This document shows positions 1-64,000 of a stretch of 64,000 nt of DNA, one piece after another. The stretch's first letter is position 1, and every line of letters starts with the position of its first letter. The position numbers were made by a program, and so were the translations under genes. The notes under the pieces were generated by a model, which saw only the letters and a list, made by a program, of their open reading frames with translations, was not told where the DNA came from and did no database searches. This DNA is from Woeseiaceae bacterium (GTDB taxonomy: Bacteria; Pseudomonadota; Gammaproteobacteria; Steroidobacterales; Woeseiaceae). The stretch lies in assembly GCA_051007895.1 (NCBI GenBank), contig JBPCYD010000336.1, positions 1,194 through 65,193 on the forward strand, given 5' to 3'.

Positions 1-1
1 G

Positions 2-652
2 GAGTGCGGAAAAACCGAATTCTGCAATGTTGCCCGCGACCAGTCCGAATATGCCGATTGGCGCCAGTCGAATCACGACGCGAACAATTGACGTTACTGC
101 ATGCGAAAGATCCCACAACATCTTTCGCGAACCGTCACTCGCATGACGCATCGCGAGTCCCAGCGCAACACCCCAAACCAGGATGCCGATAAAGTTACCA
201 TTCATTACCGCACTGACGGGATTATCTACAATCTTGAACAGCAGATTGTTGAGCACCTCGCCGATCCCCTGTGGCGGATTCATCGCAACGTCTGAAACGC
301 TCAACGTAAGGACCGTGGGAAAAAGCTTGCTCATTGTGACCGCCAGGAAGGCAGCACTTAGGGTTCCAACCAGGTACAAAACCACTATGGGTCGCAGCTG
401 CGCATGATGCCCGGCCTTTTGATTTGCCAGCGCCGAGGCAACGAGAACCAGAACCAGGACCGGCGCAACAGCCTTCAGCGCCTGCACGAACAGGTTACCC
501 AGCAGCATGGACTGGCTTGCCGCGGCCGGCCAAAGAAGAGCCAGGGCGATGCCGACGCCAATGCCAGCGGCGATACGATAGACAAGATTGCCGCCGAACA
601 GCCATTGCGTGACAGGCGAGTTTGCGCTTGTGGGCGTGTTTTCCAGCGACAT
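2..652 (-). CDS. sstT: Serine/threonine transporter SstT (DAACS family), N-terminal part; the gene runs off the left edge
   Basis: Absent from the ORF track because it is truncated by the window edge. My own minus-strand translation from the ATG at 652 gives MSLENTPTSANSPVTQWLFGGNLVYRIAAGIGVGIALALLW...LFVQALKAVAPVLVLVLVASALANQKAGH...NGNFIGILVWGVALGLAMRHASD. The frame stays open to position 2 and matches my recollection of the SstT N-terminal helices. Confidence 0.8.
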   Translation of the reverse strand, partial: MSLENTPTSANSPVTQWLFGGNLVYRIAAGIGVGIALALLWPAAASQSMLLGNLFVQALKAVAPVLVLVLVASALANQKAGHHAQLRPIVVLYLVGTLSAAFLAVTMSKLFPTVLTLSVSDVAMNPPQGIGEVLNNLLFKIVDNPVSAVMNGNFIGILVWGVALGLAMRHASDGSRKMLWDLSHAVTSIVRVVIRLAPIGIFGLVAGNIAEFGFSAL

Positions 653-732
653 GCAGCTCTTCTTTTTGTTGTATGAAGCGGCATTATCAGTGATTCGACG
701 GGAATTGGCGAGAATGACCAGGCCGATGCGTG

Positions 733-1500
733 TCAGGGAAATGCAATCACCGATCGCCATAGCAGGTAAGACCCGAGGACCAGCAAGGCGGACAGGAAGA
801 TCTTTTGAAACTGTAACTCGTCAACCTGCTTACGCGCCCAACGGCCAAGGTATATGCCAGTGAATGAGGGAATCAGCGCAACGACAGACAGCTTCAGGCT
901 GTCACCTCCCAGCAAACTGTTCGTACCCAGCGAAATAGTCAGCATGAGCGTCGAAATGGCAAAGAACATGCCCATCGCTTGCACGAGCATGTCCTTGGAA
1001 AAACCCAGCGCCTGCATGTAGAGCACGGACGGAACCATGAAAGATCCCGTGAACCCGGTCAGACCGCCGTTGACCGTACCCAGCACAACGGACAAGAGCG
1101 GCTCCTTCGCCCGATCCACGGTGATATGAAAATTTAGTAGCCGGGTCAGCGCGAAAAACAACAGCACGCCGCCCAGAAGTCCGGTAAGCAATTCGACATT
1201 CACTACCGTAAGGAAGCGCGACGCAATCAATATTCCAACAGCGGAGCAGACGAAATAGAGCCACATACGTTGCAGCACCGCTGATAAATACGGCCCCGAT
1301 AAGGCCTGCCAGATGTTCGTTACCAGCGTTGGTACGATGAGAATGGCGAGTGCTTCAAACAGTCCGATCGTCAGGGTGAGAATAACCAGTACGATTATGG
1401 GAAAACCAAAGCCGACGACACCTTTAACAAATCCGGCCAGAAAAAATGCAACCATTCCCGTTACGATAAGATCCATACGCTCATCGTATGCGACCCGCAC
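733..1500 (-). CDS. TauE/SafE (DUF81) family anion exporter-like membrane protein
   Basis: 255-aa all-helical membrane ORF with a glycine-rich first helix (FLAGFVKGVVGFGFPIIV) and an internal two-half repeat typical of TauE/SafE. The start is GTG at 1500; ATG at 1476 is an alternative. Confidence 0.7.
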   Translation of the reverse strand: MRVAYDERMDLIVTGMVAFFLAGFVKGVVGFGFPIIVLVILTLTIGLFEALAILIVPTLVTNIWQALSGPYLSAVLQRMWLYFVCSAVGILIASRFLTVVNVELLTGLLGGVLLFFALTRLLNFHITVDRAKEPLLSVVLGTVNGGLTGFTGSFMVPSVLYMQALGFSKDMLVQAMGMFFAISTLMLTISLGTNSLLGGDSLKLSVVALIPSFTGIYLGRWARKQVDELQFQKIFLSALLVLGSYLLWRSVIAFP

Positions 1501-1569
1501 GAACTAAAAAAGACGGTTGATTGCTCCCTGTCACTCAGAAAACTATCGTCTATGCGGGTGTACGCGGGT

Positions 1570-2763
1570 CTATGCGGGCTTTTTGGCCAGGGCCACCCGG
1601 CCAACGCGGACTTCGTTGCCGGGCGCCGGCCGGTCCGGAACATTCTGCGCCAGCGCCAGCGAACACGCTGCGAAAGCAGTTCCAACGAGGAAAACGGCGG
1701 CATTCGAATGTATCCATACCAGGCCAAGCGCAGCCGGGATAACTACGGCTGCAATGTGATTGATCGTAAACGAGACGCCCGCACTACTGGCAAAGTCCGC
1801 CGGATCAGCGATTTTTTGAAAGTAGGTCGACATGGCAATGTACAAAGCGAAGAACATATGATCGACGACATACAGGATTGCCGCGATGTAAGCGTTTTCG
1901 ACGAATGCATAGGACGTAAACACAACAATGAGCCCAACATATTCGATACTGAGTGAGTTTCGTTCCCCGATGCGCCTGATCAGAACGCCGATTCTCTCGG
2001 CAAACAGCCAGTTGAATGCGTAGTTGATCAGAAACAGAAGCGTGACCTGCGCCGCTGTATACCCGAACTTTTCCACCATGAGGAAAGCGGCGAAAACCAT
2101 AAATATCTGTCGCCGCGCTCCGGAAAGAAACGTCAGGCCATAATAGAGCCAATAGCGCTTCCGCAAAATCAGTTTACTGTGTTGCTCCGTTTCGCTTTTG
2201 TAATGCGGAAAGCCCATCCACATTACGACTGCCAGCCCAGCACAGATTGCACCCGCTATGAAAAAATTCCAGACATAGTCCAAATTGAATAATTCGAGCA
2301 AAAGCCAGAGTACGCCGTAGACAATCAACGACGTTATTGCCGCAACCGATATCAATCGACCCAGCACCCGTGGAGCCTCGTCAGTGCTTAACCATTGTAA
2401 TGCCAGCGATTGCTTGACCGCTTCGAAATAGTGGAAACCCAGTGACATAACGACCGTCGTGAAATACAGGCCATAAGTTGTCGGAAAAAATCCAGTGGCG
2501 GCAACACCCAGACCCAATAACGCAAGCGAAACGACAGCAAAAGTCTGCTCTCTAAGTATCAAGAGCACGAATACGGTTGTGAATGCGAGGAATCCGGGCA
2601 CCTCCCTCAAGCTTTGTAAGATTCCAATTTCGACGCCTGTGAATGCCGCGCGCTCTATCACAAAATTATTGAGCAGCGCCGTCCAGGCATTGAACGCGAC
2701 GGGCATGGCAATGCTCATGAGGACGAGCAACATGATTGGAGACTGCCACTTCTTTACTGTCAC
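1570..2763 (-). CDS. MFS-type transporter
   Basis: Long multi-TM ORF of MFS-like length and hydrophobic periodicity. The ORF-track start at 2901 overlaps the upstream gene. GTG at 2763 (7 nt after the upstream stop) or ATG at 2733 is more plausible. Confidence 0.6.
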   Translation of the reverse strand: MTVKKWQSPIMLLVLMSIAMPVAFNAWTALLNNFVIERAAFTGVEIGILQSLREVPGFLAFTTVFVLLILREQTFAVVSLALLGLGVAATGFFPTTYGLYFTTVVMSLGFHYFEAVKQSLALQWLSTDEAPRVLGRLISVAAITSLIVYGVLWLLLELFNLDYVWNFFIAGAICAGLAVVMWMGFPHYKSETEQHSKLILRKRYWLYYGLTFLSGARRQIFMVFAAFLMVEKFGYTAAQVTLLFLINYAFNWLFAERIGVLIRRIGERNSLSIEYVGLIVVFTSYAFVENAYIAAILYVVDHMFFALYIAMSTYFQKIADPADFASSAGVSFTINHIAAVVIPAALGLVWIHSNAAVFLVGTAFAACSLALAQNVPDRPAPGNEVRVGRVALAKKPA

Positions 2764-2770
2764 GATTAGA

Positions 2771-3532
2771 TCAGACTCCGAAATTCGGCATTGGAATGCC
2801 GCTGTCATGATAATAGTCGCGCCATTCTCGCGCCGGGTTTTTCGCACCGGACACAACAATATCCGTGAACATTGAATAGGCAGTCGCCGCTTCTTTGGCA
2901 ATTGACTCGTCGAATGCGGAAGGAAGTTCCAGTTCCCAGCGATACTGATGCTCGCGATTTACGGCCGCAGCATGCAGGAAGGACTGCTTCCAGTCTGCCT
3001 CCTCGTCCCAATCGTCCAGCCCAACCCGCAAAGCATCCAGCGTCTCGAGGTGCCAATACGAAATCCAGTACTCCCGCTGTGCGAATTGCCATAGATCCGG
3101 TGAATTGGTGTCTTTGTTCTCGCGCTCGTTCTCGCGAAACAGCGCCGACCGCAATTCATCATTGCACTCAAACAGCTGCGCCAGGTGTGACCCGAGCATG
3201 CCGCTGATCCCAGGCTGGTCACTCAGGCCAAACCTGTCTTTCTCGGGAGGAGGCGGGACCAGCAGGACCTGGTATGCAGCAAGCCTATGCATTACAGCCG
3301 CAAAACGCTCGCGACAAACCGCGATGGGGTCTCTTTGCTTGCAGATGTCATTGATTTCCAGGAATAGCTTTCGTGCCAGTTCGAGCCGCATCTGCTCATC
3401 GATGAACTGATGCAGCGGAATCTGGCTATAGACGACGGCCGATTGCTCAACGGCAGTTGCCAGGACAGGGTCTTTTCGCCCCTTGTCGACAGCGGAACGA
3501 CCCGAAAACAGATTGCCAATCCAGGTAAACAC
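2771..3532 (-). CDS. Hypothetical soluble protein (no family recognised)
   Basis: 253-aa ORF with GTG start, no TM segments, acidic and Trp-rich. It sits 7 nt upstream of the MFS gene on the same strand. No motif recognised. Confidence 0.5.
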   Translation of the reverse strand: MFTWIGNLFSGRSAVDKGRKDPVLATAVEQSAVVYSQIPLHQFIDEQMRLELARKLFLEINDICKQRDPIAVCRERFAAVMHRLAAYQVLLVPPPPEKDRFGLSDQPGISGMLGSHLAQLFECNDELRSALFRENERENKDTNSPDLWQFAQREYWISYWHLETLDALRVGLDDWDEEADWKQSFLHAAAVNREHQYRWELELPSAFDESIAKEAATAYSMFTDIVVSGAKNPAREWRDYYHDSGIPMPNFGV

Positions 3533-3716
3533 GGAGAATATCCAGGTAGTTGGTAAGGAGACCGAAGCCGGTCACTTTGTAGTGTAATAAAACAGAAAAC
3601 GGGCCGGTCTGCCATAGTGAATCAATGACGCTATTAGATTACTGCGACCACGATTTCATTTTCAGCGATGCGCGCTACATCACCAGAACGATATAGCGCC
3701 GACACGAAAAACCCGG

Positions 3717-4046
3717 GTGTATCTTTTGACCCACGTTCGCATTCAACATAAAACTACCGGCCGACTACTTGCCGATGGCCCGCTGGGATGGGGTATCACG
3801 CCGTTTGAAGGAAATTTATATATTCGAAAGAAGTATCTGCGGACTGACCAATTCAAGGTCAATTACGTACCTGGGTTGTGTATATACAAGTTTTTGTATG
3901 TCTGGCTCGACCTGTACCTGGATGACGGAAACCGGGTGCCGAATCTAGGCTGGCTCTACTGGTTTCCCAATCCGCTGTTGCCGTTTATCTGGTTCCGTGT
4001 CGCGGTGCCGCGAAATCATCCGGAACTGGTGACGGAAGAATATTAG
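3717..4046 (+). CDS. DUF427-like small protein
   Basis: 109-aa ORF with GTG start. FEGNLYI...C.YK...W.Y..P resembles the DUF427 pattern (EGN.YFP ... CP.KG.A.Y ... AW.Y..P). Local GC looks lower than the flanks. Confidence 0.45.
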   Translation: MYLLTHVRIQHKTTGRLLADGPLGWGITPFEGNLYIRKKYLRTDQFKVNYVPGLCIYKFLYVWLDLYLDDGNRVPNLGWLYWFPNPLLPFIWFRVAVPRNHPELVTEEY

Positions 4047-4071
4047 CCAGGGAACCACGAACCGACACCGG

Positions 4072-5346
4072 TCATCCAGCATCGTCAATCGGGTGCCTGG
4101 CGACCGTCCCCTCCACTAACTTTTTGATCGTCAGTCCCTGCACGATTATTGAAAAAAGCACCACGGCATACGTAATCGTCAGAATGGTCGGCTTGTATTC
4201 ATTGTTGGGCAGTGACAGTGCCAGCGCGACCGCAATGCCACCGCGCAGCCCACCCCAGGTAAGTATCGGAATTGCGCCCTTGGCAAATGTCTGCCAGGGC
4301 GAGAGTATGCTTATGGGTACAAAGACAGCGAACCACCTCGCGATCAAGGTAACCGGAATTAACAGCAGCGCAACTCCAACGTGATCTGCGCGCTGCGCGA
4401 CGATCAGAACTTCCAATCCGATTAGCAGGAATAAAACCGAATTCAAAATCTCGTCAAGCAATGACCAGAATTTCTGCACATAGTCTTTGGTCTTGTCGCT
4501 TACCGCGAATTTCATGCCCTTGTTGCCTATCAGGAGACCAGCAACAACCATGGCAATGGGGCCGCTCATATGCAGCTTTAAAGCAACTACGTAAGTAACC
4601 ATGACCAATGCAAGCGTTATCAATACTTCAAGATTATGCTCGTCAATCTCGTACATCGCGCGATAACCAATATAGCCGGCAATGAAACCCAGCACGGCAC
4701 CGCCGACCGCTTCGGTCAGAAACAACTCGGCAATAGTGAGCGCGCTCATCTCTCCGCCATGCCCGACGCCGCCGGTCGCGATTGCCACTACTACGGCAAA
4801 GACCACGACGCCAACCCCGTCGTTAAACAACGACTCGCCTGCCATTTTCGCTTCAAGAGATTTTGGAACCTCGACTGTCTTGAACAAACCCAGCACTGCC
4901 ACGGGGTCCGTCGGACTGATCAAGGCACCGAACACCAGCGCCCAGATAAACGGCATCTCGATATCAAACAGACCGAGCAGCCACCAGGTGACCCCACCTA
5001 TAAAAAAAGTGGAAATAAGAATACCTACGGTCGCCATTAGAGCGATTGCTCGTGACTGAGATTTGAACACCGAAAAATCGACGTGCAGAGCGCCGGCGAA
5101 CAGAAGAAAACTGAGCATGCCGTTCATCACGGCATCGTGAAAATCGATCTGATTCAGCATGCCTGTGATCTGACCTGCGATCTCTGTATTCGGACTGAAC
5201 AGTTCAATAGCAACGATTACCAGCGAGGCCGCCAGCGCGATCAGAACCAAACCGATGGTGTGCGGCAATTTAAGGAATCTGTGATTCACAAAGCCGAACA
5301 ATGCAGACAGGCCGATCAGGACCGCGCCAATTTCAAAAACGTTCAT
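4072..5346 (-). CDS. CPA1-family Na+/H+ antiporter (NhaP-like)
   Basis: 424-aa polytopic ORF with ISPTDPVAV and FNDGVGVV motifs characteristic of CPA1 exchangers. AGGAG lies 10 nt upstream of the ATG. Confidence 0.8.
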   Translation of the reverse strand: MNVFEIGAVLIGLSALFGFVNHRFLKLPHTIGLVLIALAASLVIVAIELFSPNTEIAGQITGMLNQIDFHDAVMNGMLSFLLFAGALHVDFSVFKSQSRAIALMATVGILISTFFIGGVTWWLLGLFDIEMPFIWALVFGALISPTDPVAVLGLFKTVEVPKSLEAKMAGESLFNDGVGVVVFAVVVAIATGGVGHGGEMSALTIAELFLTEAVGGAVLGFIAGYIGYRAMYEIDEHNLEVLITLALVMVTYVVALKLHMSGPIAMVVAGLLIGNKGMKFAVSDKTKDYVQKFWSLLDEILNSVLFLLIGLEVLIVAQRADHVGVALLLIPVTLIARWFAVFVPISILSPWQTFAKGAIPILTWGGLRGGIAVALALSLPNNEYKPTILTITYAVVLFSIIVQGLTIKKLVEGTVARHPIDDAG

Positions 5347-5550
5347 AGTGCAACTGCTCCTGTTCCGTGACCGCCTGTTCGATACCCGGAGAGTAGCATC
5401 GGCGTGCGTCGCTGCATCGAACCAATGGCGAAGCCTTTTTAAGGCGTATCGCTGTTGTCGACAATATTGCGATAAACTTGAGGATTGTGTAGCTTGCCAA
5501 GCTGTCGCGCACCTGGCAAATAGCGACCTGATAAAACCTTAAGGACCACA

Positions 5551-6732
5551 GTGATACAAGACGCGTTCCTGGTATTTTCGGATTCCCGACTGAATCACGT
5601 CAGCAATTCGACGAATGACAAAAAGAACGTCTCGTCTCTGTTCTCTGAGACAGAGATCAAGCAAGCTTATAAGAGCATCTCGACCTGGCCCGGCTACCGT
5701 CCGAGCCCCTTGCTTTCGCTTGCGGGACTCGCAAGTGTACTGAGCGTGCGCAAGATTCTGTATAAGGATGAAAGCAATCGATTTGGGCTCGGCAGCTTTA
5801 AGGCGCTTGGCGGGGCGTTCGCGGTAAGTCAAATGGCGAATGCGAAGACAGAGAAACCGGGAGCGTTGACAGTCACCACCGCGACAGATGGAAACCATGG
5901 TCGCTCCGTGGCCTGGGGTGCAAGACAACACGGTCATCGTGCCGTTATCTACATACATGCCGAGGTCAGCCCTGGCAGAGAACAGGCTTTGAAAGATCAG
6001 GGCGCCGAGGTCGTTCGCGTTGCTGGAAACTACGATGATTCGGTGCGCATTTGTTACGAAGCTGCAGCCGAGAACGGCTGGGACGTAGTCTCGGATACTA
6101 CCTATGACGGTGCAGGCCATGAAGTGGCGCGGACCGTTATGCTTGGTTATTCGGCAATGGTTTCAGAACTCGTCGCACAGTTTGGGGACGACATCCCAAC
6201 CCATGTCTTCGTCCAGGGCGGGGTCGGTGGATTGGCAGCAACGGTTTGCGAGTGCTTTCGAGTAGCTTACGAAGATCAAGCTCCCCGCACTATTGTAGTG
6301 GAGCCTGAACTTGCGGCGTGCCTTTACGAAAGTGCGAGAAACAAAGCGCCGACGACAGTCGAAATTGTGAACGAAACGGTGATGGCGGGACTTTCCTGCG
6401 GTGAAGTGTCGTCCGTAGCATGGCCTGTGCTGCGGGATCACGCTGACGACTTCATGACGATTTCGGATTCAATCGTGGCACCGACAATGACGCTGTTGCG
6501 GGACTCACCGTTTGGAGATGCACCCATAGTCGCCGGCGAATCCGCAGTCGCAGGATTGGCAGGGTTTATCGCCGCAAGACAGAAGGCCGGCGTTTCAGAT
6601 GCGCTGAACCTGGACGACGACAGTCGAATACTCGTGCTCGGCACTGAAGGTGCGACTGATCCAGCTGTCTATGAACGTATGACCGGCTGGACGGTTGATG
6701 GGCTTGCGCGTAGCGGAGTTTCCGGCGGATGA
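5551..6732 (+). CDS. dpaL: Diaminopropionate ammonia-lyase (PLP-dependent)
   Basis: Colinear with my recollection of E. coli YgeX: KDESNRFGLGSFKALGG (PLP lysine), TATDGNHGRSVAWGA, IVVEP, MAGLSCGE, GESAVAGL, GTEGATDP. GTG start with AAGGA 5 nt upstream. Confidence 0.85.
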   Translation: MIQDAFLVFSDSRLNHVSNSTNDKKNVSSLFSETEIKQAYKSISTWPGYRPSPLLSLAGLASVLSVRKILYKDESNRFGLGSFKALGGAFAVSQMANAKTEKPGALTVTTATDGNHGRSVAWGARQHGHRAVIYIHAEVSPGREQALKDQGAEVVRVAGNYDDSVRICYEAAAENGWDVVSDTTYDGAGHEVARTVMLGYSAMVSELVAQFGDDIPTHVFVQGGVGGLAATVCECFRVAYEDQAPRTIVVEPELAACLYESARNKAPTTVEIVNETVMAGLSCGEVSSVAWPVLRDHADDFMTISDSIVAPTMTLLRDSPFGDAPIVAGESAVAGLAGFIAARQKAGVSDALNLDDDSRILVLGTEGATDPAVYERMTGWTVDGLARSGVSGG

Positions 6733-6784
6733 AAATCGGCCCGGTGATCCCCGGTTACGCGCTTTCCTGCCTGAGCGCTTTTCC

Positions 6785-8134
6785 ATGATTGTCAAAGGGA
6801 CGGTCATTCACACACCGGTTCTCGGTCGTGTCGAGATCATCAGCGATGCATTGGTAACGGTCGACAATGATGGGCAGATAGGGAGCGTTCTTGGCACCGA
6901 CTCGAGTGAATACGAAACCTGCTTCGCCGCGGCTCGTACCGACAGTCATTTTGTAGAATTGCAACGCGGACAGTACCTGCTTCCGGGGCTGGTTGATCTG
7001 CACGTTCACGCACCGCAGTGGCCGCAGCTCGGCAAGGCTTTGCACCTGCCGTTGTATGACTGGCTGCAACAGTACACGTTTCCACTCGAGGCCCGATATT
7101 CGGACCTCGGGTTTGCGCGCACCGTTTACACATCATTGGTCGACAATCTCCTGGCCAATGGCACGACGACCGCAACGTACTTCGGCACGATTCACCTCGA
7201 GGCAACCAAGATACTTGCCGACATCTGTCAGGAACAAGGGCAACGAGCCATTATTGGCAAGGTCGTCATGGATAATTCTGACGAATGTCCTGATTTTTAT
7301 CGCGATGATTCATGCAGGTCGTCGCTCGATGAAACGAGTACGTTTGTTGAATACGTCAACGGCATTGGTGGAAAGGATTCGGGTAGAGTCCTACCTGCGG
7401 TAACACCGCGCTTTATTCCAAGCTGTACTGACGAGGCGCTGATGGGACTGGGCAAGATCGCGCGGGAATACGGCTGTCACGTACAAACACATTGTTCCGA
7501 GAGCGATTGGGAGCACAACTACGTTCTCGATCGGCATGGGATAAACGACACTCAGAGCCTGGATCGATTCGGCTTGCTGACCGACAAAACAGTCCTGGCG
7601 CACTCAAATCTGATCAGCCGTTCAGACATGACTACCGTAAGGGACAGGGACTGCGGTATTGCCCATTGCCCTTTATCGAATGTCTATTTCTCGAACGCGG
7701 TATTTCCCGCCCGCAGGGCGCTGGATTTTGGATTAACGGTGGGCCTGGGCACTGATATTTCGGGAGGCCCACGCGCCGATATTCTCAGCAACTGCCAGGC
7801 AGCGGTGAATGCATCCCGCTTGCTGGAAGAGGGTGTCGATGCCGATGCTGACGCCGCCAGGCGCGGCACTCCGGATTCAAGGATCGACTACCTGGAAGCA
7901 TTCTGGATGGCTACCGTGGGTGGCGCCAGGGCGCTTGACCTGAAGATAGGCCAGATTTCGGACGGCTACTGTTTTGATGCCATTGTTGTGGACACAGAAT
8001 CGCCGGATAGCAATCTAAAGACCTGGGACGGTATGGATACTGCGGAGGACATCTTGCAGAAGATTATCTACAACGCGGACAGGCGCAATATCGCCCGGGT
8101 CTGGGTGCAGGGGAAGTTGCTGAAAAGCAGTTGA
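6785..8134 (+). CDS. guaD: Guanine deaminase-family amidohydrolase
   Basis: LPGLVDLHVHAPQ metal-binding HxH motif, NGTTTA, TPRF, HCSES, GLGTDISGG; colinear with recalled GuaD. The ATG at 6785 avoids the overlap with dpaL implied by the track start at 6695. Confidence 0.75.
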   Translation: MIVKGTVIHTPVLGRVEIISDALVTVDNDGQIGSVLGTDSSEYETCFAAARTDSHFVELQRGQYLLPGLVDLHVHAPQWPQLGKALHLPLYDWLQQYTFPLEARYSDLGFARTVYTSLVDNLLANGTTTATYFGTIHLEATKILADICQEQGQRAIIGKVVMDNSDECPDFYRDDSCRSSLDETSTFVEYVNGIGGKDSGRVLPAVTPRFIPSCTDEALMGLGKIAREYGCHVQTHCSESDWEHNYVLDRHGINDTQSLDRFGLLTDKTVLAHSNLISRSDMTTVRDRDCGIAHCPLSNVYFSNAVFPARRALDFGLTVGLGTDISGGPRADILSNCQAAVNASRLLEEGVDADADAARRGTPDSRIDYLEAFWMATVGGARALDLKIGQISDGYCFDAIVVDTESPDSNLKTWDGMDTAEDILQKIIYNADRRNIARVWVQGKLLKSS

Positions 8135-8414
8135 TCAACCGCGCGCCAGATTCGTCTGATGCAGTAACCAGAGCCCGCAGCTGTTTGCGCCGACGTAGGT
8201 TTTTTGCTTCGGCTGTGCTGAAAGCCACTAAAATCAAGCGATTCAGCCTGCCGGCTCGAGCAGTCTGCGCTCGGTCTTTTCGAATTATCGTGTCATAATC
8301 GAAAAAAATAGCACCTGGGCCGCCCGTTGCGCGGCAAGTGCAATTTGCGCCTGGCTGTTGCCAGATCCAATCCTGAATACCATATCCACCTTGGTGGTCA
8401 ACGCCGGTCAAAGA

Positions 8415-9209
8415 ATGAAGTCACAGGAATCCTCCCTTCAGGTATCTGCCAGATTGCTGGCACCGCTGGTCATGGCCACCATCGCCGGCTGCATCTCGCC
8501 AGGCTCTAAGTCGGATTCCGGTGACGATGAATCGGTGGTCGATGTTGCTCCGGTGGTTCCGGTGGTTGTCGGACCGCCCGAAGATCTTAAAGAATCAGTG
8601 CCGGATGCGTGCGAGTTACTGCTCTCGCGGCTGGATGAAACTCATCCTCTGCTGAATGACCTTGATCAGACCCTGGCGGGGCAGGCGGCGCGCATTGAGG
8701 AGGCGCTCGATCAGATAAGACGACCAGTACCGGCGCCGCAGATCCAGGAGTGTCCTGCCGTTTCGGTCGGAGACATCGGCAACAAGGAAGTCATCGGGGC
8801 TATCGAGTGGTTGTACCTGGAACCGCCGGGTCGGCATTATCGTGCACGGATTGACAGTGGCGCCGAAACGTCGTCCCTGAGTGCCAGCAGCATAGTCGAG
8901 TTCGAGCGCGACAGTGATGATTGGGTACGTTTTACCTTTCAACACAATCCCGAAGAAGAGCCGATCGAACTGGAGCTTCCGGTCAAACGCGTCATCCTGA
9001 TCAGGCAACCTTCGACCATCCAAGCCGAGCGCCGGGTCGTGGTTGAGATCGACATTCGTCTTGGCGAGGAACTGCAGACTACAGAGTTTGCATTAACGGA
9101 CCGCAGCCACATGACCTATCCGATGCTTCTTGGCCGGGCGTTCCTGATGGATATATACGTCCTGGACGTCTCCAGGTCATATATCCACGAGCGCTACGAA
9201 GCATCGTGA
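8415..9209 (+). CDS. RimB-like retropepsin-fold protease (family annotated as ATP-dependent zinc protease), with predicted lipoprotein signal
   Basis: Aspartic-protease signature DSGA at 8853-8864 (ARIDSGAETSSL). The C-terminal PMLLGRAFL is typical of this family. The N-terminus has lipobox-like LVMATIAGC. Confidence 0.7.
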   Translation: MKSQESSLQVSARLLAPLVMATIAGCISPGSKSDSGDDESVVDVAPVVPVVVGPPEDLKESVPDACELLLSRLDETHPLLNDLDQTLAGQAARIEEALDQIRRPVPAPQIQECPAVSVGDIGNKEVIGAIEWLYLEPPGRHYRARIDSGAETSSLSASSIVEFERDSDDWVRFTFQHNPEEEPIELELPVKRVILIRQPSTIQAERRVVVEIDIRLGEELQTTEFALTDRSHMTYPMLLGRAFLMDIYVLDVSRSYIHERYEAS

Positions 9210-9213
9210 ATCT

Positions 9214-10752
9214 ATGAAATCACCTGCCCGGGCTCGCCAGTTTTCACTATTTGCCATCGTTGGATTACTGCTGGTACTGGGTCTTGGGCAGTCCATTCAC
9301 AGACATTTTGTGTACGACGTTCCCTGGATTCCCGGCACCGAAAAATCGATCTGGTCAATCGAGGCCAGCGTCCAGTTCTTTGCTCGCGGTGATCCCGTCA
9401 CCGTTAACCTGCGTCGGCCGAAAGATCAGTCCGGCTTTGCGATTCTCGACGAGAACGGCGCATCGCCGGGATACGGCTTGAGCTTTGTCGATGCTGGCGG
9501 ACAGCCAACCGCACAGTGGACCGTGCGCCAGGCGGATGGGCAGCAGGTTCTCTATTATCGCGCCGAGGTCTTGCAGCGGGATGCCGGAGAATACGACGAC
9601 GAACCACCACCAGATATTCGTTCGCCGAGCTGGGAAGAACCGTATGCGACGGTGGTAGAGGCAGTACTCGACCAGGCAGTCAGCCTGTCCGCCGATCCGT
9701 TCTCCCTGACGCGTCAGCTGATCAGTCAGTTTCGTGCCAGCGATCGCGGGCAGAATGAGCAGCTCCTGCTGGACGTGGTTGGCGGTCAGAATCTGACAAA
9801 CCTGCTCGCCAACATGTTGCAAAGTCGCGGCATTCCGGCGGCCACGGTATACGGACTATTGCTTGAGGATGGGCGGCGGCGCCAGCGTCTCAGGCCGTTG
9901 CTGCGCGTCTGGTCGGAAGAACAGAACGAAGTTTTTCCGCTTGGCATTGAGACCGGCGAAGAGGACCTGCCCCTGTTACTGTGGCAACCCACACAGGGGT
10001 ATGTACTTGATGTAACCGGTGGAACAGGCTCCGAACTGCGCTTCTCGATGATCCGGTCGGAGCTAACCAACTACGGGCAATTGGCCGGCACGCTTGGCGA
10101 AGCTAACGACTGGCTCGGTTTCTCCATTCATTCGTTGCCAATCGAGGAGCAGGCTATGTTTAAAACCATCCTGCTCTTGCCCATCGGTGCACTGGTCGTG
10201 TGCCTGCTGCGAATTCTGGTCGGCTTGAAAACATCCGGCACCTTTATGCCGGTGCTGATCGCTCTCGCGTTTATCGAAACCAGCCTGACAACCGGCCTGG
10301 TTGGCTTCCTCCTCGTCGTCGCCGTCGGACTGATGATCAGGAGTTACATGTCACATCTGAATCTGTTGCTGGTCGCCAGGATATCCGCGGTGATCATCAC
10401 GGTGATTACCATCATTGCGTTATTCAGCGTATTCAGTTTCAGAGTCGGTCTCACCGAAGGACTAAAAATAACTTTCTTCCCGATGATCATTCTTTCCTGG
10501 ACAGTGGAACGTATGTCTATCCTGTGGGAAGAAGAAGGCTGGCGAGAGGTGGCCATCCAGGGTTTCGGAAGTCTTACCACGGCCGTTGCAGCGTACCTGG
10601 CAATGACCAGTCTGCTGGTGCGACATTTGACTTTTAATTTTATCGGACTTCAGTTCGTCGTTCTGGCACTGATCATGATGCTCGGCAGTTATACCGGGTA
10701 TCGGCTATTGGAACTGGTTCGTTTCAAGCCGCTGGCTGAGCAGAACGGGTAG
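9214..10752 (+). CDS. Inactive transglutaminase-like domain fused to a 7-TM module
   Basis: 512 aa: an N-terminal TM, a ~300-aa soluble domain, then about 7 TM helices. The only Cys in the whole protein lies in a TM helix (ALVVCLLRI), so no transglutaminase catalytic Cys is present. The position between the protease and the ATP-grasp gene matches the conserved triad. Confidence 0.7.
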   Translation: MKSPARARQFSLFAIVGLLLVLGLGQSIHRHFVYDVPWIPGTEKSIWSIEASVQFFARGDPVTVNLRRPKDQSGFAILDENGASPGYGLSFVDAGGQPTAQWTVRQADGQQVLYYRAEVLQRDAGEYDDEPPPDIRSPSWEEPYATVVEAVLDQAVSLSADPFSLTRQLISQFRASDRGQNEQLLLDVVGGQNLTNLLANMLQSRGIPAATVYGLLLEDGRRRQRLRPLLRVWSEEQNEVFPLGIETGEEDLPLLLWQPTQGYVLDVTGGTGSELRFSMIRSELTNYGQLAGTLGEANDWLGFSIHSLPIEEQAMFKTILLLPIGALVVCLLRILVGLKTSGTFMPVLIALAFIETSLTTGLVGFLLVVAVGLMIRSYMSHLNLLLVARISAVIITVITIIALFSVFSFRVGLTEGLKITFFPMIILSWTVERMSILWEEEGWREVAIQGFGSLTTAVAAYLAMTSLLVRHLTFNFIGLQFVVLALIMMLGSYTGYRLLELVRFKPLAEQNG

Positions 10753-10753
10753 C

Positions 10754-11701
10754 ATGATGTTTGTATCCCCCGGCCGATTACGCAAACTCGGTATTGTCGG
10801 AATGAACAATCGCAATATCAATCTGATCGGCGAATTGAATCCCCGACACCTTTATCCGCTGGTCGATAACAAGCTCAAGACCAAACTTCTTGCTGCGGAG
10901 AAAGGACTGGCGACGCCGGCGCTGATCGGCGCACTTCGCACGCAGCATGATGTCCAGGGTCTTGAGTCATTCCTGGAGCCTCACGATGGCTTTGCAATAA
11001 AGCCGGCGAAAGGAAGCGGTGGTAAAGGCATTTTGGTAATCGCTGCCCGCCGCGAAGAATTTTTCGTCAAGCCCAATGGACAGGAATTGCCTATCGATGA
11101 AATCCGTCGACATGCGTCAAATATCCTGTCCGGGCTCTTTAGCCTTGGCGGCACGCCGGATTTGGCAGTAGTTGAGGAACTGATAAAACCACATGCCGCC
11201 TATAAGAACCTCTCGGTCGAAGGCGTGCCTGATATCCGCGTAATCGTTTATCGCGGCTTCCCGATCATGGCCATGATGCGACTGTCGACCCGAGAATCGG
11301 ACGGCAAAGCGAATCTTCATCAGGGCGCTATCGGCGTCGGCCTGACAATTTCCAGCGGACGACCGGTCAATGCAACTCAATTCAACCGCCGTGTGGTGGA
11401 GCACCCGGACTCGGGTGCAGACTTGATGTCGATACAGATTTCGGACTGGCCGGATCTCCTCGAAATCGCTGCACGATCAGCCGACGTCACCGGTCTTGGC
11501 TATCTCGGTTCGGATATCGTCGTCGACCGTCGTTATGGCCCGCTACTCCTGGAGTTAAACGCCCGACCAGGACTGGCGATACAGTTAGCGAACAATTGCG
11601 GATTGTCGCCTCGGATTCGGGCCATCGACAACTTAACGCCCGCCTGTTTCCGCCAGGGCCCGAAAATGCGTGTCGATCGCGCGATAGAAATGTTCGATTA
11701 G
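10754..11701 (+). CDS. Alpha-L-glutamate ligase-like (RimK-related) ATP-grasp protein
   Basis: GIVGMNNRNINLI...YPLVDNKLKTK N-terminus and FAIKPAKGSGGKGILVI ATP-grasp P-loop-like segment, followed by LLELNARPGL. The start lies 1 nt after the upstream stop. Confidence 0.8.
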   Translation: MMFVSPGRLRKLGIVGMNNRNINLIGELNPRHLYPLVDNKLKTKLLAAEKGLATPALIGALRTQHDVQGLESFLEPHDGFAIKPAKGSGGKGILVIAARREEFFVKPNGQELPIDEIRRHASNILSGLFSLGGTPDLAVVEELIKPHAAYKNLSVEGVPDIRVIVYRGFPIMAMMRLSTRESDGKANLHQGAIGVGLTISSGRPVNATQFNRRVVEHPDSGADLMSIQISDWPDLLEIAARSADVTGLGYLGSDIVVDRRYGPLLLELNARPGLAIQLANNCGLSPRIRAIDNLTPACFRQGPKMRVDRAIEMFD

Positions 11702-11715
11702 CCTGACTACTGCAA

Positions 11716-13083
11716 ATGCTGCATCGATTGATAATCGTCGTCATCCGGATTGTAACCAACACTTTCTTTCGCCGGATCGATATTATCGGTACAGAAAACA
11801 TCCCGGCAGATGGCCCCGTTATATTTGCTGGAAATCACCCGAATGCGCTGATGGACGGCTGGCTGCTGACCGCTACCTGCGGTCGCTGGCCGCTACATTT
11901 CGTCGTCAATGCAAAGCTCTGGCAATACCGGGCCCTCGTACCACTCCTGAACGCCTCCGGTGCGGTGCCGGTCTTTCGTCGGGAAGAGCACGATGGCGAA
12001 GTGGATAACCGAAAGGCCTTCACGCAGCTCTATGACGTCATGGAGGCGGGAAACTGCATGGGTATTTTTCCGGAAGGAGTCAGCCACACCGAATCGAGAA
12101 TGGTCAAACTGAAGACGGGTGCCGCCCGGATCGCTCTAACTGTGACCGCCAGGGGCAAGTCGCGCGTCCGTATCGTTCCCTGTGGCCTGAACTACATGCA
12201 TCGCCATCGATTCAGGAGCCAGGTTCTGATCGAGTTTGGTCCGCCTATCGTTATTGACGAAAAGTGGGTCAAGCGTTTTCAATCGGACGAATTGACTGCC
12301 ATTAACAGCCTAACCGATGATCTTGCCTCCGCACTGGCAGGCGTCACTTTGAATGCACCTGACTGGCGCACGCTGCGCTTCATTCAAACGGCCAGGAGAC
12401 TCTATAAGCCATCGTCGGTGGTTCTCAGTCCAGCACAATACGTCGAACTGAATCGGCGGTTCCTGGACCAGTATGATCTGTCATTGAGCAATCAGGAATT
12501 GAGCGAGTTGCGGCATGAGCTTGAAGATTACCAGGCGCAACTGGACCTACTGGGACTAAAGGATTACCAGCTGCGCCAACCCGTAACGTTAGGCCATGCT
12601 TTTCGAAAAATCATCGGCCGCGCCATGTGGATGCTGGTGCTGTTGCCATTGGCGATTCCCGGGGCATTGCTGCATCTGCCAATCGGCTGGATTGCCGCAA
12701 CAGTAGGAGAGCGGTTCAGTTACGAGATGGATGATGTCGCGACGCTTAAAGTGTTCGCCACGATACTGCTACTGCCGCTTTTATATCTTGGGATCGCCAT
12801 CGGCGTTGGTATGACATTCGGTGTGTGGTGGGCGATCGCTGTTGTCATCGGGCTGGTGCTGAGTTTCACGGCGTCTGTCCGAATTATTGAAGCAGAAGCC
12901 GGGATCCTCGTTTCAATAATGTCGGTAGCGAGGCTCGCTCGCCTGGACGCGGAAGTTGCCAATCTGCGAGCGACCAGGGCGATGCTTGTCGAAAAAGTCA
13001 GGGCACTGGTCGATAAACATGTCGACCCGGATATGCCGCGAATGTTTACGGAAAAAGATTTCGGCCGGAAAACAGAAACCTGA
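11716..13083 (+). CDS. PlsC-type lysophospholipid/glycerol-phosphate acyltransferase with C-terminal TM extension
   Basis: HX4D motif NHPNALMD and FPEGVSH block. The C-terminal third contains 3-4 hydrophobic helices. Confidence 0.75.
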   Translation: MLHRLIIVVIRIVTNTFFRRIDIIGTENIPADGPVIFAGNHPNALMDGWLLTATCGRWPLHFVVNAKLWQYRALVPLLNASGAVPVFRREEHDGEVDNRKAFTQLYDVMEAGNCMGIFPEGVSHTESRMVKLKTGAARIALTVTARGKSRVRIVPCGLNYMHRHRFRSQVLIEFGPPIVIDEKWVKRFQSDELTAINSLTDDLASALAGVTLNAPDWRTLRFIQTARRLYKPSSVVLSPAQYVELNRRFLDQYDLSLSNQELSELRHELEDYQAQLDLLGLKDYQLRQPVTLGHAFRKIIGRAMWMLVLLPLAIPGALLHLPIGWIAATVGERFSYEMDDVATLKVFATILLLPLLYLGIAIGVGMTFGVWWAIAVVIGLVLSFTASVRIIEAEAGILVSIMSVARLARLDAEVANLRATRAMLVEKVRALVDKHVDPDMPRMFTEKDFGRKTET

Positions 13084-13232
13084 AAGGCTTAGCAGCCTGT
13101 CGAAAAAGGCTCAGGCGAGTCCGAGACAAGGTGCAATTCGGCGAAAAAGCGCTGTGACTATGCGAATACATGAGCATTTTGAGCCGGTTTGCAACGCCGA
13201 ATCGTGCCGGCTGAGACTTTTTCGAAAAGCGG

Positions 13233-14252
13233 CTAGCTTGCCTTGCGCATGACGTTGCGTCCTTCGCGTTTGGCCTGATACAACGCGTCATCGGCCCTGG
13301 ACAGCCAGCTTTGTGCTGATTCGCTACCGCGGATTTCTGCGACGCCCAGTGAGATTGTGACTGCACTATTGGGTACCAATTCGTTCACTTCGACTAGCGT
13401 GCGAAGTTGTTCAGCAAGATGGCAGGCATCTCCCAGGCTCTGTCCGTCGGCAACAACAACGAATTCCTCTCCACCGATTCGGAACAGGCTATCGTTCAGT
13501 CTCGTTCTCAGATTGACGATGCCGACGACTTCACACAGAATCTGATCGCCGACTGCATGTCCGTGTATATCGTTCACCTTCTTGAAGTGATCCAGATCGA
13601 GGACAATAAGCGACGTTGGCAGGCCATTGCGCTCATAAGCATTAATCACTTTTGCCAACTTAACCTGTAGTGCGCGCCGATTTCCGGCGCCGGTCAGCGG
13701 ATCCCTCGTCGCAAGATTCAGCAGCTTTTCCTGTTGCCTGTTATTGATGATGGTGAAGGCGAACGTGAACGCAGTTGTAAGCAAAATCGTGACCGCTACG
13801 GTGCCGGCCACAAACGTCTCCAGGTTCTGGAAAATTACAGGCGTGATAAGCACATTGAAGGTTACCGTGAGAGTGATCGCTTCGAACGGCTTCAGCAAAT
13901 AGAAACAGGCCAGTACCACAGGGAACGCCCAGTAAACCTGCTGCACACCGCCCACGTACATCGTCATTAGCGCGCCGGCAACGGCGATAATTGCGATCGC
14001 AATGCTTGCTCCGCGAACCCGTCGTGTCTTATAGATATAGACGCCAAGCCCTACCAGGCCGACAACGATGACGGTATCAATCGCAGCGACCACCCAGTCG
14101 CCGTCCAGCCATCGCACAACGACGAATGGCGCAACACCCAGGGCCCCTGCGGCACTCAATACTAGCGGCAGGTAACCGGTAAGAGTCTCTCTTGAGGCCG
14201 GCACCTGGGTTATTTCGTGCCACGATTCTATAGCGGATTTATGTCTCGCCAC
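13233..14252 (-). CDS. Membrane-bound diguanylate cyclase (GGDEF)
   Basis: About 5-6 N-terminal TM helices, then DPLTGAGNRR, GGEEF active site and an RLND (RxxD) I-site 5 residues upstream. GTG start with AAGGA upstream. Confidence 0.85.
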   Translation of the reverse strand: MARHKSAIESWHEITQVPASRETLTGYLPLVLSAAGALGVAPFVVVRWLDGDWVVAAIDTVIVVGLVGLGVYIYKTRRVRGASIAIAIIAVAGALMTMYVGGVQQVYWAFPVVLACFYLLKPFEAITLTVTFNVLITPVIFQNLETFVAGTVAVTILLTTAFTFAFTIINNRQQEKLLNLATRDPLTGAGNRRALQVKLAKVINAYERNGLPTSLIVLDLDHFKKVNDIHGHAVGDQILCEVVGIVNLRTRLNDSLFRIGGEEFVVVADGQSLGDACHLAEQLRTLVEVNELVPNSAVTISLGVAEIRGSESAQSWLSRADDALYQAKREGRNVMRKAS

Positions 14253-14401
14253 GCACTATTCCTTTAGAGATGCCACACGCTAATTGGGCGGAATTTGAAG
14301 GATAAGAATAGCATCAAACTGCATCAGGACAGCGAAGGTTTCGTTGCGTGGGCTTCAAATGACCGGGAATCGGGCCGCGTTACCGGAGCCAATTTTACAT
14401 A

Positions 14402-15724
14402 TTATTCCGTACCCCACTTTGTCTCGACTTTAATGCCGATTTTCTGGAGAAACCCGGTCGGGAGAATTCCGCCGGCAGAGATAATGACGGCATCATTGCG
14501 AATCCGGGCCTGCTTTTCGCCCAGCGCAATGACGACTGAGTCGTCTCGAATTTCTTTCACATTTGAATTGAGAACAACCTGTACGCGCTTCGCGCGACTC
14601 ATCGATTCTATTTTTTCCCTGTTCTTTTGCTTCGCCCGGCTAAACGCACCGGAGCGGTAAGACAATGTGACAGTCGTCCCCTCTTCTTCTGCGATACTGG
14701 TCGCCGCCTCGAGAGCGCTGTCGCCTCCACCAACGACCAGCACATGTTGATTGCGGTACTGCTCCGGATCAATCAGGCGATAGGTCACTTTAGGCAGATC
14801 CTCGCCGGGCACCCCGAGTTGCCGCGGTGAGCCACGCCGTCCAATCGAAAGAAGGACAGCACGGGTGTCGTATTCGGCCCTGTTCGTGGTTACCCGGTAA
14901 CCGATCCGGCCTTCTGCTGGCACGATTTCGTCCACGCGCTCATCATAGTTGATTGCGATTCCGGTCTTCTTTTCCACGCCCTGCCAGAAGTCGATGAGAT
15001 CTTCTTTCTGTACTTCCTTGAATTTGGTTTTGCCGATGATGGGCAGTTCTGCAGGCTGTGTCATGACGAGCTTGCGGCGCGGAAAGTGAGCGACGGTTCC
15101 GCCCAGCTCCTCCTGCTCCACGGTAACGACCTTCAGGTTGTCGACCTTGGCCGCCAGCGTTGCTGAAAAGCCTGCGGGGCCGGCACCAACGATCAGCAGG
15201 TCCAGCTCGTTGCTGTGTCCCTCTGCAAGCAGCTGGCTAATGGACGCCATCGCCTGACGACCTTGCTCAATGGCGTTGCGAATTAGCCCCATGCCGCCTA
15301 ATTCGCCCGCAATAAAAATACCGGGCATGTCCGTTTCGAAATTCGGTTTGACGACGGGAAGATCGATACCGCGGGTAGCCGTACCGAATACAAGTGTAAT
15401 CGCGTTTACGGGACAAACGGTCTTGCAGGCACCATGGCCGATACAGTCTGAGGGCCCAATCAAACGGGCCTTTTTGCCAATCATCCCGAGCACGGGATGC
15501 GCATCCTGCTCGGGACAGGCCACCACGCAGGATTTGCAGCCAATGCAAATGGTCGGGTCGATTTCCGGGTGCAGGGTCGGCGGCTCAAGCATACCGGCTT
15601 CCGTTGCCGCCTTTAACGCCTCCAGGCTTTCCCGTTCCAGGCGATTATGACGACGGATATACCAGGCCACGATGGCCAGGATGGGCAAAACGTACAGGTA
15701 GGTTAGGGAGTCCGGATTAAACAT
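14402..15724 (-). CDS. Membrane-anchored 2x[4Fe-4S] ferredoxin domain fused to an FAD/NAD(P) pyridine nucleotide-disulfide oxidoreductase-like domain
   Basis: N-terminal TM helix (YLYVLPILAIVAWYI), cluster motifs CIGCKSCVVACP and CIGHGACKTVCP, dinucleotide folds VGAGPAG and VGGGDSA. The start is uncertain: ATG at 15724 versus TTG at 15811. Confidence 0.7.
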   Translation of the reverse strand: MFNPDSLTYLYVLPILAIVAWYIRRHNRLERESLEALKAATEAGMLEPPTLHPEIDPTICIGCKSCVVACPEQDAHPVLGMIGKKARLIGPSDCIGHGACKTVCPVNAITLVFGTATRGIDLPVVKPNFETDMPGIFIAGELGGMGLIRNAIEQGRQAMASISQLLAEGHSNELDLLIVGAGPAGFSATLAAKVDNLKVVTVEQEELGGTVAHFPRRKLVMTQPAELPIIGKTKFKEVQKEDLIDFWQGVEKKTGIAINYDERVDEIVPAEGRIGYRVTTNRAEYDTRAVLLSIGRRGSPRQLGVPGEDLPKVTYRLIDPEQYRNQHVLVVGGGDSALEAATSIAEEEGTTVTLSYRSGAFSRAKQKNREKIESMSRAKRVQVVLNSNVKEIRDDSVVIALGEKQARIRNDAVIISAGGILPTGFLQKIGIKVETKWGTE

Positions 15725-16089
15725 TTGTTTGCAGTAACGAGTCTTGAGGAAAGCATATCGCGGCCAAGAACAAAGCTCATGAAGCAGTTCACGCAACGGA
15801 AATTCTGACAACCCGCTACAGCGAGTCGACGTCTCGAACGCTCGCTAGCGGTGATTTTTTCTGCCTGTTTTTCGTTTCTCCGTGCGAATGATTCTCATTG
15901 CACCAAAAACTGTCGCCAGTGTGCGACACACATCTGATTTTATTAAGAATATCTGTGACACAGGGGAACCAAGACGAATGACAGAACGTGTATTTATACA
16001 AGGTACACGGACACGGCACCGGATGAGAGTTTCGTTGCCGTACCGCGTCAAGAAAAATCGTTGGTTTGTTTCAGATAAGGCTTGTGCAA

Positions 16090-16956
16090 ATGTCGATCAT
16101 GTTTTGGGGAATTGCGATTACGATGTTAGTTGTCGCGATAGGGGTGCTTGCAATACCCATGCGGGCGGGCAATGCCCGCCAGCCGATTATTGTCGTTATG
16201 CTGCTGGTGCCTGCGATTGCCGTTGGGCTTTATTCGAACATCGGCTCGCCGCAGGCCGCCTCGTTGGGCAGCGATGACAGGCAGGCCCAACCTGCAACGA
16301 GTGGCTCTGCCACAAACCGCGCAGCACAATCTCGTTCAGGACAATCTGTCGGCTCTGTCGCGAGCATGTTAGCGGGACTCGAAGGACGATTGGAACGCGA
16401 ACCGAACGATGCCGGAAGCTGGTTACTACTGGCAAAGTCATACCAGCATCTCAACCGGCTCGAAGATGCCGTCGCAGCCTACGAACGAGCGAGCGAGCTC
16501 GGAAAAAGTGACGTTGCCCTGGAAAAGTTGCTCGTCGAAGCCGGACAGGTAATCCAGCCTCCTGCAGATGATAGCCGCCCCGCGTTGCGTGGCCGGGTAT
16601 CGCTGTCGGCCGATGCCGATGAACTGGTCAGTCCTGATGACACCGTATTCATATTCGCAAAAGAATCTCGCGAACACCGGATGCCGGTCGTTGCTTTGCG
16701 CAGGCCCGCATCGGAATTGCCGCTTGATTTTATCCTGACCGACGACGACGCCATGGTCGCCGGCACGCGACTGGAGGATTACGAACAGCTCGTGATCACG
16801 GCGAAAATTTCACGATCTGGTATGGCGACAGACGCGGTCGATGGACTTGAATCATGGAGTGAAGCTGTTTCTCCGCGCGATCAACAGAAGATTGAACTCG
16901 TGATCACCGGAGGCGCCGCCGACGGTGCGCCAAATTCGGCAGACAACGATGAATGA
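16090..16956 (+). CDS. ccmI: CcmI/CycH-like c-type cytochrome biogenesis (apocytochrome chaperone) protein
   Basis: MSIMFWGIAITMLVVA... two N-terminal TM helices, a TPR segment (GSWLLLAKSYQHLNRLEDAVAAYERASELG) and a C-terminal block DTVFIFAKESREHRMPVVALRRPASELPLDFILTDDDAM...VITAKISRSG typical of CcmI. AAGG lies 9 nt upstream of the ATG at 16090. Confidence 0.7.
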   Translation: MSIMFWGIAITMLVVAIGVLAIPMRAGNARQPIIVVMLLVPAIAVGLYSNIGSPQAASLGSDDRQAQPATSGSATNRAAQSRSGQSVGSVASMLAGLEGRLEREPNDAGSWLLLAKSYQHLNRLEDAVAAYERASELGKSDVALEKLLVEAGQVIQPPADDSRPALRGRVSLSADADELVSPDDTVFIFAKESREHRMPVVALRRPASELPLDFILTDDDAMVAGTRLEDYEQLVITAKISRSGMATDAVDGLESWSEAVSPRDQQKIELVITGGAADGAPNSADNDE

Positions 16957-17857
16957 GGCGACTGCAGAGCGCGAATTTCCGCCCAACCCGCTGACGGGCC
17001 GGATCTTCGGCACGCGGGACAGCCGCCAGGGCAGCGCATTCTATGGCTACTCACTGACGACACTTGCAATCGGCATTGGCTGGTTGTTGCGCGACTATGG
17101 CCTGATCAATCCGGAGGAAGGTCTCGGGTACTGGCTCGGCATCATCGGCGGATCGATGATGCTGGTGCTACTCCTCTATCCCCTTCGGAAAAGGATAAAA
17201 GCGCTGCGTTTTCTTGGCGGCACGACGCGATGGTTCAGTGCGCACATGATACTCGGCATTGTGGGCCCCGTGCTCGTCCTGTATCACAGCAATTTCCAGC
17301 TTGGCTCGTTCAATAGCAGGGTTGCGCTGTACTGCATGTTGCTCGTTGCTGGCAGCGGGGTTGTAGGACGACACATCTATGCACACATTCATCGGGGTCT
17401 CTACGGGCAAAAAATCTCGCTGTCTGAACTGCGCAATGATCTAAATGACTCCCTGGAAAACAACCAAGGCCTCGCGACACTCCTGCCGGAGCTGACGGCG
17501 CGACTGAGCGTGCTGACGGCCGAGGTCCAGGGCGACAGCATCACAGGAGCGATGAGCACTCGCGCAAGCGTCATGTGGACCCTGAAGCAGTATTTCGTGT
17601 GGATATCGCTGCAATACACGGTTCATCGGGAGCTGAACGACCAGGCGGCAAGCTCTCCCGCTATCGCGAATGACCTGCCGCGACTCAAACGCACGAGCTT
17701 TGCCTATATACGAAATTTTGTTCGACTTACTGGGCGAGTAGCCCAGTTCACGCTGTACGAGAGACTTTTTGCGCTGTGGCACATCCTGCACATGCCGTTC
17801 TTTTTCATGATGGTCATTTCAGCCCTGATACACGTCCTGGCTGTGCATATGTACTGA
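16949..17857 (+). CDS. His-rich 5-TM inner-membrane protein (possible b-heme/quinone-linked module), family not recognised
   Basis: Four N-terminal TM helices, a ~110-aa soluble insert and one C-terminal TM. His residues sit within or at helix ends (SAHMILGIVGPVLVLYH, GRHIYAHIH, LWHILHMPFFFMMVISALIHVLAVH). The ATG at 16949 overlaps the ccmI stop by 8 nt. Confidence 0.6.
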   Translation: MNEATAEREFPPNPLTGRIFGTRDSRQGSAFYGYSLTTLAIGIGWLLRDYGLINPEEGLGYWLGIIGGSMMLVLLLYPLRKRIKALRFLGGTTRWFSAHMILGIVGPVLVLYHSNFQLGSFNSRVALYCMLLVAGSGVVGRHIYAHIHRGLYGQKISLSELRNDLNDSLENNQGLATLLPELTARLSVLTAEVQGDSITGAMSTRASVMWTLKQYFVWISLQYTVHRELNDQAASSPAIANDLPRLKRTSFAYIRNFVRLTGRVAQFTLYERLFALWHILHMPFFFMMVISALIHVLAVHMY

Positions 17858-17879
17858 ATCACCGTAAGCATTAACCAAC

Positions 17880-19448
17880 ATGACGGAGACAAGACGAGGA
17901 CTTTTTGGATTACTAGCGATGCTCGCAACAATCACAAGTTTGCCTGCGACTGCTCAGACCATTGAGTCGCTAGTCATGCCGGACGAAGTTATCGCGGGGC
18001 ATGCAGACATCGAGACCGAATGCTCCTTGTGTCACAAGGCGTTCAATCGATCCGAACAGCGTGCTCTGTGCCTCGATTGCCACGAGTTGGTCGCTATCGA
18101 TATAGAGCTGAATCTCGGCTATCACGGCAGAGCCAGTGACGCTCGTGAAGATGAGTGCGCGTCCTGCCACACCGATCACGAAGGGCGAGATGCAGAGATT
18201 GTCATTCTCGACGAAGAAGCCTTTGACCACGACTTCACGGATTTCGAACTGTTGGGTGATCACGCTGAGGCCGAGTGTATCGATTGCCATGTGCAGGAAG
18301 ACAAGCATCGTGACGCTGCAACCGAATGCGGCACCTGTCACGCCGATGACAAGCCACATGCTGAAGATCCCGCGGAGTTATGCACCGACTGCCACAACGA
18401 GTCCGGGTGGGACGATGTTCATTTCGACCATGACACAACGGATTACGAGCTTATCGGGAAGCATGCGGAGACCGCCTGCATTGACTGCCATGAAGTCGAG
18501 AAATTTGCCGACACGCCCGACAACTGTTTCGCGTGTCACGCCGAAGACGATGAACATGATGGACGCAGCGGCGAGCAGTGCGAAAATTGCCACAACCCCA
18601 GCGCGTGGAACGATTCGAGTTTCGACCATGAGCGCGACACGGACTTTTCACTGGTGGGACGTCACGCTGAATTGAGCTGTGATGATTGCCACAGTGACGA
18701 TCCCTTCAGTGATGAGATGGAAATGGCCTGTGTCGGTTGTCACCTGGAAGATGACGAACATGATGGTCACAACGGGACCGCCTGCGCCGACTGCCATTCC
18801 AATGACGCATGGACTGACAGCCAGTTTGACCACGCACGAGACGCTGACTATGCGCTAAACGGCTCGCACGCCGGGGTGGTCTGTGTTGACTGCCATATTG
18901 AACCTGTCTTCGAAACTAAATTGGAGCAAGACTGCGTGTCCTGTCACCGGGACGACGATCCACACAATGGTTCGCAGGGAAACGCCTGCGCCGATTGCCA
19001 CAATGAAACACAGTGGGAAGACGTTCCGTTCTTCGACCACGACCTGACCCGATTTCCGCTGCTCGGCGAGCACGGCAACATTGAATGCGAAGATTGCCAC
19101 GAGACGAAAGTATTCTCGGAAACCGAATCTGAGTGTCTTAGCTGTCACGTTGAGGACGATCCGCACGATGGCGTTTACACCGTTGAGTGCGAATCGTGTC
19201 ATAACCCTGTCGCCTGGGATCTGTGGCTCTTCGACCACAACACGAACACCGATTTCCTGCTTGGCGGCGCGCACCTGGATGTCGAATGCAGCGACTGCCA
19301 CAGAAGCTCCCTCCAATCCATGCAAAAGATCGGTGCTCGCTGCATCGATTGTCATCGAGCGGATGACATCCACGATGGAGAGTTCGGGCCAGACTGTGGG
19401 CGCTGTCATAGCGACACAACGTTTGAAGAAGTGAGGTCATTGCAATGA
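17880..19448 (+). CDS. 21-heme c-type cytochrome made of 7 tandem triheme (c7/c3-like) modules
   Basis: I counted 21 CXXCH motifs in 522 aa. There is an N-terminal signal peptide (cleavage near ATA-QT). FDH anchors at aa 115, 182, 248, 316, 385 and 451 give a ~67-aa module period, and each module carries at least 3 extra His. Confidence 0.95.
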   Translation: MTETRRGLFGLLAMLATITSLPATAQTIESLVMPDEVIAGHADIETECSLCHKAFNRSEQRALCLDCHELVAIDIELNLGYHGRASDAREDECASCHTDHEGRDAEIVILDEEAFDHDFTDFELLGDHAEAECIDCHVQEDKHRDAATECGTCHADDKPHAEDPAELCTDCHNESGWDDVHFDHDTTDYELIGKHAETACIDCHEVEKFADTPDNCFACHAEDDEHDGRSGEQCENCHNPSAWNDSSFDHERDTDFSLVGRHAELSCDDCHSDDPFSDEMEMACVGCHLEDDEHDGHNGTACADCHSNDAWTDSQFDHARDADYALNGSHAGVVCVDCHIEPVFETKLEQDCVSCHRDDDPHNGSQGNACADCHNETQWEDVPFFDHDLTRFPLLGEHGNIECEDCHETKVFSETESECLSCHVEDDPHDGVYTVECESCHNPVAWDLWLFDHNTNTDFLLGGAHLDVECSDCHRSSLQSMQKIGARCIDCHRADDIHDGEFGPDCGRCHSDTTFEEVRSLQ

Positions 19449-22156
19449 CTTTTGCAGAAATAGGTTTAGCGAGAGCGTCAGCGCGAGCCGAACATTTTGG
19501 TGTCGTCCTGCTGATTGCTGCACTGATTGTCACGGTATTCCAGGCACCGGCACACGCACAACAATCATTCGACCACTTCAGTACCGGATTCATTCTGGAC
19601 GGAGCACATACCAACGTCACCTGTGAAGGATGTCACGTCAGTGCGGCGTTTGGCCCGACAGACCAGAGTTGTACCAGCTGCCATTCTCAGGGCGGACTGG
19701 TGCGGGCATCCGCAAAACCAGTCAATCATGTATTGACGTCCGGGGAGTGCTCCGATTGCCACGTCACTGCGAACTGGAGTGCCATAGCCTACATGGATCA
19801 TTCTTCGATCACCGGAAGCTGCGCCACCTGTCACAACGGGATCCAGTCGACCGGGAAGACCCTGGATCACGTATCGTCAGGCGACCAGTGCGATGACTGC
19901 CATACGACCACGGCCTGGCTACCTGCAGTATTTGATCATAGCGGCGTTGTCGGCAACTGCGTGAGCTGCCATAACGGACTCAGTGCGACTGGAAAACACC
20001 AGGCACATATTGCCAGTGGCAATACCTGTGAAAACTGTCACACGACCATCGGCTGGGTGCCGGCCAACTTCGATCATGTGAACGTCTTTGGCAACTGCGT
20101 CAGCTGCCACAATGGCACAGACGCCACCGGCAAGAATCCGACGCACATCCAGTCAACCAATGTCTGCGAGGATTGCCATAGCCCAACAGTATGGATTCCG
20201 CCAATTATGGTCGACCATACGCAGGTTATAGGCACCTGCGGCTCATGTCATGACGGCACAACGGCGACCGGCAAGCACCCGACCCATATCGCCAGCAGCG
20301 ACAGCTGCGATGATTGCCACAGCACGATTGGCTGGGTGCCTGTCAATTTCGATCACGCAAACATCACAGACAACTGCTTTAGCTGCCACAACGGGTCGGA
20401 AGCCATAGGCAAACACCCGCTTCACGTACAGACAACGAACGTCTGTGAAGACTGTCACAGCACAAATGTCTTCTCGCCGGTAACGACTGTTGACCATACC
20501 CAGGTCATAGGTAGCTGCGCCTCATGTCACAACGGCACAGACGCGATCGGCAAGAGCGCCGCTCACGTACGAACAACGGACGTTTGCGAAGACTGTCATA
20601 CGACGGTCGCATTCGTACCCGTAACCATTGTCGATCATACCCAGGTGCTGGGGAGCTGCGGCTCCTGCCACGACGGGGTTACCGCGACGGGCAAAAACCA
20701 GGGGCATATCGCCAGCGGCAACAACTGCGACGACTGCCACAGCACGGTCGGCTGGTTGCCGGCCAACTTCGACCACGTGAATATCATGGGAAATTGTATC
20801 AGCTGCCATAACGGTGTTGATGCAACCGGCAAGGGACCCGCACATATCCAAACTACGGATGTATGCGAAGACTGTCATTCAACGAACGTATTTACGCCGG
20901 CAATGATCGTTGATCACACGCAGGTGCTCGGCACGTGCAGCTCTTGCCACAACGGTACGACGGCGACCGGCAAGAACCAGGGGCATATCGCCAGCGGCGA
21001 TACCTGCGACGATTGTCACAGCACGTTTGGCTGGCTACCGGCAAATTTCAATCACCTGAATATCATGGGCAATTGCATAAGTTGCCACAACGGCACCGAG
21101 GCAACCGGCAAGAACGTCGGGCACATCAATACATCTGACGTCTGCGAAGACTGTCATGCGACCAATGTATTTGCGCCGGTGATGACGGTTGATCATACGC
21201 AGGTGCTCGGCACGTGCAGCTCATGCCACGACGGCCTCACCGCCGTTGGCAAACATCCAACGCATATTCCCAGCGGCAATACCTGCGACGACTGCCACAC
21301 AACCGCAGGCTGGCTGCCCGCGACGTTCGACCACGCAACCATTACGGGTGGCTGCGTCAATTGCCACAACGGCGCTGACGCAACCGGTAAGAATCCAACG
21401 CATCCATTGACCACAAATGTCTGCGAGGACTGCCACTCCACTAACGTGTTCGTGCCCGTTATTGTGGTTGACCACACCCAGGTGCTGGGCGCGTGCGGAT
21501 CGTGTCACGATGGGGTTACGGCGACGGGCAAGTCGCCGAATCACATTACGAGCGGCAACAACTGCGACGACTGCCACAGCACAGTTGGCTGGCTGCCGGC
21601 CAACTTCGACCACGTCAATATTGCGGGTAACTGCTTCAGCTGCCATAACGGCACGGACGCAACCGGCAAAAATCCGACGCACGTTCAAACAACCAACGTT
21701 TGTGAAGACTGCCACACGACTAATGTGTTCGCGCCGGTATTCACGGTTGACCACACCCAGGTCCTGGGATCTTGCTCGACCTGTCACAACGGCGTATCGG
21801 CAGCGGGCCAGAATGCCGGTCACTTTAACACCAACGTCGAATGTGACGTCTGCCATACGTCAAATGGATGGACACCTGCGGACTATCGACATGCGACCCT
21901 GCCGTATGAACCGCAGGACCATCGCGGCAACCTGCAGTGTACCGAATGTCATACGCAGAATTCGGAGTTGATCCCCTGGCAGAACGCTGCGTTCCAACCT
22001 GACTGCGCGGGCTGTCATGCGAATGACTACCGACCCAACAAACACGAAGCTGCAAACGGTGGCAATGAGACTGTAAGTCAGAATCGCGATTGCGCGGGTG
22101 CGTGTCATCAAAAGAACAGTTTCCACAGAATTTCGGACTCGGGTTGGGACAGATAG
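19445..22156 (+). CDS. 36-heme c-type cytochrome: 3 N-terminal hemes, 15 tandem diheme (paired-CXXCH) modules, 3 C-terminal hemes
   Basis: I counted 36 CXXCH motifs in 903 aa. Signal peptide ...APAHA-QQ. The repeated unit is (F/V)DH-x7-C-x2-CH-(N/D)G-x3-(T/I)GK-x3-H-x6-C-x-(D/N)-CH. The start is an ATGA overlap with the upstream stop. Confidence 0.95.
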   Translation: MTFAEIGLARASARAEHFGVVLLIAALIVTVFQAPAHAQQSFDHFSTGFILDGAHTNVTCEGCHVSAAFGPTDQSCTSCHSQGGLVRASAKPVNHVLTSGECSDCHVTANWSAIAYMDHSSITGSCATCHNGIQSTGKTLDHVSSGDQCDDCHTTTAWLPAVFDHSGVVGNCVSCHNGLSATGKHQAHIASGNTCENCHTTIGWVPANFDHVNVFGNCVSCHNGTDATGKNPTHIQSTNVCEDCHSPTVWIPPIMVDHTQVIGTCGSCHDGTTATGKHPTHIASSDSCDDCHSTIGWVPVNFDHANITDNCFSCHNGSEAIGKHPLHVQTTNVCEDCHSTNVFSPVTTVDHTQVIGSCASCHNGTDAIGKSAAHVRTTDVCEDCHTTVAFVPVTIVDHTQVLGSCGSCHDGVTATGKNQGHIASGNNCDDCHSTVGWLPANFDHVNIMGNCISCHNGVDATGKGPAHIQTTDVCEDCHSTNVFTPAMIVDHTQVLGTCSSCHNGTTATGKNQGHIASGDTCDDCHSTFGWLPANFNHLNIMGNCISCHNGTEATGKNVGHINTSDVCEDCHATNVFAPVMTVDHTQVLGTCSSCHDGLTAVGKHPTHIPSGNTCDDCHTTAGWLPATFDHATITGGCVNCHNGADATGKNPTHPLTTNVCEDCHSTNVFVPVIVVDHTQVLGACGSCHDGVTATGKSPNHITSGNNCDDCHSTVGWLPANFDHVNIAGNCFSCHNGTDATGKNPTHVQTTNVCEDCHTTNVFAPVFTVDHTQVLGSCSTCHNGVSAAGQNAGHFNTNVECDVCHTSNGWTPADYRHATLPYEPQDHRGNLQCTECHTQNSELIPWQNAAFQPDCAGCHANDYRPNKHEAANGGNETVSQNRDCAGACHQKNSFHRISDSGWDR
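19793..21874 (+). repeat. In-frame tandem coding repeat with 138-141-nt half-unit and 279-nt full unit (diheme and tetraheme modules)
   Basis: VDHTQV anchor codons start at 20210, 20489, 20630, 20909, 21188, 21467 and 21746, giving spacings of 279, 141, 279, 279, 279 and 279. The first 47 nt of the units at 20909 and 21188 differ at 3 positions. An identical 32-nt run occurs at 20714 and 21551. Confidence 0.9.
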
Positions 22157-22162
22157 TCATCA

Positions 22163-24619
22163 ATGAGTGCCTGCTTCCAAAAACCGATAGCACTGCTTTC
22201 GTTAGTCCTTCTTTCAGCAGGCACATTTGCCGCCCCTGGCTTTATTGTTGGTTCGAAGATTAGGGGAGGCACGAATGTTGCCGAGATTACGATTCAATTC
22301 GCCTGTGCGGTTGAGTATGTCGATCATTTTCCGGCCAACGAATCCGATCGAGTAAGAATTCAAATCGAATCGACGACGTTGTGTAACGGCGTCCCGCCGA
22401 CTGTTGCCTACGCGCGCGAGCAACATCGGCCCGCAGATGCGGAGATAGCAAAGCTGCTTGAAATCACTTACGACGGCGAATCCGAGACCGACCAGGCATT
22501 AACACTGGCTTTTAGCGAAACGGTCAGCTTTGGAATCGAACAGAACGGCACGTCGAGCGACATGGTTATTCGCGTTTATCCAAACAAAGAAACGCAAGTG
22601 AAACAGCCGATTCCCCGATCTACCTCCGTGCGCACCGTCCAGGACACCGCTGAACCGTCATCCTATGTGATTAACCTGTCATCCAGTCAGATTCCACATG
22701 CACCGTCCGAAATGCAGGCCGTTTCTGTTTCAGCCGAACTCAAGGTTTTCGAATCTGAGGTCTTGCTTGCAGGTTCTACCTGGTATCGGTTGCGAGTCGG
22801 AACTTTCGAAAGCACCGGGGATGCACAAACCGAGCTTCGCAAACTACGTGCTCAGTATCCCGCGGCCTGGATTGACCGCGCACCGGAGTCGACGAACGGT
22901 GAAATCGGCAATGAACTAGCGGAAAGCGAACCCTTGCTCAATGACGCCGGTGACGTCGCAGCGGCCTTCGCGACGATGGGGCTTGATCAGATCGACCAAC
23001 TGATGGTGGACGCTCGATTGGCAATGGTGGCAGGTGAGACGTCCCGGGCTATACAAATTTACACCAAGGTTTTGCGAGGCCCATCCAGCGACCGGCACGC
23101 GCAGGCACAGGAATACCTGGCACTGGCGCGGGAAAAGAACGGACAAAAGGCGCATGCCAGGTCTGAATACCAGCGCTATCTGCAGCTTTACCCGGACAAT
23201 GAAGGTACCGCCCGGGTGCAGCAACGCCTCGCAGCATTGCTGGCCAGCGAGCGTCAGGTGGTGTCCGCCCCGGCAAGCACGCCGGGGACCGCAACAACCG
23301 GCAGAAGATCTGTTCGCAACCCGAGCGCTTGGCGGTTTCAGACGTTCTTTTCCCAGTACTATCGACGCGACGTCAATCAGCCCAACGAACAGGCTGACAT
23401 TGTCAGTCAGTCGGCACTCTATTCCGACATCAATCTGGACATCAGGCGGCGCGGCCAGAGATTCGATTTCAGCAGCAGGCTTTCTGCCGGCTATCGCAAT
23501 GATTTTCTCGACGAAGATCAGGGCTCGGGCGACCAGGCACGGGTTTCATATGCATACGCTGATCTTGCCGACGCCGAAACGGGACTGCGGGGAAGAATAG
23601 GTCGACAATCCAGAAACACCGGTGGCATCCTGGGCCGATTCGATGGTCTGAACATTGGCTACCAGGCAAGTGAACGCATACTGGTCAACGCAGTTGCGGG
23701 AATTCCGGTCAATTCAGCGTCAGACAGTATCGACTCTGAACGCACTTTCCAGGGATTGAGCGTCAACTACGGTCCGCTGCTCGACAACCTCGAGTTGGGC
23801 GCGTATTTCATTAGCCAGAGTATCGAGGGCATTGAAGATAGAACCGCGACCGGCGCCGAGTTTCGCTACTTTGGCGAGAACCACAACCTCTGGGGTCTCG
23901 TTGATTACGATACTTCGTACAGCGAACTTGGCAGTGCATTCCTGCAGGGCAGCTGGCGAGTGACGCCACGTCTCAGTGTACACGGCTCGGTTGACCGGCG
24001 GCACACCCCGTACCTGAGTTCGCGTAACGCGATGATTGGGCAACCAGTGCAAACATTCGCCGAGATGCTCGTGCTGTACTCCGAGGCCGAGATTCATCAG
24101 TTCAGCATTGACCGCTCGCCGCTCAGCGAGTCGTACACGATCGGATTGTCGCAGTCGTTCTCGCCCAGGCTGCAAATCAATTTTGATGCCAATCAAACGA
24201 CGATCGACGCTACGCCGGAATCGGGGGGTGTGTTGGCGATTCCGGAATCGACGTTTCGGTATGTTGCGACCACGCTGGTAGCAAGCAGCCTGATCACGGA
24301 AGGCGATGTACTGATGGTTTCTCTCCGGGCGTCAGATTCAAATACGACGAAGGTCTCCTCAATGACCCTGGATACTCGTTTCCCTCTGGGCAGATCCTGG
24401 CGTGTCAATCCGCGCCTACGTGTTGATCGACGACAAATTCTGTCCGATTCGTCCATTGAGTGGTTGTATACGCCCGGCCTGCGAATACAGATTCGTAACA
24501 GCCAGCGGTACCGCATCGATCTTGAGGCAGGCAAGCGTTTCTCGGAGCGCGACTCCCCAATACTGAATCTGGATCGCGAATCGTATTTCGTCAACCTCGG
24601 CTACCAGGTGTTTTTTTGA
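22163..24619 (+). CDS. Large outer-membrane protein: signal peptide, N-terminal beta-rich domain, SPOR-like domain, TPR region, C-terminal beta-barrel
   Basis: Signal peptide LLSLVLLSAGTFAAP. SPOR-like YVINLSS...WYRLRVGTFESTGDAQTELRKLRAQYPAAWI (about 22658-22876). TPR-like helices at about 22985-23236. About 430 aa of alternating amphipathic strands end in the OMP beta-signal NLGYQVFF. The start lies 6 nt after the cytochrome stop. Confidence 0.75.
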   Translation: MSACFQKPIALLSLVLLSAGTFAAPGFIVGSKIRGGTNVAEITIQFACAVEYVDHFPANESDRVRIQIESTTLCNGVPPTVAYAREQHRPADAEIAKLLEITYDGESETDQALTLAFSETVSFGIEQNGTSSDMVIRVYPNKETQVKQPIPRSTSVRTVQDTAEPSSYVINLSSSQIPHAPSEMQAVSVSAELKVFESEVLLAGSTWYRLRVGTFESTGDAQTELRKLRAQYPAAWIDRAPESTNGEIGNELAESEPLLNDAGDVAAAFATMGLDQIDQLMVDARLAMVAGETSRAIQIYTKVLRGPSSDRHAQAQEYLALAREKNGQKAHARSEYQRYLQLYPDNEGTARVQQRLAALLASERQVVSAPASTPGTATTGRRSVRNPSAWRFQTFFSQYYRRDVNQPNEQADIVSQSALYSDINLDIRRRGQRFDFSSRLSAGYRNDFLDEDQGSGDQARVSYAYADLADAETGLRGRIGRQSRNTGGILGRFDGLNIGYQASERILVNAVAGIPVNSASDSIDSERTFQGLSVNYGPLLDNLELGAYFISQSIEGIEDRTATGAEFRYFGENHNLWGLVDYDTSYSELGSAFLQGSWRVTPRLSVHGSVDRRHTPYLSSRNAMIGQPVQTFAEMLVLYSEAEIHQFSIDRSPLSESYTIGLSQSFSPRLQINFDANQTTIDATPESGGVLAIPESTFRYVATTLVASSLITEGDVLMVSLRASDSNTTKVSSMTLDTRFPLGRSWRVNPRLRVDRRQILSDSSIEWLYTPGLRIQIRNSQRYRIDLEAGKRFSERDSPILNLDRESYFVNLGYQVFF

Positions 24620-25224
24620 TGATCATAAATGCCAAGATATTCAAGCGATCCGGCATGTCCGGGCTTATCGGGCTAGTCGTCGTTTGCATCCTGGCTGGAT
24701 GCGCGGCATCCGCTCCTGAGATCAGGAACAAACTGGATCCGTCAACCGGGGTAACGATTACCTACAGCAGCGTGCCGCTGATCATGTATCGGGAAGACCC
24801 GGCGCAGGCGGCGTTCGCACGAAATTACGTACACGTCGGCCCGATCCAGGTAAATCGAAGTGGCAACTATCAGTATTTTCTGTGGCTTGGCGTATGGAAC
24901 AATATGCAGGATCTCAATTCAACGTCGCATCGGGACGGACTCGGCTCAATCGTTATTTTCGCCGATGGCGAACCGCTTTCGCTCGAGATAAGCGGCTGGA
25001 CACCGGACGCCATCGGCACGAGTGAGCCCGTTTACCTGAAGCCGGTTGCGTCATCCGCCGACGCCTACTACCGGGTTACTGCGGACCAGATCAGACTAAT
25101 TGCAGAGGCCACAGATATTCGCTTACGAACCTCGGGTGCAAAACCTCGGGAATTCGAGCCATGGGACGGTCAATTGGCCGCGCGAAACGATTTGCAGGAA
25201 TTTTTGCGGCGGACTTTATTCTAG
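24619..25224 (+). CDS. Small lipoprotein of unknown function (last gene of the cytochrome operon)
   Basis: MIINAKIFKRSGMSGLIGLVVVCILAGC lipobox. The start overlaps the stop of the outer-membrane gene (TGATG). No family recognised. Confidence 0.6.
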   Translation: MIINAKIFKRSGMSGLIGLVVVCILAGCAASAPEIRNKLDPSTGVTITYSSVPLIMYREDPAQAAFARNYVHVGPIQVNRSGNYQYFLWLGVWNNMQDLNSTSHRDGLGSIVIFADGEPLSLEISGWTPDAIGTSEPVYLKPVASSADAYYRVTADQIRLIAEATDIRLRTSGAKPREFEPWDGQLAARNDLQEFLRRTLF

Positions 25225-25274
25225 ATCGTTCAATTGCGATACGATGCAGCATCATATTCGTAACGAGCGTGACT

Positions 25275-26123
25275 ATGTCCGGCGACAGAAAAAACTACCG
25301 ACCGATGGAGGATTCCATCCGGACCGATCTGCAGGGAAGTATGCGCTACGGCGACTACCTGCAGCTCGACAGGATCCTGCAATCTCAACAGCCGCTGTCG
25401 TCAGAACATGACGAAATGCTTTTCATTATCATCCACCAGGCGAGCGAACTCTGGTTGAAACAGGCCTGTTTCGAAATTGCTGCCGCTATCGGCAACGTTC
25501 AAAACTCTAATTTCCGGCACGCATTCAAGGTCATCTCGCGCGTCAAGCAAATTCTCAATCAAATGGTCCAGTCGTGGGGCATTCTCTCGACGCTTACGCC
25601 GGTCGACTATCACAGCTTTCGCGACCGCCTGGGCAGCGCCTCGGGATTTCAGTCATATGGCTATCGGAAACTCGAGTTTCTGTTGGGGAACAAGAACGCC
25701 GATATTCTCAAGGTTCATAGGGATACTGGATTCGCCTATGAAGAACTGGAACGGGTTCTGCATGAACCGTCGCTTTACGACGAGGTGATCAGAAAACTGC
25801 ACGAGGCCGGCTTCGACATCGATTCGACCGTAATCGAGCGCGATGTCACACTGCCATACGAGCCGAATGACTCCGTCAAACAGGCCTGGCTGACGATTTA
25901 CAAAAACGCGGACAAAAACTTCGAGTTTTATGAGTTGGCAGAGAAGCTGGTCGATATAGAGGACGCGTTTCAGCAATGGCGATTCAAGCACATGTACACG
26001 GTACAGCGCATAATCGGCCAGCAGGTCGGAACCGGGGGTTCTTCCGGTGTCAGTTTCCTGAAGAAGGCGCTGGATATCAGCTTTTTTCCTGAACTCCTTA
26101 GCCTGCGTTCAGAACTCCCCTGA
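25275..26123 (+). CDS. kynA: Tryptophan 2,3-dioxygenase
   Basis: YGDYLQLDRILQSQQP.S..HDEMLFIIIHQASELWLK and GSSGVSFLKK blocks match bacterial TDO. The ATG at 25275 is preferred over the track start at 25161. Confidence 0.85.
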   Translation: MSGDRKNYRPMEDSIRTDLQGSMRYGDYLQLDRILQSQQPLSSEHDEMLFIIIHQASELWLKQACFEIAAAIGNVQNSNFRHAFKVISRVKQILNQMVQSWGILSTLTPVDYHSFRDRLGSASGFQSYGYRKLEFLLGNKNADILKVHRDTGFAYEELERVLHEPSLYDEVIRKLHEAGFDIDSTVIERDVTLPYEPNDSVKQAWLTIYKNADKNFEFYELAEKLVDIEDAFQQWRFKHMYTVQRIIGQQVGTGGSSGVSFLKKALDISFFPELLSLRSELP

Positions 26124-26172
26124 GAGCGAATCGCATTTACCTGGTTGATACCGGCATTGCGGAGAGGGCTCA

Positions 26173-27636
26173 ATGACTGCAGAAATCACCGACGTCATCA
26201 TCGTCGGTGCAGGACTGTCCGGTATCGGCTCAGCCTGCCACCTGCAACAGAAGTGTCCCGACAAACATTATCTGATTCTGGAGGGCCGTGAATCGGTCGG
26301 TGGCACGTGGGATCTGTTTCGTTACCCGGGAATACGATCCGACAGCGATATGCACACCTTAGGCTATGAATTCAAACCGTGGCGAGCGCAGAAAGCCATC
26401 GCCGATGGCCCTGCAATCCTCGACTACATTAAAGAGGCTGCCGCGGAACACCAGGTCGGGGAGCATATCCGCTATCAGCATCAGGTCAGGAAGGCTGACT
26501 GGTCCAGCGATGAGCATTTGTGGACGCTCGAGGTAACCGACAGCAAAACGGCTGCGGTCAAAAAATTCAAATGCAATTTTTTGCTGATGTGCGCCGGATA
26601 CTACGACTACAAGGGCGGATACGAACCGCAGATTAGCGGTCGAGCAGACTTTCAGGGCGACATTGTGCACCCACAGGAATGGCCGGAAGACCTGGGCTAC
26701 GGCGACAAGAATATAGTCGTGATCGGCTCCGGAGCTACGGCAGTAACGTTGATTCCGGAGCTTGCCAAAGAGGCTAAACACGTCGTGATGTTGCAGCGAT
26801 CGCCAACTTACATGGCATCCATGCCCGACACGGACCGCATCGCAAACTTCTTGCGCAAAGTACTACCGGAAAAATGGGCTTATACGGTAACCCGCTGGAA
26901 AAATGTCAAGCTCCAGCAGATCGTGTATTACAGTACCCGTGTCGCACCCAAATTCATCAAAAGAAAGCTAATCAAGCGGGTACGCAAGGAACTGGGCGAA
27001 AACGCCGATATCGAAAAAAACTTCACACCTCTGTATGACCCCTGGGATCAAAGACTTTGCCTGGTGCCCAATGGCGACCTGTTTGAGTCGCTACGGTCCG
27101 GCAGAGCTTCTGTCATAACAGACAAGATATCTGCGATTACCGCCAGCGGGATTCGCCTGGAATCCGGCCGTGAGGTTGGCGCAGATATCATTGTTACAGC
27201 TACCGGCCTTAGTTTGTGCCTACTTGGCGACGTGCAGGTCTCGGTTGATGGCGAATCGGTGAATTTCGCCGAAAAATACTCCTACAAGGCGATGATGTTT
27301 TCGGATGTGCCGAACCTGGTTTCAATCTTCGGTTACATCAATGCTTCATGGACACTACGAGCCGACCTCGTCGCGGACTATGCGTGCCGACTGATCAATC
27401 ACATGACGATCGCGAATTCCCGACAATGCACGCCTCGGCTGCGTGGAAGATATCGGGATATGAACGCAAAGCCGTGGATTGAAAATTTCTCGTCCAACTA
27501 CATTCAACGCAAGCAACATCTGCTGCCTAGACAGGGCGATCGTCACCCCTGGCTCAATACACAGAATTACTCAATGGAGAAGAAACTGATTCGCGACAGC
27601 GATGTCGTGGACGATGTCCTTGAGTTTCTCGGCTAG
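26173..27636 (+). CDS. EthA-like class B flavoprotein (Baeyer-Villiger) monooxygenase
   Basis: GAGLSG and GSGATA Rossmann motifs, BVMO fingerprint FQGDIVHPQEWP, and long colinear similarity to my recollection of EthA (GGTWDLFRYPGIRSDSDM, LQRSPTY, WDQRLCLVPNGDLF). GGAGAGGG RBS. Confidence 0.85.
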   Translation: MTAEITDVIIVGAGLSGIGSACHLQQKCPDKHYLILEGRESVGGTWDLFRYPGIRSDSDMHTLGYEFKPWRAQKAIADGPAILDYIKEAAAEHQVGEHIRYQHQVRKADWSSDEHLWTLEVTDSKTAAVKKFKCNFLLMCAGYYDYKGGYEPQISGRADFQGDIVHPQEWPEDLGYGDKNIVVIGSGATAVTLIPELAKEAKHVVMLQRSPTYMASMPDTDRIANFLRKVLPEKWAYTVTRWKNVKLQQIVYYSTRVAPKFIKRKLIKRVRKELGENADIEKNFTPLYDPWDQRLCLVPNGDLFESLRSGRASVITDKISAITASGIRLESGREVGADIIVTATGLSLCLLGDVQVSVDGESVNFAEKYSYKAMMFSDVPNLVSIFGYINASWTLRADLVADYACRLINHMTIANSRQCTPRLRGRYRDMNAKPWIENFSSNYIQRKQHLLPRQGDRHPWLNTQNYSMEKKLIRDSDVVDDVLEFLG

Positions 27637-27645
27637 AGACACGAG

Positions 27646-27676
27646 GCGCCCCGCTTAACTGTACGAGCCGGGGCGC
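27646..27676. terminator. GC-rich hairpin between convergent genes (possible bidirectional terminator)
   Basis: GCGCCCCG (27646-27653) pairs with CGGGGCGC (27669-27676) across a 15-nt loop. No clear U-tract on either strand. Confidence 0.4.
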
Positions 27677-27729
27677 GTCGCCTGTGCGTCGCCTGGATTC
27701 CAGAGTCTGGAATACCGTGGCGGTAGCAC

Positions 27730-29295
27730 CTATCGAATCATGGTTCGAGCGGAGCTGATACCCGGCATCTCCTTAAGCCTGGTTAACATTTCTTCCGCGG
27801 TCGCACTGTCTCCCGCGCCGGTGGCCGCTTTCGCCAGCCCTGAAATTGATGGCGTGCGCAGCGGTATCCATTGCAGCGATCGTTCATAGGCAGCCAGGGC
27901 CTCGACCGGTCGGCCTGCCGCCAGCAATATGTCGGCATGCAGCTCAACCGCAGGTTTCATCGGTACCGGCGGACCCGAGGGCGCCTTCATATCGCGCATT
28001 TCCATTTGTGCGGCCTCACGCGCATACGCGACCGCATTGTCCATGTCGCCACCGGCAAGGCTGAGCACCGCCATATTTTCCTTTTCAAGGATGGCGAGCT
28101 GCTTCGCAGCGTAATCGTTTCCGGCCGTTTCTGCTTTTTGACGCAGCATTGCGAGACGCGCAATAGCGTCTTTGGCAAGCGCATCGTTGCCACGATGTGC
28201 AGCACCCATCCCGACCACTGATACCCAGTTCGCATTGCTGCCCTCCACTGAATCGATTCCTGCGAGTTTGAAGTCACCCCAGTCTTCAGTTTCGAGGACG
28301 TGTCGCCCACGAATATTCAGGTAGCCGTTGTGGACTCTTGCAGAATCGGGATTGCGATCGAGGGTCGCCTTCGCCAGCTTAAGATCATCGGCCGCATCGT
28401 CAAACTGGCCCAGCATCAGGTAGGCGTAAGCACGCCATGACAGCGTATGAAAATCTTCCCGCCCTTCCGCAAGGCCGAACTTTTTGTTTACTGCAACCGC
28501 GGCGTTGTAGGCATCGATATTTGAGTCGACGACTTTCTGCCACTTACCAAGCTGCAGAAAAATATGAGAAGGCATGTGCAATGCGTGTGCGGCCGCCGGC
28601 GCAATACCGGCGTAAACCTCGGCGGCCGGCAATGCCAGGATCGCGTGATCGGGATCATCGAACGAATGAATGATGAAATGTGCAGCACCCGGGTGCTGTT
28701 CATTTTTCGCGAATACCGACTGGCTTATCGAAGCCGCCAGCGCCTGGCGTCGGTAACCCTGATCGCCCGGTCGCACCGTGCCCAGCAGCGACAAGGCATA
28801 AAATATTGATATCTCATCATCGTCAGGCCACCGCTCGTGCATGCGAGCCATATGTTCGGAATAGGCGAAGTCTCGCTGTAACTTGTCGCCCGGCGAGAAG
28901 TACAAAGTCTCAACCGCGGTCAGGAAAGCTTTTTCCTTTTCCGTTCCGGCTTTGGCCAGTCGACCTGCATGGGTTGGCGCCAGGCGTTTAAGCGCTGCAT
29001 TTGCCGCATCCATATCCTGCTGCGCCCACAGCGGGTGATTGTCGCTCATCGCCTGGCCCCAGTAGGCCAGTGCAAAAGAAGGGTCGACCTTTTGCGCTCT
29101 TTCGAAGGCGAAGCGTGCCTCGTCGAACTGGAAACTGTGTAACGCTTTTACGCCATCCAGAAAGTCAGTTTGTGCCGCCTTGGAACCCGAATTCGGGAAG
29201 CTGATACTGCCGAGCGACCCGTCCTGGGCAACGGCAATGCCGGATTGCATGAAAATCGCAACCAGGAAGTAAAAAATTGTTTTGCGAGCTGTCAT
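27730..29295 (-). CDS. Secreted TPR-like repeat protein of unknown function
   Basis: Signal peptide MTARKTIFYFLVAIFMQSGIAVA-QD. Helical repeat content throughout. GAGGAA RBS 7 nt upstream of the ATG at 29295. Confidence 0.6.
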   Translation of the reverse strand: MTARKTIFYFLVAIFMQSGIAVAQDGSLGSISFPNSGSKAAQTDFLDGVKALHSFQFDEARFAFERAQKVDPSFALAYWGQAMSDNHPLWAQQDMDAANAALKRLAPTHAGRLAKAGTEKEKAFLTAVETLYFSPGDKLQRDFAYSEHMARMHERWPDDDEISIFYALSLLGTVRPGDQGYRRQALAASISQSVFAKNEQHPGAAHFIIHSFDDPDHAILALPAAEVYAGIAPAAAHALHMPSHIFLQLGKWQKVVDSNIDAYNAAVAVNKKFGLAEGREDFHTLSWRAYAYLMLGQFDDAADDLKLAKATLDRNPDSARVHNGYLNIRGRHVLETEDWGDFKLAGIDSVEGSNANWVSVVGMGAAHRGNDALAKDAIARLAMLRQKAETAGNDYAAKQLAILEKENMAVLSLAGGDMDNAVAYAREAAQMEMRDMKAPSGPPVPMKPAVELHADILLAAGRPVEALAAYERSLQWIPLRTPSISGLAKAATGAGDSATAEEMLTRLKEMPGISSARTMIR

Positions 29296-29493
29296 TTTCT
29301 TGTTCCTCTTGTTACCGGGGAATCTGGCCCCTAAGTCCCGGATAATCGCCGCTTCTCCGGCGACCAGGCTATTGCATGATCCTACCATGAGCACCGATTG
29401 CTGCGGTCACATCTGTTGCCCCGCAGGCCGGCAAATCGGGCTTTTTCGGCGCACTTTGATATGCTGCCTGCCTTCTGAAAACGAGTAACGCCA

Positions 29494-30153
29494 GTGCCAA
29501 CCAAGCTCGATCTAACTGAAGCACGCATTATTGGCAGCCTGATCGAAAAATCAGTCGTAACGCCGAATCAATACCCGATGACCTTAAATGCGCTGACCAA
29601 CGCCTGTAATCAAAAATCCGGGCGCAATCCGGTTATGGCGCTAAAACAGGGTGAGCTGCAGGCGACGCTTAGAAGCCTGGCGGTACAGAACCTTGTTCGC
29701 GCGGACGAGAATTTCAAGAGCAGGACGGAAAAATACGTGCAGCGATTCTGCAATACGCGCTACAGCGAGTACCAGTTCGATCCTGCACAGCTCGCCATCG
29801 TGTGCCTCTTGTTGCTGCGCGGTCCGCAAACCCCCGGAGAACTCCGCTCACGAAGTGGCCGAATGCATACATTTGACGATAACTCAGCGGTGGTGATGGC
29901 GCTTAACGAGCTCATGGAACAGGATCTTGAGCCGCTTGTGGTCAAGCTGCCCCGCACGCCGGGTCGCAAAGATTCGGAGTATATGCACCTGTTTTCGGGT
30001 CCGGTCGACGCCGAAGCACATGCTGCCCGGGCCAAGGCTGCAAAGCCTGCGAACAGTTCTGCGCGGACCAGCACGTCAGATCTCGAGCGCCGCGTCAGCC
30101 AGCTGGAAAGCGAGGTCGCGGCACTGAAAGAAAAACTGGGAATGGATGGTTAA
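29494..30153 (+). CDS. yceH: YceH (UPF0502/DUF480) family protein
   Basis: LTEARIIGSLIEKSVVTPNQYPMTLNALTNACNQKSGRNPVM, RFCNT, LLLRGPQTPGELRSRS, YMHLFSG and the C-terminal coiled coil are all colinear with recalled E. coli YceH. Confidence 0.85.
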   Translation: MPTKLDLTEARIIGSLIEKSVVTPNQYPMTLNALTNACNQKSGRNPVMALKQGELQATLRSLAVQNLVRADENFKSRTEKYVQRFCNTRYSEYQFDPAQLAIVCLLLLRGPQTPGELRSRSGRMHTFDDNSAVVMALNELMEQDLEPLVVKLPRTPGRKDSEYMHLFSGPVDAEAHAARAKAAKPANSSARTSTSDLERRVSQLESEVAALKEKLGMDG

Positions 30154-30198
30154 CCGGTTCGAGATCGAACCTGCAACACCGTTACTTAAGTCACTGAC

Positions 30199-32127
30199 GT
30201 GCTTACACTCAACCAGATCAGCCTCCGTCGCGGGCGCAAACTTCTCGTAAAAGGCGTCAGCTTCCAGGTACATGCCGGGCAACGTATGGGCGTAATCGGT
30301 GCCAATGGCAGCGGCAAGTCAACGCTGTTTGCCATGCTGCTGGGAGAACTCGAGGCGGATGACGGGGAGCTTGGCCTGGCGGCGGGCATCGAAATCGCAC
30401 ATGTAGCCCAGCAAAGTCCCGACAGCCCGGCAAGCGCCATCGACTACGTAATGGACGGCGACGCGGAGTTGCGCCAGGTTCAGCGCGCTATCGCGAAGCA
30501 CGAAGCGAATTCAGGCAGTGACAGCTCGGCGCTGCACGCGCTTTATGAACGCATGGAGACGATAGACGGCTACAGCGCAGAATCGCGTGCAGCGAGACTT
30601 TTGCACGGACTTGGATTTGTGACCGGAGAAATTCAGAACCCGGTACGCGAATTCTCCGGTGGCTGGCGCATGCGCCTCAATCTCGCGCGCGCCCTGATGT
30701 GCCGATCAGACCTGCTGCTACTCGACGAACCCACCAATCACCTGGATTTGCCGGCGATCCTGTGGCTCGAGCGCTGGCTCAAGCGCTACGACGGCATCCT
30801 GCTGGTGATCTCTCATGATCGTGATTTTCTCGACCAGATTTGCACGCGCATGGCCCATATTGAACACCAGGAGGTACACACCTACACAGGGAACTACAGC
30901 CAGTTTGAGGCACAGCGCGCAGAGCAGTTGGCACAGCAACAGGCTCTCCACGTTCGCCAGCAAAAAGAGATCAAACATATCCAAAGCTACGTCGACCGGT
31001 TTCGCTACAAGGCGTCAAAAGCACGCCAGGCGCAGAGCCGCCTCAAAATGCTGGAGCGCATGACTGTCATCGCACCCGCTCACGTCGACTCACCGTTCCG
31101 GTTCCATTTTGCTGAACCGAAAAAGCAACCCCAGCATCTGCTTAACCTCATGGATGCCGCGGTAGGCTATGCCGACAGCGAAGATGGCCCCGTTCTGACC
31201 AACATCAGGCTGAACATTTCTGCCGGTGACCGAATTGGCCTGCTCGGCGTCAACGGCGCCGGCAAGTCCACGCTGGTCAAAGCCCTGTCGACGGGCAGCA
31301 CGCTCCTTTCCGGCGAGCGCGTACTGAGCAAAGATACCAACATTGGCTACTTCGCCCAGCATCAGCTCGACCTGTTGCAACCGGAGCAAAGTCCGATTGA
31401 TCATTTGCGGCAGTATCGTCCCGACGATCGCGAGTCCGACCATCGCAAATACCTTGGCCGGTTTGGCTTCAGCGGTGAGAGAATTTTCGAATCTGTCGCA
31501 CCGTTTTCCGGCGGAGAGAAAGCTCGTCTCGTGCTGGCGCTGATGATCAGCCAGGCGCCCAACCTGTTGTTGCTGGATGAACCCACAAATCACCTGGACC
31601 TCGAAATGCGCCAGGCCTTGAGTGTCGCACTCATCGAGTACACTGGTGCACTGGTCGTCATCTCACATGATCGACACCTGTTACGCAGCGTGTGCGACGA
31701 CCTGCTGATCGTGCACGATGGCGTTGTGGACCGCTTTAATCGCAGCCTGGACGAATATCCGGCCTGGCTCAAGGAACAACAAGCCGGCAACGACGATGAC
31801 GATGGCGCCGCACTGGCCAGAAATAAATCTGCCCCGCAAATAAGCAGGAAAGAGAAGCGCAGGCTTGACGCAGAACGCCGGCAGCGCTTGAAGCCACTAA
31901 CGGACAAAGTCCGCGGCGTCGAGTCAGACCTAACCACCAGGCGTAAAGAACTCGAGCGGCTCGAGTCGCAGCTTGCGGACGAGAACCTTTACACGGACGC
32001 AGATCGTTCCGGCGAACTGGCTGACCTGGTGCAGAAACAGTCAACCTTAAAAGCAGAGATCGAGACGCTCGAATGGAACTGGATGGAAGCAAGTGAGGCC
32101 CTGGAAAGTGCTGGCGAGGATCTTTGA
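30199..32127 (+). CDS. yheS: ABC-F family ATPase (YheS-like)
   Basis: Two ABC cassettes (GANGSGKST, GVNGAGKST; two LSGG-type signatures FSGGWRMR and FSGGEKAR), an inter-domain linker and a C-terminal coiled coil. Long colinear similarity to recalled YheS. No TM domain. Confidence 0.85.
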   Translation: MLTLNQISLRRGRKLLVKGVSFQVHAGQRMGVIGANGSGKSTLFAMLLGELEADDGELGLAAGIEIAHVAQQSPDSPASAIDYVMDGDAELRQVQRAIAKHEANSGSDSSALHALYERMETIDGYSAESRAARLLHGLGFVTGEIQNPVREFSGGWRMRLNLARALMCRSDLLLLDEPTNHLDLPAILWLERWLKRYDGILLVISHDRDFLDQICTRMAHIEHQEVHTYTGNYSQFEAQRAEQLAQQQALHVRQQKEIKHIQSYVDRFRYKASKARQAQSRLKMLERMTVIAPAHVDSPFRFHFAEPKKQPQHLLNLMDAAVGYADSEDGPVLTNIRLNISAGDRIGLLGVNGAGKSTLVKALSTGSTLLSGERVLSKDTNIGYFAQHQLDLLQPEQSPIDHLRQYRPDDRESDHRKYLGRFGFSGERIFESVAPFSGGEKARLVLALMISQAPNLLLLDEPTNHLDLEMRQALSVALIEYTGALVVISHDRHLLRSVCDDLLIVHDGVVDRFNRSLDEYPAWLKEQQAGNDDDDGAALARNKSAPQISRKEKRRLDAERRQRLKPLTDKVRGVESDLTTRRKELERLESQLADENLYTDADRSGELADLVQKQSTLKAEIETLEWNWMEASEALESAGEDL

Positions 32128-32219
32128 TACGCCGTCCGAATACCCTCGACTGGGCTTGCAATACTACGCAGCGACACAAAGATCTGGACACCCGCTCGTG
32201 AAACAAGAAAAACGATTCA

Positions 32220-34043
32220 ATGCCTGAGGACAACCATGCCGAAACCGGGTTCTTCGGTCGCGCGCTAGGCGTATTCGGATACAGCAGGCGTGCGCTGGAC
32301 CTGGTCTGGACGACGAGTAAACCGCTGACCCTGACCCTGGCCGTGCTGACGCTGATCGCAGGCATTCTGCCCGCGGCTATCGCTTACGTTGGCCAGCTCA
32401 TTGTGGACGGTGTGGTCGCTGCGATGTCGGCGGAAACACCCAATACGGAGCCCGTTCTGTGGTTGCTGGCGCTGGAGGCACTGATTGTCGTAATGGTTGC
32501 CGCCAGTCAGCGCGGCATTTCTGCGTGTCAGTCTCTTCTGCGCGCATTGCTGGGACAACGAGTTAACGTCATGATCCTTGAGAAGGCGCTGACGCTGCAG
32601 CTCGAACATTTTGAAGATTCGGAGTTCTATGACAAATTGAACCAGGCCCGGCGGGAGGCGTCCAGCAGGCCGCTCAGTCTCGTCAACAGAACATTCGGGC
32701 TTGTGCAAAACCTGATATCACTCTCGAGTTTTGCCATCTTGTTGTTCGCATTTTCGCCATGGGCGGTGGTAATTCTCATTGGCGCCGGCCTGCCTTCTTT
32801 CTTCGCTGAGGCGAAATTCTCCGGCGACGCATTTAGATTGTTTCGCTGGCGCTCACCAGAAACGCGCATGCAGATGTACCTGGAAACAGTCATCGCGCGT
32901 GAAGACGGCGTCAAAGAGGTAAAACTTTTTCAGCTGGGACCGCGCCTGCTGCAGCGGTACCGCGATATTTTCAGCAAGCTCTTCGTTGAAGATCGCAGGC
33001 TGACGCTGCGACGGGATGGCTGGGGCTTCATCCTCGGCCTGGTATCCACCGCGGCATTCTATGGCGCCTATGCATGGATCGTCATTGCTACTGTTAACGG
33101 CGAAATCACGCTTGGTGCAATGACCATGTACCTGCTCTTGTTTCGCCAGGGGCAGTCGGCGGTGGCGGCGATTCTTTCCTCAGTCAGCGGCATGTACGAA
33201 GACAATTTGTACCTCTCGAACCTCTATGACTATCTGGGTCAGCCGGTAATTGCCCGATCCGGAGATGCTGAACAAGGGCCGGATCCTGATCGTGGCCTCG
33301 AATTCAGGAACGTTTCGTTTGCCTATCCGGGCGCGGGTCAAAACGCACTCAGCAACATATCGCTGCAGATTCGACCCGGGGAAAGTCTCGCGCTGGTAGG
33401 CGAAAACGGATCAGGCAAGACGACACTGATTAAATTGCTTACCCGCCTGTACGAGCCAACTGAAGGCACCATACTGCTCGATGGGCTGCCGCTGCAGGAC
33501 TGGGATGTCGAAGCACTTCGCCAGCGCACCGGCGTCATCTTCCAGGACTTCGGTCGCTACCAGTTTTCCGTTGGCGAGAATATTGGCGCGGGGGATGTCC
33601 GCCATATCGACGATGCGGAACGCTGGGCGGAGGCTGCAGATACCGGGATGGCAGCGCCGTTTATTGACGCGATGCCGGATGGATACGAAACGCAACTGGG
33701 CCGCTGGTTCAAAGGTGGACGCGAACTGTCCGGTGGGCAGTGGCAGAAGATAGCCCTGTCGCGTGCGTTCATGCGAACCGATGCCGACATACTGGTACTC
33801 GATGAACCGACGGCCGCGATGGACGCGGCTTCCGAAGCGGCCGTCTTCGAACATTTTCGCTCGGCGAGCGACAGCAAAATCACTATTCTGATTTCGCATC
33901 GCTTCTCTACCGTGCGTGCAGCCGATCACATCATCGTTATTCACGATGGCGAAATTGTTGAGCAGGGCAACCATGAGAGCCTGTTGCGACTGGGCGGGCA
34001 ATACGCCAGCTTGTTCAAACTGCAGGCACAGGGCTACCAATAG
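32220..34043 (+). CDS. Fused TMD-NBD ABC exporter (MsbA/type-1 exporter fold)
   Basis: Six N-terminal TM helices, Walker A GENGSGKTT, signature LSGGQWQK, Walker B ILVLDEPT. Confidence 0.85.
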   Translation: MPEDNHAETGFFGRALGVFGYSRRALDLVWTTSKPLTLTLAVLTLIAGILPAAIAYVGQLIVDGVVAAMSAETPNTEPVLWLLALEALIVVMVAASQRGISACQSLLRALLGQRVNVMILEKALTLQLEHFEDSEFYDKLNQARREASSRPLSLVNRTFGLVQNLISLSSFAILLFAFSPWAVVILIGAGLPSFFAEAKFSGDAFRLFRWRSPETRMQMYLETVIAREDGVKEVKLFQLGPRLLQRYRDIFSKLFVEDRRLTLRRDGWGFILGLVSTAAFYGAYAWIVIATVNGEITLGAMTMYLLLFRQGQSAVAAILSSVSGMYEDNLYLSNLYDYLGQPVIARSGDAEQGPDPDRGLEFRNVSFAYPGAGQNALSNISLQIRPGESLALVGENGSGKTTLIKLLTRLYEPTEGTILLDGLPLQDWDVEALRQRTGVIFQDFGRYQFSVGENIGAGDVRHIDDAERWAEAADTGMAAPFIDAMPDGYETQLGRWFKGGRELSGGQWQKIALSRAFMRTDADILVLDEPTAAMDAASEAAVFEHFRSASDSKITILISHRFSTVRAADHIIVIHDGEIVEQGNHESLLRLGGQYASLFKLQAQGYQ

Positions 34044-34059
34044 CGGTTCCGACTTTTGA

Positions 34060-35577
34060 TCAGTTGACCGGACTGCCTGGCAACACCCCAAGGTTGCGAC
34101 CAATCCTTAAGGGAGCGTCGAATGACTGGGGGTCATAGAGTACGAAGTCGGTCAGGCCGTCTGCATCGAAATCAGAAAAACGAATGACGCCGGCGGTGGA
34201 CAGCTTCTGCAAAGCGGTGCGTTTATCGAACGGTCCCTTGTCGCCACCGAGATAAACTTCGATTCCCTTCCCACCAGCGGACATAACGAAATCCATCAAT
34301 CCGTCCGCGTTGAGGTCGATTTCGCCAGCTGGCATGAATCCCTTTGGCCGAAACGTGTCGAAACTGATGGCCGTACTGATCTTTCTGCTCGACCATGGTT
34401 TGGTGTTGAATCGTCCGTTGTCCTGCAATCGATGAATTTCCATGCGCACATCGACCTTACGTGTCAGCAACAGTTCGACGATTTCGAACACGCTGAATTT
34501 CAGCTGTATTCTCAGTAATTCAAAGGCATCATCCTGATCAACGTGCACCAGCAGATCTGAACTCAGCGACCCCTTGCTGACGAACCTGTCGTCCGGTTCA
34601 GCAATGTTCCAGCGATCGCCGCGATTGAGGTGAATTGTCGTCGTCGAAACCGTGTCGGAAAAAGTCCCCTCAACGTGGGTAATCATTAAGTCAAGACGAT
34701 CATCGCCGTTTATGTCTTTGACGGTTGTTACAACACTTCCGGAACCCCGCATGTGATCCCGCCCGCTGACGAGCTCGATGGGTATGGTATAGGTGGGTTG
34801 CCGCTTGAAACCGCCCAAGTCCTCACGCAGGAAAACCCGGATTTCATGGCGTGTGGTAGCGACGATGTCGGCCAGACCGTCGCCATTCACGTCACCGACA
34901 TTCAGCTTCGGCACGTCCAGGAACAGCTGAATATCACTTTCAACGGAGAGCAGACTCGAATCCCTGGCAATGAAATAATTGGCGCGTCGTCCAGTGTCAA
35001 TGCGCGCAACCAGGCTGCCGTCAGCCTTTAGCGCCGACAGCGCGCCGACCTGTGGCACGAGTATCCATGGCGCTGCATCGAACTCGCGGTACACCATGGG
35101 ATACCGGTCGAAACCCCTTTCATCGTCCGATGCGGCCACCGTGCTGGGCCCGTCAACCGGCAGGTCCCAGCGGGCAACCGAATCGTTCGCGAGTGACAGA
35201 ATCGTTATGCTGTCGGGACGCAGCAGCAATAGCTCCTCACCCGGCGTGTCTTTCAAATCCGCAACATCGTAGACAGCACTCCATGGAGGAATCGGTACAG
35301 TGCGACTTGCGACATCCGGGAACGTGCCATCTGGCCGCTGAAAGTGGACATTGATGGTGCGCGTCTCTGCTGGTGGAACACCTTTGAGCGTCGCCAGCAT
35401 CAAGTCTTTGCGTGAATCGCCGTTGAAATCGGCAAAGTGCGCTGTAACAACTCGACTGCCACCAGGCAGCTCATCAATCTCGAAGATCTTGTCGTCGGCC
35501 AGGGCAACCCGGCAAAGTCCGGCAACTGCCAGCAGCAGCACCACCGAAATAGTCACGGGCCATTTCTCAGTTTTCAT
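34060..35577 (-). CDS. Secreted FG-GAP/VCBS-repeat beta-propeller protein
   Basis: Signal peptide plus repeated Ca-binding-like loops DFNGDSRKDL, DVNGDGLADI, DINGDDRLDL, DLNADGLMDF and DFDADGLTDF. Confidence 0.75.
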   Translation of the reverse strand: MKTEKWPVTISVVLLLAVAGLCRVALADDKIFEIDELPGGSRVVTAHFADFNGDSRKDLMLATLKGVPPAETRTINVHFQRPDGTFPDVASRTVPIPPWSAVYDVADLKDTPGEELLLLRPDSITILSLANDSVARWDLPVDGPSTVAASDDERGFDRYPMVYREFDAAPWILVPQVGALSALKADGSLVARIDTGRRANYFIARDSSLLSVESDIQLFLDVPKLNVGDVNGDGLADIVATTRHEIRVFLREDLGGFKRQPTYTIPIELVSGRDHMRGSGSVVTTVKDINGDDRLDLMITHVEGTFSDTVSTTTIHLNRGDRWNIAEPDDRFVSKGSLSSDLLVHVDQDDAFELLRIQLKFSVFEIVELLLTRKVDVRMEIHRLQDNGRFNTKPWSSRKISTAISFDTFRPKGFMPAGEIDLNADGLMDFVMSAGGKGIEVYLGGDKGPFDKRTALQKLSTAGVIRFSDFDADGLTDFVLYDPQSFDAPLRIGRNLGVLPGSPVN

Positions 35578-35610
35578 CGTGCAGTTCCCACAGGAGTCAG
35601 AGACTGAATG

Positions 35611-37230
35611 TCACGACCATGGTTCCCTGACCCCACCGTAAGCGACTCCTGTCAATTGCGCCATATCCGTCTTATAGGTTGTGAGGTCGTCTGTGGAGAA
35701 ATCGCTTAGACACCGGTGGCCAGCTGCCCGGGCAAGGACGGTCATGAGCTCGACCGAAGCAGAGAAAAACCGTGCCAGGCGTTCGGCGGCAATTTCCACC
35801 GGCAGGCGCGCGCGCAAATGAGGTTTTTGGGTTGCAATGCCCACCGGGCAATTGTTGGTATGACATGCACGCATGCCAAGACAGCCGATCGCCTGGATGG
35901 CTGCATTGGAGACTGCAACGCCGTCCGCACCCAATGCCAACGCTTTGGCAAAGTCAGCCGGGTGCCGCAGGCCGCCCGTGATGATCAGCGTGACATCTGC
36001 TGCATTGCTGCCGTCGAGATGTCGGCGGGCGCGTGCCAGGGCCGGAATAGTTGGCACGGAAATATTGTCGCGGAAAATCAGCGGCGCGGCCCCGGTGCCG
36101 CCGCCGCGACCATCGAGGATGATGTAGTCGACGCCAATTTCCAGCGCGGCATCGATGTCCTTTTCAATGTGCTGCGCAGATAGTTTGAATCCAACGGGTA
36201 TACCACCTGTGTTCTCGCGGACCTCGGCTGCGAAATCCTTGTATTGTCGAATTTCGGTCCAGTCCGGAAAACGAGCGGGTGAAATGGCGGGCGTGCCAGC
36301 CTCGAGATCCCGGACTTCAGCAATCTTTCCCTGCACTTTTGATCCGGGCAGATGGCCGCCGGTGCCTGTTTTGGCGCCCTGTCCGCCCTTGAAATGAAAT
36401 GCCTGCGTCCTGTTTACCTTGTCCCAGGAAAAGCCGAATCGGGCAGACGCGAGCTCATAGAAGTACCGCGAATTTGCCGCCTGCTCTTCCGGCAGCATGC
36501 CTCCCTCTCCGGAGCAAATTCCGGTTCCCGCCAGCTCTGCACCCTTTGACAATGCCACCTTGGCCTCTTCCGACAGCGCCCCGAAACTCATGTCGGAAAC
36601 GAAAAGCGGTATGTCGAGCCGCAACGGCCTGGCCGCCTGCGGGCCGATAACGATACCGCTATCCACCTTCTCGTCATCAAGCAGCGGCAGCTTGTGCAGC
36701 TGACCAACGACAAACTGGAGATCCTCCCACTGCGGTAGCGAATCGCGAGATACGCCCATGGCGGCAGTAGGGCCGTGGTGCCCCAACTTGGTCAAACCCT
36801 CATTGGCGAGTTTGCGTATGAACTTCACATGCGGCTCGTCCTGCGTGCCGGTGTGATCCTGGTATTCGCCCTGGTACGCGTCCCGCTTATACGGTTGTGG
36901 ATGTTTTTCGGACCAGTCGCGAATCTCATCTTCATCGATAAGCACTGCACCCTTTTCAATCCACGAAGAAAACTTTGTCAGTGTCTCCGAGTGATTGTAT
37001 TCGCTCACGCCGGTGTCGAGCCTGTAGTCCCATCCGTGCACACCGCAAATAAGGTTCGGGCCATCAACGTGCCCGTCGGACATCAGGGCACCGCGATGCG
37101 CGCAACGCCCATAAAGGACTGAGACAGACTCGTCGTAACGAACAATGACCAGGTCGACATCGCCGACCAGGGCGTGTTGCGGTTCCCTGTCCGCCAGCTC
37201 ATCCAGTATTGCGATCTCAATCTTGTTCAA
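35611..37230 (-). CDS. Rieske [2Fe-2S] domain fused to a glutamate synthase-like FMN (GltB domain 2) oxidoreductase
   Basis: Rieske ligands CAHRG...CGVHGW in the N-terminal ~100 aa. Then GltS-FMN blocks: SDMSFGALS, FKGGQGAKTGTGGHLPG, LDGRGGGTGAAP, GGLRHPADFAKALALGADGV. TTG start supported by AAGGAAA 6 nt upstream. Confidence 0.8.
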   Translation of the reverse strand: MNKIEIAILDELADREPQHALVGDVDLVIVRYDESVSVLYGRCAHRGALMSDGHVDGPNLICGVHGWDYRLDTGVSEYNHSETLTKFSSWIEKGAVLIDEDEIRDWSEKHPQPYKRDAYQGEYQDHTGTQDEPHVKFIRKLANEGLTKLGHHGPTAAMGVSRDSLPQWEDLQFVVGQLHKLPLLDDEKVDSGIVIGPQAARPLRLDIPLFVSDMSFGALSEEAKVALSKGAELAGTGICSGEGGMLPEEQAANSRYFYELASARFGFSWDKVNRTQAFHFKGGQGAKTGTGGHLPGSKVQGKIAEVRDLEAGTPAISPARFPDWTEIRQYKDFAAEVRENTGGIPVGFKLSAQHIEKDIDAALEIGVDYIILDGRGGGTGAAPLIFRDNISVPTIPALARARRHLDGSNAADVTLIITGGLRHPADFAKALALGADGVAVSNAAIQAIGCLGMRACHTNNCPVGIATQKPHLRARLPVEIAAERLARFFSASVELMTVLARAAGHRCLSDFSTDDLTTYKTDMAQLTGVAYGGVREPWS

Positions 37231-37269
37231 TGTAGGTTTCCTTCTTAGACTGCGTTGCGAAAACCGGGA

Positions 37270-38031
37270 TTAGTCCGGGCATTGCACCGGCCAGCCTGGC
37301 GCCCGTTCGACGCCAAAACGTGCCTGTAGATCGGCAACCACTCCTTCTGCTTCGAGCACCGCCAGGCTGCCATTGATCCGGCTCTGAATTTCCGATTGCC
37401 CCAATGCCAAAACGAAACCGTAGTTTTCGTTGGCAATGCCTGCTGCCAGCACCTTAAGCCGTCCGTCTGACTCCCTTGCAGCGCCTACGGCGTCGAACTC
37501 ATCGACTATCCACGCATCAATGGAATCGTTTAGCAACGAGCTGACGCCCTCACCATCGTTGAGCGAAACATGCACGCCGTCGATTAACTGCATTGCCAGG
37601 AATGAAGTGCCTGTGCCGGACGCACCAATGCGCTTCCCTGCAAGGTCGGCCACCGTCTGCGGCTCTGACGAGCCACGCCTCACGACCGCGACCTGGCAGG
37701 TTGTAAAGTACGGGACAGAAAACAGATAGGTCTTCTGCCGCTCGGTCGTAATTCCGGTGGTCGCTGCAACCAGGTCGTGAGTCCCCGTCGTAAGCCCCGC
37801 AAACAGATCGGCATACGACAGCACAACGACTGCGGGTTCGTACCCGGCGTGAATCGCGACAGCTCGCGCAAGTTCTACATCAAACCCTGTCGCTCGACCT
37901 GAATCGTCGATCTGGTGAAAGGGCGCGAAAGTCGCGTCAGTGGCGATGCGTAATTCGGGTGGGGTCGTCTCTACACCGCACGCGGTCATTAACATCAGGC
38001 ACAGCGTGGGGATTGGGCGTGTTTTCTTCAT
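37270..38031 (-). CDS. Family-3 (amino-acid type) solute-binding lipoprotein
   Basis: Lipobox LMLMTAC and the ATDATFAPF...GFDVELARAVA signature of polar amino-acid SBPs. No permease or ATPase gene is adjacent. Confidence 0.75.
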   Translation of the reverse strand: MKKTRPIPTLCLMLMTACGVETTPPELRIATDATFAPFHQIDDSGRATGFDVELARAVAIHAGYEPAVVVLSYADLFAGLTTGTHDLVAATTGITTERQKTYLFSVPYFTTCQVAVVRRGSSEPQTVADLAGKRIGASGTGTSFLAMQLIDGVHVSLNDGEGVSSLLNDSIDAWIVDEFDAVGAARESDGRLKVLAAGIANENYGFVLALGQSEIQSRINGSLAVLEAEGVVADLQARFGVERAPGWPVQCPD

Positions 38032-38127
38032 TGCGGAAGATTATCATTTGCTTACCCGGTAACCCATCCCGTCATCGTGACAGGCGTGCGGCCCGGTAAA
38101 TGAATTGGACGTTCCAGGAGATTCCGA

Positions 38128-38628
38128 ATGACAATCCGACGCCTCTTGTTTATGAGTCTTCTGATACCTGTGCTGACAGCGGCACAGGATTCCGATCCAA
38201 CAATCGATTCAATAGAGGCTGTGCTCGACGATTTTCACGACGCGGCAGCGCATGGCGACAAGGCACGCTACCTGGGCCACATGACCAAAAACGGCGTATT
38301 TATGGGCACCGATGAATGGGAGCGCTGGCCAAAAAATCCGGATTTTACCGATTACGTCGACGGCCGTTTCAAAGATGGCGGCGGCTGGAGCTACCGGTCT
38401 GTCGACAGAAAAGTGCAGCTGTCAGAGTTTTCCAATGTAGCGTGGTTTGACGAAGTTGTTTTCTCGGAGACAAATGGCCGATTCCGCGGCACGGGCGTGC
38501 TGGTGCTTGAAGAGGGCGAGTGGAAGATTGCACACTACGCTATGTCATTCCTGGTGTTTAACGAGATCTGGGAAGACGTGATCAAACTAACAAAGCAAAC
38601 GCAGGCAGAGAAAGACAAGGCCAGGTAG
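38128..38628 (+). CDS. Secreted NTF2/SnoaL-like fold protein
   Basis: Signal peptide, then LDDFHDAAAHGDKARYLGHM...W.IAHYAMS, typical of the DUF4440/SnoaL-like fold. Confidence 0.55.
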   Translation: MTIRRLLFMSLLIPVLTAAQDSDPTIDSIEAVLDDFHDAAAHGDKARYLGHMTKNGVFMGTDEWERWPKNPDFTDYVDGRFKDGGGWSYRSVDRKVQLSEFSNVAWFDEVVFSETNGRFRGTGVLVLEEGEWKIAHYAMSFLVFNEIWEDVIKLTKQTQAEKDKAR

Positions 38629-38645
38629 CACAAGGAGTTTTCAGC

Positions 38646-38912
38646 GTGGCAGGTGGATTCGCGAAAGACGGGGCCGTTCAGGACCAGATTGATGCGACGG
38701 TCGAGGATGCGGTCAAGCGTGCCCGCGACAATTTGCCGCAGGGTGAAAGCCCGAAGGAGTGTGAGGCATGTGACAAACCGATTCCCGCTGCGCGACGGGA
38801 AGCCGTACCCGGCGTGCGGTTGTGTGTAGCCTGTCAGTCGGAACACGACAAGCAGGAGGCCAGGTTTTGTGGTTATAACCGGCGTGGCAGTAAAGACAGT
38901 CAGCTCAGGTAA
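38646..38912 (+). CDS. TraR/DksA-family C4 zinc-finger protein
   Basis: CEACDKPIP...RLCVACQ four-Cys finger. GTG start with AAGGAG 8 nt upstream. Confidence 0.75.
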   Translation: MAGGFAKDGAVQDQIDATVEDAVKRARDNLPQGESPKECEACDKPIPAARREAVPGVRLCVACQSEHDKQEARFCGYNRRGSKDSQLR

Positions 38913-39020
38913 CCTGGCAACCAAAACAGTTTAAACGAGGCGGACTGGCGAATTTCACCCGAGGTGCCGCGCATACCGCTATTGGCATGGTCCGATGGTA
39001 TTGAATAAAGGAAATTGGCT

Positions 39021-39596
39021 ATGATTCGTAACGGCAAATTCTGGACCGGTATGGCAGTGTTTCAGATCGCCTTCGGCCTGGGCGTTTTTGCGCTCACGCG
39101 ACAATACTACCTGGAACCGCCAACGCCGATCAGTAGTGCACCGGCTACATCGAACGACAGTGGGCCTGGCTGGTCGGAAAATATCACCGCGGCGAACCTG
39201 GAACAGTTCGACCTTTCGGTACCCAGTCAGACGGATATGCGGGATCCGGTCGACCTATCACGCCAGGCGAACAGCTATTTCGCCAACGGACAATATGCGC
39301 AGGCTGCCGACCTATACGAGAAATTGCTGGTATTCGGCCCTGACAACGCGGATACCTATAACAACCTCGGGCTGACCTTGCACTACCTCGGCCGCTCGGA
39401 TGAAGCGCTCGCTCGACTCAATGAGGGTATTGCCGCAGATGCAAGTCACCAGAGAACCTGGCTGACCATAGGCTTTGTCAATAGCCAGTTGGGCAATACC
39501 GAATCGGCGCGAACGGCCCTCACAAATGCCGTAGAGATGGGTGCGGACGCCGAGATCAAGCGTTCGGCTACGGAGATGCTGAACAGACTGCCCTGA
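39021..39596 (+). CDS. Membrane-anchored TPR protein
   Basis: One N-terminal TM helix, then 3-4 TPR units (ANGQYAQAADLYEKLL..., YNNLGLTLHYLGRSDEA...). Confidence 0.65.
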   Translation: MIRNGKFWTGMAVFQIAFGLGVFALTRQYYLEPPTPISSAPATSNDSGPGWSENITAANLEQFDLSVPSQTDMRDPVDLSRQANSYFANGQYAQAADLYEKLLVFGPDNADTYNNLGLTLHYLGRSDEALARLNEGIAADASHQRTWLTIGFVNSQLGNTESARTALTNAVEMGADAEIKRSATEMLNRLP

Positions 39597-39611
39597 AGCG
39601 GGCGCTCAATT

Positions 39612-39651
39612 CAGAACGAGCGGTAGCGATCATCGGAATCGTTCTGTTTTT
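39612..39651 (+). terminator. Rho-independent terminator
   Basis: CAGAACGA (39612-39619) pairs with TCGTTCTG (39639-39646) and is followed by TTTTT (39647-39651). The loop is long (19 nt). Confidence 0.55.
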
Positions 39652-39748
39652 CGAGTGCATCTGTTGTCATACTTCTCGCCCACAGTTTTACTCGCTAAGC
39701 TTGTCCTCTCTATGCACAAATATCGCGAACCCAAGGCCCCTGTGACGA

Positions 39749-41950
39749 ATGTTCATTAGTCGATCGACACTGATTTCGACGCTTTTAGCGAGTGCTCTCC
39801 TCCTTACGAGTGCGCTTGCTCAGGATGCCGCAGATATTGAGGAAACGGTCACGCCGGATCTGCAGGCACTGCAGTCCGATTGGTGGACCTACTTCGAGGG
39901 CCCGCGCGAAGATGTCGAAACGCGAATCGCTGCCATTGACGAAATCGTTAGTGCGCAGGTCGAAGATCTTGAGGTCCAGAACCAGGAGACGGCAAGGTCG
40001 CTGCTGGCAACCGTCCGCGAAAATTTCGTGGCCTATCTTAATGTACTGGACACAACGGACGTCGCAATGCCGGGACAGCCGCCGGAGGCAGCCAGCTATT
40101 TACTTGAGGAACTGCTGGAGCTCGCGGACGTTGCGCGCGAAGCGCGTACCAATGCTACTGAGGAAAGATTGGAGGTAGAGCGTGAAGAACGCACGCTGGC
40201 GGGAGCCAGGAGACAGCGTGATACCGCTTTCAGGGAATACGCCGCTTCAGCCGAAGGCGATGAGCGATGGCTATTGGCACTGAGACTGGTGCAGGCTCGC
40301 GTCGTGCAGGCAATATCGGCTGAGCGTCTTGAATTACTGACCGAAAGATATGAGGCCGGGACCGACTTTGCGGATGAGACAGAAGAGCGTGTTGATCTCG
40401 CACGCCAACGACTCGCACCGACGGGCAATGAGACGGAACTCGCGGATCTCGAACAACGCGTCGCCGTCGATGAAACAGCGGTTGCGGCAGCGCGAGCGGC
40501 GCTGGCATCCGCCCAGGTTGCCGCAAGCACACTCGACTCCGATACCGCACAGGGTCGATCTCAGGGTCGGCTGCAGCAACAGAGGTTTCTCACCGCGGAG
40601 ATTGATTTCGCCCTTGCCGAGGAACGTCGCGCGCGATCGAGCGCAAAATACTGGTGGACTGCATTAAGAACGGATACGAACGTAGATCTTGCTGTGCTCG
40701 AAACGCAGGTGCTCGAATGGTCGGAGTCGGTCAGGAACATCGAACAACGTGCGCCGGAGTGGCAAAGCGACACGGAAGCCGAATTGCTGGCCGTGCAAAG
40801 CCAGAATCGCGACGGACTTGATCAAACAGCAAACAATCTGCTCGACCAACGCCTCGAAACGGCACAAGAGACCCTCGCGAAAATAGTAGAGCTTGAGGCA
40901 ACCAGCGCTGATCTCGAACTGCTGATGCAGGTCGTGGACGGCGCAATTGCGGACTACTCCGGCGCATTCAGGTCTTGGTTATCAAGCATGAATCGTGCGA
41001 TCAAGACTGCCTTCATGCGCGTTACCGGTCTTGCCGACACGACGCTGTTCTCGGTCGGGGAGACGCCTGTAACGGGCGGCGATATCCTGCGTGTCATCAT
41101 CATCCTCGCCTTGGCGCTGCTGCTATCGCGCGGCATACAACTGGCCATTCGCCGCGTCGGAGACAGCGAATACAGTGGCACCCAGGCCTCGATGTATACC
41201 GTCGGTCGCCTTACTCACTATGCCATTGTCATTCTCGCGGTGTTTGTTGCGTTGACATCAATCGGGCTGGATTTCAGCAATCTTGCGCTCGTCGCCGGCG
41301 CGCTCAGTGTCGGCATCGGATTCGGGCTGCAGTCCATCGTTAACAATTTCGTATCCGGCCTGATTATTTTATTCGAGCACTCACTTCGGGTTGGAGACTA
41401 CATAGAACTCGACACCGAACTTACCGGTACAGTGAAAGCGATTAACGTCCGCAGTACGTTGATTAATACCAACGACAATATTGATATTGTCGTACCAAAT
41501 TCTGAATTTGTAACGACTCGACTAACAAACTGGACGCTGGGAGAAAGGATTTTACGAGTCAGGATTCCTTTCGGCGTAGCCTATGGCAGCGACAAGGAAT
41601 TAGTAAAGAAGGCTGCTATGGAGGCGGCCGCCGAAGTTCCGTATACACTAACCAACATGAAAGGCAGGGAAACCGATGTATGGCTGGTCGAGTTCGGTGA
41701 CAACAGCCTGAATTTCCTGCTGCTGGTCTGGGTCAATCGACAGGGTGCAAGACGGCCGACGCGAACCCGGGCAGCTTATCTTTGGGCGCTGGAAACTGCG
41801 CTTGGCAAATACGGAATCGAGATTCCATTCCCGCAACGCGACCTGCACCTGCGGTCCGGCTGGCCACCGAAAACCACCGACGACGAAATCGGCATATTTG
41901 AGGAATCTGAAATTGAATCCGCCATCAGCAACCTGGCGGAGAAACCCTGA
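39749..41950 (+). CDS. MscK/KefA-like large mechanosensitive channel
   Basis: Signal peptide, a ~400-aa coiled-coil periplasmic region, TM helices and the MscS core (NFVSGLIILFEHSLRVGDYIEL...GTVKAINVRST...VPNSEF). Confidence 0.8.
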   Translation: MFISRSTLISTLLASALLLTSALAQDAADIEETVTPDLQALQSDWWTYFEGPREDVETRIAAIDEIVSAQVEDLEVQNQETARSLLATVRENFVAYLNVLDTTDVAMPGQPPEAASYLLEELLELADVAREARTNATEERLEVEREERTLAGARRQRDTAFREYAASAEGDERWLLALRLVQARVVQAISAERLELLTERYEAGTDFADETEERVDLARQRLAPTGNETELADLEQRVAVDETAVAAARAALASAQVAASTLDSDTAQGRSQGRLQQQRFLTAEIDFALAEERRARSSAKYWWTALRTDTNVDLAVLETQVLEWSESVRNIEQRAPEWQSDTEAELLAVQSQNRDGLDQTANNLLDQRLETAQETLAKIVELEATSADLELLMQVVDGAIADYSGAFRSWLSSMNRAIKTAFMRVTGLADTTLFSVGETPVTGGDILRVIIILALALLLSRGIQLAIRRVGDSEYSGTQASMYTVGRLTHYAIVILAVFVALTSIGLDFSNLALVAGALSVGIGFGLQSIVNNFVSGLIILFEHSLRVGDYIELDTELTGTVKAINVRSTLINTNDNIDIVVPNSEFVTTRLTNWTLGERILRVRIPFGVAYGSDKELVKKAAMEAAAEVPYTLTNMKGRETDVWLVEFGDNSLNFLLLVWVNRQGARRPTRTRAAYLWALETALGKYGIEIPFPQRDLHLRSGWPPKTTDDEIGIFEESEIESAISNLAEKP

Positions 41951-42017
41951 TCTGCCAACCACCAGAACTCAATGCGGGTGGCCCACGCCTACACAAAGAA
42001 TAGTATTGGTGTGACTG

Positions 42018-43859
42018 TCAGGCGCCCGAACGCTTTTTTTCAATGCCAAATGATTTCATTTGGTAAGCGAGCGTGGAGGGCTTCATACCGAGCAGCTCGG
42101 CTGCACCCCCGGGTCCCCAGGTCTTCCAGTTGGCGTTTTCAAGCGCTGCCTTCAGGTTTGCCTTCTCAAATTCTTTAAGCTCTGCGACAGTAAGAAACCC
42201 ATCTGCATCTGCCGTCGTCAGAGCCTGCTCGGCATCCAGCGTCGTAGCCATACCTGGCACAGCAAGGTCCAACCTTAAGCGATTTCCCGGTGACGAGATT
42301 ACCGCGCGTTCGATGACGTTTTTGAGCTCGCGTATATTGCCTGGCCATTCGTGTTTACGCAGCGATGCTAACTGGGTTTGTGTAATTCGCATCGTGTCGC
42401 GACCGAGTTCGCAACATATCGACTCGAGAAAATGCAGTGCGAGTGGGGCAATATCCTCTAATCTGTCACGCAGGGGCGGAACGTCAAGCGGAAAGACACT
42501 GAGCCGATAGTATAGATCCTCGCGAAAGCGACCCGCCTTTATTTCGTCCATCAGGTTCCTGTTCGTAGCTGCAACTACGCGAACGTCGACACTTATTGTC
42601 TGGTCATCGCCAACCCGTTCAAATTCGCCCTCCTGCAGCGCTCGTAATAGCTTTCCCTGTTGGGACATAGGTATTTCACCGATTTCGTCAAGAAACAATG
42701 TCCCACCCGCGGCCAATTGCAATCGACCCACACGATCCTGATGCGCACCGGTAAATGCGCCGCGGACGTGACCGAAAAACTCGCTCTCGAATAGATCCTT
42801 TGGTATCGACGCGCAGTTAACCTTTACGAGCGGCATGCTGCAGCGATTGCTTTTGTTGTGTATGGCCCTGGCAATCATTTCCTTGCCAACCCCCGATTCG
42901 CCAAGAATCAGGACGCTGACGGGTGTGTCTGCGACTGCTTCAATCTGCGCAAGTGCCCGGCGTAGCGCTTCGCTTTCACCGATAATTTCTCCGAAATTTG
43001 CGGCAACATTTATCTCATCACGAAGATAGTCTCGTTCCTGTTCAAGTTGATCTTTAAGTTCCTTGATCTCATCAAAAGCCGCTTCGCGCTGTTGCTCGAG
43101 CTCTTTGCGAGCCGAGATATCACGAAACACGACAACGGCGCCGTCTGGCCTGCCGTTCTTCATGATCGGTGTGCTGGTGTATTCGACCGGCACTGGGTTT
43201 CCGTTTGCGTGCCAGAACACTTCGTCGTCGACGCAATGTACCTCGCCATCTTTCAACGCTGCATAAATTGGGCAGTCTTCTCTTGGATAGCTGCTGCCAT
43301 CGGCGTAGGAGTGATGATGAACATCATGTGCCCGTTGACCAATCACATCCACCGCCGCCCAGCCAACTATCGAATTCGCCGCCGCGTTGCCGAACGTAAT
43401 CGAACCGTCGCAGTCAAGACCATAAATTCCCTCACCGGCTGCATCCAAGATCAGACTTTGCTGGGTTTGCAGTGCTTCCAGTTGCTCCATGGCGTCACGA
43501 TACAAACTGACGTCCGTGGCGGTGACTACGACGCACGGTTGATCGTCGTCGTGCTGCCTGGCACGCCAGGCGCCAATGCGACAAGGAAGAATTCCCGCGG
43601 ACAACTTGAGGCCGATAGCCGCATTCACGATTGGCTCGCCTTTGCTGATCACAGCGGAAAAACGCTCTGACAACTCCGGATCGCTATCGAAATCGAACAA
43701 ATCTTTCGCGGACAAAGCTTTGCTCTGTGCAACTTTTTTATCGAGGCGATTCCGCCAGGCACCTGCCATGTTCTGGCAGACAAGCGCCTCGTCCAGCACC
43801 AGCACCAGCGAAGGTGCGTCCTCGAACAGCCATCCGTGATGGTTTGCAGTCATATGCAT
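42018..43859 (-). CDS. Sigma-54-dependent transcriptional activator with N-terminal PAS domains
   Basis: AAA+ core [14 protein letters not shown] loop (VRGAFTGA), ESEFFGH, and a C-terminal Fis-type HTH. Two PAS-like segments lie upstream. The ATG at 43859 or 43853 is preferred over the track start at 44039. Confidence 0.85.
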
Positions 43860-43879
43860 CACCCCAGTTTTTTGAGTAT

Positions 43880-43917
43880 ATGACCACAAAAAACTGATGA
43901 CCACAATTTTCTGTGGT
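43880..43917. promoter_or_regulatory. Candidate activator binding sites (UAS): ATGACCACAA direct repeat plus ACCACA-N6-TGTGGT palindrome
   Basis: ATGACCACAA occurs at 43880-43889 and 43897-43906. ACCACA (43900-43905) and TGTGGT (43912-43917) form an inverted repeat. The sites lie about 70-107 nt upstream of the predicted sigma-54 start site. Confidence 0.35.
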
Positions 43918-43960
43918 TTTTGTTTCTCGTAAGTCATTGTTTTTATTACACGTCCGGTGT

Positions 43961-43976
43961 TGGCATGGTTACTGCA
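43961..43976 (+). promoter_or_regulatory. Sigma-54 (-24/-12) promoter
   Basis: TGGCATGGTTACTGCA compared with the consensus TGGCAC-N5-TTGCA. The GG-N10-GC spacing is exact. It lies 33-50 nt upstream of the candidate ATGs of the next gene and is divergent from a sigma-54 activator gene. Confidence 0.65.
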
Positions 43977-44008
43977 ATAGCTATAGCAAATCAACCACGA
44001 AATCACCG

Positions 44009-44584
44009 ATGGAAATGACAATGTGCATGACGACGTCACTTACGAGCGAGACAAAAAGCAGCAGGATTCTGCAGGCCGTTTTCTTCATCACCGCTATGAC
44101 GTCCATCTCACTGCACAACAGCTTTGCGCTGGCGGCGGTCGTCGCTCCGAATTCCGTTCGCGTGTTGGGCGAGGTTGGTCGCATCGAGGACACCACCCTG
44201 ATTGCCGGGACCTTCACTGTTCGGCCTCCCCGTCGGTTTGGAATCAGCCGACTTGAAGCGACATTGGGAGGACTCACAACTTCCGAAGAATCGAGATCTT
44301 TTATTTCTTTCGGTCCTGTTTGGGGTACGCCAATCACCGGCGATGCTTTCTATTTCGAGTTTGGCATTAGCCCGACCTTGCTCGGCGGATCTTCAATTAA
44401 CGGATCCGATATTGGTGGCAACTTTCACTTCACATCATCAGCGTCAATCGGAAGAACGTTTGGTGTAACGGGCACTTTCACTTTGGCGCTGCGTGTTCAA
44501 CACACATCCAACGGTGGCCTCTCCAGCGACAACCCTGGCATTGACATGGTTGGCCTGAATTTATCGATGAACATTTGGAATTGA
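44009..44584 (+). CDS. PagL-like acyloxyacyl hydrolase (lipid A deacylase family) outer-membrane protein
   Basis: Signal peptide ...SLHNSFALA, beta-strand-rich, with the conserved block RVQHTSNGGLSSDNPGIDMVGLNLSM (H-x-S-N motif). Several in-frame ATGs at 44009-44027 make the start ambiguous. Confidence 0.6.
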   Translation: MEMTMCMTTSLTSETKSSRILQAVFFITAMTSISLHNSFALAAVVAPNSVRVLGEVGRIEDTTLIAGTFTVRPPRRFGISRLEATLGGLTTSEESRSFISFGPVWGTPITGDAFYFEFGISPTLLGGSSINGSDIGGNFHFTSSASIGRTFGVTGTFTLALRVQHTSNGGLSSDNPGIDMVGLNLSMNIWN

Positions 44585-44610
44585 TAATTGACTTCCACAG
44601 GAGAACAGGC

Positions 44611-44808
44611 ATGACAAATCGAATAGCGCTTATTGAACAGCAAGAAAACCCGGACCAATCATTTACGGATGCCGATTACGGTGAACTGCCGGTCACCGCG
44701 CAAATCGGCGCGCTGGAAGCCTATCGCGCATTTGATGACGGCACATTGGCCGAGGCGCCTTTCGCTCTGGCGGCCTACGTTTCGAGTCAACAGCAGTTCA
44801 GCGTCTAA
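44611..44808 (+). CDS. Small acidic hypothetical protein
   Basis: 65-aa ORF with a GGAGAA RBS before the ATG at 44611, packed inside the operon. No family recognised. Confidence 0.4.
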   Translation: MTNRIALIEQQENPDQSFTDADYGELPVTAQIGALEAYRAFDDGTLAEAPFALAAYVSSQQQFSV

Positions 44809-44820
44809 GGATTCGTATTC

Positions 44821-45231
44821 ATGCAACGTCTACCACTACCGCCATTCACCTACCAATCAGCATTGGCGAAAGTCAAAGCCGCAGAGGATGCGTGGAATAC
44901 CCGCGATGCGCGAACGGTAGCGCAAGCTTATACCGTCGACTCGGCCTGGCGAAACCGCGATGAGTTTTTCTCTGGTCGAGCCGCAATTGAGGAATTCCTG
45001 ACAAGAAAGTGGGCGCTCGAACTTCACTATCGCCTGACGAAAGAGCTGTGGGCCTTTACCGATAACCGGATTTCTGTGCGCTTCGTATACGAATGGCAGC
45101 ACGCAAAGACGGGACGATGGTACCGAACACATGGAAACGAACACTGGGAATTTAATCCGGACGGATACATGCGGCGGCGCGACATGAGTGCCAATGACAT
45201 TGAAATTGGCGCGGATGAACGACGCCTCTAG
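44821..45231 (+). CDS. DUF1348 (NTF2-like) protein
   Basis: [43 protein letters not shown] and [12 protein letters not shown] match the DUF1348 signature as I recall it. Confidence 0.7.
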
Positions 45232-45264
45232 TACCGGTACACCTGCACATTATTGGAGAACATC

Positions 45265-46005
45265 ATGAAAACACGCTTAAAAATCACCGCCATTATCCTG
45301 GCAATGGCTGGATACATACACTCGGCCAGCGCCGCGTTACCCGATCCGGGCATGGAAGTCGTAGCGGGCCGTACGGCAGTGCTAATTACGGATCCGCAAA
45401 ATGACTTCTTAAGTCCCGAAGGAGTTGCGTGGGGAGTGGTTGGCAAGAGCGTTACCGAAAACCACACGGTGGAGAATATTGACTCACTATTCAAGGCGGC
45501 GAAAGCCAATGACATGCCTGTGTTCGTTTCACCACACTACTACTACCCGACTGATCATGGCTGGCATTTCGAAGGTGCGCTTGAAGCACTGATGCACGCT
45601 ATTCATATGTTTGATCGAGAGGGCGCTCTGACGACAGATGGCTTTGAGGGTTCCGGCGCTGATTTTCTGGAGCAGTACAAGAAGTACATCAACGACGGTG
45701 CAACAGTCGTCTCGAATCCGCACAAGATCTACGGACCCGAAACCAACGACCTGGTCCTGCAACTGCGCAAGCGCGGCATAGACAAAGTCATTCTTGGCGG
45801 TATGTCGGCCAATCTCTGCACAGAATCACATATGCGCGAACTCATGGAGCAGGGTTTCGAGGTAGCCGTCGTATCTGATGCCACTGCCGCCGCGATTGTT
45901 GAAGAAGGCGATGGTTATGAGTCGGCGTTGGTGAACTTTCGGTTCATCGCGAATGCCGTCTGGTCGACCGAAGAGGCCGTTCGGAAAATAGGCGGCGCGG
46001 ATTAA
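45265..46005 (+). CDS. Secreted isochorismatase-family cysteine hydrolase
   Basis: Signal peptide MKTRLKITAIILAMAGYIHSASA. The Asp block is VLITDPQNDF and the nucleophile block is LGGMSANLCTESHMRE. GGAG lies 6 nt upstream of the ATG at 45265. Confidence 0.75.
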   Translation: MKTRLKITAIILAMAGYIHSASAALPDPGMEVVAGRTAVLITDPQNDFLSPEGVAWGVVGKSVTENHTVENIDSLFKAAKANDMPVFVSPHYYYPTDHGWHFEGALEALMHAIHMFDREGALTTDGFEGSGADFLEQYKKYINDGATVVSNPHKIYGPETNDLVLQLRKRGIDKVILGGMSANLCTESHMRELMEQGFEVAVVSDATAAAIVEEGDGYESALVNFRFIANAVWSTEEAVRKIGGAD

Positions 46006-46034
46006 TCTCACTCACCGATTTTGGAGAACTTGAA

Positions 46035-46496
46035 ATGAAAACCATATCCGGAAACGCCCACTGGCTGCTGCGCTTGGCGCTTGCAAGCGTATTCGTATTC
46101 CACGGCGTCCTCAAATTCCAGAACCTCGAGGGGTTTGCACAGATGCTGCCAATTACCTATCTGCAGACTGTCCTTGTCGCACTAGCGGAAACCGCTGGTG
46201 GCCTCCTGGTGCTACTGGGCGGGTTTCGCCGCGACGCTGTATCGGACTTCGCAACGCGCTTAGGGGCGGCCATCAATATTCCCGTTCTGATTGGCGCGAT
46301 ATACCTGGTCCATTGGGGGCGTTGGAATTTCGTACCTACTGAATCGCACCCGATGGGAGGTTTCGAGTTTCAGGCCGTTCTGCTCCTGGTCAGTTTGTTT
46401 GTTGTTATCACTGGGAATCAGGGAATAGCAGCTTCGAGCTTGCGCGTAGATGGCAATCGCCAATATTCAACCAGATCAGCTGCCGGTGCACATTAA
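46035..46496 (+). CDS. DoxX-family membrane protein
   Basis: About 4 TM helices with LLRLALASVFVFHGVLKF, typical of DoxX. Confidence 0.7.
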   Translation: MKTISGNAHWLLRLALASVFVFHGVLKFQNLEGFAQMLPITYLQTVLVALAETAGGLLVLLGGFRRDAVSDFATRLGAAINIPVLIGAIYLVHWGRWNFVPTESHPMGGFEFQAVLLLVSLFVVITGNQGIAASSLRVDGNRQYSTRSAAGAH

Positions 46497-46526
46497 CCAC
46501 TTGTCACACAACCAGGAAGAACGAAT

Positions 46527-47573
46527 ATGAGTAACAAAATTATCAACAAAATGCTGGTCGGATTGACGTTTCTGATGTTCGGCGTCGCAATTGCAGGGTC
46601 AGAAGCAGCGGCAGCAAACGCCTTTGGTATTTCGTACCGTACGGTAGAAGTGGACGGTGTAGAGATCTTCTACCGCGAAGCTGGCAATCCGGAACGCCCT
46701 ACTCTTTTGTTGCTACATGGATTTCCAACGTCGTCCCACATGTTTCGAGACCTTATACCGAGACTGGCAAACGAATATCACCTGGTCGCACTGGACTATC
46801 CCGGATACGGCTTCAGCTCGATGCCAACTGTCGAGGACTTTGACTATTCATTCGAAAATATTGCGACCCTCGTGTCCCGCTTTACGGACGAGCTAGCTCT
46901 GGATCGATTCAGCCTCTACCTGATGGACTACGGTGCGCCGATCGGATTTCGCGTGGCGGCTGCAAACCCTGAACGAGTTGATTCCCTGATTATCCAGAAT
47001 GGGAACGCCTACGATGAAGGCATTGATAACAACTTCTGGGAACCAATTAAAGCGTACTGGAAAGACCGCGCCGCCGTTAACCAGGGCCTCGACAATGACT
47101 GGTGGAAAAACGTCAAAGCAGCGTATCAGCAACCGGTGATGGCGAACGAAGACGCGCTTCGATTCCTGGTCACGCTCGGTGCCACCCAGTGGCAATACAC
47201 CAACGGCGTGAGAGATGTCGAATCCGTCAGCCCGGACACCTGGGACCACGTACAGCCGCTACTGGATCGAGCCGGCAATGAAGATATCCAACTGCAGATG
47301 TTCTACAGCTACGGCTCCAATCCGCCCCTATATCCCGTCTGGCAGGACTACCTGCGGAAGTATCAGCCACCTACACTAATTGTCTGGGGCAAGAACGACG
47401 AGATATTTCCGGCCGCTGGCGCAGAGCCCTACAAAAGGGACTTGCGGGACGTCGAGTACCACTTGATCGACACAGGACACTTCGCACTGGAAACGCATGG
47501 CCAGGAAATCGCTGACCTGATGCGTGATTTTCTTAACCGAAAGGTTGATAGCGTCCCCCTGGCGGCGAAATGA
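46527..47573 (+). CDS. Secreted alpha/beta hydrolase (epoxide hydrolase/haloalkane dehalogenase-like)
   Basis: Signal peptide, [19 protein letters not shown] oxyanion-hole block, nucleophile elbow LMDYGAP (Asp type), C-terminal DTGHFALE. Confidence 0.75.
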
Positions 47574-47586
47574 AGCCATCGCCTGT

Positions 47587-47617
47587 GCGGCCGTGCATTG
47601 CGCGGCCGCCATTTTTT
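47587..47617 (+). terminator. Rho-independent terminator ending the sigma-54 operon
   Basis: GCGGCCG (47587-47593) pairs with CGGCCGC (47603-47609) and is followed by CATTTTTT (T-run 47612-47617). Confidence 0.7.
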
Positions 47618-47630
47618 GAGACTTGAGGCC

Positions 47631-48206
47631 ATGACACACAAATTTGCCGATCTAACCTTTACGGAAAGCGTAAAAGCGGCCCAAGACCAATATGGGTCCC
47701 GTGCTCATAATGATCGCCTGCAATCCAATTTCGGTCCGAATGATGCATTGACTGCGAAGGAAATCGATTTCATTCAGCGGCGCGACTCGTTCTATCTGTC
47801 AACTGTAAGCGAGACCGGCTGGCCATACGTGCAGCACCGCGGTGGTCCGCCAGGATTTCTCAAGGTCGTCTCATCCAACCGGCTAGCCTACGCAGACTTT
47901 CGTGGCAATACCCAGTTAATTACTGTCGGTAATGCTAAAAGGAACGATAAATGCTCAATAATACTCATGGACTATGCGAGACGCCGCCGACTCAAGATAC
48001 TTGGTCATTTACGTGTGGAGGCGAGCGCGTCCGTCGATGACGCTACACTTAAATCGGTAGCATTACCCGGCTATCGTGCTCAGGTGGAACGTGTCTTCAT
48101 TATTGACGTCGCTGCGTACGACTGGAACTGTCCGCAGCACATTACGCAGCGATATACGGTATCCGAGTTCAATGAAAAATTCGGCCTGGATCAAACGAAC
48201 GAATAA
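47631..48206 (+). CDS. Pyridoxamine 5-phosphate oxidase-family (FMN-binding split barrel) protein
   Basis: RRDSFYLSTVSETGWPYVQHRGGPPGFLKV block. The ATG at 47631 lies downstream of the terminator, whereas the track start at 47598 would fall inside the hairpin. Confidence 0.7.
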   Translation: MTHKFADLTFTESVKAAQDQYGSRAHNDRLQSNFGPNDALTAKEIDFIQRRDSFYLSTVSETGWPYVQHRGGPPGFLKVVSSNRLAYADFRGNTQLITVGNAKRNDKCSIILMDYARRRRLKILGHLRVEASASVDDATLKSVALPGYRAQVERVFIIDVAAYDWNCPQHITQRYTVSEFNEKFGLDQTNE

Positions 48207-48255
48207 CCTTGCAGTTATTCTGACCTGAAGTTTCTATTACAAGAAGGTTTCTCAA

Positions 48256-49632
48256 ATGCAGCAGAAATACGACGCCATAATAATCGGCACCGGCCAGGCC
48301 GGACCTGCACTTGCCGGTCGTCTGAACCGGGAAGGTCTAAAGACCGCGATCATTGAGCGCCATCGCGTTGGTGGAACGTGTGTCAACGTAGGATGCATAC
48401 CGACGAAAGCCCTTATCGGTAGTGCCAGGGCGGCGCGCATGGCGCACCAGGGAGAGGCGTTCGGCGTGTCGATTGACGGTGATGTAACTGTCGATATGCA
48501 AAAAGTCAAAGCGCGTAAAGATGAAATCTCCGGTTCCTCGAATCAGGGTGTGACCGATTGGCTTAGCAGTATGGAAAATGTCGATCTTATTATGGGACAT
48601 GCGCGCTTCCTTGATGCCTCCACCGTTGAAGTCAATGGCGATAAGTTGCTGGCTGACAAGGTATTTATCAATGTTGGGGCCAGGGCGCGAATTCCGGACT
48701 GGAAAGGACTGGAAGCCGTTCCTTACCTGACCAATTCCAGCATTATGGACGTTGATTTTCTGCCCGAGCACCTGGTCATCATTGGCGGCAGTTACATTGG
48801 TCTGGAGTTCGCGCAGATGTACCGTCGGTTCGGCAGCAAAGTCACTGTTGTTGAAATGGCCGACCGCATTATCGGCCGTGATGACAATGATGTATCAGAT
48901 GCTGTACTGGAGATTCTGGAAGGAGAAGGCGTCGAAATTCGGTTGGGCGCTGACTGCATTGAGGCGCGCAAGACCGAGTCCGGAGTCGCCGTTCGTGCAG
49001 ATTGCAGTGATCACTTCGAGGAAATAGAAGGATCGCACATGCTGCTCGCCGTTGGACGCATTCCGAATACCGATGATCTTGGTCTGGAGAATGCCGGTGT
49101 CGACACAAATCGATTTGGCTACATCGAAGTCGATGACCACTTGCACACGAGCGCACCTGACATCTGGGCACTTGGCGACGTGAATGGCCGCGGCGCATTT
49201 ACCCATACCGCCTACAACGACTTTGAGATTGTCGCAGCCAACCTGTTTGACGGCGATCCTCGAAAAGTCTCCGATCGGATTCTCAGTTACGGCTTGTATA
49301 CGGACCCGCCGTTGGGACGAATTGGCATGACCGAACGCGAGGTTCGCGAGTCCGGGCGAAAGGCCTTGATAGGCAAGCGCATGATGACGCGCGTGGGCCG
49401 CGCCCGGGAATTCGGCGATACGCGTGGCTTCATGAAAATAATCGTCGATGCCGAAAATGACGAAATACTCGGCGCCGCCATGCTCGGAATGAATGGCGAC
49501 GAGGTGGTCCACGGACTACTCGACATCATGTATGCGAAAAAACCTTATACGGTCATATCGCGCGCCGTCCATATCCATCCGACCGTGTCTGAGCTGATCC
49601 CAACGGTATTGCAGGAAATGCAGCCTTTGTAG
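48256..49632 (+). CDS. Class I FAD-dependent pyridine nucleotide-disulfide oxidoreductase (mercuric/glutathione reductase-like)
   Basis: GTGQAG FAD fold, redox-active GGTCVNVGCIPTK, second Rossmann IIGGSYIGLE, dimerisation-domain HIHPTVSE. Confidence 0.8.
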   Translation: MQQKYDAIIIGTGQAGPALAGRLNREGLKTAIIERHRVGGTCVNVGCIPTKALIGSARAARMAHQGEAFGVSIDGDVTVDMQKVKARKDEISGSSNQGVTDWLSSMENVDLIMGHARFLDASTVEVNGDKLLADKVFINVGARARIPDWKGLEAVPYLTNSSIMDVDFLPEHLVIIGGSYIGLEFAQMYRRFGSKVTVVEMADRIIGRDDNDVSDAVLEILEGEGVEIRLGADCIEARKTESGVAVRADCSDHFEEIEGSHMLLAVGRIPNTDDLGLENAGVDTNRFGYIEVDDHLHTSAPDIWALGDVNGRGAFTHTAYNDFEIVAANLFDGDPRKVSDRILSYGLYTDPPLGRIGMTEREVRESGRKALIGKRMMTRVGRAREFGDTRGFMKIIVDAENDEILGAAMLGMNGDEVVHGLLDIMYAKKPYTVISRAVHIHPTVSELIPTVLQEMQPL

Positions 49633-49785
49633 CCAGCGCGACCCCGATGTCTGCGCGGATCAATACGCCCGCTCATTCATGATTTACTGTATCGCCTGGC
49701 GCCGCGATACCGGACATTGGAGCTCGTCTGTAGCGCCCCTGTCAGCGGACTGAATCAACTATACTGCAACAAAATTCTCCGGGTG

Positions 49786-50841
49786 ATGCGGATGGAATAC
49801 GTCTACAACTTTTTTCAGATTTTCATCATAGGAGTCTTGCTGGGGGTTGGTATAAAGTTTGCCAATCAGAGGCTGGTTGCACATTATGAAGGTCGCACAC
49901 ACCTGACTTTCCGGCGCCAGCTTATCCAGATTGGCGGCATCATTCTCGCGGTCCTGCTGGTAATTCTGTTTATGCCATTCGGCGACGTGCTGCGTGGCCA
50001 GTTGTTGAGCCTGTTCGGCCTGATCATTAGCGCGACTATTGCACTCTCGTCGACGACGCTGGTGGGCAACGCAATGGCCGGAATCATGCTCAAGTCAATT
50101 GGCAGCTGCCGTCCGGGCAATTACATTACGGTCGGCGATCACTTCGGCAGAATTTCAGAGATGGACTTACTGCATACTGAAATTCAGACTGAAGAACGAG
50201 ACCTGACAACGCTCCCGAATCTCTACCTTATTACGAACCCCGTGCGCGTGATGCGGGAGTCAGGCACGGTTTTGTTTGTCGAGTTATCGCTCGGCTACGA
50301 CGTTTCCAGGCACGTCGTCGAGGAATTGCTAGTAGAGGCTGCAAAAGCATGTTCGCTTGAAAGTCCTTTTGTACAGATACGTAACCTTGGAGATTACTCG
50401 GTTACTTACCGAATCTCCGGTCTGCTGCGGGAGATTAACAGGCTGCTGGACAAGCGCAGGGAATTGCGACGCCGAACCATGGATGCTCTCCACGCCGAGG
50501 GCATTGAGATTGTCTCGCCGACATTTATGAACACACGCAGCCTGTCGAAAACAGCTCCGGTCATTCCCGATGGGGCCGAAAGCGCTGAAACCGCAGTGCC
50601 TAAGCAATCAACTGACGCATTAGTTTTTGACAAGGCCGAGAAAGCCGAATCGCTTGAGCGCCTTCGCGAAAAACTTGCGGATATTGATACCCGGATCAGT
50701 TCGGCGAAAAACATTCTGGAGGAGCCCGGCAACGAACAAACGGTATTGGCTGCTGAGAGAGAAATCGAAGACCTTGAGAAACGGAAGAACAGAATTCAAT
50801 CGCTGATCGACCGAAAAGAGGCAAAGATCTCGGCATCTTGA
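49786..50841 (+). CDS. MscS-family small mechanosensitive channel with C-terminal coiled coil
   Basis: Three TM helices, the GNAMAGIMLK pore helix, then VGDHFGRISEMDLLHTEIQT beta-domain. The start is ATG at 49786 or 49792. Confidence 0.7.
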   Translation: MRMEYVYNFFQIFIIGVLLGVGIKFANQRLVAHYEGRTHLTFRRQLIQIGGIILAVLLVILFMPFGDVLRGQLLSLFGLIISATIALSSTTLVGNAMAGIMLKSIGSCRPGNYITVGDHFGRISEMDLLHTEIQTEERDLTTLPNLYLITNPVRVMRESGTVLFVELSLGYDVSRHVVEELLVEAAKACSLESPFVQIRNLGDYSVTYRISGLLREINRLLDKRRELRRRTMDALHAEGIEIVSPTFMNTRSLSKTAPVIPDGAESAETAVPKQSTDALVFDKAEKAESLERLREKLADIDTRISSAKNILEEPGNEQTVLAAEREIEDLEKRKNRIQSLIDRKEAKISAS

Positions 50842-50905
50842 ACCGGATGTTCAACAGGTATGGGATACAGCTAAAGCTTGGCAATTGCCCGCCGATAACC
50901 CGAGC

Positions 50906-51088
50906 ATGCATTCAGTAACCGACAACAATATAGGGGATACGGTACGCATCCGTCGCCCGGCACGAATTACGACTGACGAGATCGGTCGCAATACCTGGAT
51001 GGGCGATGTAGATCCGCATCCTCTGGAACTCGTGGTCGAAGAAAATAACGACCCTTACAACAGTACGGCTCCAGACTGGGAGCACTAG
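50906..51088 (+). CDS. Small hypothetical protein (weak call)
   Basis: 60-aa ORF in an otherwise empty 375-nt gap. Acidic, with no motif recognised and no convincing RBS. Confidence 0.25.
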   Translation: MHSVTDNNIGDTVRIRRPARITTDEIGRNTWMGDVDPHPLELVVEENNDPYNSTAPDWEH

Positions 51089-51215
51089 CATTTTTTGCTC
51101 CGCATTCCACTGCGGGGCAGCACTCGTTATTCCGCCGAACGTTCACTAACTGTCCATGATATTTCCGATACGCTAGACTCCTGTGCAACATTCGCACAAA
51201 AGGATTCCATCGGTG

Positions 51216-52022
51216 ATGCGCTCAATTCTCACTGCTATTCTCGTCACTTTGAGCGGCCTCGCCGCGGCTGAAACAGTTCTGGTGACCGGGTCTAATCGCG
51301 GCATCGGTCTTGAGCTGGTGTCTCAGTACGCCGCGGACGGCTGGGACGTCATCGCAACCAGTCGTTCTCCCCATGACGATTCAGAGCTCCAGGAACTCGC
51401 ACAGGAACGAGAAAATGTCACGATTGAAACTCTGGACGTGACAAATATGGAGCAGATCGCGGCGCTCGCAAGGAAACTTGAAGGAACGCCGATCGACGTA
51501 CTGATTAACAACGCCGGCTTACTCGGCGGCAGGCCAGGCCAGGATTGGGGGAACCTGAGTCCGGATCTTTTCTCTGAGCTAATGGCAGTGAATGTGTTCG
51601 GACCGATGAAGGTATCCGAAGCATTCGCCGATCACGTGGCCACAAGTGGCCAAAAGAAAATTATCGTTATCTCCAGCACCATTGGTTCGATTTCGAGAAT
51701 GAAGAATCCGACACCCTTCCCGATACTCGCTACCAGTAAAGCAGCGGTCAATATGGCGATGCGTACCGTTGCGATGCAGTTGAAAGAGCAGGACGTTACG
51801 GTCGCTATGCTCATGCCTGGAGTCGTGCGGACGCGCATGATGTACCAGGCTGGAGGCATGTCTCTTGAGGAGGCCAGCAGACAGACGGAATTCGAATTCG
51901 ATCGACCGGGGACCATCACTGCCCAGGAAAGCGCGATACGCATCAAAAACGTAGTTGCGTCGATTGACGGCTCGGAAACCGGGGTTTTTCTGAACAACGA
52001 CGGCTCACACATCGACTGGTAG
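51216..52022 (+). CDS. SDR-family oxidoreductase with hydrophobic N-terminal leader
   Basis: VLVTGSNRGIGLE cofactor motif, NNAG, ISSTIGS, ATSKAAVNM. The N-terminal MRSILTAILVTLSGLAAA looks like a signal peptide or anchor. Confidence 0.7.
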   Translation: MRSILTAILVTLSGLAAAETVLVTGSNRGIGLELVSQYAADGWDVIATSRSPHDDSELQELAQERENVTIETLDVTNMEQIAALARKLEGTPIDVLINNAGLLGGRPGQDWGNLSPDLFSELMAVNVFGPMKVSEAFADHVATSGQKKIIVISSTIGSISRMKNPTPFPILATSKAAVNMAMRTVAMQLKEQDVTVAMLMPGVVRTRMMYQAGGMSLEEASRQTEFEFDRPGTITAQESAIRIKNVVASIDGSETGVFLNNDGSHIDW

Positions 52023-52036
52023 GCCTGGCGATCCAG

Positions 52037-52624
52037 CTAGTCCGTCGTTCCTGGGTTTTTCTCAAAGCAGGCATGCAGCAATGTCCTGAGCTGGTCACTT
52101 CCCATGTTGTTCATTCGTTCAATATTGCGTTGCGGGACCTGGTCAATATCCCGATAACCGGCTATCGCTCGCTCAAGGCTCTCCTCGCGCAACAGGTGCA
52201 ACATCGGATAAGGTGACCGGTTTGTGAAATTCTCGGCGTCTTGGGCATGCGTTCCGCCAAACTGGTAACTGGGATGAAAACTTGCAATTTGATAGACGCC
52301 ATCCAGGTTCATTTCGATGAGCAATCTATCGGCGAGATCCAGAAACTGGTTGTAGTCGAAGAAATCCTGCAGCACGAATGGATGAATCAACAGCGTCGTT
52401 TCGACACCGGTGTTGCCGGTCAGAAACGCCAGCTCGAATTGTAGTGCTTCCAGCAGACCTTCCTCCGAACGCTGATCCGTGGTCGAGAAACGAACACGAT
52501 CTGCATCAAGCTCACGTTTGGCAAACGGGCAGAGGTTGAGACCAACAACGACCGAACTAACCCATGTACGAACAGCGTTTTCTACCTGCTCCTTTTGCAT
52601 TGAATCAGTATTTTGCTGTCGCAT
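52037..52624 (-). CDS. DUF1415 protein
   Basis: VVGLNLCPFAKREL block and a size typical of DUF1415. The start is uncertain (ATG at 52624 or 52600; track start 52693). Confidence 0.55.
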   Translation of the reverse strand: MRQQNTDSMQKEQVENAVRTWVSSVVVGLNLCPFAKRELDADRVRFSTTDQRSEEGLLEALQFELAFLTGNTGVETTLLIHPFVLQDFFDYNQFLDLADRLLIEMNLDGVYQIASFHPSYQFGGTHAQDAENFTNRSPYPMLHLLREESLERAIAGYRDIDQVPQRNIERMNNMGSDQLRTLLHACFEKNPGTTD

Positions 52625-52728
52625 CAGCGGAATCGGACCTCGTAGCAACTCCGGACCTCGATACGTTGCTGCAAATCTCTGCCGAAACGGCATTAGCCAC
52701 TATTGAGCGAAAAAGCGCTTTCTCCAAT

Positions 52729-53175
52729 TCACCGGGATTCCGTTTCATTCGCTTCCGACCAGGCCCCGAAGCCACCATCGAGGTATAGCGGATCTCGTAT
52801 GCCCATATCTTTGGCGACTTTAGCAGCCAGTAGCGAACGCCCGCCGGTGGCACAGTAGAAGATCACACGCTTGCCGGAGCTGAATATGTCCATGTGCATG
52901 GAACTCTTAGGATCTATGTAGAACTCGAGGACGCCGCGAGGAACGTGTACCGAACCCTCTATTTCACCGAGCCGATCAATCTCGTCTTTTTCCCGTACAT
53001 CGACGAATACTGTGGAATCATCGCGGACGAGATTCTGTGCATCTTCCATGTTGATCGCAGAAACGGCTGCTTCGGCTTCTGCTTTGTAGTCAGCGACACT
53101 CTTGATTGCCTGCGCCGAACAGGTACCGCTCGCAAATATCAAACTCGTCGCAAATATATAAACGGCTAGCTTCAT
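52729..53175 (-). CDS. Periplasmic rhodanese-domain sulfurtransferase
   Basis: Signal peptide MKLAVYIFATSLIFASGTCSA, rhodanese fold with active-site loop FYCATGGRS. Confidence 0.75.
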   Translation of the reverse strand: MKLAVYIFATSLIFASGTCSAQAIKSVADYKAEAEAAVSAINMEDAQNLVRDDSTVFVDVREKDEIDRLGEIEGSVHVPRGVLEFYIDPKSSMHMDIFSSGKRVIFYCATGGRSLLAAKVAKDMGIRDPLYLDGGFGAWSEANETESR

Positions 53176-53376
53176 GGTGTTACCTGGCCTGTCGAGCCCT
53201 GGAAAGTTGAACAGGGAATATATCAGGGCGATCATGAATTTCCGACTTCGACTGCGAGAGTAACTTACGCCACTCCTGCTCGGGGATTAATTGCCATGGA
53301 ACTCGTCCACAGCAGTTGTCCCGCTGTGAACCAATGCTATTCTGTCAGCGCTAATGAACTATATGCGAGCGCGCCC

Positions 53377-54450
53377 ATGAATCTGGCCTTAACACTTGCG
53401 GCACTGGCCGCGGCGAGTGCTGCAGATATGCAGTCAATAGTAGACCAGTTCCGGGTGGACCAGCAGATTCCCGGCGTGAGCGTCGTCGTCACGCAAGAAG
53501 ATGATGTGCTATTTGCCGGCGGCAGTGGCTTCGCTGACCTGGAAACTGACCGGCCGATGACGCCCGATACGATCCTGTATGCGGGCTCTTTGTCCAAAAT
53601 CTATACCGGCGTGCTGACCTTGAACCTGGCCGCGAAAGGCAGGCTGGAGCTTGATGCCCCAGTTGCGGGCATTGGCGTGACTCCGGATCGGAGTGATAGC
53701 CGAATTACCGTTCGACATCTCCTGACACATGCCTCCGGACTCGACAGGGAAGGTGATTTCGGCTACTGGTTCAGCGCAAAATTTCCGGACGACCGTGCGC
53801 TTGCCAGCTACCTGGCGGCGACTGAACTGCGCTCTGTGCCGGGAGAAGAATTCCACTATTCCAACATTGGCTACGCAATGCTCGGCACTGTCGCCGCGCG
53901 TGCCACTGGCCAAAGCTACAATGACGCACTTCACGAACGTGTACTGCAGCCGCTTGGCCTGAACTCGTCGGGATCTCCCGGGCCGGTCACGGATATGGCG
54001 GTCGGCTATTCTCCGGTCAACCGCGTCATTCCAAGCAGGGAGCGACCTTTTGCAGGACTAGGTCGACAGGTCGGCGATCGTTACGTCCGTGAATATCACG
54101 ACGCCAAAGCGATGACGCCCGCATTCGGTATCTACACGACTGCGAATGATTTGAGTCTGCTTGCTCGCTTTTTACTCGGTTTCGGAGGAAACGCCGTTTT
54201 ATCCGACACATTGCGTTCACAAATGCTGTCAGCACAGGACTCGGGATGGGGCTTGGGGATCAAGATCGATCGGCTGATGGGTCGCCCTGTGGCGCGGCAC
54301 AGCGGATGGTTTGCAGCCCACAAATCCCACCTGCTTCTGGATCTTCAGTCAGGTATCGCAGTTGTTGTAATGGCCAACGCCGATAGCGCTGCGCCAGCCG
54401 CCATCGCGGAGACGCTTGTCAGCAGCGCACTGGGCCTGACAACGCAATAG
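53377..54450 (+). CDS. Serine hydrolase of the beta-lactamase/PBP (class C-like) family
   Basis: Signal-like N-terminus, SxxK motif (AGSLSKIYTG), a YSN motif (FHYSNIGY) and an HSG motif (ARHSGWFAAH). Confidence 0.75.
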   Translation: MNLALTLAALAAASAADMQSIVDQFRVDQQIPGVSVVVTQEDDVLFAGGSGFADLETDRPMTPDTILYAGSLSKIYTGVLTLNLAAKGRLELDAPVAGIGVTPDRSDSRITVRHLLTHASGLDREGDFGYWFSAKFPDDRALASYLAATELRSVPGEEFHYSNIGYAMLGTVAARATGQSYNDALHERVLQPLGLNSSGSPGPVTDMAVGYSPVNRVIPSRERPFAGLGRQVGDRYVREYHDAKAMTPAFGIYTTANDLSLLARFLLGFGGNAVLSDTLRSQMLSAQDSGWGLGIKIDRLMGRPVARHSGWFAAHKSHLLLDLQSGIAVVVMANADSAAPAAIAETLVSSALGLTTQ

Positions 54451-54513
54451 GCTGCACGGCATCGTTTCCGAACGTTGAAAGCGGATATTCAGCTGACTAT
54501 GCGCGCACCCCCC

Positions 54514-56451
54514 TCAGAATGGACCATTGATAACGGTTGGTACGAACCAGTTCGAAACCCACACGGCCTCGTCACGAATATAGAACACGGTATCGTCGTG
54601 AATGAACGCCCGACTTCGCTCCACGTAGGGAATTTCGACTCCCGGACGGGGCGGAACAATGGACCCGACTGAATTCAATGATGACAATGCAGGTTGATCT
54701 TTGTCGCGAATCTCAAACAGAAACAGCCCGGACTCCACGAACTGCAAGCTACCATCGCTCCCGTAGACGTTCGCGGGAATCGTAAACCGGTCAATTCCGT
54801 TTACATCAGTTTGATAGGTAAATGCGTGGCGATCGTAACGCGCCTCGCTGTAGGAACCTGCTCCGCCCAGGGTTGTGCTGCCCCGTGACAACGGCTGCGA
54901 TACATTGGAAACGTCAAACAGTTCAAGCTTGACTCCGCCATTGGCCCCGGCGCCAAGGCCCAGCAGCAGTTCATCATTGACCGGATGCAGAAAATCGGAG
55001 AATCCGGTGACGGTGAGTTCGCCCGCAATGAACGGATCGCCTGGATCCAGCATATCGATTACGTACAGCGGGTCGATCTGTTCAAATGTGACGGCATAGG
55101 CACGATCTCCGAGGAAGCGAACGCCATATAACGCCTCATTCGGTTTACCGATTTCTTCGGGCCGCGCGGCGTTCGGAAGCTCGGATACGATCTCGAGTTC
55201 ACGGGCAGTTGAAGACTCCCGCAGGACATACAGTTTGTGATCCAGACTGTCCTCGTTACTCCAGTCAAATTCGGTGGCAAGAACACGTAGATCGCCAGCG
55301 TACTCGCTCATGCGAAAGTCTGCCTGACCACCGCGCCATACCTGCCCCGTGATGTCAGCTGACCCTCTGTAGTTCACGGACGTGCTGGAGAGCGCGAACT
55401 TGTGAATGCGCGTGTTGTACTGGCTCAGTGACGTGTCGGTACGAAACTCCGTAAAGTAGATCGCGTTCTCCGATACGTAGGCACCATAGGCTTCTTTGTT
55501 GTAACAGGTTGTGGAGAATGCGCTCGGGTCGTCGATCGGCACAGCCGTGATGCTTGTGATGACGGGGTATCCAGAGTCGACATCGGCATTGTCGATATAG
55601 CAGCGCTCCGGAGCGACTAGCGATCCATCGACGCCGTTCACGGTAATCTTTGGCAGCAGATCACCCAGTGAAACGCCGTCCAGAATTGCGTGGTTGCTGG
55701 CCTGTTGTGCAGCTGTCGTCACGGCGTAATCCAGACCATCGATCCACGGCGCATAGCGGCTGACGATGTATACCGTATTACCGATACGCCGGCTTTCGAC
55801 AAAGACGCCGTCGATCGTTGCCTCGATGTCCAGCTGCGGATTGCTTGGATCCGCCATATCGTAAATACTGAAGCCCAGTTTTTCGGGCGCCCATATTGCA
55901 ACGTCTGCCCACATTCCCCCGAAATGACCGTAGATAGATGTTCCTGTCAGGGCAAACATTCGATCATCCGCAACGTACATGCCTTGTATCGACACGTCGT
56001 CATCTAGCGGAATCGTGCTCGCCAGCGCCGCCGTTCCGTTGTCGGGGTCAGTCGCCAGGACACGTATCGACCGTTCCGGTGCGACACTTGTCCCGGTCGA
56101 CTCGGCCGCAACAAAGCAGCAGTGAAAATATCGACGTGGCGCAACATAAAGATTCGAACCGTCGTACCGGACCGCATCGAACTCATCGACGCGCGTCTCC
56201 TGCGTATAGGTTCCGGTGAAGTTTCCAGCCGGCGCGGCCGCGGCCTGTAAATCGGCAATCTCCTCTGCGCTGCGCATCACCGAAAACCCGGACTTTATGG
56301 AGTTTTCGAGCTCTGCTGGACTGGATACCTGCTTCAACAGTCCCTGAATCGGTGGCACGGGTTCACGATCACCCGTGGAGCCACCGCCGCCACATGCCGA
56401 GATCGTCAAACTGACGCTCACAAGCAATATCCCTGGCAACAAACGATTCAT
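54514..56451 (-). CDS. Beta-propeller-domain lipoprotein (Beta_propel/COG4880-like)
   Basis: Lipobox LTISACGGGG. The signature block is LYGVRFLGDRAYAVTFEQIDPLYVIDMLDPGDPFIAGELTVTGFSDFLHP. Confidence 0.7.
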   Translation of the reverse strand: MNRLLPGILLVSVSLTISACGGGGSTGDREPVPPIQGLLKQVSSPAELENSIKSGFSVMRSAEEIADLQAAAAPAGNFTGTYTQETRVDEFDAVRYDGSNLYVAPRRYFHCCFVAAESTGTSVAPERSIRVLATDPDNGTAALASTIPLDDDVSIQGMYVADDRMFALTGTSIYGHFGGMWADVAIWAPEKLGFSIYDMADPSNPQLDIEATIDGVFVESRRIGNTVYIVSRYAPWIDGLDYAVTTAAQQASNHAILDGVSLGDLLPKITVNGVDGSLVAPERCYIDNADVDSGYPVITSITAVPIDDPSAFSTTCYNKEAYGAYVSENAIYFTEFRTDTSLSQYNTRIHKFALSSTSVNYRGSADITGQVWRGGQADFRMSEYAGDLRVLATEFDWSNEDSLDHKLYVLRESSTARELEIVSELPNAARPEEIGKPNEALYGVRFLGDRAYAVTFEQIDPLYVIDMLDPGDPFIAGELTVTGFSDFLHPVNDELLLGLGAGANGGVKLELFDVSNVSQPLSRGSTTLGGAGSYSEARYDRHAFTYQTDVNGIDRFTIPANVYGSDGSLQFVESGLFLFEIRDKDQPALSSLNSVGSIVPPRPGVEIPYVERSRAFIHDDTVFYIRDEAVWVSNWFVPTVINGPF

Positions 56452-56694
56452 GTCACTTTCTCCCGTTCAAATCTGTATTTGAGTCTATGCCTGCGGAACC
56501 ATTGAATCTGTGCAAAAAGTTGGGGTGAATTGTCGGAATTTGTAATACAGGCGCTTTACATTATTCGACAATTTCAATACACCTTCTGTTACGACCCGGA
56601 CTAAGGAACTGTCACACTCCTAAGCCAAATACAGTGTATTCCCAGGAAATCCGACGACAACCGTGACAGCCCAAAGGCGGTAGGCGGCTCAACC

Positions 56695-57561
56695 ATGAAA
56701 TTAAAGACGGTCATTATGCTCCTGACGATTTTGACGTTGCCTACGAGAATCGCTTCCGCATCGGAGACGAATCCGCAGGAGCCCTCGCCTGCGTCGACCA
56801 GTACGGTCGCTGCGGCAATGTCCGATCCCGGTGCATCCCGGTGGCAGTTTGGTATTGCGCTCGGTTACGGATTGCGAACGAATCCGCTGATTCAGTCAGA
56901 CGATATTCCAATTGTCGTTGACATCGATATTGGGTGGTTTGGCGACCACTTCTTCTTTGACAACGGCGACGTCGGACTGACATTCGTCGACAATAACTCG
57001 CTGACCGCCAGCGTCGTCGCACGTGTCAACAGTGACAGGATCTTCTTCGGGAAAACCGATACGAAATTCGTCAACGTCGACCTTGCAGGCCAACCCATTG
57101 CGTCGGAAGTTGAGCTGACGATTCCGGACCGGGACTATGCCATCGAACTAGGGTTCGAAGTGCTCGCCGATGGTAACTGGGGTCATCTCCAAATTGCAGC
57201 GCACCACGATGTTAGTGGCACGCACGATGGTTACGAAGTCGATTTCAACTATGGCATCGGATTCCGAAATCAACGCTGGTATTTAGAGCCCTCTGTCGGC
57301 GTGACGTACAAAAGCAGGGCGATGAACGATTATTACTGGGGCATAAACCCCGGCGAGTCCAGCGAAGCATTACCCACCTACTCAGCGAATTCCGGTCTCA
57401 ACACTCATGCACGCTTGCTTTTTAGCTATCAATTGAATCAACACTGGGCGTTTACGCTCGCCAGCGAGTTCGAACGTCTTAATGACGAAGCTGCGGCGAG
57501 TCCGATTGTCGGTGATCAGAACGTCCTGGGTTATTTCGCCGGTTTCGGTTACAGGTTTTGA
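56695..57561 (+). CDS. mipA: MipA/OmpV-family outer-membrane protein
   Basis: Signal peptide, beta-strand periodicity and terminal GFGYRF. The size and pattern match MipA/OmpV. Confidence 0.7.
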   Translation: MKLKTVIMLLTILTLPTRIASASETNPQEPSPASTSTVAAAMSDPGASRWQFGIALGYGLRTNPLIQSDDIPIVVDIDIGWFGDHFFFDNGDVGLTFVDNNSLTASVVARVNSDRIFFGKTDTKFVNVDLAGQPIASEVELTIPDRDYAIELGFEVLADGNWGHLQIAAHHDVSGTHDGYEVDFNYGIGFRNQRWYLEPSVGVTYKSRAMNDYYWGINPGESSEALPTYSANSGLNTHARLLFSYQLNQHWAFTLASEFERLNDEAAASPIVGDQNVLGYFAGFGYRF

Positions 57562-57565
57562 TGTG

Positions 57566-57961
57566 ATGCGTTGGCTTCCGGTTTTCCTTCTGTTTTCTCT
57601 TTCACAGGCCTCCTTGGCGGCCGATGATTCACCCGTACAGCTCAAGGTGAAGCCGGTTCTTTGTATAATCGACGCCAGGACACCGAGTTGCCAGATGTCG
57701 TTCCTGGTCATATGGCAGAGCGCGGAGAGCGGTTATTATTGTCTCTATAACGACTTCGGAGACGTCCCGGTACGCTGCTGGACCGATGAGAGCGCGGGCG
57801 AAGTCGATGACGAGCGCAATGTGCAGAGTGCGTTCAACTATTGGATGACCGGTGACGATGGGCAAGCGCGACTTGCTGTAGTCTCCGTCGAAGTGTTGCG
57901 TATGGATTCTGACGATCGGCGCCGCAGGCGCCGCGGGCGGCACGTATGGGACATTCTTTGA
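57566..57961 (+). CDS. DUF3019-like secreted four-Cys protein with poly-Arg C-terminus
   Basis: Signal peptide MRWLPVFLLFSLSQASLA, Cys pairs (CIIDARTPSC; YYCLYNDFGDVPVRCW), tail DDRRRRRRGRHVWDIL. The gene sits between mipA and a two-component system, as I recall for DUF3019. Confidence 0.55.
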   Translation: MRWLPVFLLFSLSQASLAADDSPVQLKVKPVLCIIDARTPSCQMSFLVIWQSAESGYYCLYNDFGDVPVRCWTDESAGEVDDERNVQSAFNYWMTGDDGQARLAVVSVEVLRMDSDDRRRRRRGRHVWDIL

Positions 57962-58677
57962 ACGACTCTGCCATCGATATCCTCCTGGTCGAGGACGATC
58001 GGCGTCTCGCTGATCTCACCGCTGAGTATTTTCGGCAGAACGGCTTGTCGATAGCGGTTGAATCTCGCGGTGATCTCGCCCTTGCCCGATTCAAGAGCGT
58101 ACAACCACGAATTGTCCTCCTTGATCTGATGCTGCCTGGAGCCGATGGGCTGACCGTGTGCCGCGAGCTGCGTGAGATCTTCAGCGGACCCATACTCATA
58201 TTCACTGCAAGAGACTCCGATATCGACCAGGTAATCGGCCTGGAGGCGGGTGCCGACGACTACGTGGCGAAGCCGGTTGACCCGATGGTTCTGTTGGCGC
58301 GAACCAGGGCGTTGTTGAGGCGGGTAGAAGATGGTGGTCCACAGCAAGTGCTGGCTAACGATATCGCATTGGGTAGTTTGAAAATCAGCGAGGCCTCGCA
58401 GGAAGTATCGTTAGACGGACAGATCGTCGAACTTACGACGCAGGAATTCGAGCTATTGCAGCTGCTTGCTCGTCACGCCGGAAAGATTCTAAGTCGGGAG
58501 GAAATTTTTCATCAATTGCGCGGTATTGACTATGATGGTCTCGATCGCTCGATCGATGGAAGAGTTTCGAAACTCCGCCGAAAGCTCGGCGACAGTGCGA
58601 CTAAACCAACCCGTATCAAGACCGTCTGGGGTAAAGGCTACCTGATCGTACCTGACGCCTGGGGCGATCAACAGTGA
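57946..58677 (+). CDS. OmpR-family response regulator
   Basis: Receiver domain (ILLVEDD, DLMLPGADG, KP) and winged-helix output (LTTQEFELLQLL...VWGKGY). Overlaps the upstream gene by 16 nt. Confidence 0.9.
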   Translation: MGHSLNDSAIDILLVEDDRRLADLTAEYFRQNGLSIAVESRGDLALARFKSVQPRIVLLDLMLPGADGLTVCRELREIFSGPILIFTARDSDIDQVIGLEAGADDYVAKPVDPMVLLARTRALLRRVEDGGPQQVLANDIALGSLKISEASQEVSLDGQIVELTTQEFELLQLLARHAGKILSREEIFHQLRGIDYDGLDRSIDGRVSKLRRKLGDSATKPTRIKTVWGKGYLIVPDAWGDQQ

Positions 58678-59966
58678 GCGGATTTTTCGTTCGCGGCCAC
58701 CGGCAGTTTCTATTTAGAACCTACTTATTTCTTGTAGCTGGACTGCTTGTCGCCGCGATAATTCTCGATATGGGCTTCAGTTACCTGGATTCGACCCAGT
58801 CCCCGGCGGAAGACAGATGGGTCAGTACCAGTCTTGACCTCATTGAGCGGGAATTACGCTCCGTGCCCGAAGCCGAGCGGCCCGCAATCGTACAAGTAAT
58901 GAGCCAGGAGCTCGGCATTGCAATTCAGTTGTTGAATGAAGATGAGATTGTGACCTCCGCCGTTACGCCGTCAGCGACTACGAGGCTCGTTGATGCGAAC
59001 GGAAATACCTACTACCTGCGTGACGCGCCGATGCTAGGACGTCTTGTTCGTTTGGGGCCCGTCGCAATTGAACAGGATCGAATCCTTCTCAACCTGCTGC
59101 CGCCTCTTTTCTACCTCTCCATTTTCATTGTCGTTGGACTGTGGTTGCGACCGTTACTGAAAGAACTCAACCTCATCACCAACGCATCACAACGATTCGC
59201 CGCGGACTATCGTGAACCATTGTCAACGGCAGATGAGACATCACAGCTAAAGAGCCTCGCGGTTAATCTTGATGACATGTCGAAACGCATAAGTGGTTTG
59301 TTTCGCAGCCAAAAAGAACTGATTGCAGCACTGTCACATGAAATGCGCACGCCGTTGGCTCGAATTCGGTTCGCGTTGGCCGTCATGGGAAACAAGGATA
59401 AGGAAGACGTCCAGGCGCAACTGGATGAGCTGAACGACGATGTTCTGGAAGTCGACCAGCTCATTGGTACGATGTTGAACTACGCCAGACTGGATCATCC
59501 GGAGCTGCGCATGAACTGGCAGGATGTTCCGCTTGAAGAGTGGCTCGACCAAACTGCGGATAAATGCCGTCAACCGGGCAGAACAATAACTGTCGTCAAG
59601 AACGGACAGCCTGATACGGCTCGAATGGACCCCAGGCTGATGGGGCTTGCATTGAGTAATCTACTCGTAAACGCCTGTCGGTACGGCAAAGAAGCAGTGT
59701 ATTGCGGTGTCACCTGTAGCAATGGGCAAAACCAAATGGTTGTCGAAGACGACGGAAAAGGAATTCCCGACTCGCAGCGCGAGTCTGTTTTCAAAGCATT
59801 CACGCGCATCGATGATAGTCGCAGTCGCGAAACGGGTGGCTACGGGCTTGGCCTTGCGATCGTCTCCCGCATCACTGCACTTCATGGCGGACAGGTATCT
59901 ATAGATGCATCCGATAGTCTCGGCGGCGCCAGGTTTACAATCTCCTGGGACCAGACCAGCGACTAA
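58674..59966 (+). CDS. Sensor histidine kinase (two TM helices, HisKA/HATPase_c)
   Basis: H-box LSHEMRTPLARI, N-box LLVNACRYG, G-boxes EDDGKGIP and GGYGLGLAIV. GTG start overlaps the regulator stop. Confidence 0.9.
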   Translation: MSGFFVRGHRQFLFRTYLFLVAGLLVAAIILDMGFSYLDSTQSPAEDRWVSTSLDLIERELRSVPEAERPAIVQVMSQELGIAIQLLNEDEIVTSAVTPSATTRLVDANGNTYYLRDAPMLGRLVRLGPVAIEQDRILLNLLPPLFYLSIFIVVGLWLRPLLKELNLITNASQRFAADYREPLSTADETSQLKSLAVNLDDMSKRISGLFRSQKELIAALSHEMRTPLARIRFALAVMGNKDKEDVQAQLDELNDDVLEVDQLIGTMLNYARLDHPELRMNWQDVPLEEWLDQTADKCRQPGRTITVVKNGQPDTARMDPRLMGLALSNLLVNACRYGKEAVYCGVTCSNGQNQMVVEDDGKGIPDSQRESVFKAFTRIDDSRSRETGGYGLGLAIVSRITALHGGQVSIDASDSLGGARFTISWDQTSD

Positions 59967-60027
59967 TGCTCTATTGAGTAGACAACGAGCAGTCAAAACT
60001 CTGACATTATCCAGATTGCGGCAATCG

Positions 60028-62232
60028 CTAGCCTATTGTGAATGACAACAAACCTTCGATGGTATCGGACCGCAGATCGATATTTTCGTACACATCACTT
60101 GAGCTGTCGCCTTGTTCGTCAAGATTCTCCAGCACGGTATGCAGGGCTTCCGGACGATGTACAGCAAACCCCTGCGCATAGTGCACGCCGAGTTCTTTTA
60201 GTCGAGCTCTGACCAACGCGTTCTCAACGTGTTCGGCGACCGTTGTCGCACCAATATCCTGCGCCATCTTGACTACAGAGGACACGATCGTATTCGAAAG
60301 GTCACACTCAAGGAGATCGCGAACGAAGGAGCCGTCAATTTTCAGAATATCGACTGGTAAAGTCTTTAGGTAGGCGAAAGAACTGTACCCAGTGCCGAAA
60401 TCGTCCAGAGCGACCTGGCAGCCAAGTCTCTGAATGCGCTTGACGAACCGCTGCGCTCTATCGATGTAGCGCACGAGCGAAGTTTCGGTTATTTCGAAAC
60501 AGAGAATTTCTGGCGGAATATTAGTTTCCGAAATGCGCGACTCGATGTAGTCCACGAACGTGTCGTCTTGTAAAGACTGCGCCGAAACGTTGATACAGTA
60601 AGAGTTCGAATGGACCCCGAGTACGTTATCGGCTTTTGCAAGCGTTTCCAGCACTGCATTGACGACCCAGCGATCCAACGCTGCCATCATCTGGTAGCGC
60701 TCTGCCGCCTGCAGGAATTGATAAGCGTTTCCGTCCTCTACACTGTCATCGAACAGTCGTATAAGTAGCTCGAATTTCCGAACGCCATCTGTATTGATCG
60801 GCTCAATTTTCTGGGCGAATATCGTGAACCGATCCTCTATGAGCGCCATTTGCAGGAAGCCGACTTTATCGACGTCGCTGCGGCGCTGAATGATGCTGCC
60901 ATCATTCCCCTGGTAAGTCGCACATTGATTTCCGCCCCGATCCTGGGCGCCCCTTGCTGCGACTTCCGCCAGGATCAGCAGCTCTTCACTGCTCTTCGCG
61001 GTCGACTCAGTCGTTGCGATTCCTGCACTTGCGGAGAAACGAAGAGATTTGTTGGTGTTCTCAATGGACTCATCAGAGAATTGTCGCAGTATCTGTTCTA
61101 TCTTTAACGCGCCCGTGTCTGCCGAGGCACCGGGCATGAACAGTGCGAAGCGATCGCCACCAAGATGCGCAGCGACGTCATTGCTGCCGGCGCATTCAAT
61201 GAGTACTTCACCGAACTTTGCCAAAGCTCTGTCGCCGTTGGAATATCCGAACGCGTCATTGATGGCGTGCATTCTATCGATATCGAAATATGCCAATGTG
61301 TTTGAGAGCGGAGACTGCACCAAAAGTGCGGTCTCGATTCTGGCCAATATGTCTGTGCGACTGACGAGAGATGAGGGTGCGTGCTCGGTTCCGGGCAAGG
61401 AAATAACCTTGGTGCTTAGCGATCTCAAGGCACTGGTTTGTCCGGGCTTCTTCGTTCTATCGATGAGAATGGCCAGACCGTCTGATTTTCGTTGACCTCG
61501 ACTCAATGGGACACAGGTCGCAACGTGATTTTCGCCGTTGGGCAATTCGATTTTCACGGAAATGGCCTTCTTTTTCATTTCCTGTACGGCGAAAAGCTTT
61601 TCTGCAAGCGCTTTGAGAAATTTATCCAGGTTGGAATCGGTGGGTGAATTGATGAGCTTCCGCTTTCCGGGAATATAAACCGAGACATACGCACATCCGA
61701 TTGTCTCGCGAAAAATATCCATTAACGTTTTTACATTTTCATCGAAACTTCCGTTTAACCTGGCTGCGTTCAAGTTAACGACAAGATTGTTGCTACGATT
61801 TGTCGTCGCGCTAACAAGAGATTTCATTGTCAGCGAGGTGTCGATTCGAATTTGACGACTCAGGCACTCAAGCGCCGGCGCGATCGCTTCACTAACATAG
61901 CTTAGACTCGACGAGTCAAGTGTGTTTACGGTCAGGCGAAGCAACAATGGTGGCGTGTCCACCTGGAGCAGAGGAAAGTCATAGGCGACTATATTCTGCT
62001 GCAAGCTGCGCTTTACGGGAATGTGCAAGTCCATTGTGCCCGGACCTTCGGCATCGGACATCAATACGGGGTTGGTTTGGTTTCTCAGGCTCCACCTCGG
62101 CGTTCCGGCCTGATCAAAAATGATCAGATCCGCAACATCTGCCACAGCCTCAACGATTTCGCGTACGTACACCGCAATGACCTGATCATCCAGGACCAAT
62201 TCTTCGCCAACTTCCCTATTGCTATCGACCAT
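60028..62232 (-). CDS. GGDEF(degenerate)-EAL c-di-GMP protein with uncharacterised ~300-aa N-terminal region
   Basis: GGDRF replaces GGDEF. EAL-domain blocks are ELLIRL, CFEITET, ALDDFGTGYSS, LKIDGSF and AEHVE. Confidence 0.8.
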   Translation of the reverse strand: MVDSNREVGEELVLDDQVIAVYVREIVEAVADVADLIIFDQAGTPRWSLRNQTNPVLMSDAEGPGTMDLHIPVKRSLQQNIVAYDFPLLQVDTPPLLLRLTVNTLDSSSLSYVSEAIAPALECLSRQIRIDTSLTMKSLVSATTNRSNNLVVNLNAARLNGSFDENVKTLMDIFRETIGCAYVSVYIPGKRKLINSPTDSNLDKFLKALAEKLFAVQEMKKKAISVKIELPNGENHVATCVPLSRGQRKSDGLAILIDRTKKPGQTSALRSLSTKVISLPGTEHAPSSLVSRTDILARIETALLVQSPLSNTLAYFDIDRMHAINDAFGYSNGDRALAKFGEVLIECAGSNDVAAHLGGDRFALFMPGASADTGALKIEQILRQFSDESIENTNKSLRFSASAGIATTESTAKSSEELLILAEVAARGAQDRGGNQCATYQGNDGSIIQRRSDVDKVGFLQMALIEDRFTIFAQKIEPINTDGVRKFELLIRLFDDSVEDGNAYQFLQAAERYQMMAALDRWVVNAVLETLAKADNVLGVHSNSYCINVSAQSLQDDTFVDYIESRISETNIPPEILCFEITETSLVRYIDRAQRFVKRIQRLGCQVALDDFGTGYSSFAYLKTLPVDILKIDGSFVRDLLECDLSNTIVSSVVKMAQDIGATTVAEHVENALVRARLKELGVHYAQGFAVHRPEALHTVLENLDEQGDSSSDVYENIDLRSDTIEGLLSFTIG

Positions 62233-62460
62233 AGCAACACTATCGGCTTCCGGACTAATTTCTTTAGAATTTCAACGATATAGATCGCAATGGCGCCGCC
62301 ACCGATCGACCTGGAACAAATAGGCTTCGAATCTTTTTCGGGGCTCTGCTCGCCGCCTGGCAGCATCGACCTTGCGCCGGGCAACCAGGTTCCGGAAGCA
62401 GGTGGATTCCTGCCAGCCGTTTAACACCGAATGGACCAGTTGCAATGGCTCGCGTCGATA

Positions 62461-63663
62461 TTATGTGAGTATTTTGGGCAGTGACGGGTTCAAATGCATA
62501 AGGGTGTCGTAGACTGATGTGCTGCTCGATGATGCAAGTGCATTCGGGTGAATTGCAGCATGATCTGGGCCCATCAGGGTCGCAACATCACCTATGCTGA
62601 CGTTGCGTTCGTCTCCAATCTCGATAATGGTATGACTGGCGCTCACGGCGCCGATGACCGGATAAAGCCTGCCATTGACCAGCACCCGTGAACCATCGAC
62701 CGCCGTGCGCGGAATACCGTCAGTATGCCCTGCGGGAATTGTGGCCACCCATACCGGCTTGTCGGCGACATAGTGACCTCCGTAGCTGACACTGTCCCCT
62801 TTACGTAATTTCTCGGTTCGAACGATTCGCGCCTTCAGGCTGACGGCCGTCTGCAGCTTGGCAATTTCACTCTCCGCTGTGTGATCGGACGGGTACGCAC
62901 CGAATAAAGCAATGCCCGGCCGTACCTGGTCCAGATGAGCATCAGAAAAATTGAAGACAGCATGTGACGAAGCCGCGTGCAGTGGACCTAGCTCTGCACC
63001 ATTCTCGAGCGCTGTATCGGTGAATTCCTTGAAGCGCCTGAGCTGCTCTCGATCAAACTCCGATTCTTCGGTGAATCCCATGAAGGTACCCTTGATATCG
63101 ATATCAAGTCCGGCCACTTGTTCCAGCACCGGCATGGCCCGGTGGTACGGAATACCCATGCGGCTCATCCCCGTATCCAGGTAAAACTGCGCTGTAGGTC
63201 GCCGGCCGGCTCGGCCGGCAGCCCGCATGACACGAGCTGCCGCATCGTCTGTACAGAGGCTGAACTGGATATCCCGCCTCGCCAGTTCCTCGCCGTCCCG
63301 TTCAGAAAACAACGCGAGTAACAAGACAGGCTTGCGTACGCCCGCATCGCGCAACGCAATGGCCTCCGCCGCTTTGACGACTGCAAATCCTCTAATCTCC
63401 GACATTGGCTCGAGCACGGATGCGACGGTTGTCAAACCGAGCCCGTAGGCATTGTTCTTGATCACCGCCAGGACTGGACGGCCGCCGGCTAGCCTGGAAA
63501 CCGTTTTGGCGTTGTATTGAAGCGCGGCAGCATCAACTTCTATCCATGGGTCGAAACGGTCGGCATCGATTGATGCTACCGCTGCCTCGGACACCGCTGA
63601 TAGTGAAGCCAACACTGGAGCGGACGCCAGCCCGCCAACAATTTCGCGTCGTGTAATACCCAT
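62461..63663 (-). CDS. alr: Alanine racemase-family PLP enzyme with twin-arginine signal peptide
   Basis: MGITRREIVGGLASAPVLASLSAVSEA (T-R-R-x-hydrophobic). The PLP lysine block is AVIKNNAYGLG, and GDSVSYGG is present. GGGAGGAA RBS 6 nt upstream of the ATG at 63663. Confidence 0.75.
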   Translation of the reverse strand: MGITRREIVGGLASAPVLASLSAVSEAAVASIDADRFDPWIEVDAAALQYNAKTVSRLAGGRPVLAVIKNNAYGLGLTTVASVLEPMSEIRGFAVVKAAEAIALRDAGVRKPVLLLALFSERDGEELARRDIQFSLCTDDAAARVMRAAGRAGRRPTAQFYLDTGMSRMGIPYHRAMPVLEQVAGLDIDIKGTFMGFTEESEFDREQLRRFKEFTDTALENGAELGPLHAASSHAVFNFSDAHLDQVRPGIALFGAYPSDHTAESEIAKLQTAVSLKARIVRTEKLRKGDSVSYGGHYVADKPVWVATIPAGHTDGIPRTAVDGSRVLVNGRLYPVIGAVSASHTIIEIGDERNVSIGDVATLMGPDHAAIHPNALASSSSTSVYDTLMHLNPSLPKILT

Positions 63664-63746
63664 CAGGCATTCCTCCCGGATCCAAATTCCCGCCAATTGC
63701 CCGGCTCATACTATAGACCCTGACCGAAGTCAGAAAGTACAGCGCA

Positions 63747-64000
63747 TTACTGCAATGGCTCCTCGTCAATTTTTATCAGCAAATACAAATAGTTTTCTTC
63801 GGGCCCGATCAACAGTTGATGTGCCGCACCGGGTGGTATGTGCATGACATCTCCCGGTGTGAGTTCTTGTCGCGTGCCCCCTTCGATTGAAGTGCCACGT
63901 TGCTGTTTTCGTGGCAGGGATTCCGCGTTGATCAAAGTGCCGCCGACAATCGAAGTAGCCCTGCCGCGGATGCTGATCTGTACGTCAGACTCCGTCTCGT
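63747..64000 (-). CDS. Cupin-domain protein, C-terminal part; the gene runs off the right edge
   Basis: The frame is open from the window edge to the stop at 63747. PGDVMHIPPGAAHQ is a typical cupin motif-2 strand. The track's TTG start at 63935 is probably internal. Confidence 0.55.
   Translation of the reverse strand, partial: ETESDVQISIRGRATSIVGGTLINAESLPRKQQRGTSIEGGTRQELTPGDVMHIPPGAAHQLLIGPEENYLYLLIKIDEEPLQ

Follow-up and report, generated by a model that had tools for sequence, protein, structure and literature searches.

A PCC3-class multiheme cytochrome locus of Woeseiaceae with a conserved flavoprotein neighbour and a possible NAD(P)H-fed route to the cell exterior

The closest described counterparts of the locus analyzed here are the PCC3 clusters, which were defined by He, Barco, Emerson & Roden (2017) and possess a median of 21 hemes in their periplasmic and 34 in their extracellular cytochrome. 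Examples stem from Sideroxydans lithotrophicus (Slit_1446-1449 and Slit_0867-0870), Leptothrix cholodnii SP-6 and the Riftia endosymbiont. Later surveys of the class covered Gallionellaceae and Leptothrix, and in 2019 multiheme cytochromes of Woeseiaceae were noted to cluster with those of Leptothrix cholodnii. Papers from 2025–2026 still describe the function of PCC3 as untested, in line with an earlier sequence-only reading of our locus, which knew of no experimental characterization of such a system. A related architecture is found in MtrCAB of Shewanella and in MtoAB/PioAB, where an outer-membrane barrel receives a periplasmic multiheme cytochrome and a surface cytochrome may or may not be present, and the Geobacter complexes (OmbB-OmaB-OmcB, Ext) combine an octaheme periplasmic cytochrome with an outer dodecaheme cytochrome that is a lipoprotein.

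We analyzed a window of 64,000 nt, i.e. the whole stretch of DNA under consideration, from Woeseiaceae bacterium GCA_051007895.1 (contig JBPCYD010000336.1, positions 1,194–65,193 of the forward strand). The sequence-only reading had described six coupled plus-strand genes (16090–25224) with 57 heme-binding sites as a candidate novel conduit. ORF listing and translation reproduced all of these genes and their junctions, and counting of the motifs yielded the same total (21 in g3 and 36 in g4). The locus is larger than had been noted: a seventh, divergent gene on the minus strand, u1, belongs to it, and a functional unit of seven rather than six genes is the best explanation of its composition. 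The features are as follows.

14402..15724, minus strand: u1, membrane-anchored Fe-S flavoprotein (Pfam Fer4_10, Pyr_redox_2/3)
15725..16089, no strand: divergent intergenic region between u1 and g1, 365 bp (defined by position only)
16090..16956, plus strand: g1, CcmI/CycH-like protein (Pfam Ig_CycH)
16949..17857, plus strand: g2, PCC3 inner-membrane protein (sequence, AlphaFold, 110 representatives)
17880..19448, plus strand: g3, 21-heme cytochrome c (Sec signal peptide, 21 CXXCH)
19445..22156, plus strand: g4, 36-heme cytochrome c (signal peptide, 35 CXXCH and one CX3CH)
20528..21768, plus strand: tandem DNA repeat inside g4 (period 279 bp, i.e. 93 aa and four hemes; 4.4 copies)
22163..24619, plus strand: g5, outer-membrane protein of 818 aa (AlphaFold, Pfam SPOR and TPR)
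24619..25224, plus strand: g6, small lipoprotein (lipobox LAGC, Ala at +2)

Genes g1 and g2 overlap by 8 nt, a gap of 22 nt separates g2 from g3, g3 and g4 share an ATGA overlap, 6 nt lie between g4 and g5, and a TGATG overlap connects g5 to g6, which extends from the ATG at 24619 to the stop at 25224. These junctions together with the conserved synteny suggest that g1–g6 are co-transcribed. Judged by its position, the 365-bp region between u1 and g1 presumably holds the promoters of both genes; a scan for consensus promoters and terminators returned nothing significant, with hits at or below the shuffled expectation. Among the ORFs scanned in the rest of the window, no ccm, heme-lyase, type II secretion or quinol-dehydrogenase gene was found.

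Comparison to PCC3 reveals the same contiguous set of an inner-membrane protein, a periplasmic and an extracellular multiheme cytochrome and a porin, arranged in the order of Slit_1446-1449. The inner-membrane protein has the characteristic length of about 300 aa, five transmembrane (TM) helices, an SGXXG motif on TM4 and WX3HX13H motifs on TM3 and TM5, and both cytochromes combine high heme counts (21 and 36), few residues per heme and internal repeats. The similarity extends to individual members, as the Riftia-symbiont cytochrome carries 21 hemes in seven repeats of ~66 aa like g3, PCC3 outer cytochromes have about 34–39 hemes at about 25 aa per heme like g4, and the porin of L. cholodnii possesses 22 strands like g5. 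The suggested resemblance to PCC3 hence held for all features amenable to a test, namely gene order, heme counts, repeats and g2 motifs, and the locus is very probably the Woeseiaceae copy of this class. The label "novel" does not apply, since PCC3 was defined in 2017 and has been surveyed elsewhere since. There are, however, differences from the four-gene clusters of the PCC3 literature: three further conserved genes are present (the flavoprotein u1, the CcmI-like g1 and the lipoprotein g6), and in contrast to published PCC3 porins, g5 starts with 362 residues of soluble β-sandwich, SPOR and TPR domains. The supplements of He et al. (2017) do not mention Woeseia, SPOR, TPR or CcmI.

The locus is more distant from the other conduits. 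Against the DmsE/MtrA decaheme model TIGR03508, g4 scored 150 bits (cut-off 192) and g3 35 bits; the OmcA/MtrC model TIGR03507 gave 17.5 bits against a cut-off of 209, the sole match to a Geobacter-type model was the GSU2203 decaheme with 85 bits against 325, and g5 yielded no MtrB_PioB Pfam match at E ≤ 0.1. Unlike MtrCAB, MtoAB and PioAB, the locus encodes 21 and 36 instead of 10 hemes and no CymA-type quinol dehydrogenase, and it differs from the Geobacter complexes in heme numbers as well; from both groups it is further set apart by the missing lipobox of g4.

To place the locus among its relatives, we searched genome contigs with g2, which returned four close relatives, the nearest loci being those of Woeseia/Woeseiaceae MAGs. 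A metagenome pattern scan with an alignment of 35 g2-type sequences carrying YERLFxLWH as query yielded at least 600 stretches, at least 595 of which encode a g2 relative. We surveyed the best 80 of these at least 600 stretches; since they are mostly marine relatives (41–72% identity), the survey is phylogenetically uneven. The sequence-only reading had proposed to survey the distribution of the six-gene synteny. The arrangement of the locus is kept in 88 related loci; g3 was seen in 58/58 of them with data, g6 in 20/22, and for g1 the count is at least 45/56. When the barrel gene served as the anchor, two look-ups (L091 and L092) recovered the same seven genes. Conservation of the module extends from Gammaproteobacteria to Bacteroidota, and marine sediments hold it in abundance.

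The description of g2 as a His-rich membrane protein with five TM helices was correct (302 aa, ten His). Its WX3HX13H motifs comprise W95-H99-H113 in TM3 and W277-H281-H295 in TM5, and the SGXXG motif reads SGVVG in TM4 (S136-G137-G140). The four His, W277 and S136/G137/G140 vary hardly or not at all among 110 representatives, and all motifs occur together in 107 of 113 representatives. Counting of K and R in 110 sequences according to the positive-inside rule places the N-terminus inside and the C-terminus outside, with one His pair at each membrane face and a basic, helical loop of ~119 aa between TM4 and TM5 in the cytoplasm. The AlphaFold model has a pLDDT of 88.6. Neither Pfam nor NCBIfam contains a matching family, Foldseek against the PDB gave no significant neighbour (best E = 0.76), and a profile search of PDB sequences returned only coiled-coil noise on the cytoplasmic loop. 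Weak and sporadic Pfam matches were obtained for 35 g2 relatives, namely DUF4405 (6/35), Ferric_reduct (1/35, E = 0.002) and Ni_hydr_CYTB (1/35).

Eukaryotic and bacterial enzymes of the NOX/FRE type transfer electrons outward across a membrane, from NAD(P)H to a flavin and on to two b hemes, with two His pairs on two TM helices; MsrQ works with a flavoprotein encoded apart from it, the cytosolic flavin reductase Fre. The PCC3 inner-membrane protein and the ferric-reductase domain family have the layout of two HX13H motifs in common (He et al. 2017), but g2 itself matches the ferric-reductase domain (PF01794) neither in Pfam nor by fold in the PDB. We propose that g2 is a transmembrane di-heme b protein; as no significant PDB neighbour exists and matches to di-heme families are weak and sporadic, it is the motifs that suggest heme b.

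The adjoining gene u1 encodes an N-terminal TM helix, followed by two cluster motifs (CX2CX2CX3CP and CX2HX2CX3CP) and a YpdA/TrxR-like FAD/NAD(P)H domain with the motifs GAGPAG and VVGGGDSA. The Fe-S, FAD and NAD(P)H motifs are kept in 38–39 of 40 homologues. The best PDB matches were YpdA/Bdr 7a7b (E = 5e-23), TrxR and FNR, and YpdA/Bdr and TrxR-like FNR are also the closest solved structures and NCBIfam families. With its two-Rossmann FAD and NAD(P)H domains and no redox-active CxxC, u1 falls among the TrxR-like ferredoxin-NAD(P)+ reductases/YpdA. Since its score against TIGR04018 (159 bits) lies under the equivalog cut-off of 340, it is a relative and not an orthologue of that family, and since the nearest characterized relatives reduce disulfides or ferredoxin, homology does not fix its physiological partner.

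In all 35 surveyed loci with room for it, u1 adjoins the gene of the g2-type protein, and the same holds for L089 and L091–L095, amounting to 41 of 41 loci with enough sequence. This linkage is one of synteny and not of an operon, because u1 is divergent in most loci; in L005 and L006, by contrast, it points the same way as the operon and forms part of it, and on plasmid pEMTOL02 of Emticicia oligotrophica (Bacteroidota) a u1 homologue with 46% identity resides inside the operon, abutting the inner-membrane protein gene on one side and overlapping a 23-heme cytochrome gene on the other. The Emticicia inner-membrane protein shares just 28% identity with g2. We therefore lean towards u1 being a functional partner of the PCC3 conduit and propose, from its sequence motifs, that it may serve as the cytoplasmic electron-input module. 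Since a conserved iron-sulfur flavoprotein gene always adjoins in the loci surveyed, NAD(P)H and not quinol might feed the wire. The sequence-only reading had assumed a quinol-linked input, which nothing in the locus backs; it is this NAD(P)H-type gene, beyond the coordinates given in that reading, that lies next to the gene of the membrane protein instead.

A different role for the PCC3 inner-membrane protein was proposed by He et al. (2017) on the basis of the HX13H motifs and the habitats of the hosts. In their model it is a quinone-reactive cytochrome b, and extracellular Fe(II) or minerals donate electrons that travel inward to the quinone pool, a lithotrophic electron uptake. On this reading, u1 would be a neighbour with a separate role. 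PCC3 does occur in known Fe(II) oxidizers, Woeseiaceae at metal-sulfide chimneys express EET-type cytochromes according to the literature, and a quinone site in g2 would be compatible with all our observations. On the other hand, the locus lacks a CymA/NapC, NrfD or bc1-like gene, many PCC3 hosts are not Fe(II) oxidizers (He et al. 2017), and the adjacency of u1 in 41/41 loci and its place inside the Emticicia operon are hard to explain for an unrelated gene. Furthermore, both PCC3 clusters of Sideroxydans ES-1 were down-regulated on Fe(II) in a transcriptome, which does not favour an Fe(II)-oxidizing role, and PCC3 proteins were reported as low or undetected on magnetite. Hence, we consider inward flow to the quinone pool unlikely for this locus.

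The first of the two cytochromes, g3, consists of seven triheme c7-like repeats of ~67 aa each (24.9 aa per heme), is acidic (14% Asp) and is proposed to be a periplasm-spanning wire. Exactly 21 heme motifs are present in 53 of 58 homologues. The second cytochrome, g4, contains ~15 diheme repeats of ~46.5 aa that are rich in T/S/G/N (25.1 aa per heme). The sequence-only reading had listed 36 CXXCH motifs in g4; the number of heme motifs is right, but one of them is a CX3CH (CAGACH). The tandem repeat within the gene (Tandem Repeats Finder, 72% matches, score 985) has a counterpart in the variation among g4 homologues, whose 11–52 hemes step by about four, and we read this sequence pattern as the 279-bp repeat shifting the heme count of the outer cytochrome in such steps. 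The numbers of His residues, 45 in g3 and 79 in g4, fit bis-His ligation of 21 and 36 hemes. Since g4 carries a plain Sec signal peptide instead of a lipobox and the window encodes no secretion system, its proposed role as extracellular wire is by analogy to the described conduits.

The outer-membrane protein g5 had been called a giant barrel. Its AlphaFold model (mean pLDDT 80) instead shows three soluble domains behind the signal peptide within the first 362 residues, namely a β-sandwich (28–139), a SPOR domain (166–241) and a TPR domain (264–362), and a barrel of about 22 strands in residues 389–818 with a helical insert at 620–650. Pfam likewise detects SPOR (residues 199–237) and TPR (284–348), and the protein ends with the β-signal in LGYQVFF, both as previously noted. 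As the soluble part takes up residues 1–362, the 40–42 strands published as the upper count for PCC3 porins are probably an overestimate for this subtype. Following the barrel gene, g6 encodes a lipoprotein without a known family in Pfam or NCBIfam, which lies 3′ of the barrel gene in 20/22 surveyed loci and in L091 and L092 and which we propose to be an outer-membrane lipoprotein accessory.

Barrel, SPOR/TPR domains and lipoprotein could in principle form a device for the export of polysaccharides or other cargo that is unrelated to the cytochromes. The Foldseek matches of g5 include the alginate exporter AlgE and pilus ushers, and a TPR domain together with a lipoprotein recalls AlgK/AlgE. 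However, these matches are to generic outer-membrane barrels (FimD, AlgE, Occ porins, PfeA) at 8–12% identity and TM-scores of 0.2–0.3 on the full query, and the operon contains no glycosyltransferase or polysaccharide genes. Among the loci of its 701 homologues, those looked up independently of the cytochromes (L091 and L092) hold the same cytochrome cluster, and in 22/22 complete loci the barrel is paired with two cytochromes. The association of barrel homologues with polysaccharide export, named by the sequence-only reading as grounds to abandon the conduit, is thereby largely refuted, and we regard an export device as highly improbable.

The same synteny bears on the idea that both cytochromes stay in the periplasm as an electron capacitor, with g5 serving envelope anchoring or other export. 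This would agree with the signal peptide of g4, the window without secretion genes and a capacitor role suggested in the literature for many hemes, and the helical insert could plug the barrel. Yet in every complete locus (22 surveyed loci, L091 and L092) the barrel gene lies 3′ of the cytochrome genes with coupled junctions, a 22-strand barrel is, as estimated from its geometry, wide enough for a slim heme chain, and in one related locus a cluster for type II secretion follows 4 kb downstream. A purely periplasmic store is thus improbable. All the components that a multiheme conduit across the envelope should have are encoded in the cluster, and that they form one spanning the envelope is likely.

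Cytochromes of this length would require maturation, for which g1 is proposed as a dedicated apocytochrome chaperone. NrfG of the E. coli NrfEFG heme lyase and CcmI/CycH are TPR membrane proteins, and g1 resembles them as a TPR-containing membrane protein encoded together with the cytochromes whose maturation it may assist. In g1, two TM helices at the N-terminus precede a short TPR region and an Ig-like domain of the CycH type, which Pfam Ig_CycH recognizes with 83 bits (cut-off 27, E = 1e-23). In contrast to NrfG and CcmI/CycH, its TPR region is much shorter, and g1 scores under the CcmI and NrfG cut-offs (TPR_CcmH_CycH 33 against 42, TIGR03142 19.8 against 29.3), and the window contains no heme-lyase genes. 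Its earlier designation as a stand-alone CcmI therefore stands for the Ig domain and the two TM helices and not for the reduced TPR region. In Emticicia, ccsA adjoins the inner-membrane protein gene in the place of g1, and in L094 ccmCDEF lie directly downstream. As far as the sequences indicate, a dedicated cytochrome-maturation gene recurs, which is CcmI-like here and CcsA in Bacteroidota. A DsbD-like thiol-reduction pathway for apocytochromes formed by u1 and g2 was rejected, as u1 has no CxxC and g2 has one cysteine.

The analysis shows which genes are present, their motifs, topology and predicted folds, and that all parts strictly occur together; cofactor binding, protein contacts, the position of g4 outside the cell and the direction of electrons are inferred and may combine as follows. 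In the cytoplasm, membrane-anchored u1 would pass electrons from NAD(P)H via FAD and two Fe-S clusters to g2, whose two b hemes would be stacked across the inner membrane, one at H99/H281 on the cytoplasmic and one at H113/H295 on the periplasmic side. The periplasmic heme would reduce g3, whose seven triheme modules should be long enough to cross the periplasm and which would enter the 22-strand barrel of g5, a protein that its SPOR domain would fasten to the cell wall and whose TPR domain would offer a platform. Here, g3 would hand electrons to g4, the 36-heme cytochrome on the cell surface, while g1 would mature the very long apocytochromes. The result would be a quinone-independent wire from cytoplasmic reducing equivalents to extracellular acceptors, e.g. 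Fe(III)/Mn(IV) oxides. The logic proposed for u1 and g2 is that of NOX/FRE, with a separate flavoprotein as in MsrQ/Fre. Unlike in NOX/FRE, the dehydrogenase is of the TrxR/YpdA type with a 2x[Fe-S] ferredoxin domain and not a plant-type FNR, and unlike in NOX/FRE and MsrQ, the acceptor would be a 57-heme wire and not O2, Fe(III) chelates or MsrP.

We assign a probability of roughly 55% to the overall reading of the seven-gene PCC3 unit as a NOX-like chain in split form that runs from NAD(P)H to the exterior. Outward flow driven by NAD(P)H is, taken by itself, a tentative proposal, and similarly tentative is the generalization that PCC3 is not a quinone-linked Fe(II) oxidase but a continuous, protein-bound redox chain that bypasses the quinone pool on its way from NAD(P)H to a surface wire of 22–52 hemes. 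Since the export of NAD(P)H electrons would dissipate membrane potential, its benefit would be redox balancing and not energy conservation.

PCC3, described nine years ago, is widespread. Our analysis adds the partner gene u1, the recurring maturation gene, the domain layout of g5 and the 279-bp repeat of g4. The conservation of u1 argues that the common labelling of PCC3 as an iron oxidase could be mistaken or only part of the picture, and it turns function and direction into a concrete biochemical matter, namely whether the cytochromes are reduced by NAD(P)H via u1 and g2. If so, the unit would be a Gram-negative, envelope-spanning counterpart of NOX/FRE, with a g2 fold that has no solved relative. 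The literature counts Woeseiaceae among the core of the communities in marine sediments, so a wire that works in this family would matter for the benthic cycles of iron, manganese and sulfur.

The g2 family comprises ~2,455 representatives at 50% identity. Longer homologues (429–679 aa) carry extensions that are of low complexity or resemble SPOR; a Rosetta-stone fusion with a CcmI-like or a flavoprotein domain was looked for among them and not found. In public records, members of the family are misnamed "transcriptional regulator" or "pyridine nucleotide-disulfide oxidoreductase".

The six plus-strand genes described by the sequence-only reading in window 16090–25224 were all reproduced, together with the junctions between them, by the ORF table and the translations. 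A further gene, termed u1, lies divergently upstream, beyond the coordinates of that reading, so that the locus comprises the following genes:

14402–15724, minus strand: u1, Fe-S flavoprotein; divergent from g1, 365 bp away
16090–16956, plus strand: g1, CcmI/CycH-like protein; 8-nt overlap with g2
16949–17857, plus strand: g2, inner-membrane protein; 22-nt gap, then g3
17880–19448, plus strand: g3, 21-heme cytochrome; ATGA overlap with g4
19445–22156, plus strand: g4, 36-heme cytochrome; 6-nt gap, then g5
22163–24619, plus strand: g5, outer-membrane barrel protein; TGATG overlap with g6
24619–25224, plus strand: g6, lipoprotein; last gene of the cluster

We infer from the junctions and from synteny that the cluster genes are co-transcribed; a scan of the cluster for consensus promoters and terminators yielded nothing informative. 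The g6 product possesses a lipobox (LAGC), and neither g2 nor g6 matched an entry in Pfam or NCBIfam. Directly downstream (window 25161–27636) are genes for a tryptophan 2,3-dioxygenase, which probably starts after ~25300 as its Pfam match begins at ORF residue 58, and a flavin monooxygenase. This pair is not kept beside the cluster in other loci and appears unrelated to the cytochromes.

[quoted passage not shown] 2017, PMC5566968). In g2, we find W95-x3-H99-x13-H113, S136-G-V-V-G140 and W277-x3-H281-x13-H295, and the gene order equals that of Sideroxydans lithotrophicus ES-1 (Slit_1446 inner-membrane protein, Slit_1447 periplasmic, Slit_1448 extracellular, Slit_1449 porin). Since each definitional component and quantitative feature is present in the window, the locus is predicted to be a PCC3 cluster by gene order, motifs, heme counts and repeats. 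The resemblance to PCC3 put forward by the sequence-only reading was right, and the suggested novelty is not supported, as the class had already been defined. The cluster is a further member of this known class, which is itself predicted and still termed predicted or untested in papers up to June 2026. Membership in other conduit families was rejected: the barrel has no MtrB_PioB match and the DmsE/MtrA and OmcA/MtrC models stay below their cut-offs (Mtr/Mto/Pio), as does the GSU2203 model (Geobacter family). The genomic loci nearest to g2 belong to Woeseia sp. and Woeseiaceae MAGs (72–76% identity), and the nearest barrel homologues are likewise named Woeseia or Woeseiaceae. That Woeseiaceae have multiheme cytochromes which cluster with L. 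cholodnii ones was pointed out in 2019 (PMC6850669), and "mtrCAB-like" genes were noted in sediment Woeseiaceae in 2025 (PMC12175321).

The AlphaFold model of g5 (mean pLDDT 80) gives the following domain boundaries:

28–139: beta-sandwich
166–241: SPOR fold
264–362: three TPR-like hairpins
389–818: barrel of ~22 strands
620–650: helical insert inside the barrel

SPOR and TPR domains are also detected by Pfam/NCBIfam and the protein ends in LGYQVFF, in line with the domains and the beta-signal reported before; the "giant barrel", in turn, resolves into ~22 strands preceded by soluble domains. SPOR domains are peptidoglycan binders, so the cell wall probably anchors the complex. From standard barrel geometry we estimate a C-alpha diameter of roughly 40 Å for a 22-stranded barrel, enough for a slim heme chain. 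Foldseek searches with the model returned generic barrels only. The PCC3 porin of L. cholodnii was likewise assigned 22 strands, and strands of soluble domains were probably counted among the 40 "transmembrane regions" given for the porin of the Riftia symbiont (PMC5566968 supplement).

The total of 57 heme sites counted previously holds, as do the 21 CXXCH motifs of g3, while g4 carries 35 CXXCH and one CX3CH rather than 36 CXXCH. Both proteins match c7/c3-type multiheme domains (Pfam/NCBIfam) and contain 45 (g3) and 79 (g4) histidines, about twice their heme numbers, as bis-His electron-transfer hemes require. g3 consists of seven triheme repeats of ~67 aa (24.9 aa per heme), which agrees with the Riftia-endosymbiont PCC3 protein (21 hemes in seven repeats of ~66 aa, ratio 26; PMC5566968 supplement), and g4 of about fifteen diheme repeats of 46.5 aa (25.1 aa per heme). 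Within g4, a tandem repeat (window 20528–21768) has a 279-bp period, 4.4 copies and 72% matches, with four hemes per unit. Complete g4 homologues contain 11–52 hemes in steps of about four (27, 31/32, 36, 39/40, 43/44, 47, 52), and g3 homologues have exactly 21 motifs in 53 of 58 loci. Because the heme counts step by the size of this repeat unit, the outer wire would evolve in length through gain and loss of repeat units, with the inner wire constant at 21 hemes.

The g2 family comprises 2,455 representatives at 50% identity and has no Pfam or NCBIfam model. H113, H281, H295, S136, G137, G140 and W277 are invariant in 110 representatives, and H99 is present in 109 of them. K+R counts over the alignment mark as cytoplasmic the N-terminus, loop 2, which has 5.3 K+R and is free of acidic residues, and loop 4, which spans 119 aa and has 20.5 K+R; they place loops 1 and 3 outside. 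This topology would position H99/H281 near the cytoplasmic and H113/H295 near the periplasmic face, the arrangement of a predicted di-heme pair across the membrane. AlphaFold models g2 with confidence (pLDDT 88.6, pTM 0.79), and the model has no structural neighbour in the PDB (best E=0.76); a few relatives match DUF4405, Ferric_reduct and Ni_hydr_CYTB weakly. g2 is therefore predicted to act as ferric-reductase-domain or cytochrome b561-type proteins do, yet it is not assignable to those families. Its basic, helical cytoplasmic loop would offer an obvious docking surface for u1. Some homologues (P0158, P0136) are extended at the N-terminus by long stretches with SPOR-like domains on the predicted cytoplasmic side, odd for a peptidoglycan-binding domain, which may reflect miscalled starts or a different topology. 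The family appears in public records (P0314, P0341, P0356) as "transcriptional regulator" or "pyridine nucleotide-disulfide oxidoreductase", apparently through misannotation; the latter name was perhaps taken from the neighbouring flavoprotein gene.

The u1 protein begins with a TM helix and basic residues, followed by a ferredoxin domain carrying CIGCKSCVVACP and CIGHGACKTVCP and a two-Rossmann FAD/NAD(P)H domain with GAGPAG and VVGGGDSA and no cysteine pair. Among solved structures, YpdA/Bdr, thioredoxin reductases and TrxR-type ferredoxin-NADP reductases come closest to it, and its motifs, including the His of the second cluster motif, are kept in 38–39 of 40 homologues. We surveyed 88 related loci (4 genomic, 4 protein look-ups and the best 80 metagenomic; 36–76% identity to g2), counting each gene over loci with enough sequence. 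u1 was present in 35 of 35 (33 divergent, 2 co-directional), g3 in 58 of 58, g6 in 20 of 22 and g1 in at least 45 of 56. Two look-ups anchored on the barrel gene instead of g2 recovered the same seven genes, u1 again adjoins g2 in three remoter look-ups (36–45% identity), and in L005 and L006 it lies upstream of g2 within one operon. The strongest case for u1 as part of the module is a related operon with abutting or overlapping junctions on plasmid pEMTOL02 of the cultured Bacteroidota Emticicia oligotrophica DSM 17448, which encodes, in order, CcsA (1,029 aa), a g2 homologue (28% identical, retaining SGXXG and the two HX13H motifs), a homologue of u1 (46% identical), a 23-heme and a 40-heme cytochrome, a 538-aa hypothetical protein and a GW-domain protein. 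From this operon and the synteny of the survey, u1 appears to be the best-conserved protein of the module and embedded in it. The text of He et al. (PMC5566968) mentions no FAD, ferredoxin or pyridine-nucleotide protein for PCC3, and among the papers searched we found none linking PCC3 with these terms, which is not proof of novelty.

In five remoter loci (L007 6311–8311, L005 8439–10004, L093 5167–7221, L094 4567–6600, L095 4727–6814), the flavoprotein gene is co-transcribed with one for a 520–695-aa protein without Pfam match; in NCBIfam, the two such proteins scanned (L005, L007) matched ankyrin-repeat and Sel1-like models. The window has no such companion; here, u1 is followed by a GGDEF gene. 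On Variovorax sp. WDL1 plasmid 3 (L090 6824–10510), a smaller, porin-less relative of the module lies amid copper-resistance genes and encodes a 691-aa 2Fe-2S protein, a short membrane protein resembling g2 and a cytochrome c3-family protein with 7 hemes.

The g1 product combines two TM helices with a short TPR region and a CycH Ig domain. Its description as a stand-alone CcmI stands as far as the significant CycH Ig-like match is concerned, the CcmI TPR and N-terminal matches being sub-threshold (Pfam, NCBIfam). Together with the System II ccsA adjoining the inner-membrane protein gene in Emticicia and the housekeeping ccmC-ccmD-ccmE-ccmF directly 3′ of the PCC3-type cluster of a distant relative (L094 17311–18924), these domains suggest that apocytochromes with 21–52 heme sites have a maturation aid of their own, for which NrfG is a precedent. 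In L092 (16900–22409), a type II secretion set (GspE/F/G/H/I/J/K-like) is encoded 4 kb downstream of a seven-gene cluster homologous to this one, and in L007 an MshE/T2SS-E ATPase gene lies 7 kb upstream; such genes could provide an export route for the outer cytochrome, and the scanned ORFs of the window include none.

Taken together, the parts of the locus suggest a chain from NAD(P)H to the cell surface, in which electrons would pass via FAD, two Fe-S clusters, an inside and an outside heme b and the 21 hemes of g3 through the barrel to the 36 hemes of g4. The published model has a quinone-reactive cytochrome b and electrons carried inward, which we regard as doubtful: the quinol coupling also assumed by the sequence-only reading is unsupported, and the conserved gene adjoining g2 encodes an NAD(P)H-type flavoprotein. 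A purely periplasmic capacitor role seems less probable still, and an unrelated export role of the barrel highly improbable. Should u1 be NAD(P)H-linked, the thermodynamically natural direction is outward, with help from the membrane potential; inward flow from Fe(II)-type donors to NAD(P)+ would be strongly uphill. Down-regulation of both ES-1 PCC3 clusters on Fe(II) (PMC8788666) fits outward flow. Such flow would conserve no energy; its role would be that of an electron sink, either to balance redox or to dissolve metal oxides by reduction. Four findings are added here, namely the flavoprotein conserved beside g2, the recurring maturation gene, the porin's domain architecture and a heme number that varies with the repeats; together they make PCC3 accessible to a specific biochemical test.

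Elsewhere in the window, a 7TM protein whose transglutaminase domain is inactive forms a pair with a sugar-transfer-associated ATP-grasp protein (9214–11701), and in an unusual fusion a Rieske [2Fe-2S] domain at the N-terminus is joined to an FMN domain of the glutamate-synthase type (35611–37230, minus strand).

Follow-up and report, generated by a model that had tools for sequence, protein, structure and literature searches.

The 64-kb stretch of DNA analysed here (64,000 nucleotides, hereafter the window) carries a gene for a secreted, very acidic protein whose sequence predicts 21 bis-His c-type heme sites arranged in seven three-heme units. The host is a Woeseiaceae-like gammaproteobacterium of marine sediment, in which this protein is probably the periplasmic multiheme cytochrome (MHC) of a PCC3-type porin-cytochrome conduit (Table 1). 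The assignment was made by motifs, gene content, gene order and heme counts, the reference proteins of Sideroxydans lithotrophicus ES-1 and Leptothrix being matched by description only. The gene family, its architecture and the hypothesis that such proteins span the periplasm are already published; the host lineage, the net charge of -102 and a conserved adjoining FeS-flavoprotein are points of modest interest.

Table 1. Genes of the predicted PCC3-type cluster and parts of its 21-heme cytochrome, with positions in the window.
Feature	Position	Strand	Remarks
Membrane-anchored 2x[4Fe-4S] flavoprotein (FeS-flavoprotein), TrxR-like or ferredoxin-NADP-reductase-like domain	14402..15811	-	divergently transcribed
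CcmI/CycH-like protein	16066..16956	+	two TM helices, TPR, CycH Ig-like domain; conserved directly upstream
Inner-membrane protein (IMP), about 302 aa	16949..17857	+	ATG at 16949; ORF opens at GTG 16925
21-heme c-type cytochrome, predicted periplasmic MHC of PCC3-type cluster	17880..19448	+	ATG start, 522 aa
Sec-type signal peptide of the 21-heme protein	17880..17957	+	residues 1-26, cleavage between LPATAQ and TIES; site placed by eye
Divergent N-terminal three-heme unit	17958..18221	+	residues 27-114; CXXCH at 48, 64, 93
Six canonical three-heme repeats, 66-72 aa	18222..19445	+	residues 115-181, 182-247, 248-315, 316-384, 385-450, 451-522
35-heme c-type cytochrome, 903 aa, predicted extracellular MHC	19445..22156	+	
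818-aa outer-membrane protein (p818)	22163..24619	+	signal peptide, N-terminal beta domain, SPOR, TPR helices, C-terminal barrel
202-aa predicted lipoprotein (p202)	24616..25224	+	lipobox LAGC; no family match

The 522 residues of the 21-heme protein contain 21 CXXCH motifs; shuffling these residues 20,000 times gave 0.28 motifs on average and never more than 4. The composition includes 42 Cys, 45 His and 6 Met, and a motif scan found neither CX3-4CH nor CXXCK variants. This amounts to one heme per 24.9 residues, in agreement with an earlier sequence-only reading that had counted 21 motifs in 522 residues, or about one heme per 25. The mature protein of about 496 residues has an estimated mass of about 55.5 kDa as apoprotein and about 68.5 kDa with 21 hemes, and is strongly acidic (pI 4.3, net charge -102). 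A single hydrophobic segment is present (residues 7-25), with no further transmembrane segment, and the signal peptide contains no lipobox Cys. A TRRGLF stretch in the signal peptide raised Tat export as a candidate, which was dropped because the N-terminus varies among homologues and c-type apocytochromes cross via Sec in an unfolded state.

Spacing between successive CXXCH motifs follows a cycle of 16-18, 18 and 32-33 residues, and the canonical repeats conform to the pattern FDH-x10-GxH-x4-CxxCH-x11-13-CxxCH-xxDDxH-x7-CxxCH. The FDH anchors listed by the sequence-only reading at residues 115, 182, 248, 316, 385 and 451 were recovered exactly. That reading had described a heptamer of modules of about 67 residues. 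Seven three-heme units are indeed present, but whereas modules 2-7 share 34-50% pairwise identity, the first unit is only 24-27% identical to them and has no FDH anchor. The seven units are therefore not equal: six are canonical repeats and one is divergent. Across 103 aligned homologues, exactly 21 His outside the CXXCH motifs are invariant, three per unit: those of FDH, GxH and DDxH in the canonical repeats, and residues 41, 82 and 100 in the N-terminal unit. No Met is conserved within the repeats in the same alignment. One invariant His for each of the 21 motifs fits bis-His ligation throughout, as had been proposed earlier, and the alignment thus predicts this ligation for every heme. Tandem repeats at the DNA level are absent from the 21-heme gene, in contrast to the 35-heme gene, and its duplications are therefore old.

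The 21 motifs are retained in 98 of 102 homologues of about 520 residues, and close relatives carry 21, 24, 27, 30, 33, 36 or 39 CXXCH. Among distant representatives, the autocorrelation of CXXCH spacing peaks at a lag of 3 in 134 of 149 sequences; judged by this spacing, the three-heme period extends through the wider family. Metagenomic relatives were found in 4335 clusters at E<=1e-5, and clustering of relatives at 50% identity gave 996 clusters at E<=1e-30.

The genes of the cluster have starts and stops that overlap or lie a few bases apart, the start of the 35-heme gene overlapping the stop of the 21-heme gene (ATGA). The 21-heme gene is predicted from this arrangement to be co-transcribed with the CcmI-like, IMP, 35-heme, p818 and lipoprotein genes, in an order that is conserved. 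The CcmI-like, IMP and 21-heme (MHC21) genes occur in this order in 11 Woeseiaceae or other gammaproteobacterial loci, two further loci being truncated, and the genes for the 35-heme protein (MHC35), p818 and p202 are also present in all loci of the 11 that extend far enough. In every Woeseiaceae locus reaching that far, p202 is directly downstream of p818. In Desulfuromonadaceae, Chloroflexia and Emticicia, an IMP-like gene lies next to the gene of an MHC with three-heme periodicity and to that of a second large MHC; in Emticicia, one to a few other genes lie between the IMP and MHC genes. Elsewhere in the window we saw only housekeeping genes and no other respiratory or EET genes, and the 64 kb gave no Rfam matches. 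These housekeeping genes encode ABC ATPases, MscS, a sigma-54 activator, GGDEF/EAL proteins and a Na+/H+ exchanger.

The CcmI/CycH-like protein is probably an apocytochrome chaperone. For the IMP, a hydropathy scan gave strong segments at residues 39-55, 71-87, 103-119, 132-148 and 291-307, and a weak one at 183-199. A WX3HX13H motif lies on the third and on the fifth hydrophobic segment (WFSAH-x13-H at residue 103, WHILH-x13-H at 285) and SGXXG on the fourth (SGVVG at 144), these being the motifs reported for such proteins (PMC5566968). All 15 sequences compared, drawn from three phyla, keep the residues W, H, H, W, H, H and SGxxG. The IMP belongs to no Pfam family and has no relative in the PDB even at E<=10; its motifs predict a di-heme b-type membrane partner. 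The 35-heme protein is rich in Thr (11.4%), Gly (9.1%), Ala (8.0%) and Ser (7.3%), as well as in Asn. Its gene contains a 279-bp tandem repeat in 4.4 copies, and the protein passes the NCBIfam model TIGR04257 (nanowire_3heme) with 67.5 bits for a cut-off of 40. The AF2 model of p818 (pLDDT 78) shows a barrel of about 22 strands at residues 390-816, with YQVFF and hence a terminal Phe at the C-terminus, and Foldseek matched it to usher, porin and TonB-receptor barrels with E-values down to 2e-8 (344 matches at E<=1e-3). The MtrB barrel has 26 strands, compared with the 22 or so modelled in p818.

This set of genes, a context that is decisive for the assignment and was missed by the sequence-only reading, matches in content and order PCC3 as defined by He et al. 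in 2017, which combines an IMP, a periplasmic MHC (median 21 hemes), an extracellular MHC (median 34 hemes) and a porin. The IMP of that definition has five transmembrane helices, of which TM3 and TM5 bear WX3HX13H and TM4 bears SGXXG (PMC5566968). In the window, the IMP of about 300 residues carries both motifs, and the two cytochromes have 21 and 35 hemes. The order IMP, MHC21, MHC35 and barrel (beginning at 16925, 17880, 19445 and 22163) is that of Slit_1446-1449 in S. lithotrophicus ES-1, where IMP, cyt-c_p, cyt-c_e and porin follow one another (PMC11429942). Further likenesses are the density of about 25 residues per heme, the repetitive nature of both cytochromes, the outer one being rich in Thr, Ser, Ala and Gly, and the presence of an outer-membrane beta-barrel gene, here p818 as judged by AF2 and Foldseek. 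Known carriers of PCC3 include S. lithotrophicus ES-1 (Slit_0867-0870 and Slit_1446-1449) and Leptothrix cholodnii (PMC5566968). The periplasmic MHC of Gallionellaceae PCC3, which have 21, 24 or 27 hemes, give long, linear AF2 models and may reach across the periplasm (PMC9900912).

The window cluster also differs from known PCC3 in several respects. Its host belongs to Woeseiaceae-like marine Gammaproteobacteria, its 21-heme protein is extremely acidic, and p818 has an N-terminal extension of about 360 residues with SPOR and TPR domains. The CcmI-like protein, the lipoprotein and the neighbouring FeS-flavoprotein, all conserved here, are absent from the main text of the original description. 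We know of no experimental demonstration of function for any PCC3 cluster. In ES-1, both PCC3 clusters are down-regulated on Fe(II) (PMC8788666). Multiheme cytochromes of Woeseiaceae have been found to group with Leptothrix cytochromes, and a role in electron uptake was proposed (PMC6850669). No paper linking Woeseiaceae to PCC3 was found in the literature searched, and the supplements of He et al., searched for Woeseia, Slit_1447 and Amphritea, gave nothing useful.

The kinship of the 21-heme protein to c7 cytochromes and to their Geobacter polymer GSU1996 is weak. A GSU1996-like polymer was the comparison drawn by the sequence-only reading, and its architectural half stands: the units are three-heme and in tandem. 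The HMM search that it had suggested gave a match to the broad Pfam model Cytochrome_C7 (PF14522) with 92.3 bits (cut-off 24.8) over six stretches, single repeats scoring 28-36 bits. The Pfam register is shifted by one heme from that of the FDH modules. The closer identification with GSU1996 is not established, as the nanowire model stays below its cut-off and no His-Met heme is predicted. TIGR04257 gave no match at E<=10 with the whole 21-heme protein, and a fragment of two repeats reached 13 bits (E 0.085, cut-off 40). In the FDH register, ligands (H) and motifs (M) follow the order H-H-M-M-H-M, and in the Pfam register the order is H-M-H-H-M-M; neither register matches the c7 order H-H-CXXCH-H-CXXCH-CXXCH of PpcA, whose sequence agreed with that of 1OS6. 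With hhalign, PpcA was aligned to the FDH register at a CXXCH-driven probability of 35-68%, and to the two other registers at 13-18%.

A phmmer search of the 21-heme protein against PDB sequences gave no significant match, and the PDB profile matches of its family and repeat to GSU1996 are weak (3ov0, E 8e-4; 3ouq, E 2.7e-5). HmcA, MtrF and OmcA are matched just as well as GSU1996, and nine-heme cytochromes, NrfA/B/H and c3 are matched as well; these results are non-discriminating and mostly driven by CXXCH. The AF2 model, built without hemes, has a pLDDT of 72 and a pTM of 0.31, the N-terminal unit being the least confident, and Foldseek found no match to it in the PDB at E<=10. What the 21-heme protein shares with Geobacter sulfurreducens GSU1996 (3OV0), GSU0592 and GSU2210, periplasmic polymers of c7-type three-heme domains, is a single chain of consecutive three-heme units, each of about 70-80 residues, and, as predicted here, a periplasmic location and a wire-like heme row. 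However, one heme in every GSU1996 domain is His-Met coordinated (PMC10138318), whereas the hemes here are all predicted to be bis-His. The window gene is moreover accompanied by genes for a membrane partner, a barrel protein and an outer cytochrome, whereas GSU1996 is treated as a free periplasmic protein for which no such partners are described (PMC10138318).

In the electron path that we propose, the 21-heme protein would be exported via Sec, receive its hemes by Ccm-dependent attachment and form an elongated chain of closely packed hemes. If each heme adds roughly 0.8-1 nm, as the analogous MtrA and GSU1996 suggest, the length of this chain would come to about 17-21 nm. The chain would dock with one end on the b-type cytochrome of the inner membrane; with the other it would enter the p818 barrel and meet, at the cell surface, the 35-heme cytochrome, which we assume to lie outside the cell. 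Such a path could link the redox pool of the inner membrane to a solid or chelated electron donor or acceptor outside the cell, with no need for diffusible carriers in the periplasm. Either direction of flow is considered, and uptake from reduced minerals has been proposed for the aerobic or denitrifying, often autotrophic Woeseiaceae. On this model, a 21-heme rod spanning the periplasm is plausible, and the idea has already been put forward for this protein family (PMC5566968, PMC9900912). The logic would be analogous to that of MtrCAB/MtoAB (6R2Q), in which a periplasm-facing MHC is threaded into a barrel with a surface cytochrome beyond. The differences are 21 hemes on the periplasmic side instead of 10, which could make the soluble shuttles CctA, FccA or MtoD unnecessary, and, in place of CymA, a b-type protein of the inner membrane that is dedicated to the cluster.

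Rather than a fixed bridge between membranes, the 21-heme protein could be a soluble electron store that buffers respiration under fluctuating acceptors or donors. Its tandem three-heme architecture is of the same kind as that of GSU1996, for which a capacitor role is described (PMC10138318), the weak profile similarity to GSU1996 and the Pfam c7 match point in the same direction, and Hoover et al. raise the capacitor idea for PCC3 too (PMC9900912). However, the 21-heme gene is translationally coupled to those of the b-type membrane protein, the giant cytochrome and the barrel, and the order of these genes is fixed across phyla, which argues for a stoichiometric complex. A role as capacitor instead of bridge appears unlikely to us, although the two roles are not mutually exclusive.

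If the 21-heme protein acts as a bridge, its inner end might still be coupled directly to cytoplasmic NAD(P)H or ferredoxin instead of quinones, in an Hmc- or NOX-like module where electrons would be exchanged between the FeS-flavoprotein and the IMP b hemes. The FeS-flavoprotein flanks the cluster, with 66-91% identity, in every Woeseiaceae locus that extends to that side. In Emticicia pEMTOL02, its gene sits between the IMP homologue and genes for 23-heme and 40-heme cytochromes, and at 45.6% identity it is better conserved than the cytochrome (29%) and the IMP (27%). Its flavin domain resembles YpdA/TrxR-type ferredoxin-NADP reductases, and the His pattern of the IMP is that of ferric-reductase/NOX domains (He et al., PMC5566968). 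On the other hand, the FeS-flavoprotein closes a ccmE-F-G-H-I operon in another locus (L017), it is paired with the CcmI-like gene in the window, and a CcsA gene lies nearby in Emticicia, so that a function in cytochrome c maturation is no less likely. Furthermore, it was not found within the DNA examined around the Desulfuromonadaceae or Chloroflexia loci. We regard the FeS-flavoprotein as a possible accessory component of the cluster, and its electron exchange with the IMP hemes as unlikely. The complete arrangement, an active hard-wired trans-envelope circuit in Woeseiaceae with the 21-heme protein as bridge and the IMP linked to the FeS-flavoprotein rather than to quinones, is likewise improbable; if true, electrons would travel to or from minerals by a NOX- or Hmc-like route coupled to NAD(P)H, one undescribed for any porin-cytochrome system.

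That the 21-heme protein is a long member of the MtrA/DmsE decaheme or HmcA hexadecaheme families is very improbable: although HmcA (NF045713, 39.9 bits) and the DmsE-family decaheme (TIGR03508, 34.7 bits) are its best NCBIfam matches and Hmc cytochromes its best PDB profile matches, these scores are far under the curated cut-offs of 400 and 192.2 bits, the alignments consist mainly of CXXCH motifs, and the gene neighbourhood contains no MtrB-, HmcB-F- or DmsAB-type genes. HmcA (1Z1N, 2E84), which is made of c3-like four-heme and three-heme blocks, is comparable as a periplasmic many-heme subunit tied to a transmembrane redox complex, but its family is reached here at a tenth of the cut-off and without HmcB-F genes. 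Membership of the 21-heme protein in nanowire_3heme, DmsE/MtrA and HmcA was accordingly rejected, all scores being under the curated cut-offs, and the window cytochrome did not reach the OmcA/MtrC model of NCBIfam.

With the 21-heme protein as the probable periplasmic MHC of a PCC3-type conduit, a complete and strongly conserved cluster of this type, among the largest predicted bacterial electron conduits, can now be placed in Woeseiaceae-type Gammaproteobacteria. The protein offers a clean and regular model of a long single-chain heme wire, with seven times three predicted bis-His hemes, that could serve biophysics and bioelectronics. Woeseiaceae are among the most abundant bacteria of marine sediments and are usually called heterotrophs or sulfur oxidisers. 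This placement, together with the thousands of metagenomic relatives of the 21-heme protein, suggests that many cosmopolitan bacteria of the seafloor could exchange electrons directly with minerals.

The gene of the 21-heme cytochrome is present as described in the sequence-only reading, with an ATG start and 522 codons followed by a stop. The protein contains the 21 CXXCH motifs claimed for it, with no variant motif, and has 42 Cys, 45 His and only 6 Met. In 20,000 shuffles of its own residues the mean number of CXXCH was 0.28 and the maximum 4; the motif pattern is therefore not an effect of composition. Motif spacing cycles through 16–18, 18 and 32–33 residues. FDH tripeptides occur at residues 115, 182, 248, 316, 385 and 451, as previously located, and cutting at these positions yields six units of 66–72 aa with pairwise identities of 34–50%. 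The N-terminal unit (residues 27–114) is longer, has three CXXCH and three additional His but no FDH, and is 24–27% identical to the other units. The proposed heptamer thus holds for heme content, whereas the architecture is one of six canonical repeats and a divergent head. No tandem repeat was detected in this gene at the DNA level, indicating that the duplications are old. The signal peptide starts with MTETRRGLFGLL (17880–17910), a twin-arginine-like stretch; as the N-terminus varies among homologues, this likeness is probably due to chance in a c-type cytochrome.

The protein was aligned with 102 homologues of 500–530 aa (57–84% identity). The CXXCH motifs comprise 63 Cys and His positions, of which 60 are invariant and three reach at least 90% conservation. 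Outside the motifs, exactly 21 His are invariant (41, 82, 100, 117, 128, 160, 184, 195, 226, 250, 262, 294, 318, 330, 362, 387, 398, 429, 453, 465 and 498), and no Met is conserved inside the repeats of the aligned proteins. This is the pattern predicted by the bis-His ligation proposed for all hemes, which we infer here from sequence rather than from spectroscopy. The mature protein (17958–19445) is very acidic, with 127 Asp and Glu for 25 Lys and Arg (net charge −102, pI 4.3, heme propionates uncounted), and an acidic excess of 58–107 is found in all 102 close homologues. In contrast, the related proteins of other lineages with 24 to 39 hemes range from neutral to basic.

The resemblance to polymers of c7-type domains such as GSU1996 holds in part. 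The protein has the layout of a three-heme polymer and matches the Pfam family "Cytochrome c7 and related" (92 bits over six stretches, 28–36 bits for single repeat junctions). This model joins the last motif of an FDH module to the first two of the following module, in a register one heme off the FDH register, whereas hhalign comparison of the repeat profile with PpcA (sequence identical to 1OS6) preferred the FDH register, at a probability of only 35–68% and with little aligned beyond the three CXXCH. The order of distal His (H) and motifs (M) is H-H-M-M-H-M or H-M-H-H-M-M, according to the register, instead of H-H-M-H-M-M in c7. One heme per GSU1996 domain has His-Met ligation (PMC10138318), whereas no such heme is predicted here. 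Membership in the GSU1996 family as curated is ruled out by a score of 13 bits with TIGR04257 (the NCBI GSU1996-type domain, nanowire_3heme) for a cut-off of 40; the neighbouring 35-heme cytochrome, unlike the 21-heme protein, passes this NCBIfam model. Profile matches in the PDB to Hmc cytochromes, MtrF and OmcA were equal in strength to those to GSU1996, and a Foldseek search with the heme-free AlphaFold2 model (pLDDT 72, pTM 0.31) gave no match. We conclude that the protein is predicted to work like a polymer of three-heme units, and that its sequence may reflect a distant kinship to c7.

The 120 best matches include 102 proteins of about 520 aa, 98 of them with 21 motifs, the commonest size in this lineage. 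Fifteen are longer than 530 aa, and all but one of these (38 motifs) carry 24, 27, 30, 33, 36 or 39 motifs; the longer relatives keep the motif spacing and the divergent head of the 21-heme protein. When 1.84 billion representatives were searched exhaustively with HMMER, 996 clusters were retrieved at E<=1e-30. Of the 150 best representatives listed, with motif counts of 12–94, 149 were analyzed and 134 had their strongest motif-spacing autocorrelation at lag 3, which points to a large superfamily that evolved with the three-heme unit as its building block. The metagenomic relative P0241 (2321 aa) shows three-heme periodicity (lag-3 autocorrelation 0.93) and has 94 CXXCH, which may include a repeat assembly artefact and exceeds the maximum of 85 hemes cited by He et al. 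2017 (PMC5566968). Other metagenomic relatives have 78–81 CXXCH.

The 21-heme gene is the third of six co-oriented, tightly packed genes, a context not used in the sequence-only reading.

Genes of the cytochrome cluster and the adjacent FeS-flavoprotein gene
Feature	Position	Strand	Evidence or remark
Membrane-anchored protein with two [4Fe-4S] clusters and TrxR/FNR-like flavin domain (FeS-flavoprotein)	14402-15811	-	Domain matches, conservation
CcmI/CycH-like protein, TPR and CycH Ig-like domain	16066-16956	+	Directly upstream of cluster, conserved in Woeseiaceae
300-aa inner-membrane protein (IMP)	16925/16949-17857	+	Hydrophobic segments and motifs
21-heme cytochrome	17880-19448	+	CXXCH count
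35-heme cytochrome, 903 aa	19445-22156	+	35 CXXCH; start overlaps stop of 21-heme gene
818-aa protein	22163-24619	+	Domain matches and AlphaFold2
202-aa lipoprotein	24616-25224	+	Lipobox LAGC; directly downstream, conserved in Woeseiaceae

The IMP has no relative in Pfam or PDB. It contains five strong hydrophobic segments, of which the third and fifth carry WFSAH-x13-H and WHILH-x13-H, respectively, and the fourth SGVVG; a weak segment lies at residues 183–199. The motif residues are invariant in all 15 sequences compared (Gammaproteobacteria, one Desulfuromonadaceae MAG and one Chloroflexia MAG). Residues 390–816 of the 818-aa protein are modelled as about 22 antiparallel strands (AlphaFold2, pLDDT 78) with a helical insert at 620–650 and the C-terminus ...YQVFF; this half matches usher, porin and TonB-receptor barrels (Foldseek, 344 matches at E<=1e-3). 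Behind its signal peptide, about 360 aa form a periplasmic extension at the N-terminus, with a beta domain, a peptidoglycan-binding SPOR domain and TPR helices, suggesting anchoring to peptidoglycan; such an extension is unusual for the porin of a porin-cytochrome complex. No family match was found for the lipoprotein. The 35-heme gene contains a 279-bp (93-aa, four-heme) tandem repeat at 20528–21768 (4.4 copies, 72% identity), and its length differs among Woeseiaceae loci.

A synteny scan with one genome per species found 15 loci. The CcmI-like, IMP and 21-heme genes follow each other in eleven Woeseiaceae or unclassified gammaproteobacterial MAGs, and the 35-heme, barrel and lipoprotein genes are also present in every one of these loci that extends far enough. 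Two further loci are truncated, and identities are 37–91%. The nearest relative is MAG MFD03551.bin.1.156, whose cytochrome is 84% identical, and a Logan contig has the same gene order. The window is accordingly assigned to a gammaproteobacterium of Woeseiaceae-like type from a marine or sediment habitat. On a Desulfuromonadaceae contig the gene right behind that of the IMP encodes a 21-heme cytochrome and a larger cytochrome comes next, and a Chloroflexia contig encodes 18-heme and 36-heme cytochromes with the IMP about 1.5 kb away. Plasmid pEMTOL02 of Emticicia oligotrophica DSM 17448 (Bacteroidota; 81299–89995) encodes, in this order, CcsA, an IMP with both WX3HX13H motifs, an FeS-flavoprotein, 23-heme and 40-heme cytochromes and a 539-aa hypothetical protein.

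The gene set is a porin-cytochrome cluster of type PCC3 (He et al. 2017), the reference proteins of Sideroxydans lithotrophicus ES-1 and Leptothrix having been compared by description only. The defining features that we tested were found in the window, the five transmembrane helices of the IMP as five strong hydrophobic segments beside a weak one. The PCC3 IMP has five transmembrane helices, with SGXXG on the fourth and WX3HX13H on the third and fifth, and the cytochromes have medians of 34 extracellular and 21 periplasmic hemes, a low residue-to-heme ratio and repetitive sequences (PMC5566968). In ES-1 the order is IMP (Slit_1446), periplasmic cytochrome (1447), extracellular cytochrome (1448) and porin (1449) (PMC11429942), and periplasmic PCC3 cytochromes have 21 and 24 motifs (PMC8788666). 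The main text of He et al. 2017 makes no mention of the CcmI/CycH-like and lipoprotein genes. Hoover et al. describe periplasmic PCC3 subunits with 21, 24 or 27 motifs and "long and mostly linear" AlphaFold models (PMC9900912); the main functional idea of the sequence-only reading, a protein spanning the periplasm, is therefore already in print for this family. No paper linking PCC3 to Woeseiaceae was found in the literature searched.

The FeS-flavoprotein falls outside PCC3 as defined in print, but is present beside the window cluster and is kept there in Woeseiaceae (66–91% identity). Its Emticicia homologue (locus L018, 9779–11101; 46% identity) lies between the IMP homologue and two giant cytochromes, and that of locus L017 (12819–14132) closes a ccmEFGHI operon. 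It may assist cytochrome maturation or, alternatively, serve the IMP as a redox partner on the cytoplasmic side. A GGDEF diguanylate cyclase gene (13233–14252, reverse strand) adjoins it on the side away from the cluster, and a GGDEF-EAL gene is located farther away (60028–62232, reverse strand). Tryptophan 2,3-dioxygenase and flavin monooxygenase genes (25161–27636) come after the cluster, also in the closest loci L001 and L008, and appear unrelated to electron transfer.

Heme-site count, ligand conservation, signal peptide, operon and synteny are established for the 21-heme gene, as is, at the level of the model, the barrel fold of the 818-aa partner. The cytochrome would be exported via Sec, and the Ccm system would mature it, perhaps with assistance from the CcmI-like chaperone encoded next to it. 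It would then form a linear heme chain of about 17–21 nm, comparable to the width of the periplasm, if each heme adds roughly 0.8–1 nm as in MtrA and the GSU1996 wire (PMC10138318 for the latter). One end of the chain would dock on the predicted di-heme b-type IMP, and the other would enter the barrel and contact the 35-heme protein, predicted to be at the surface. In ES-1, PCC3 was down-regulated on Fe(II) (PMC8788666). Electron uptake via Leptothrix-related multiheme cytochromes has been proposed for Woeseiaceae of inactive sulfide chimneys (PMC6850669), whereas a recent study of this family annotated "mtrCAB" for iron reduction instead (PMC12175321).

The finding would gain in interest only with proof that the mechanism is NAD(P)H-coupled or bridges the periplasm. 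E. oligotrophica DSM 17448, a cultured member of the Bacteroidota with a plasmid-borne PCC3-like cluster, may be tractable for tests of function. The 21-heme cytochrome adds a member, from a new lineage of ecological importance, to a system that is known but uncharacterised by experiment.

Follow-up and report, generated by a model that had tools for sequence, protein, structure and literature searches.

Gene content of the locus

The window, a stretch of 64,000 nucleotides from a marine-sediment Woeseiaceae bacterium, contains a tightly packed operon on its plus strand, in which the genes overlap or abut and encode, in this order, a CcmI-like protein, an inner-membrane protein (IMP), a cytochrome with 21 haem sites, a large cytochrome with 36 haem sites, an outer-membrane protein and a lipoprotein. 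The gene of the 36-haem cytochrome (19445..22156, 903 aa) begins with an ATG inside an ATGA that also holds the stop of the preceding gene, which encodes the partner multihaem cytochrome (17880..19448, plus strand). The partner has 522 aa and carries 21 CXXCH motifs in seven trihaem repeats of ~67 aa. The IMP (16925..17857, plus strand, 310 aa, about five hydrophobic helices) is a putative dihaem-b electron carrier with the motifs W103-x3-H107-x13-H121, S144-G-x-x-G148 and W285-x3-H289-x13-H303. Across 53 representatives with ~31-66% identity to this protein, the four His, the SGxxG motif and W285 never vary, and the family comprises 2450 representatives at E<=1e-3. As orthologues have ~302 aa, the true start of the IMP may lie a few codons downstream.

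Only 6 nt separate the 36-haem gene from that of the outer-membrane protein (22163..24619, plus strand, 818 aa). The latter comprises a signal peptide, a beta-sandwich (aa 28-139), the Pfam regions SPOR (aa 166-241) and TPR (aa 274-362), and a predicted C-terminal 22-strand beta-barrel (aa 390-818, nt 23330-24616) that ends with GYQVFF. Its AF2 model has a pLDDT of 79.9, and a Foldseek search against the PDB retrieved the barrels of OccAB, AlgE, FimD/PapC and TonB-dependent receptors with E about 1e-8. The start of the lipoprotein gene (24616..25224, plus strand) overlaps the porin stop by 4 nt. This conserved protein of 202 aa possesses the lipobox LAGC with Ala at +2, and has no match in Pfam or NCBIfam; of the 62 loci in which a porin was detected, 51 encode it downstream of the porin.

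At the other end of the operon, the CcmI/CycH-like protein (16066..16956, plus strand) starts with two TM helices and also contains a TPR region and a CycH Ig-like domain (Pfam Ig_CycH, 83 bits; TPR_CcmH_CycH matches too). Its gene adjoins that of the IMP in 50 of 80 loci, and the protein probably serves as a chaperone dedicated to the apocytochromes of the operon with their 57 haem attachments. A Fer4-FAD oxidoreductase (14402..15811, minus strand) is transcribed divergently from the operon and was identified by Pfam and NCBIfam matches; it is anchored by an N-terminal TM segment and has a 2x[4Fe-4S] ferredoxin domain together with a FAD/NAD(P) oxidoreductase domain resembling thioredoxin reductase, and its relatives in the PDB are YpdA, TrxR and TrxR-type FNR. 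In 63 of the 64 loci with enough upstream DNA, its gene is found no more than ~4 kb before that of the IMP, with 52-90% identity, and judging from this synteny it may be the redox partner of the IMP on the cytoplasmic side.

The 36-haem cytochrome and its repeats

The initial annotation had counted 36 CXXCH motifs in the large cytochrome. The total of 36 putative haem sites is correct, but only 35 of them are canonical, and one is a CX3CH site (CAGACH, aa 883-888) that is kept as CxGxxCH in an alignment of 80 sequences. This gives a density of 25.1 aa per haem in a protein rich in T, G, A and S. All 72 Cys residues lie inside haem motifs, as do 36 of the 79 His residues, leaving 43 outside; 2000 shuffled versions of the protein contained on average 0.5 and at most 4 CXXCH motifs. 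The Sec-type signal peptide without lipobox proposed earlier could likewise be found (aa 1-39, 19445..19561, plus strand): a hydrophobic helix at aa 11-31 is followed by APAHA/QQ, and the first Cys is C60. AF2 also models this stretch as a helix, beyond which the pLDDT is low, while the putative cleavage site was read from the letters rather than with a dedicated predictor.

Between a non-repeat N-terminal region with the haem sites C60, C76 and C102, located by motif scan (19562..19789, plus strand), and a non-repeat C-terminal region with C832, C854 and the CX3CH site C883 (21908..22153, plus strand) extends an array of 15 consecutive dihaem modules (19790..21907, plus strand), so that the described succession of three haems, 15 modules and three differently spaced haems was recovered. 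The C-terminal region is conserved in homologues, which share W809, H826, YxPxCAxCH and CxGxxCH. The modules span aa 116-821 and have 46-47 aa each, except for the last one, which is degenerate and has 55 aa. They alternate between type A (xVDHTQVxGxCxSCHDGxTATGKxxxHIxSGxxCDDCHSTxGWLPA) and type B (NFDHxNIxGNCxSCHNGxDATGKxPxHxQTTxVCEDCHSTNVFxPVx), with a mean amino acid identity of 66% at lag 2 versus 48% at lag 1, and the true repeat is thus a tetrahaem unit of 93 aa, present ~7.5 times. The DNA period of 279 nt corresponds to these 93 aa and four haems (TRF: 4.4 copies, 20528-21768). Neither this alternation with its tetrahaem super-repeat nor the operon context had been recognized in the initial annotation.

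Each module contains two additional conserved His, in xDH and GKxxxH, as had been noted before, and the extra His would suffice for bis-His ligation at every haem. Membership in the paired CXXCH family, suggested earlier, is borne out by a profile match above threshold (Paired_CXXCH_1, 99 bits versus a cutoff of 20.6), and the Pfam profiles Cytochrome_C7 (168 bits, 15 stretches) and Cytochrom_c3_2 fit even better. The data support the view that the 903-aa protein is a secreted multihaem c-type cytochrome made from an amplified dihaem module. Its AF2 model shows a regular repeat of one short helix per haem with pLDDT 70-80 and is of only moderate confidence as a whole (pLDDT 68.9, pTM 0.29), the low pTM being compatible with an elongated multidomain chain. 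No significant fold match for this model was found in the PDB, which counts against its reading as a wire; long linear AF2 models of PCC3 cytochromes (see below) have been obtained by Hoover et al.

Synteny and module number in relatives

The closest relatives of the cluster are found in Woeseiaceae MAGs, and MAG contigs as well as 80 loci at species level preserve the synteny. A Rhodocyclales MAG is syntenic too and includes the Fer4-FAD oxidoreductase; its partner cytochrome has 24 haems, like those of the betaproteobacterial PCC3 clusters in the literature. Across 54 related species-level loci the partner cytochrome almost always has 21 haems, whereas the large cytochrome ranges from 5 to 74 sites with a median of 30.5. 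This comparison of module number, which had been asked for at the outset, does not sustain the idea that 36 is among the highest haem counts: 18 of the 54 syntenic orthologues exceed 36 sites, 58 of the best 120 database homologues carry more than 36 CXXCH motifs, with 58 as the top value, and He et al. 2017 cite 63 and 85. In 52 of the 54 loci the CXXCH count is odd, which would fit an odd and fixed number of haems outside the repeats, to which every module adds two, and orthologues are separated by clean indels of 46, 47 or 94 aa within the array, which represent gains and losses of whole modules.

Tandemly repetitive coding sequence raises the suspicion that the repeat was expanded by the assembly or that the gene is a pseudogene without functional protein, and in one locus (L003) the source gene caller indeed overlooked the orthologue and annotated antisense ORFs instead. 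An assembly artefact had also been named in the initial annotation. However, the repeat copies are at most 80% identical in DNA, exact repeats of 40 nt or more are absent, the reading frame is uninterrupted, and the motif Cys and His are all kept. Moreover, an independent MAG (L001) contains an orthologue of 902 aa with the same 35+1 sites and 90.6% amino acid identity, and the codon differences comprise 323 synonymous and 85 non-synonymous ones, so that the gene is under purifying selection. We therefore give almost no credence to an artefact or a decaying gene.

Assignment to PCC3, proposed function and known systems

PCC3 is a porin-cytochrome c gene cluster with a candidate function that was described by He et al. 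2017 (Front Microbiol 8:1584, PMC5566968) with examples from the Riftia pachyptila endosymbiont, Sideroxydans lithotrophicus ES-1 (Slit_0867-0870 and Slit_1446-1449) and Leptothrix cholodnii SP-6. The large cytochromes of this type carry 34 haems in the median and up to 85, with another case of 63 (PMC5566968). In the Riftia endosymbiont, the periplasmic MHC consists of 7 repeats of 66 aa with 21 haems in total, and the large cytochrome has 39 haems with a motif spacing of 23, 23, 23 and 24 (He et al. supplement). The locus described here shares the IMP of ~300 aa with SGXXG and two WX3HX13H motifs, the 21-haem partner with its ~66-aa repeats, which corresponds to the 'periplasmic MHC', a large cytochrome of low complexity with ~25 aa per haem and a motif spacing of 23-24 residues, and an adjacent outer-membrane barrel; its 36 haems are close to the published median. 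Given this operon context of inner-membrane protein, 21-haem partner and barrel, the gene is that of the large cytochrome of a PCC3 cluster, the component labelled 'extracellular MHC', an assignment that follows published feature descriptions, also with regard to ES-1 and Leptothrix. It is an ordinary, mid-sized member of this type with an unexceptional haem count. The PCC3 papers searched do not mention the N-terminal beta-sandwich/SPOR/TPR extension of the porin, the CcmI-like gene or the downstream lipoprotein, nor did the PCC3 literature searched mention the flanking Fer4-FAD oxidoreductase, and Woeseiaceae were not found as hosts in the PCC3 texts or in those supplementary files of He et al. 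that the search covered.

We think it likely that the 903-aa protein acts as the large multihaem cytochrome, of variable length among relatives, in a PCC3-type system that connects cellular redox pools with extracellular partners. After Sec export, the Ccm system would load up to 36 covalent bis-His c-haems, probably with help of the CcmI-like chaperone. The 15 modules could stack into a single continuous, thinly insulated haem chain of ~30 nm, as estimated from the roughly 0.8-1 nm per haem in MtrA and GSU1996. This chain would act in series with the 21-haem cytochrome, whose invariant length suits the fixed periplasmic span; it may thread through or dock at the 22-strand barrel, which the SPOR domain would tie to the peptidoglycan, and the inner-membrane end would join the dihaem-b IMP. 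The assembly could thus link cellular redox pools to Fe/Mn minerals, conductive particles, other cells or further partners that are insoluble or distant. The freely variable module number fits an outward-projecting part that has no fixed distance to match. An extended haem "molecular wire" has also been proposed in the literature for PCC3 large cytochromes (PMC5566968, PMC9900912).

The 36-haem protein might instead stay inside the outer membrane as a periplasmic electron store, a capacitor or redox hub, with the barrel serving for example in anchoring or solute passage. This would agree with the plain Sec signal without lipobox and with the lack of secretion-system components among the ~30 window ORFs scanned against Pfam, which counts against a surface location; a capacitor role was raised by Hoover et al., and the localization labels of PCC3 proteins in the literature are software predictions. 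But the 21-haem neighbor already has the invariant length of a periplasm-spanning protein while the large cytochrome varies ~15-fold in haems, the gene is tightly and invariably coupled to the barrel gene in the same order, and the periplasm could accommodate a rod of at least ~30 nm only in a sideways position. We regard such a store as improbable.

For the outward-reaching chain we favor export of electrons to extracellular acceptors, possibly reversible, as the low-potential NAD(P)H/FAD/Fe-S partner is conserved and the sediment habitat is rich in Fe/Mn oxides; this direction is suggested by synteny and thermodynamic reasoning. Woeseiaceae include facultative chemolithoautotrophs, which would suit the opposite direction. 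He et al. 2017 envisage such an inward flow, in which Fe(II), reduced minerals or cathodes outside the cell supply electrons that travel via the two cytochromes and the dihaem-b IMP into the quinone pool and sustain lithotrophic growth. PCC3 was discovered in the Fe(II) oxidizers Sideroxydans, Leptothrix and Gallionellaceae and is considered a candidate iron oxidase, and the architecture could run both ways, as in MtrCAB and MtoAB. However, iron oxidation is not known for most PCC3 hosts (PMC5566968), and the near-universal NAD(P)/FAD/Fe-S neighbor points to a low-potential cytoplasmic partner whose reduction from Fe(II) would be uphill. Furthermore, both PCC3 clusters of ES-1 are down-regulated on Fe(II) (PMC8788666), which counts against our main reading as well, as does strain CL21, in which PCC3 expression did not follow iron oxidation. 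An inward conduit thus appears rather unlikely to us, although more plausible than a periplasmic store.

MtrCAB and MtoAB of Shewanella and Sideroxydans share the plan of an outer-membrane barrel with one cytochrome in the periplasm and another on the outer side. In sequence, the modules are similar to MtrA/DmsE (TIGR03508, 150 bits in six stretches, below the family cutoff of 192 bits), and phmmer gave a weak match to the multihaem chain A of PDB 6r2q, which we take to be MtrA of the Mtr complex and which the tool labels otherwise. The differences are considerable: there are 36 + 21 haems instead of 10 + 10, the outer cytochrome lacks both a lipobox and the beta-barrel domains of MtrC, and a dihaem-b protein takes the place of CymA. 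The barrel of MtrB has 26 strands; the predicted one is smaller with its 22 strands, which counts against the main reading, and no homology to MtrB was seen.

The c7-type 'nanowire' cytochromes of Geobacter (the dodecahaem GSU1996, GSU0592 and GSU2210) are likewise single polypeptides with tandem c3/c7-like domains and a linear haem chain, and TIGR04257, a trihaem domain, matches the 36-haem cytochrome with 67.5 bits (cutoff 40). Their repeat unit is the trihaem c7 domain, whereas the unit here contains two or four haems (46-47 or 93 aa), and a trihaem period appears in the neighboring 21-haem protein instead. The Geobacter polymers are periplasmic and are not known to be encoded alongside a PCC3-type IMP and barrel. 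Neither phmmer nor the PDB fold search detected sequence or fold similarity to OmcS, OmcE or OmcZ. These Geobacter filaments likewise provide long-range extracellular conduction through stacked c-haems, but they are non-covalent polymers of 4-8-haem subunits, whereas here the length arises from tandem duplication within one polypeptide.

Repeat anatomy of the 36-haem cytochrome

The open reading frame at 19445-22156 (+) is translated into a protein of 903 aa with 36 putative haem sites, corresponding to 25.1 aa per site. The initial annotation had taken all 36 as CXXCH motifs; the total stands, but only 35 sites are strict CXXCH motifs, and the remaining one is CX3CH (CAGACH, aa 883-888). As this site is kept as CxGxxCH in an alignment of 80 homologous sequences, it is probably a real haem site. 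All 72 cysteine residues are located within haem motifs, 43 of the 79 histidine residues lie outside them, and the protein contains 11.4% Thr, 9.1% Gly, 8.0% Ala and 7.3% Ser. A chance origin of the motifs is excluded, since 2000 shuffled versions of the protein contained 0.5 CXXCH motifs on average and 4 at most.

Three N-terminal haems precede an array of 15 tandem modules of 46-47 aa (aa 116-821, the final module being degenerate), which is followed by three C-terminal sites with irregular spacing. Each module carries two additional histidines (in xDH and GKxxxH), so that both this arrangement and the two extra histidines per module are as initially described. The modules belong to two alternating types, with a mean identity of 66% between modules two apart versus 48% between adjacent ones. 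As the haem motifs of the array are moreover spaced by 23,23,23,24 and Tandem Repeats Finder detects a DNA period of 279 nt (93 aa, four haems), the evolutionary repeat unit is a tetrahaem A-B pair of modules. An enzyme-type, catalytic multihaem protein was considered and rejected, as CXXCK or other atypical catalytic motifs are absent from the protein and a candidate distal histidine is present for every haem.

Because DNA identity among the repeat copies does not exceed 80% and all exact repeats are shorter than 40 nt, a collapse or expansion of the array during assembly is unlikely. An artefact, which the initial annotation had considered, is also not supported by a 902-aa orthologue in an independent MAG (CAWKOQ01), which is 90.6% identical in aa and likewise has 35+1 sites. 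The codons of the two genes differ by 323 synonymous and 85 non-synonymous changes, and this large excess of synonymous differences indicates, at the sequence level, that the gene is under purifying selection. No record matched the 903-aa protein in a search for its exact sequence. Long antisense reading frames, such as one of 211 aa at 21221-21856 (-), occur inside the array, and in a related MAG contig (L003, 7100-10000) a 38-site cytochrome gene escaped the source gene caller, which predicted four antisense reading frames in its place. Such cytochromes may thus be under-annotated across MAG surveys.

In the HMM search, the protein matched Pfam Cytochrome_C7 (168 bits over 15 stretches, cutoff 24.8), Cytochrom_c3_2 (142 bits, cutoff 25), Paired_CXXCH_1 (PF09699; 99 bits over 5 stretches, cutoff 20.6), the MtrC/MtrF II/IV domain (64.8 bits, cutoff 30) and the TIGR01905 doubled-CXXCH domain (36.6 bits, cutoff 25.2). 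The initially suggested paired-CXXCH family is hence right as a domain assignment, but less informative than other labels; Cytochrome_C7 and Cytochrom_c3_2 outscore PF09699 over identical residues. Membership in the DmsE/MtrA decahaem family (NCBIfam TIGR03508) was rejected, since the score of 150.1 bits does not reach the cutoff of 192.2 and the protein has 36 sites rather than ten. The NCBIfam c7 "nanowire" domain (TIGR04257) does match (67.5 bits, cutoff 40), but a c7 polymer of the GSU1996 type is built from trihaem units, whereas the spacing of 23,23,23,24 and the DNA period of 279 nt found here correspond to a period of two or four haems.

An AF2 model built on the 80-sequence alignment (pLDDT 68.9, pTM 0.29) is strictly periodic, with one short helix per CXXCH. 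Foldseek of this model against the PDB gave nothing significant (best PpcD, E 9.5), and thus no known cytochrome fold there could be assigned to it. The PDB sequence search returned a single weak match, 6r2q_A (E 1.8e-4), whose chain A is labelled "Cystathionine beta-synthase", yet the aligned chain has many CXXCH motifs. We take 6R2Q to be the Mtr complex of Shewanella baltica with its MtrA, so that the label looks wrong.

Composition of the gene cluster

The gene is part of a compact block on the same strand. The block starts with a CcmI/CycH-like gene (16066-16956, +; TPR and Ig_CycH domains), which overlaps the gene for a 310-aa inner-membrane protein without a family match (IMP; 16925-17857, +). 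This is followed by a 522-aa cytochrome with 21 CXXCH motifs (17880-19448, +), the ATG of the 36-haem cytochrome gene, which overlaps the preceding stop codon, an 818-aa porin (22163-24619, +) and a 202-aa lipoprotein (24616-25224, +; LAGC lipobox, Ala at +2). A cluster type of this kind, PCC3, has been described as a porin with an "extracellular" cytochrome, a "periplasmic" cytochrome and an IMP (He et al. 2017, PMC5566968), and by its sequence features the locus is a PCC3 cluster in Woeseiaceae.

According to its description, the PCC3 IMP is roughly 300 aa long and has five TM helices, of which TM4 carries SGXXG and both TM3 and TM5 carry WX3HX13H, and it is proposed to hold two b-haems in a ferric-reductase-domain-like manner (PMC5566968). 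The IMP of the window has this size, five hydrophobic segments as read from its sequence, and the motifs W103-x3-H107-x13-H121, S144-G-x-x-G148 and W285-x3-H289-x13-H303. Across 53 representatives with about 31-66% identity to this protein, the four histidines, SGxxG and W285 never vary, and the family, when clustered at 50% identity, comprises 2450 representatives. A profile of the family gave only chance matches to helical proteins in the PDB. Because homology was not detected there, its assignment as a putative FRD/NOX-like dihaem-b protein rests on the motif pattern and on the proposal of He et al.

Both cytochromes likewise agree with the published description. The "periplasmic" PCC3 cytochrome has about 21 (21-27) haems and repeats of about 66 aa (He et al. 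2017, PMC5566968), and the 522-aa protein shows 21 motifs in trihaem repeats of about 67 aa with a CXXCH spacing of 17/18/33. Its signal peptide (17880-17960) contains a twin-arginine-like TRRGLF motif, which is unexpected because c-type cytochromes are normally exported by Sec; it is probably coincidental. The large PCC3 cytochrome is characterized by few amino acids per haem, an enrichment of Thr/Ser/Ala/Gly and internal repeats, with median haem-site numbers of 34 for the "extracellular" and 21 for the "periplasmic" cytochrome (PMC5566968), to which the 36 sites, 25.1 aa per haem and 15 tandem modules correspond.

The porin has a predicted 22-stranded barrel (aa 390-818) with the C-terminus ...GYQVFF. 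In the AF2 model (48-sequence alignment, pLDDT 79.9) it is preceded, in order, by a signal peptide, a beta-sandwich, a SPOR domain and TPR repeats, the latter two also found as domain matches, and Foldseek relates the model to outer-membrane barrels such as OccAB, AlgE, FimD/PapC and TonB-dependent receptors (E ~1e-8). The first 389 residues (22163-23329) thus form a long periplasmic extension with a peptidoglycan-binding SPOR domain; the PCC3 papers searched describe this component just as a porin. The lipoprotein gene is translationally coupled to that of the porin, has no family match and is kept in 51 of the 62 loci with a detected porin among the 80 closest related loci.

The CcmI/CycH-like gene, located directly 5' of the IMP gene, adjoins it in 50 of these 80 loci, and its product may act as a chaperone reserved for apocytochromes. 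Scans for promoters and terminators across 14000-27800 remained at or below shuffle expectation and gave no operon boundaries. Genes for a tryptophan 2,3-dioxygenase and an FMO-like flavin monooxygenase come after the cluster (25161-27636, +); both are probably unrelated to it, as the dioxygenase is found downstream in just 2 of the 80 loci. A GGDEF diguanylate cyclase (13233-14252, -) is encoded just past the divergent gene for an Fe-S flavoprotein on the other side, and another part of the window encodes a GGDEF-EAL protein (60028-62232, -). A GGDEF neighbour occurs in 5 of the 80 loci and adjoins the cluster only in the closest MAG.

Haem number among related loci

The related loci were obtained by scanning genome collections with a 12-sequence IMP alignment, and the 80 closest species-level loci belong mostly to Woeseiaceae, then to Chromatiaceae, Steroidobacteraceae, Emcibacter and Rhodospirillales; the reference loci of Sideroxydans and Leptothrix lie outside this set. 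Homologues of the porin with 55-87% identity are named Woeseia or Woeseiaceae, which places the window in a Woeseiaceae genome. The gene order of IMP, 21-haem cytochrome, variable cytochrome, porin and small lipoprotein recurs throughout the relatives. It extends beyond these loci to a betaproteobacterial MAG (Rhodocyclales), which encodes a motif-bearing IMP, a 24-haem partner, a cytochrome with 40+1 sites and a homologous porin (37% identity for the IMP, 38% for the partner cytochrome and 26% for the porin, E 9e-56), with a CycH-TPR gene 3' of the porin instead. A homologue from Kaarinaea lacus was rejected as an orthologue, given its different gene context and PKD-like domain.

With few exceptions among the 80 loci, the first cytochrome carries 21 haems. 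The second was counted in the 54 loci with one intact reading frame between the first cytochrome and the porin, where it has 5-74 sites with a median of 30.5 (more than 36 in 18 loci, fewer in 35). In pairwise alignments, orthologues with 27-39 CXXCH motifs differ by clean indels of 46, 47 or 94 residues within the array, so that the proposed comparison of module number among relatives revealed gains or losses of whole modules. The number of CXXCH motifs is odd in 52 of the 54 proteins, as would be expected if 2n haems from the modules add to a constant, odd number of haems outside the repeats. Judged from these sequences, the first cytochrome looks like a fixed-length component and the second like one whose length is evolutionarily adjustable in steps of a whole dihaem or tetrahaem module. 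In loci whose second cytochrome contains just 5 haems or is absent, an additional 26-haem cytochrome gene lies 3' of the lipoprotein gene (L066, 13852-16353; L067, 16144-18636; L075, 16087-18597), which may represent a displaced or alternative outer wire.

It had initially been stated that 36 haems are among the highest counts for a single polypeptide. This is not borne out: the number is mid-range, since it is exceeded in 18 of the 54 syntenic loci and in 58 of the 120 best homologue matches, which reach up to 58 CXXCH motifs. The interpretation as a wire-like multihaem protein stands; the record haem count falls.

Proposed electron conduit and comparison with other PCC3 clusters

We think that the two cytochromes likely form a trans-envelope conduit. 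After Sec export, haem would be attached to the 36-haem protein in a Ccm-dependent manner, for which the CcmI-like protein may serve as chaperone, and the 36 bis-His haems would join into one continuous chain. As about 0.8-1 nm is spanned per haem in MtrA and GSU1996, this chain would measure about 30 nm, and the 21-haem protein about 17-20 nm. The latter would suit a fixed periplasmic span, because its haem number is invariant, and the second cytochrome, whose length varies freely, would extend past the outer membrane. Through its SPOR and TPR parts, the porin would anchor its barrel to peptidoglycan and might also offer a docking site for the periplasmic wire.

Of all proteins encoded nearby, the divergently encoded Fe-S flavoprotein (Fer4-FAD oxidoreductase; 14402-15811, -) is conserved best (52-90% identity); it combines a TM anchor, a 2x[4Fe-4S] domain and a thioredoxin-reductase/YpdA-like FAD/NAD(P) domain. 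Among the 80 closest loci, 64 have enough upstream DNA, and in 63 of these its gene flanks the PCC3 IMP within about 4 kb, spanning Gamma- and Alphaproteobacteria, nearly always on the opposite strand, and it is also found beside the Rhodocyclales cluster (L086, 5493-6791, -). The text of He et al. mentions no ferredoxin, FAD or 4Fe-4S for PCC3 and an Fe-S gene for PCC4 only (PMC5566968), so that this neighbour is an addition relative to the PCC3 papers searched.

Since this conserved gene flanks a putative dihaem-b IMP, PCC3 could be regarded as a split NOX/FRE-like trans-envelope electron exporter instead of a quinone-linked iron oxidase. The anchored flavoprotein would then pass cytoplasmic NAD(P)H electrons into the IMP, from which they would flow via the fixed-length 21-haem periplasmic wire and the adjustable-length 36-haem wire to extracellular acceptors, and Woeseiaceae would gain a quinone-independent disposal of electrons onto minerals or partner cells. 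We consider this unlikely. Fusions of IMP and Fer4-FAD were found in none of ten longer IMP homologues, whose N-terminal extensions contain a SPOR domain, an ANAPC3 (TPR-like) match or nothing, and the profile search of the PDB, in which the IMP showed no homology to FRD-type proteins of solved structure, gives it no support either.

For the conduit as such, we lean towards electron export, with less certainty than for the conduit itself, because the Fe-S flavoprotein flanks the cluster and because a recent survey reported outer-membrane cytochromes mainly in sediment-derived Woeseiaceae MAGs, where they are named only generically as "mtrCAB-like" (PMC12175321). The inward, iron-oxidizing model of He et al. 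is a serious rival. In Sideroxydans ES-1, both PCC3 clusters are down-regulated on Fe(II) (PMC8788666).

PCC3 clusters are widespread and encode some of the most haem-dense proteins known, with putative functions, and the locus provides a clean and intact example from Woeseiaceae. This family is cosmopolitan in marine sediments and, at their surface, ranks with the most abundant bacteria; if its members use the conduit, the cells taking part in extracellular electron transfer at the sediment surface could far outnumber the classical metal reducers. Two testable ideas are sharpened, namely the pair of a fixed and an adjustable wire and the near-universal Fe-S flavoprotein neighbour, which may define the source or destination of the electrons, and these comparative findings are of somewhat more interest than the gene itself.

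The 36-haem gene is neither a record-holder nor a new kind of protein. Large PCC3 cytochromes with 63 haems in Amphritea and 85 in Agromonas have been described (PMC5566968), those of Gallionellaceae have 10-35 haems next to partners with 21-27, with long and linear AF2 models (PMC9900912), and Leptothrix PCC3 cytochrome subunits have 10-57 (PMC13386937). The function of PCC3 is presented as unverified in all three studies, and the "extracellular" location of the large cytochrome is a software prediction in PMC5566968 and PMC9900912. A likeness in repeat anatomy concerns the PCC3 cluster of the Riftia endosymbiont, in which the 21-haem protein consists of seven 66-aa repeats and the repeats of the 39-haem protein start at 255, 278, 301, 324, 348 and so on (PMC5566968, supplementary figure), so that the latter and the 36-haem cytochrome of the window have the 23,23,23,24 rhythm in common.
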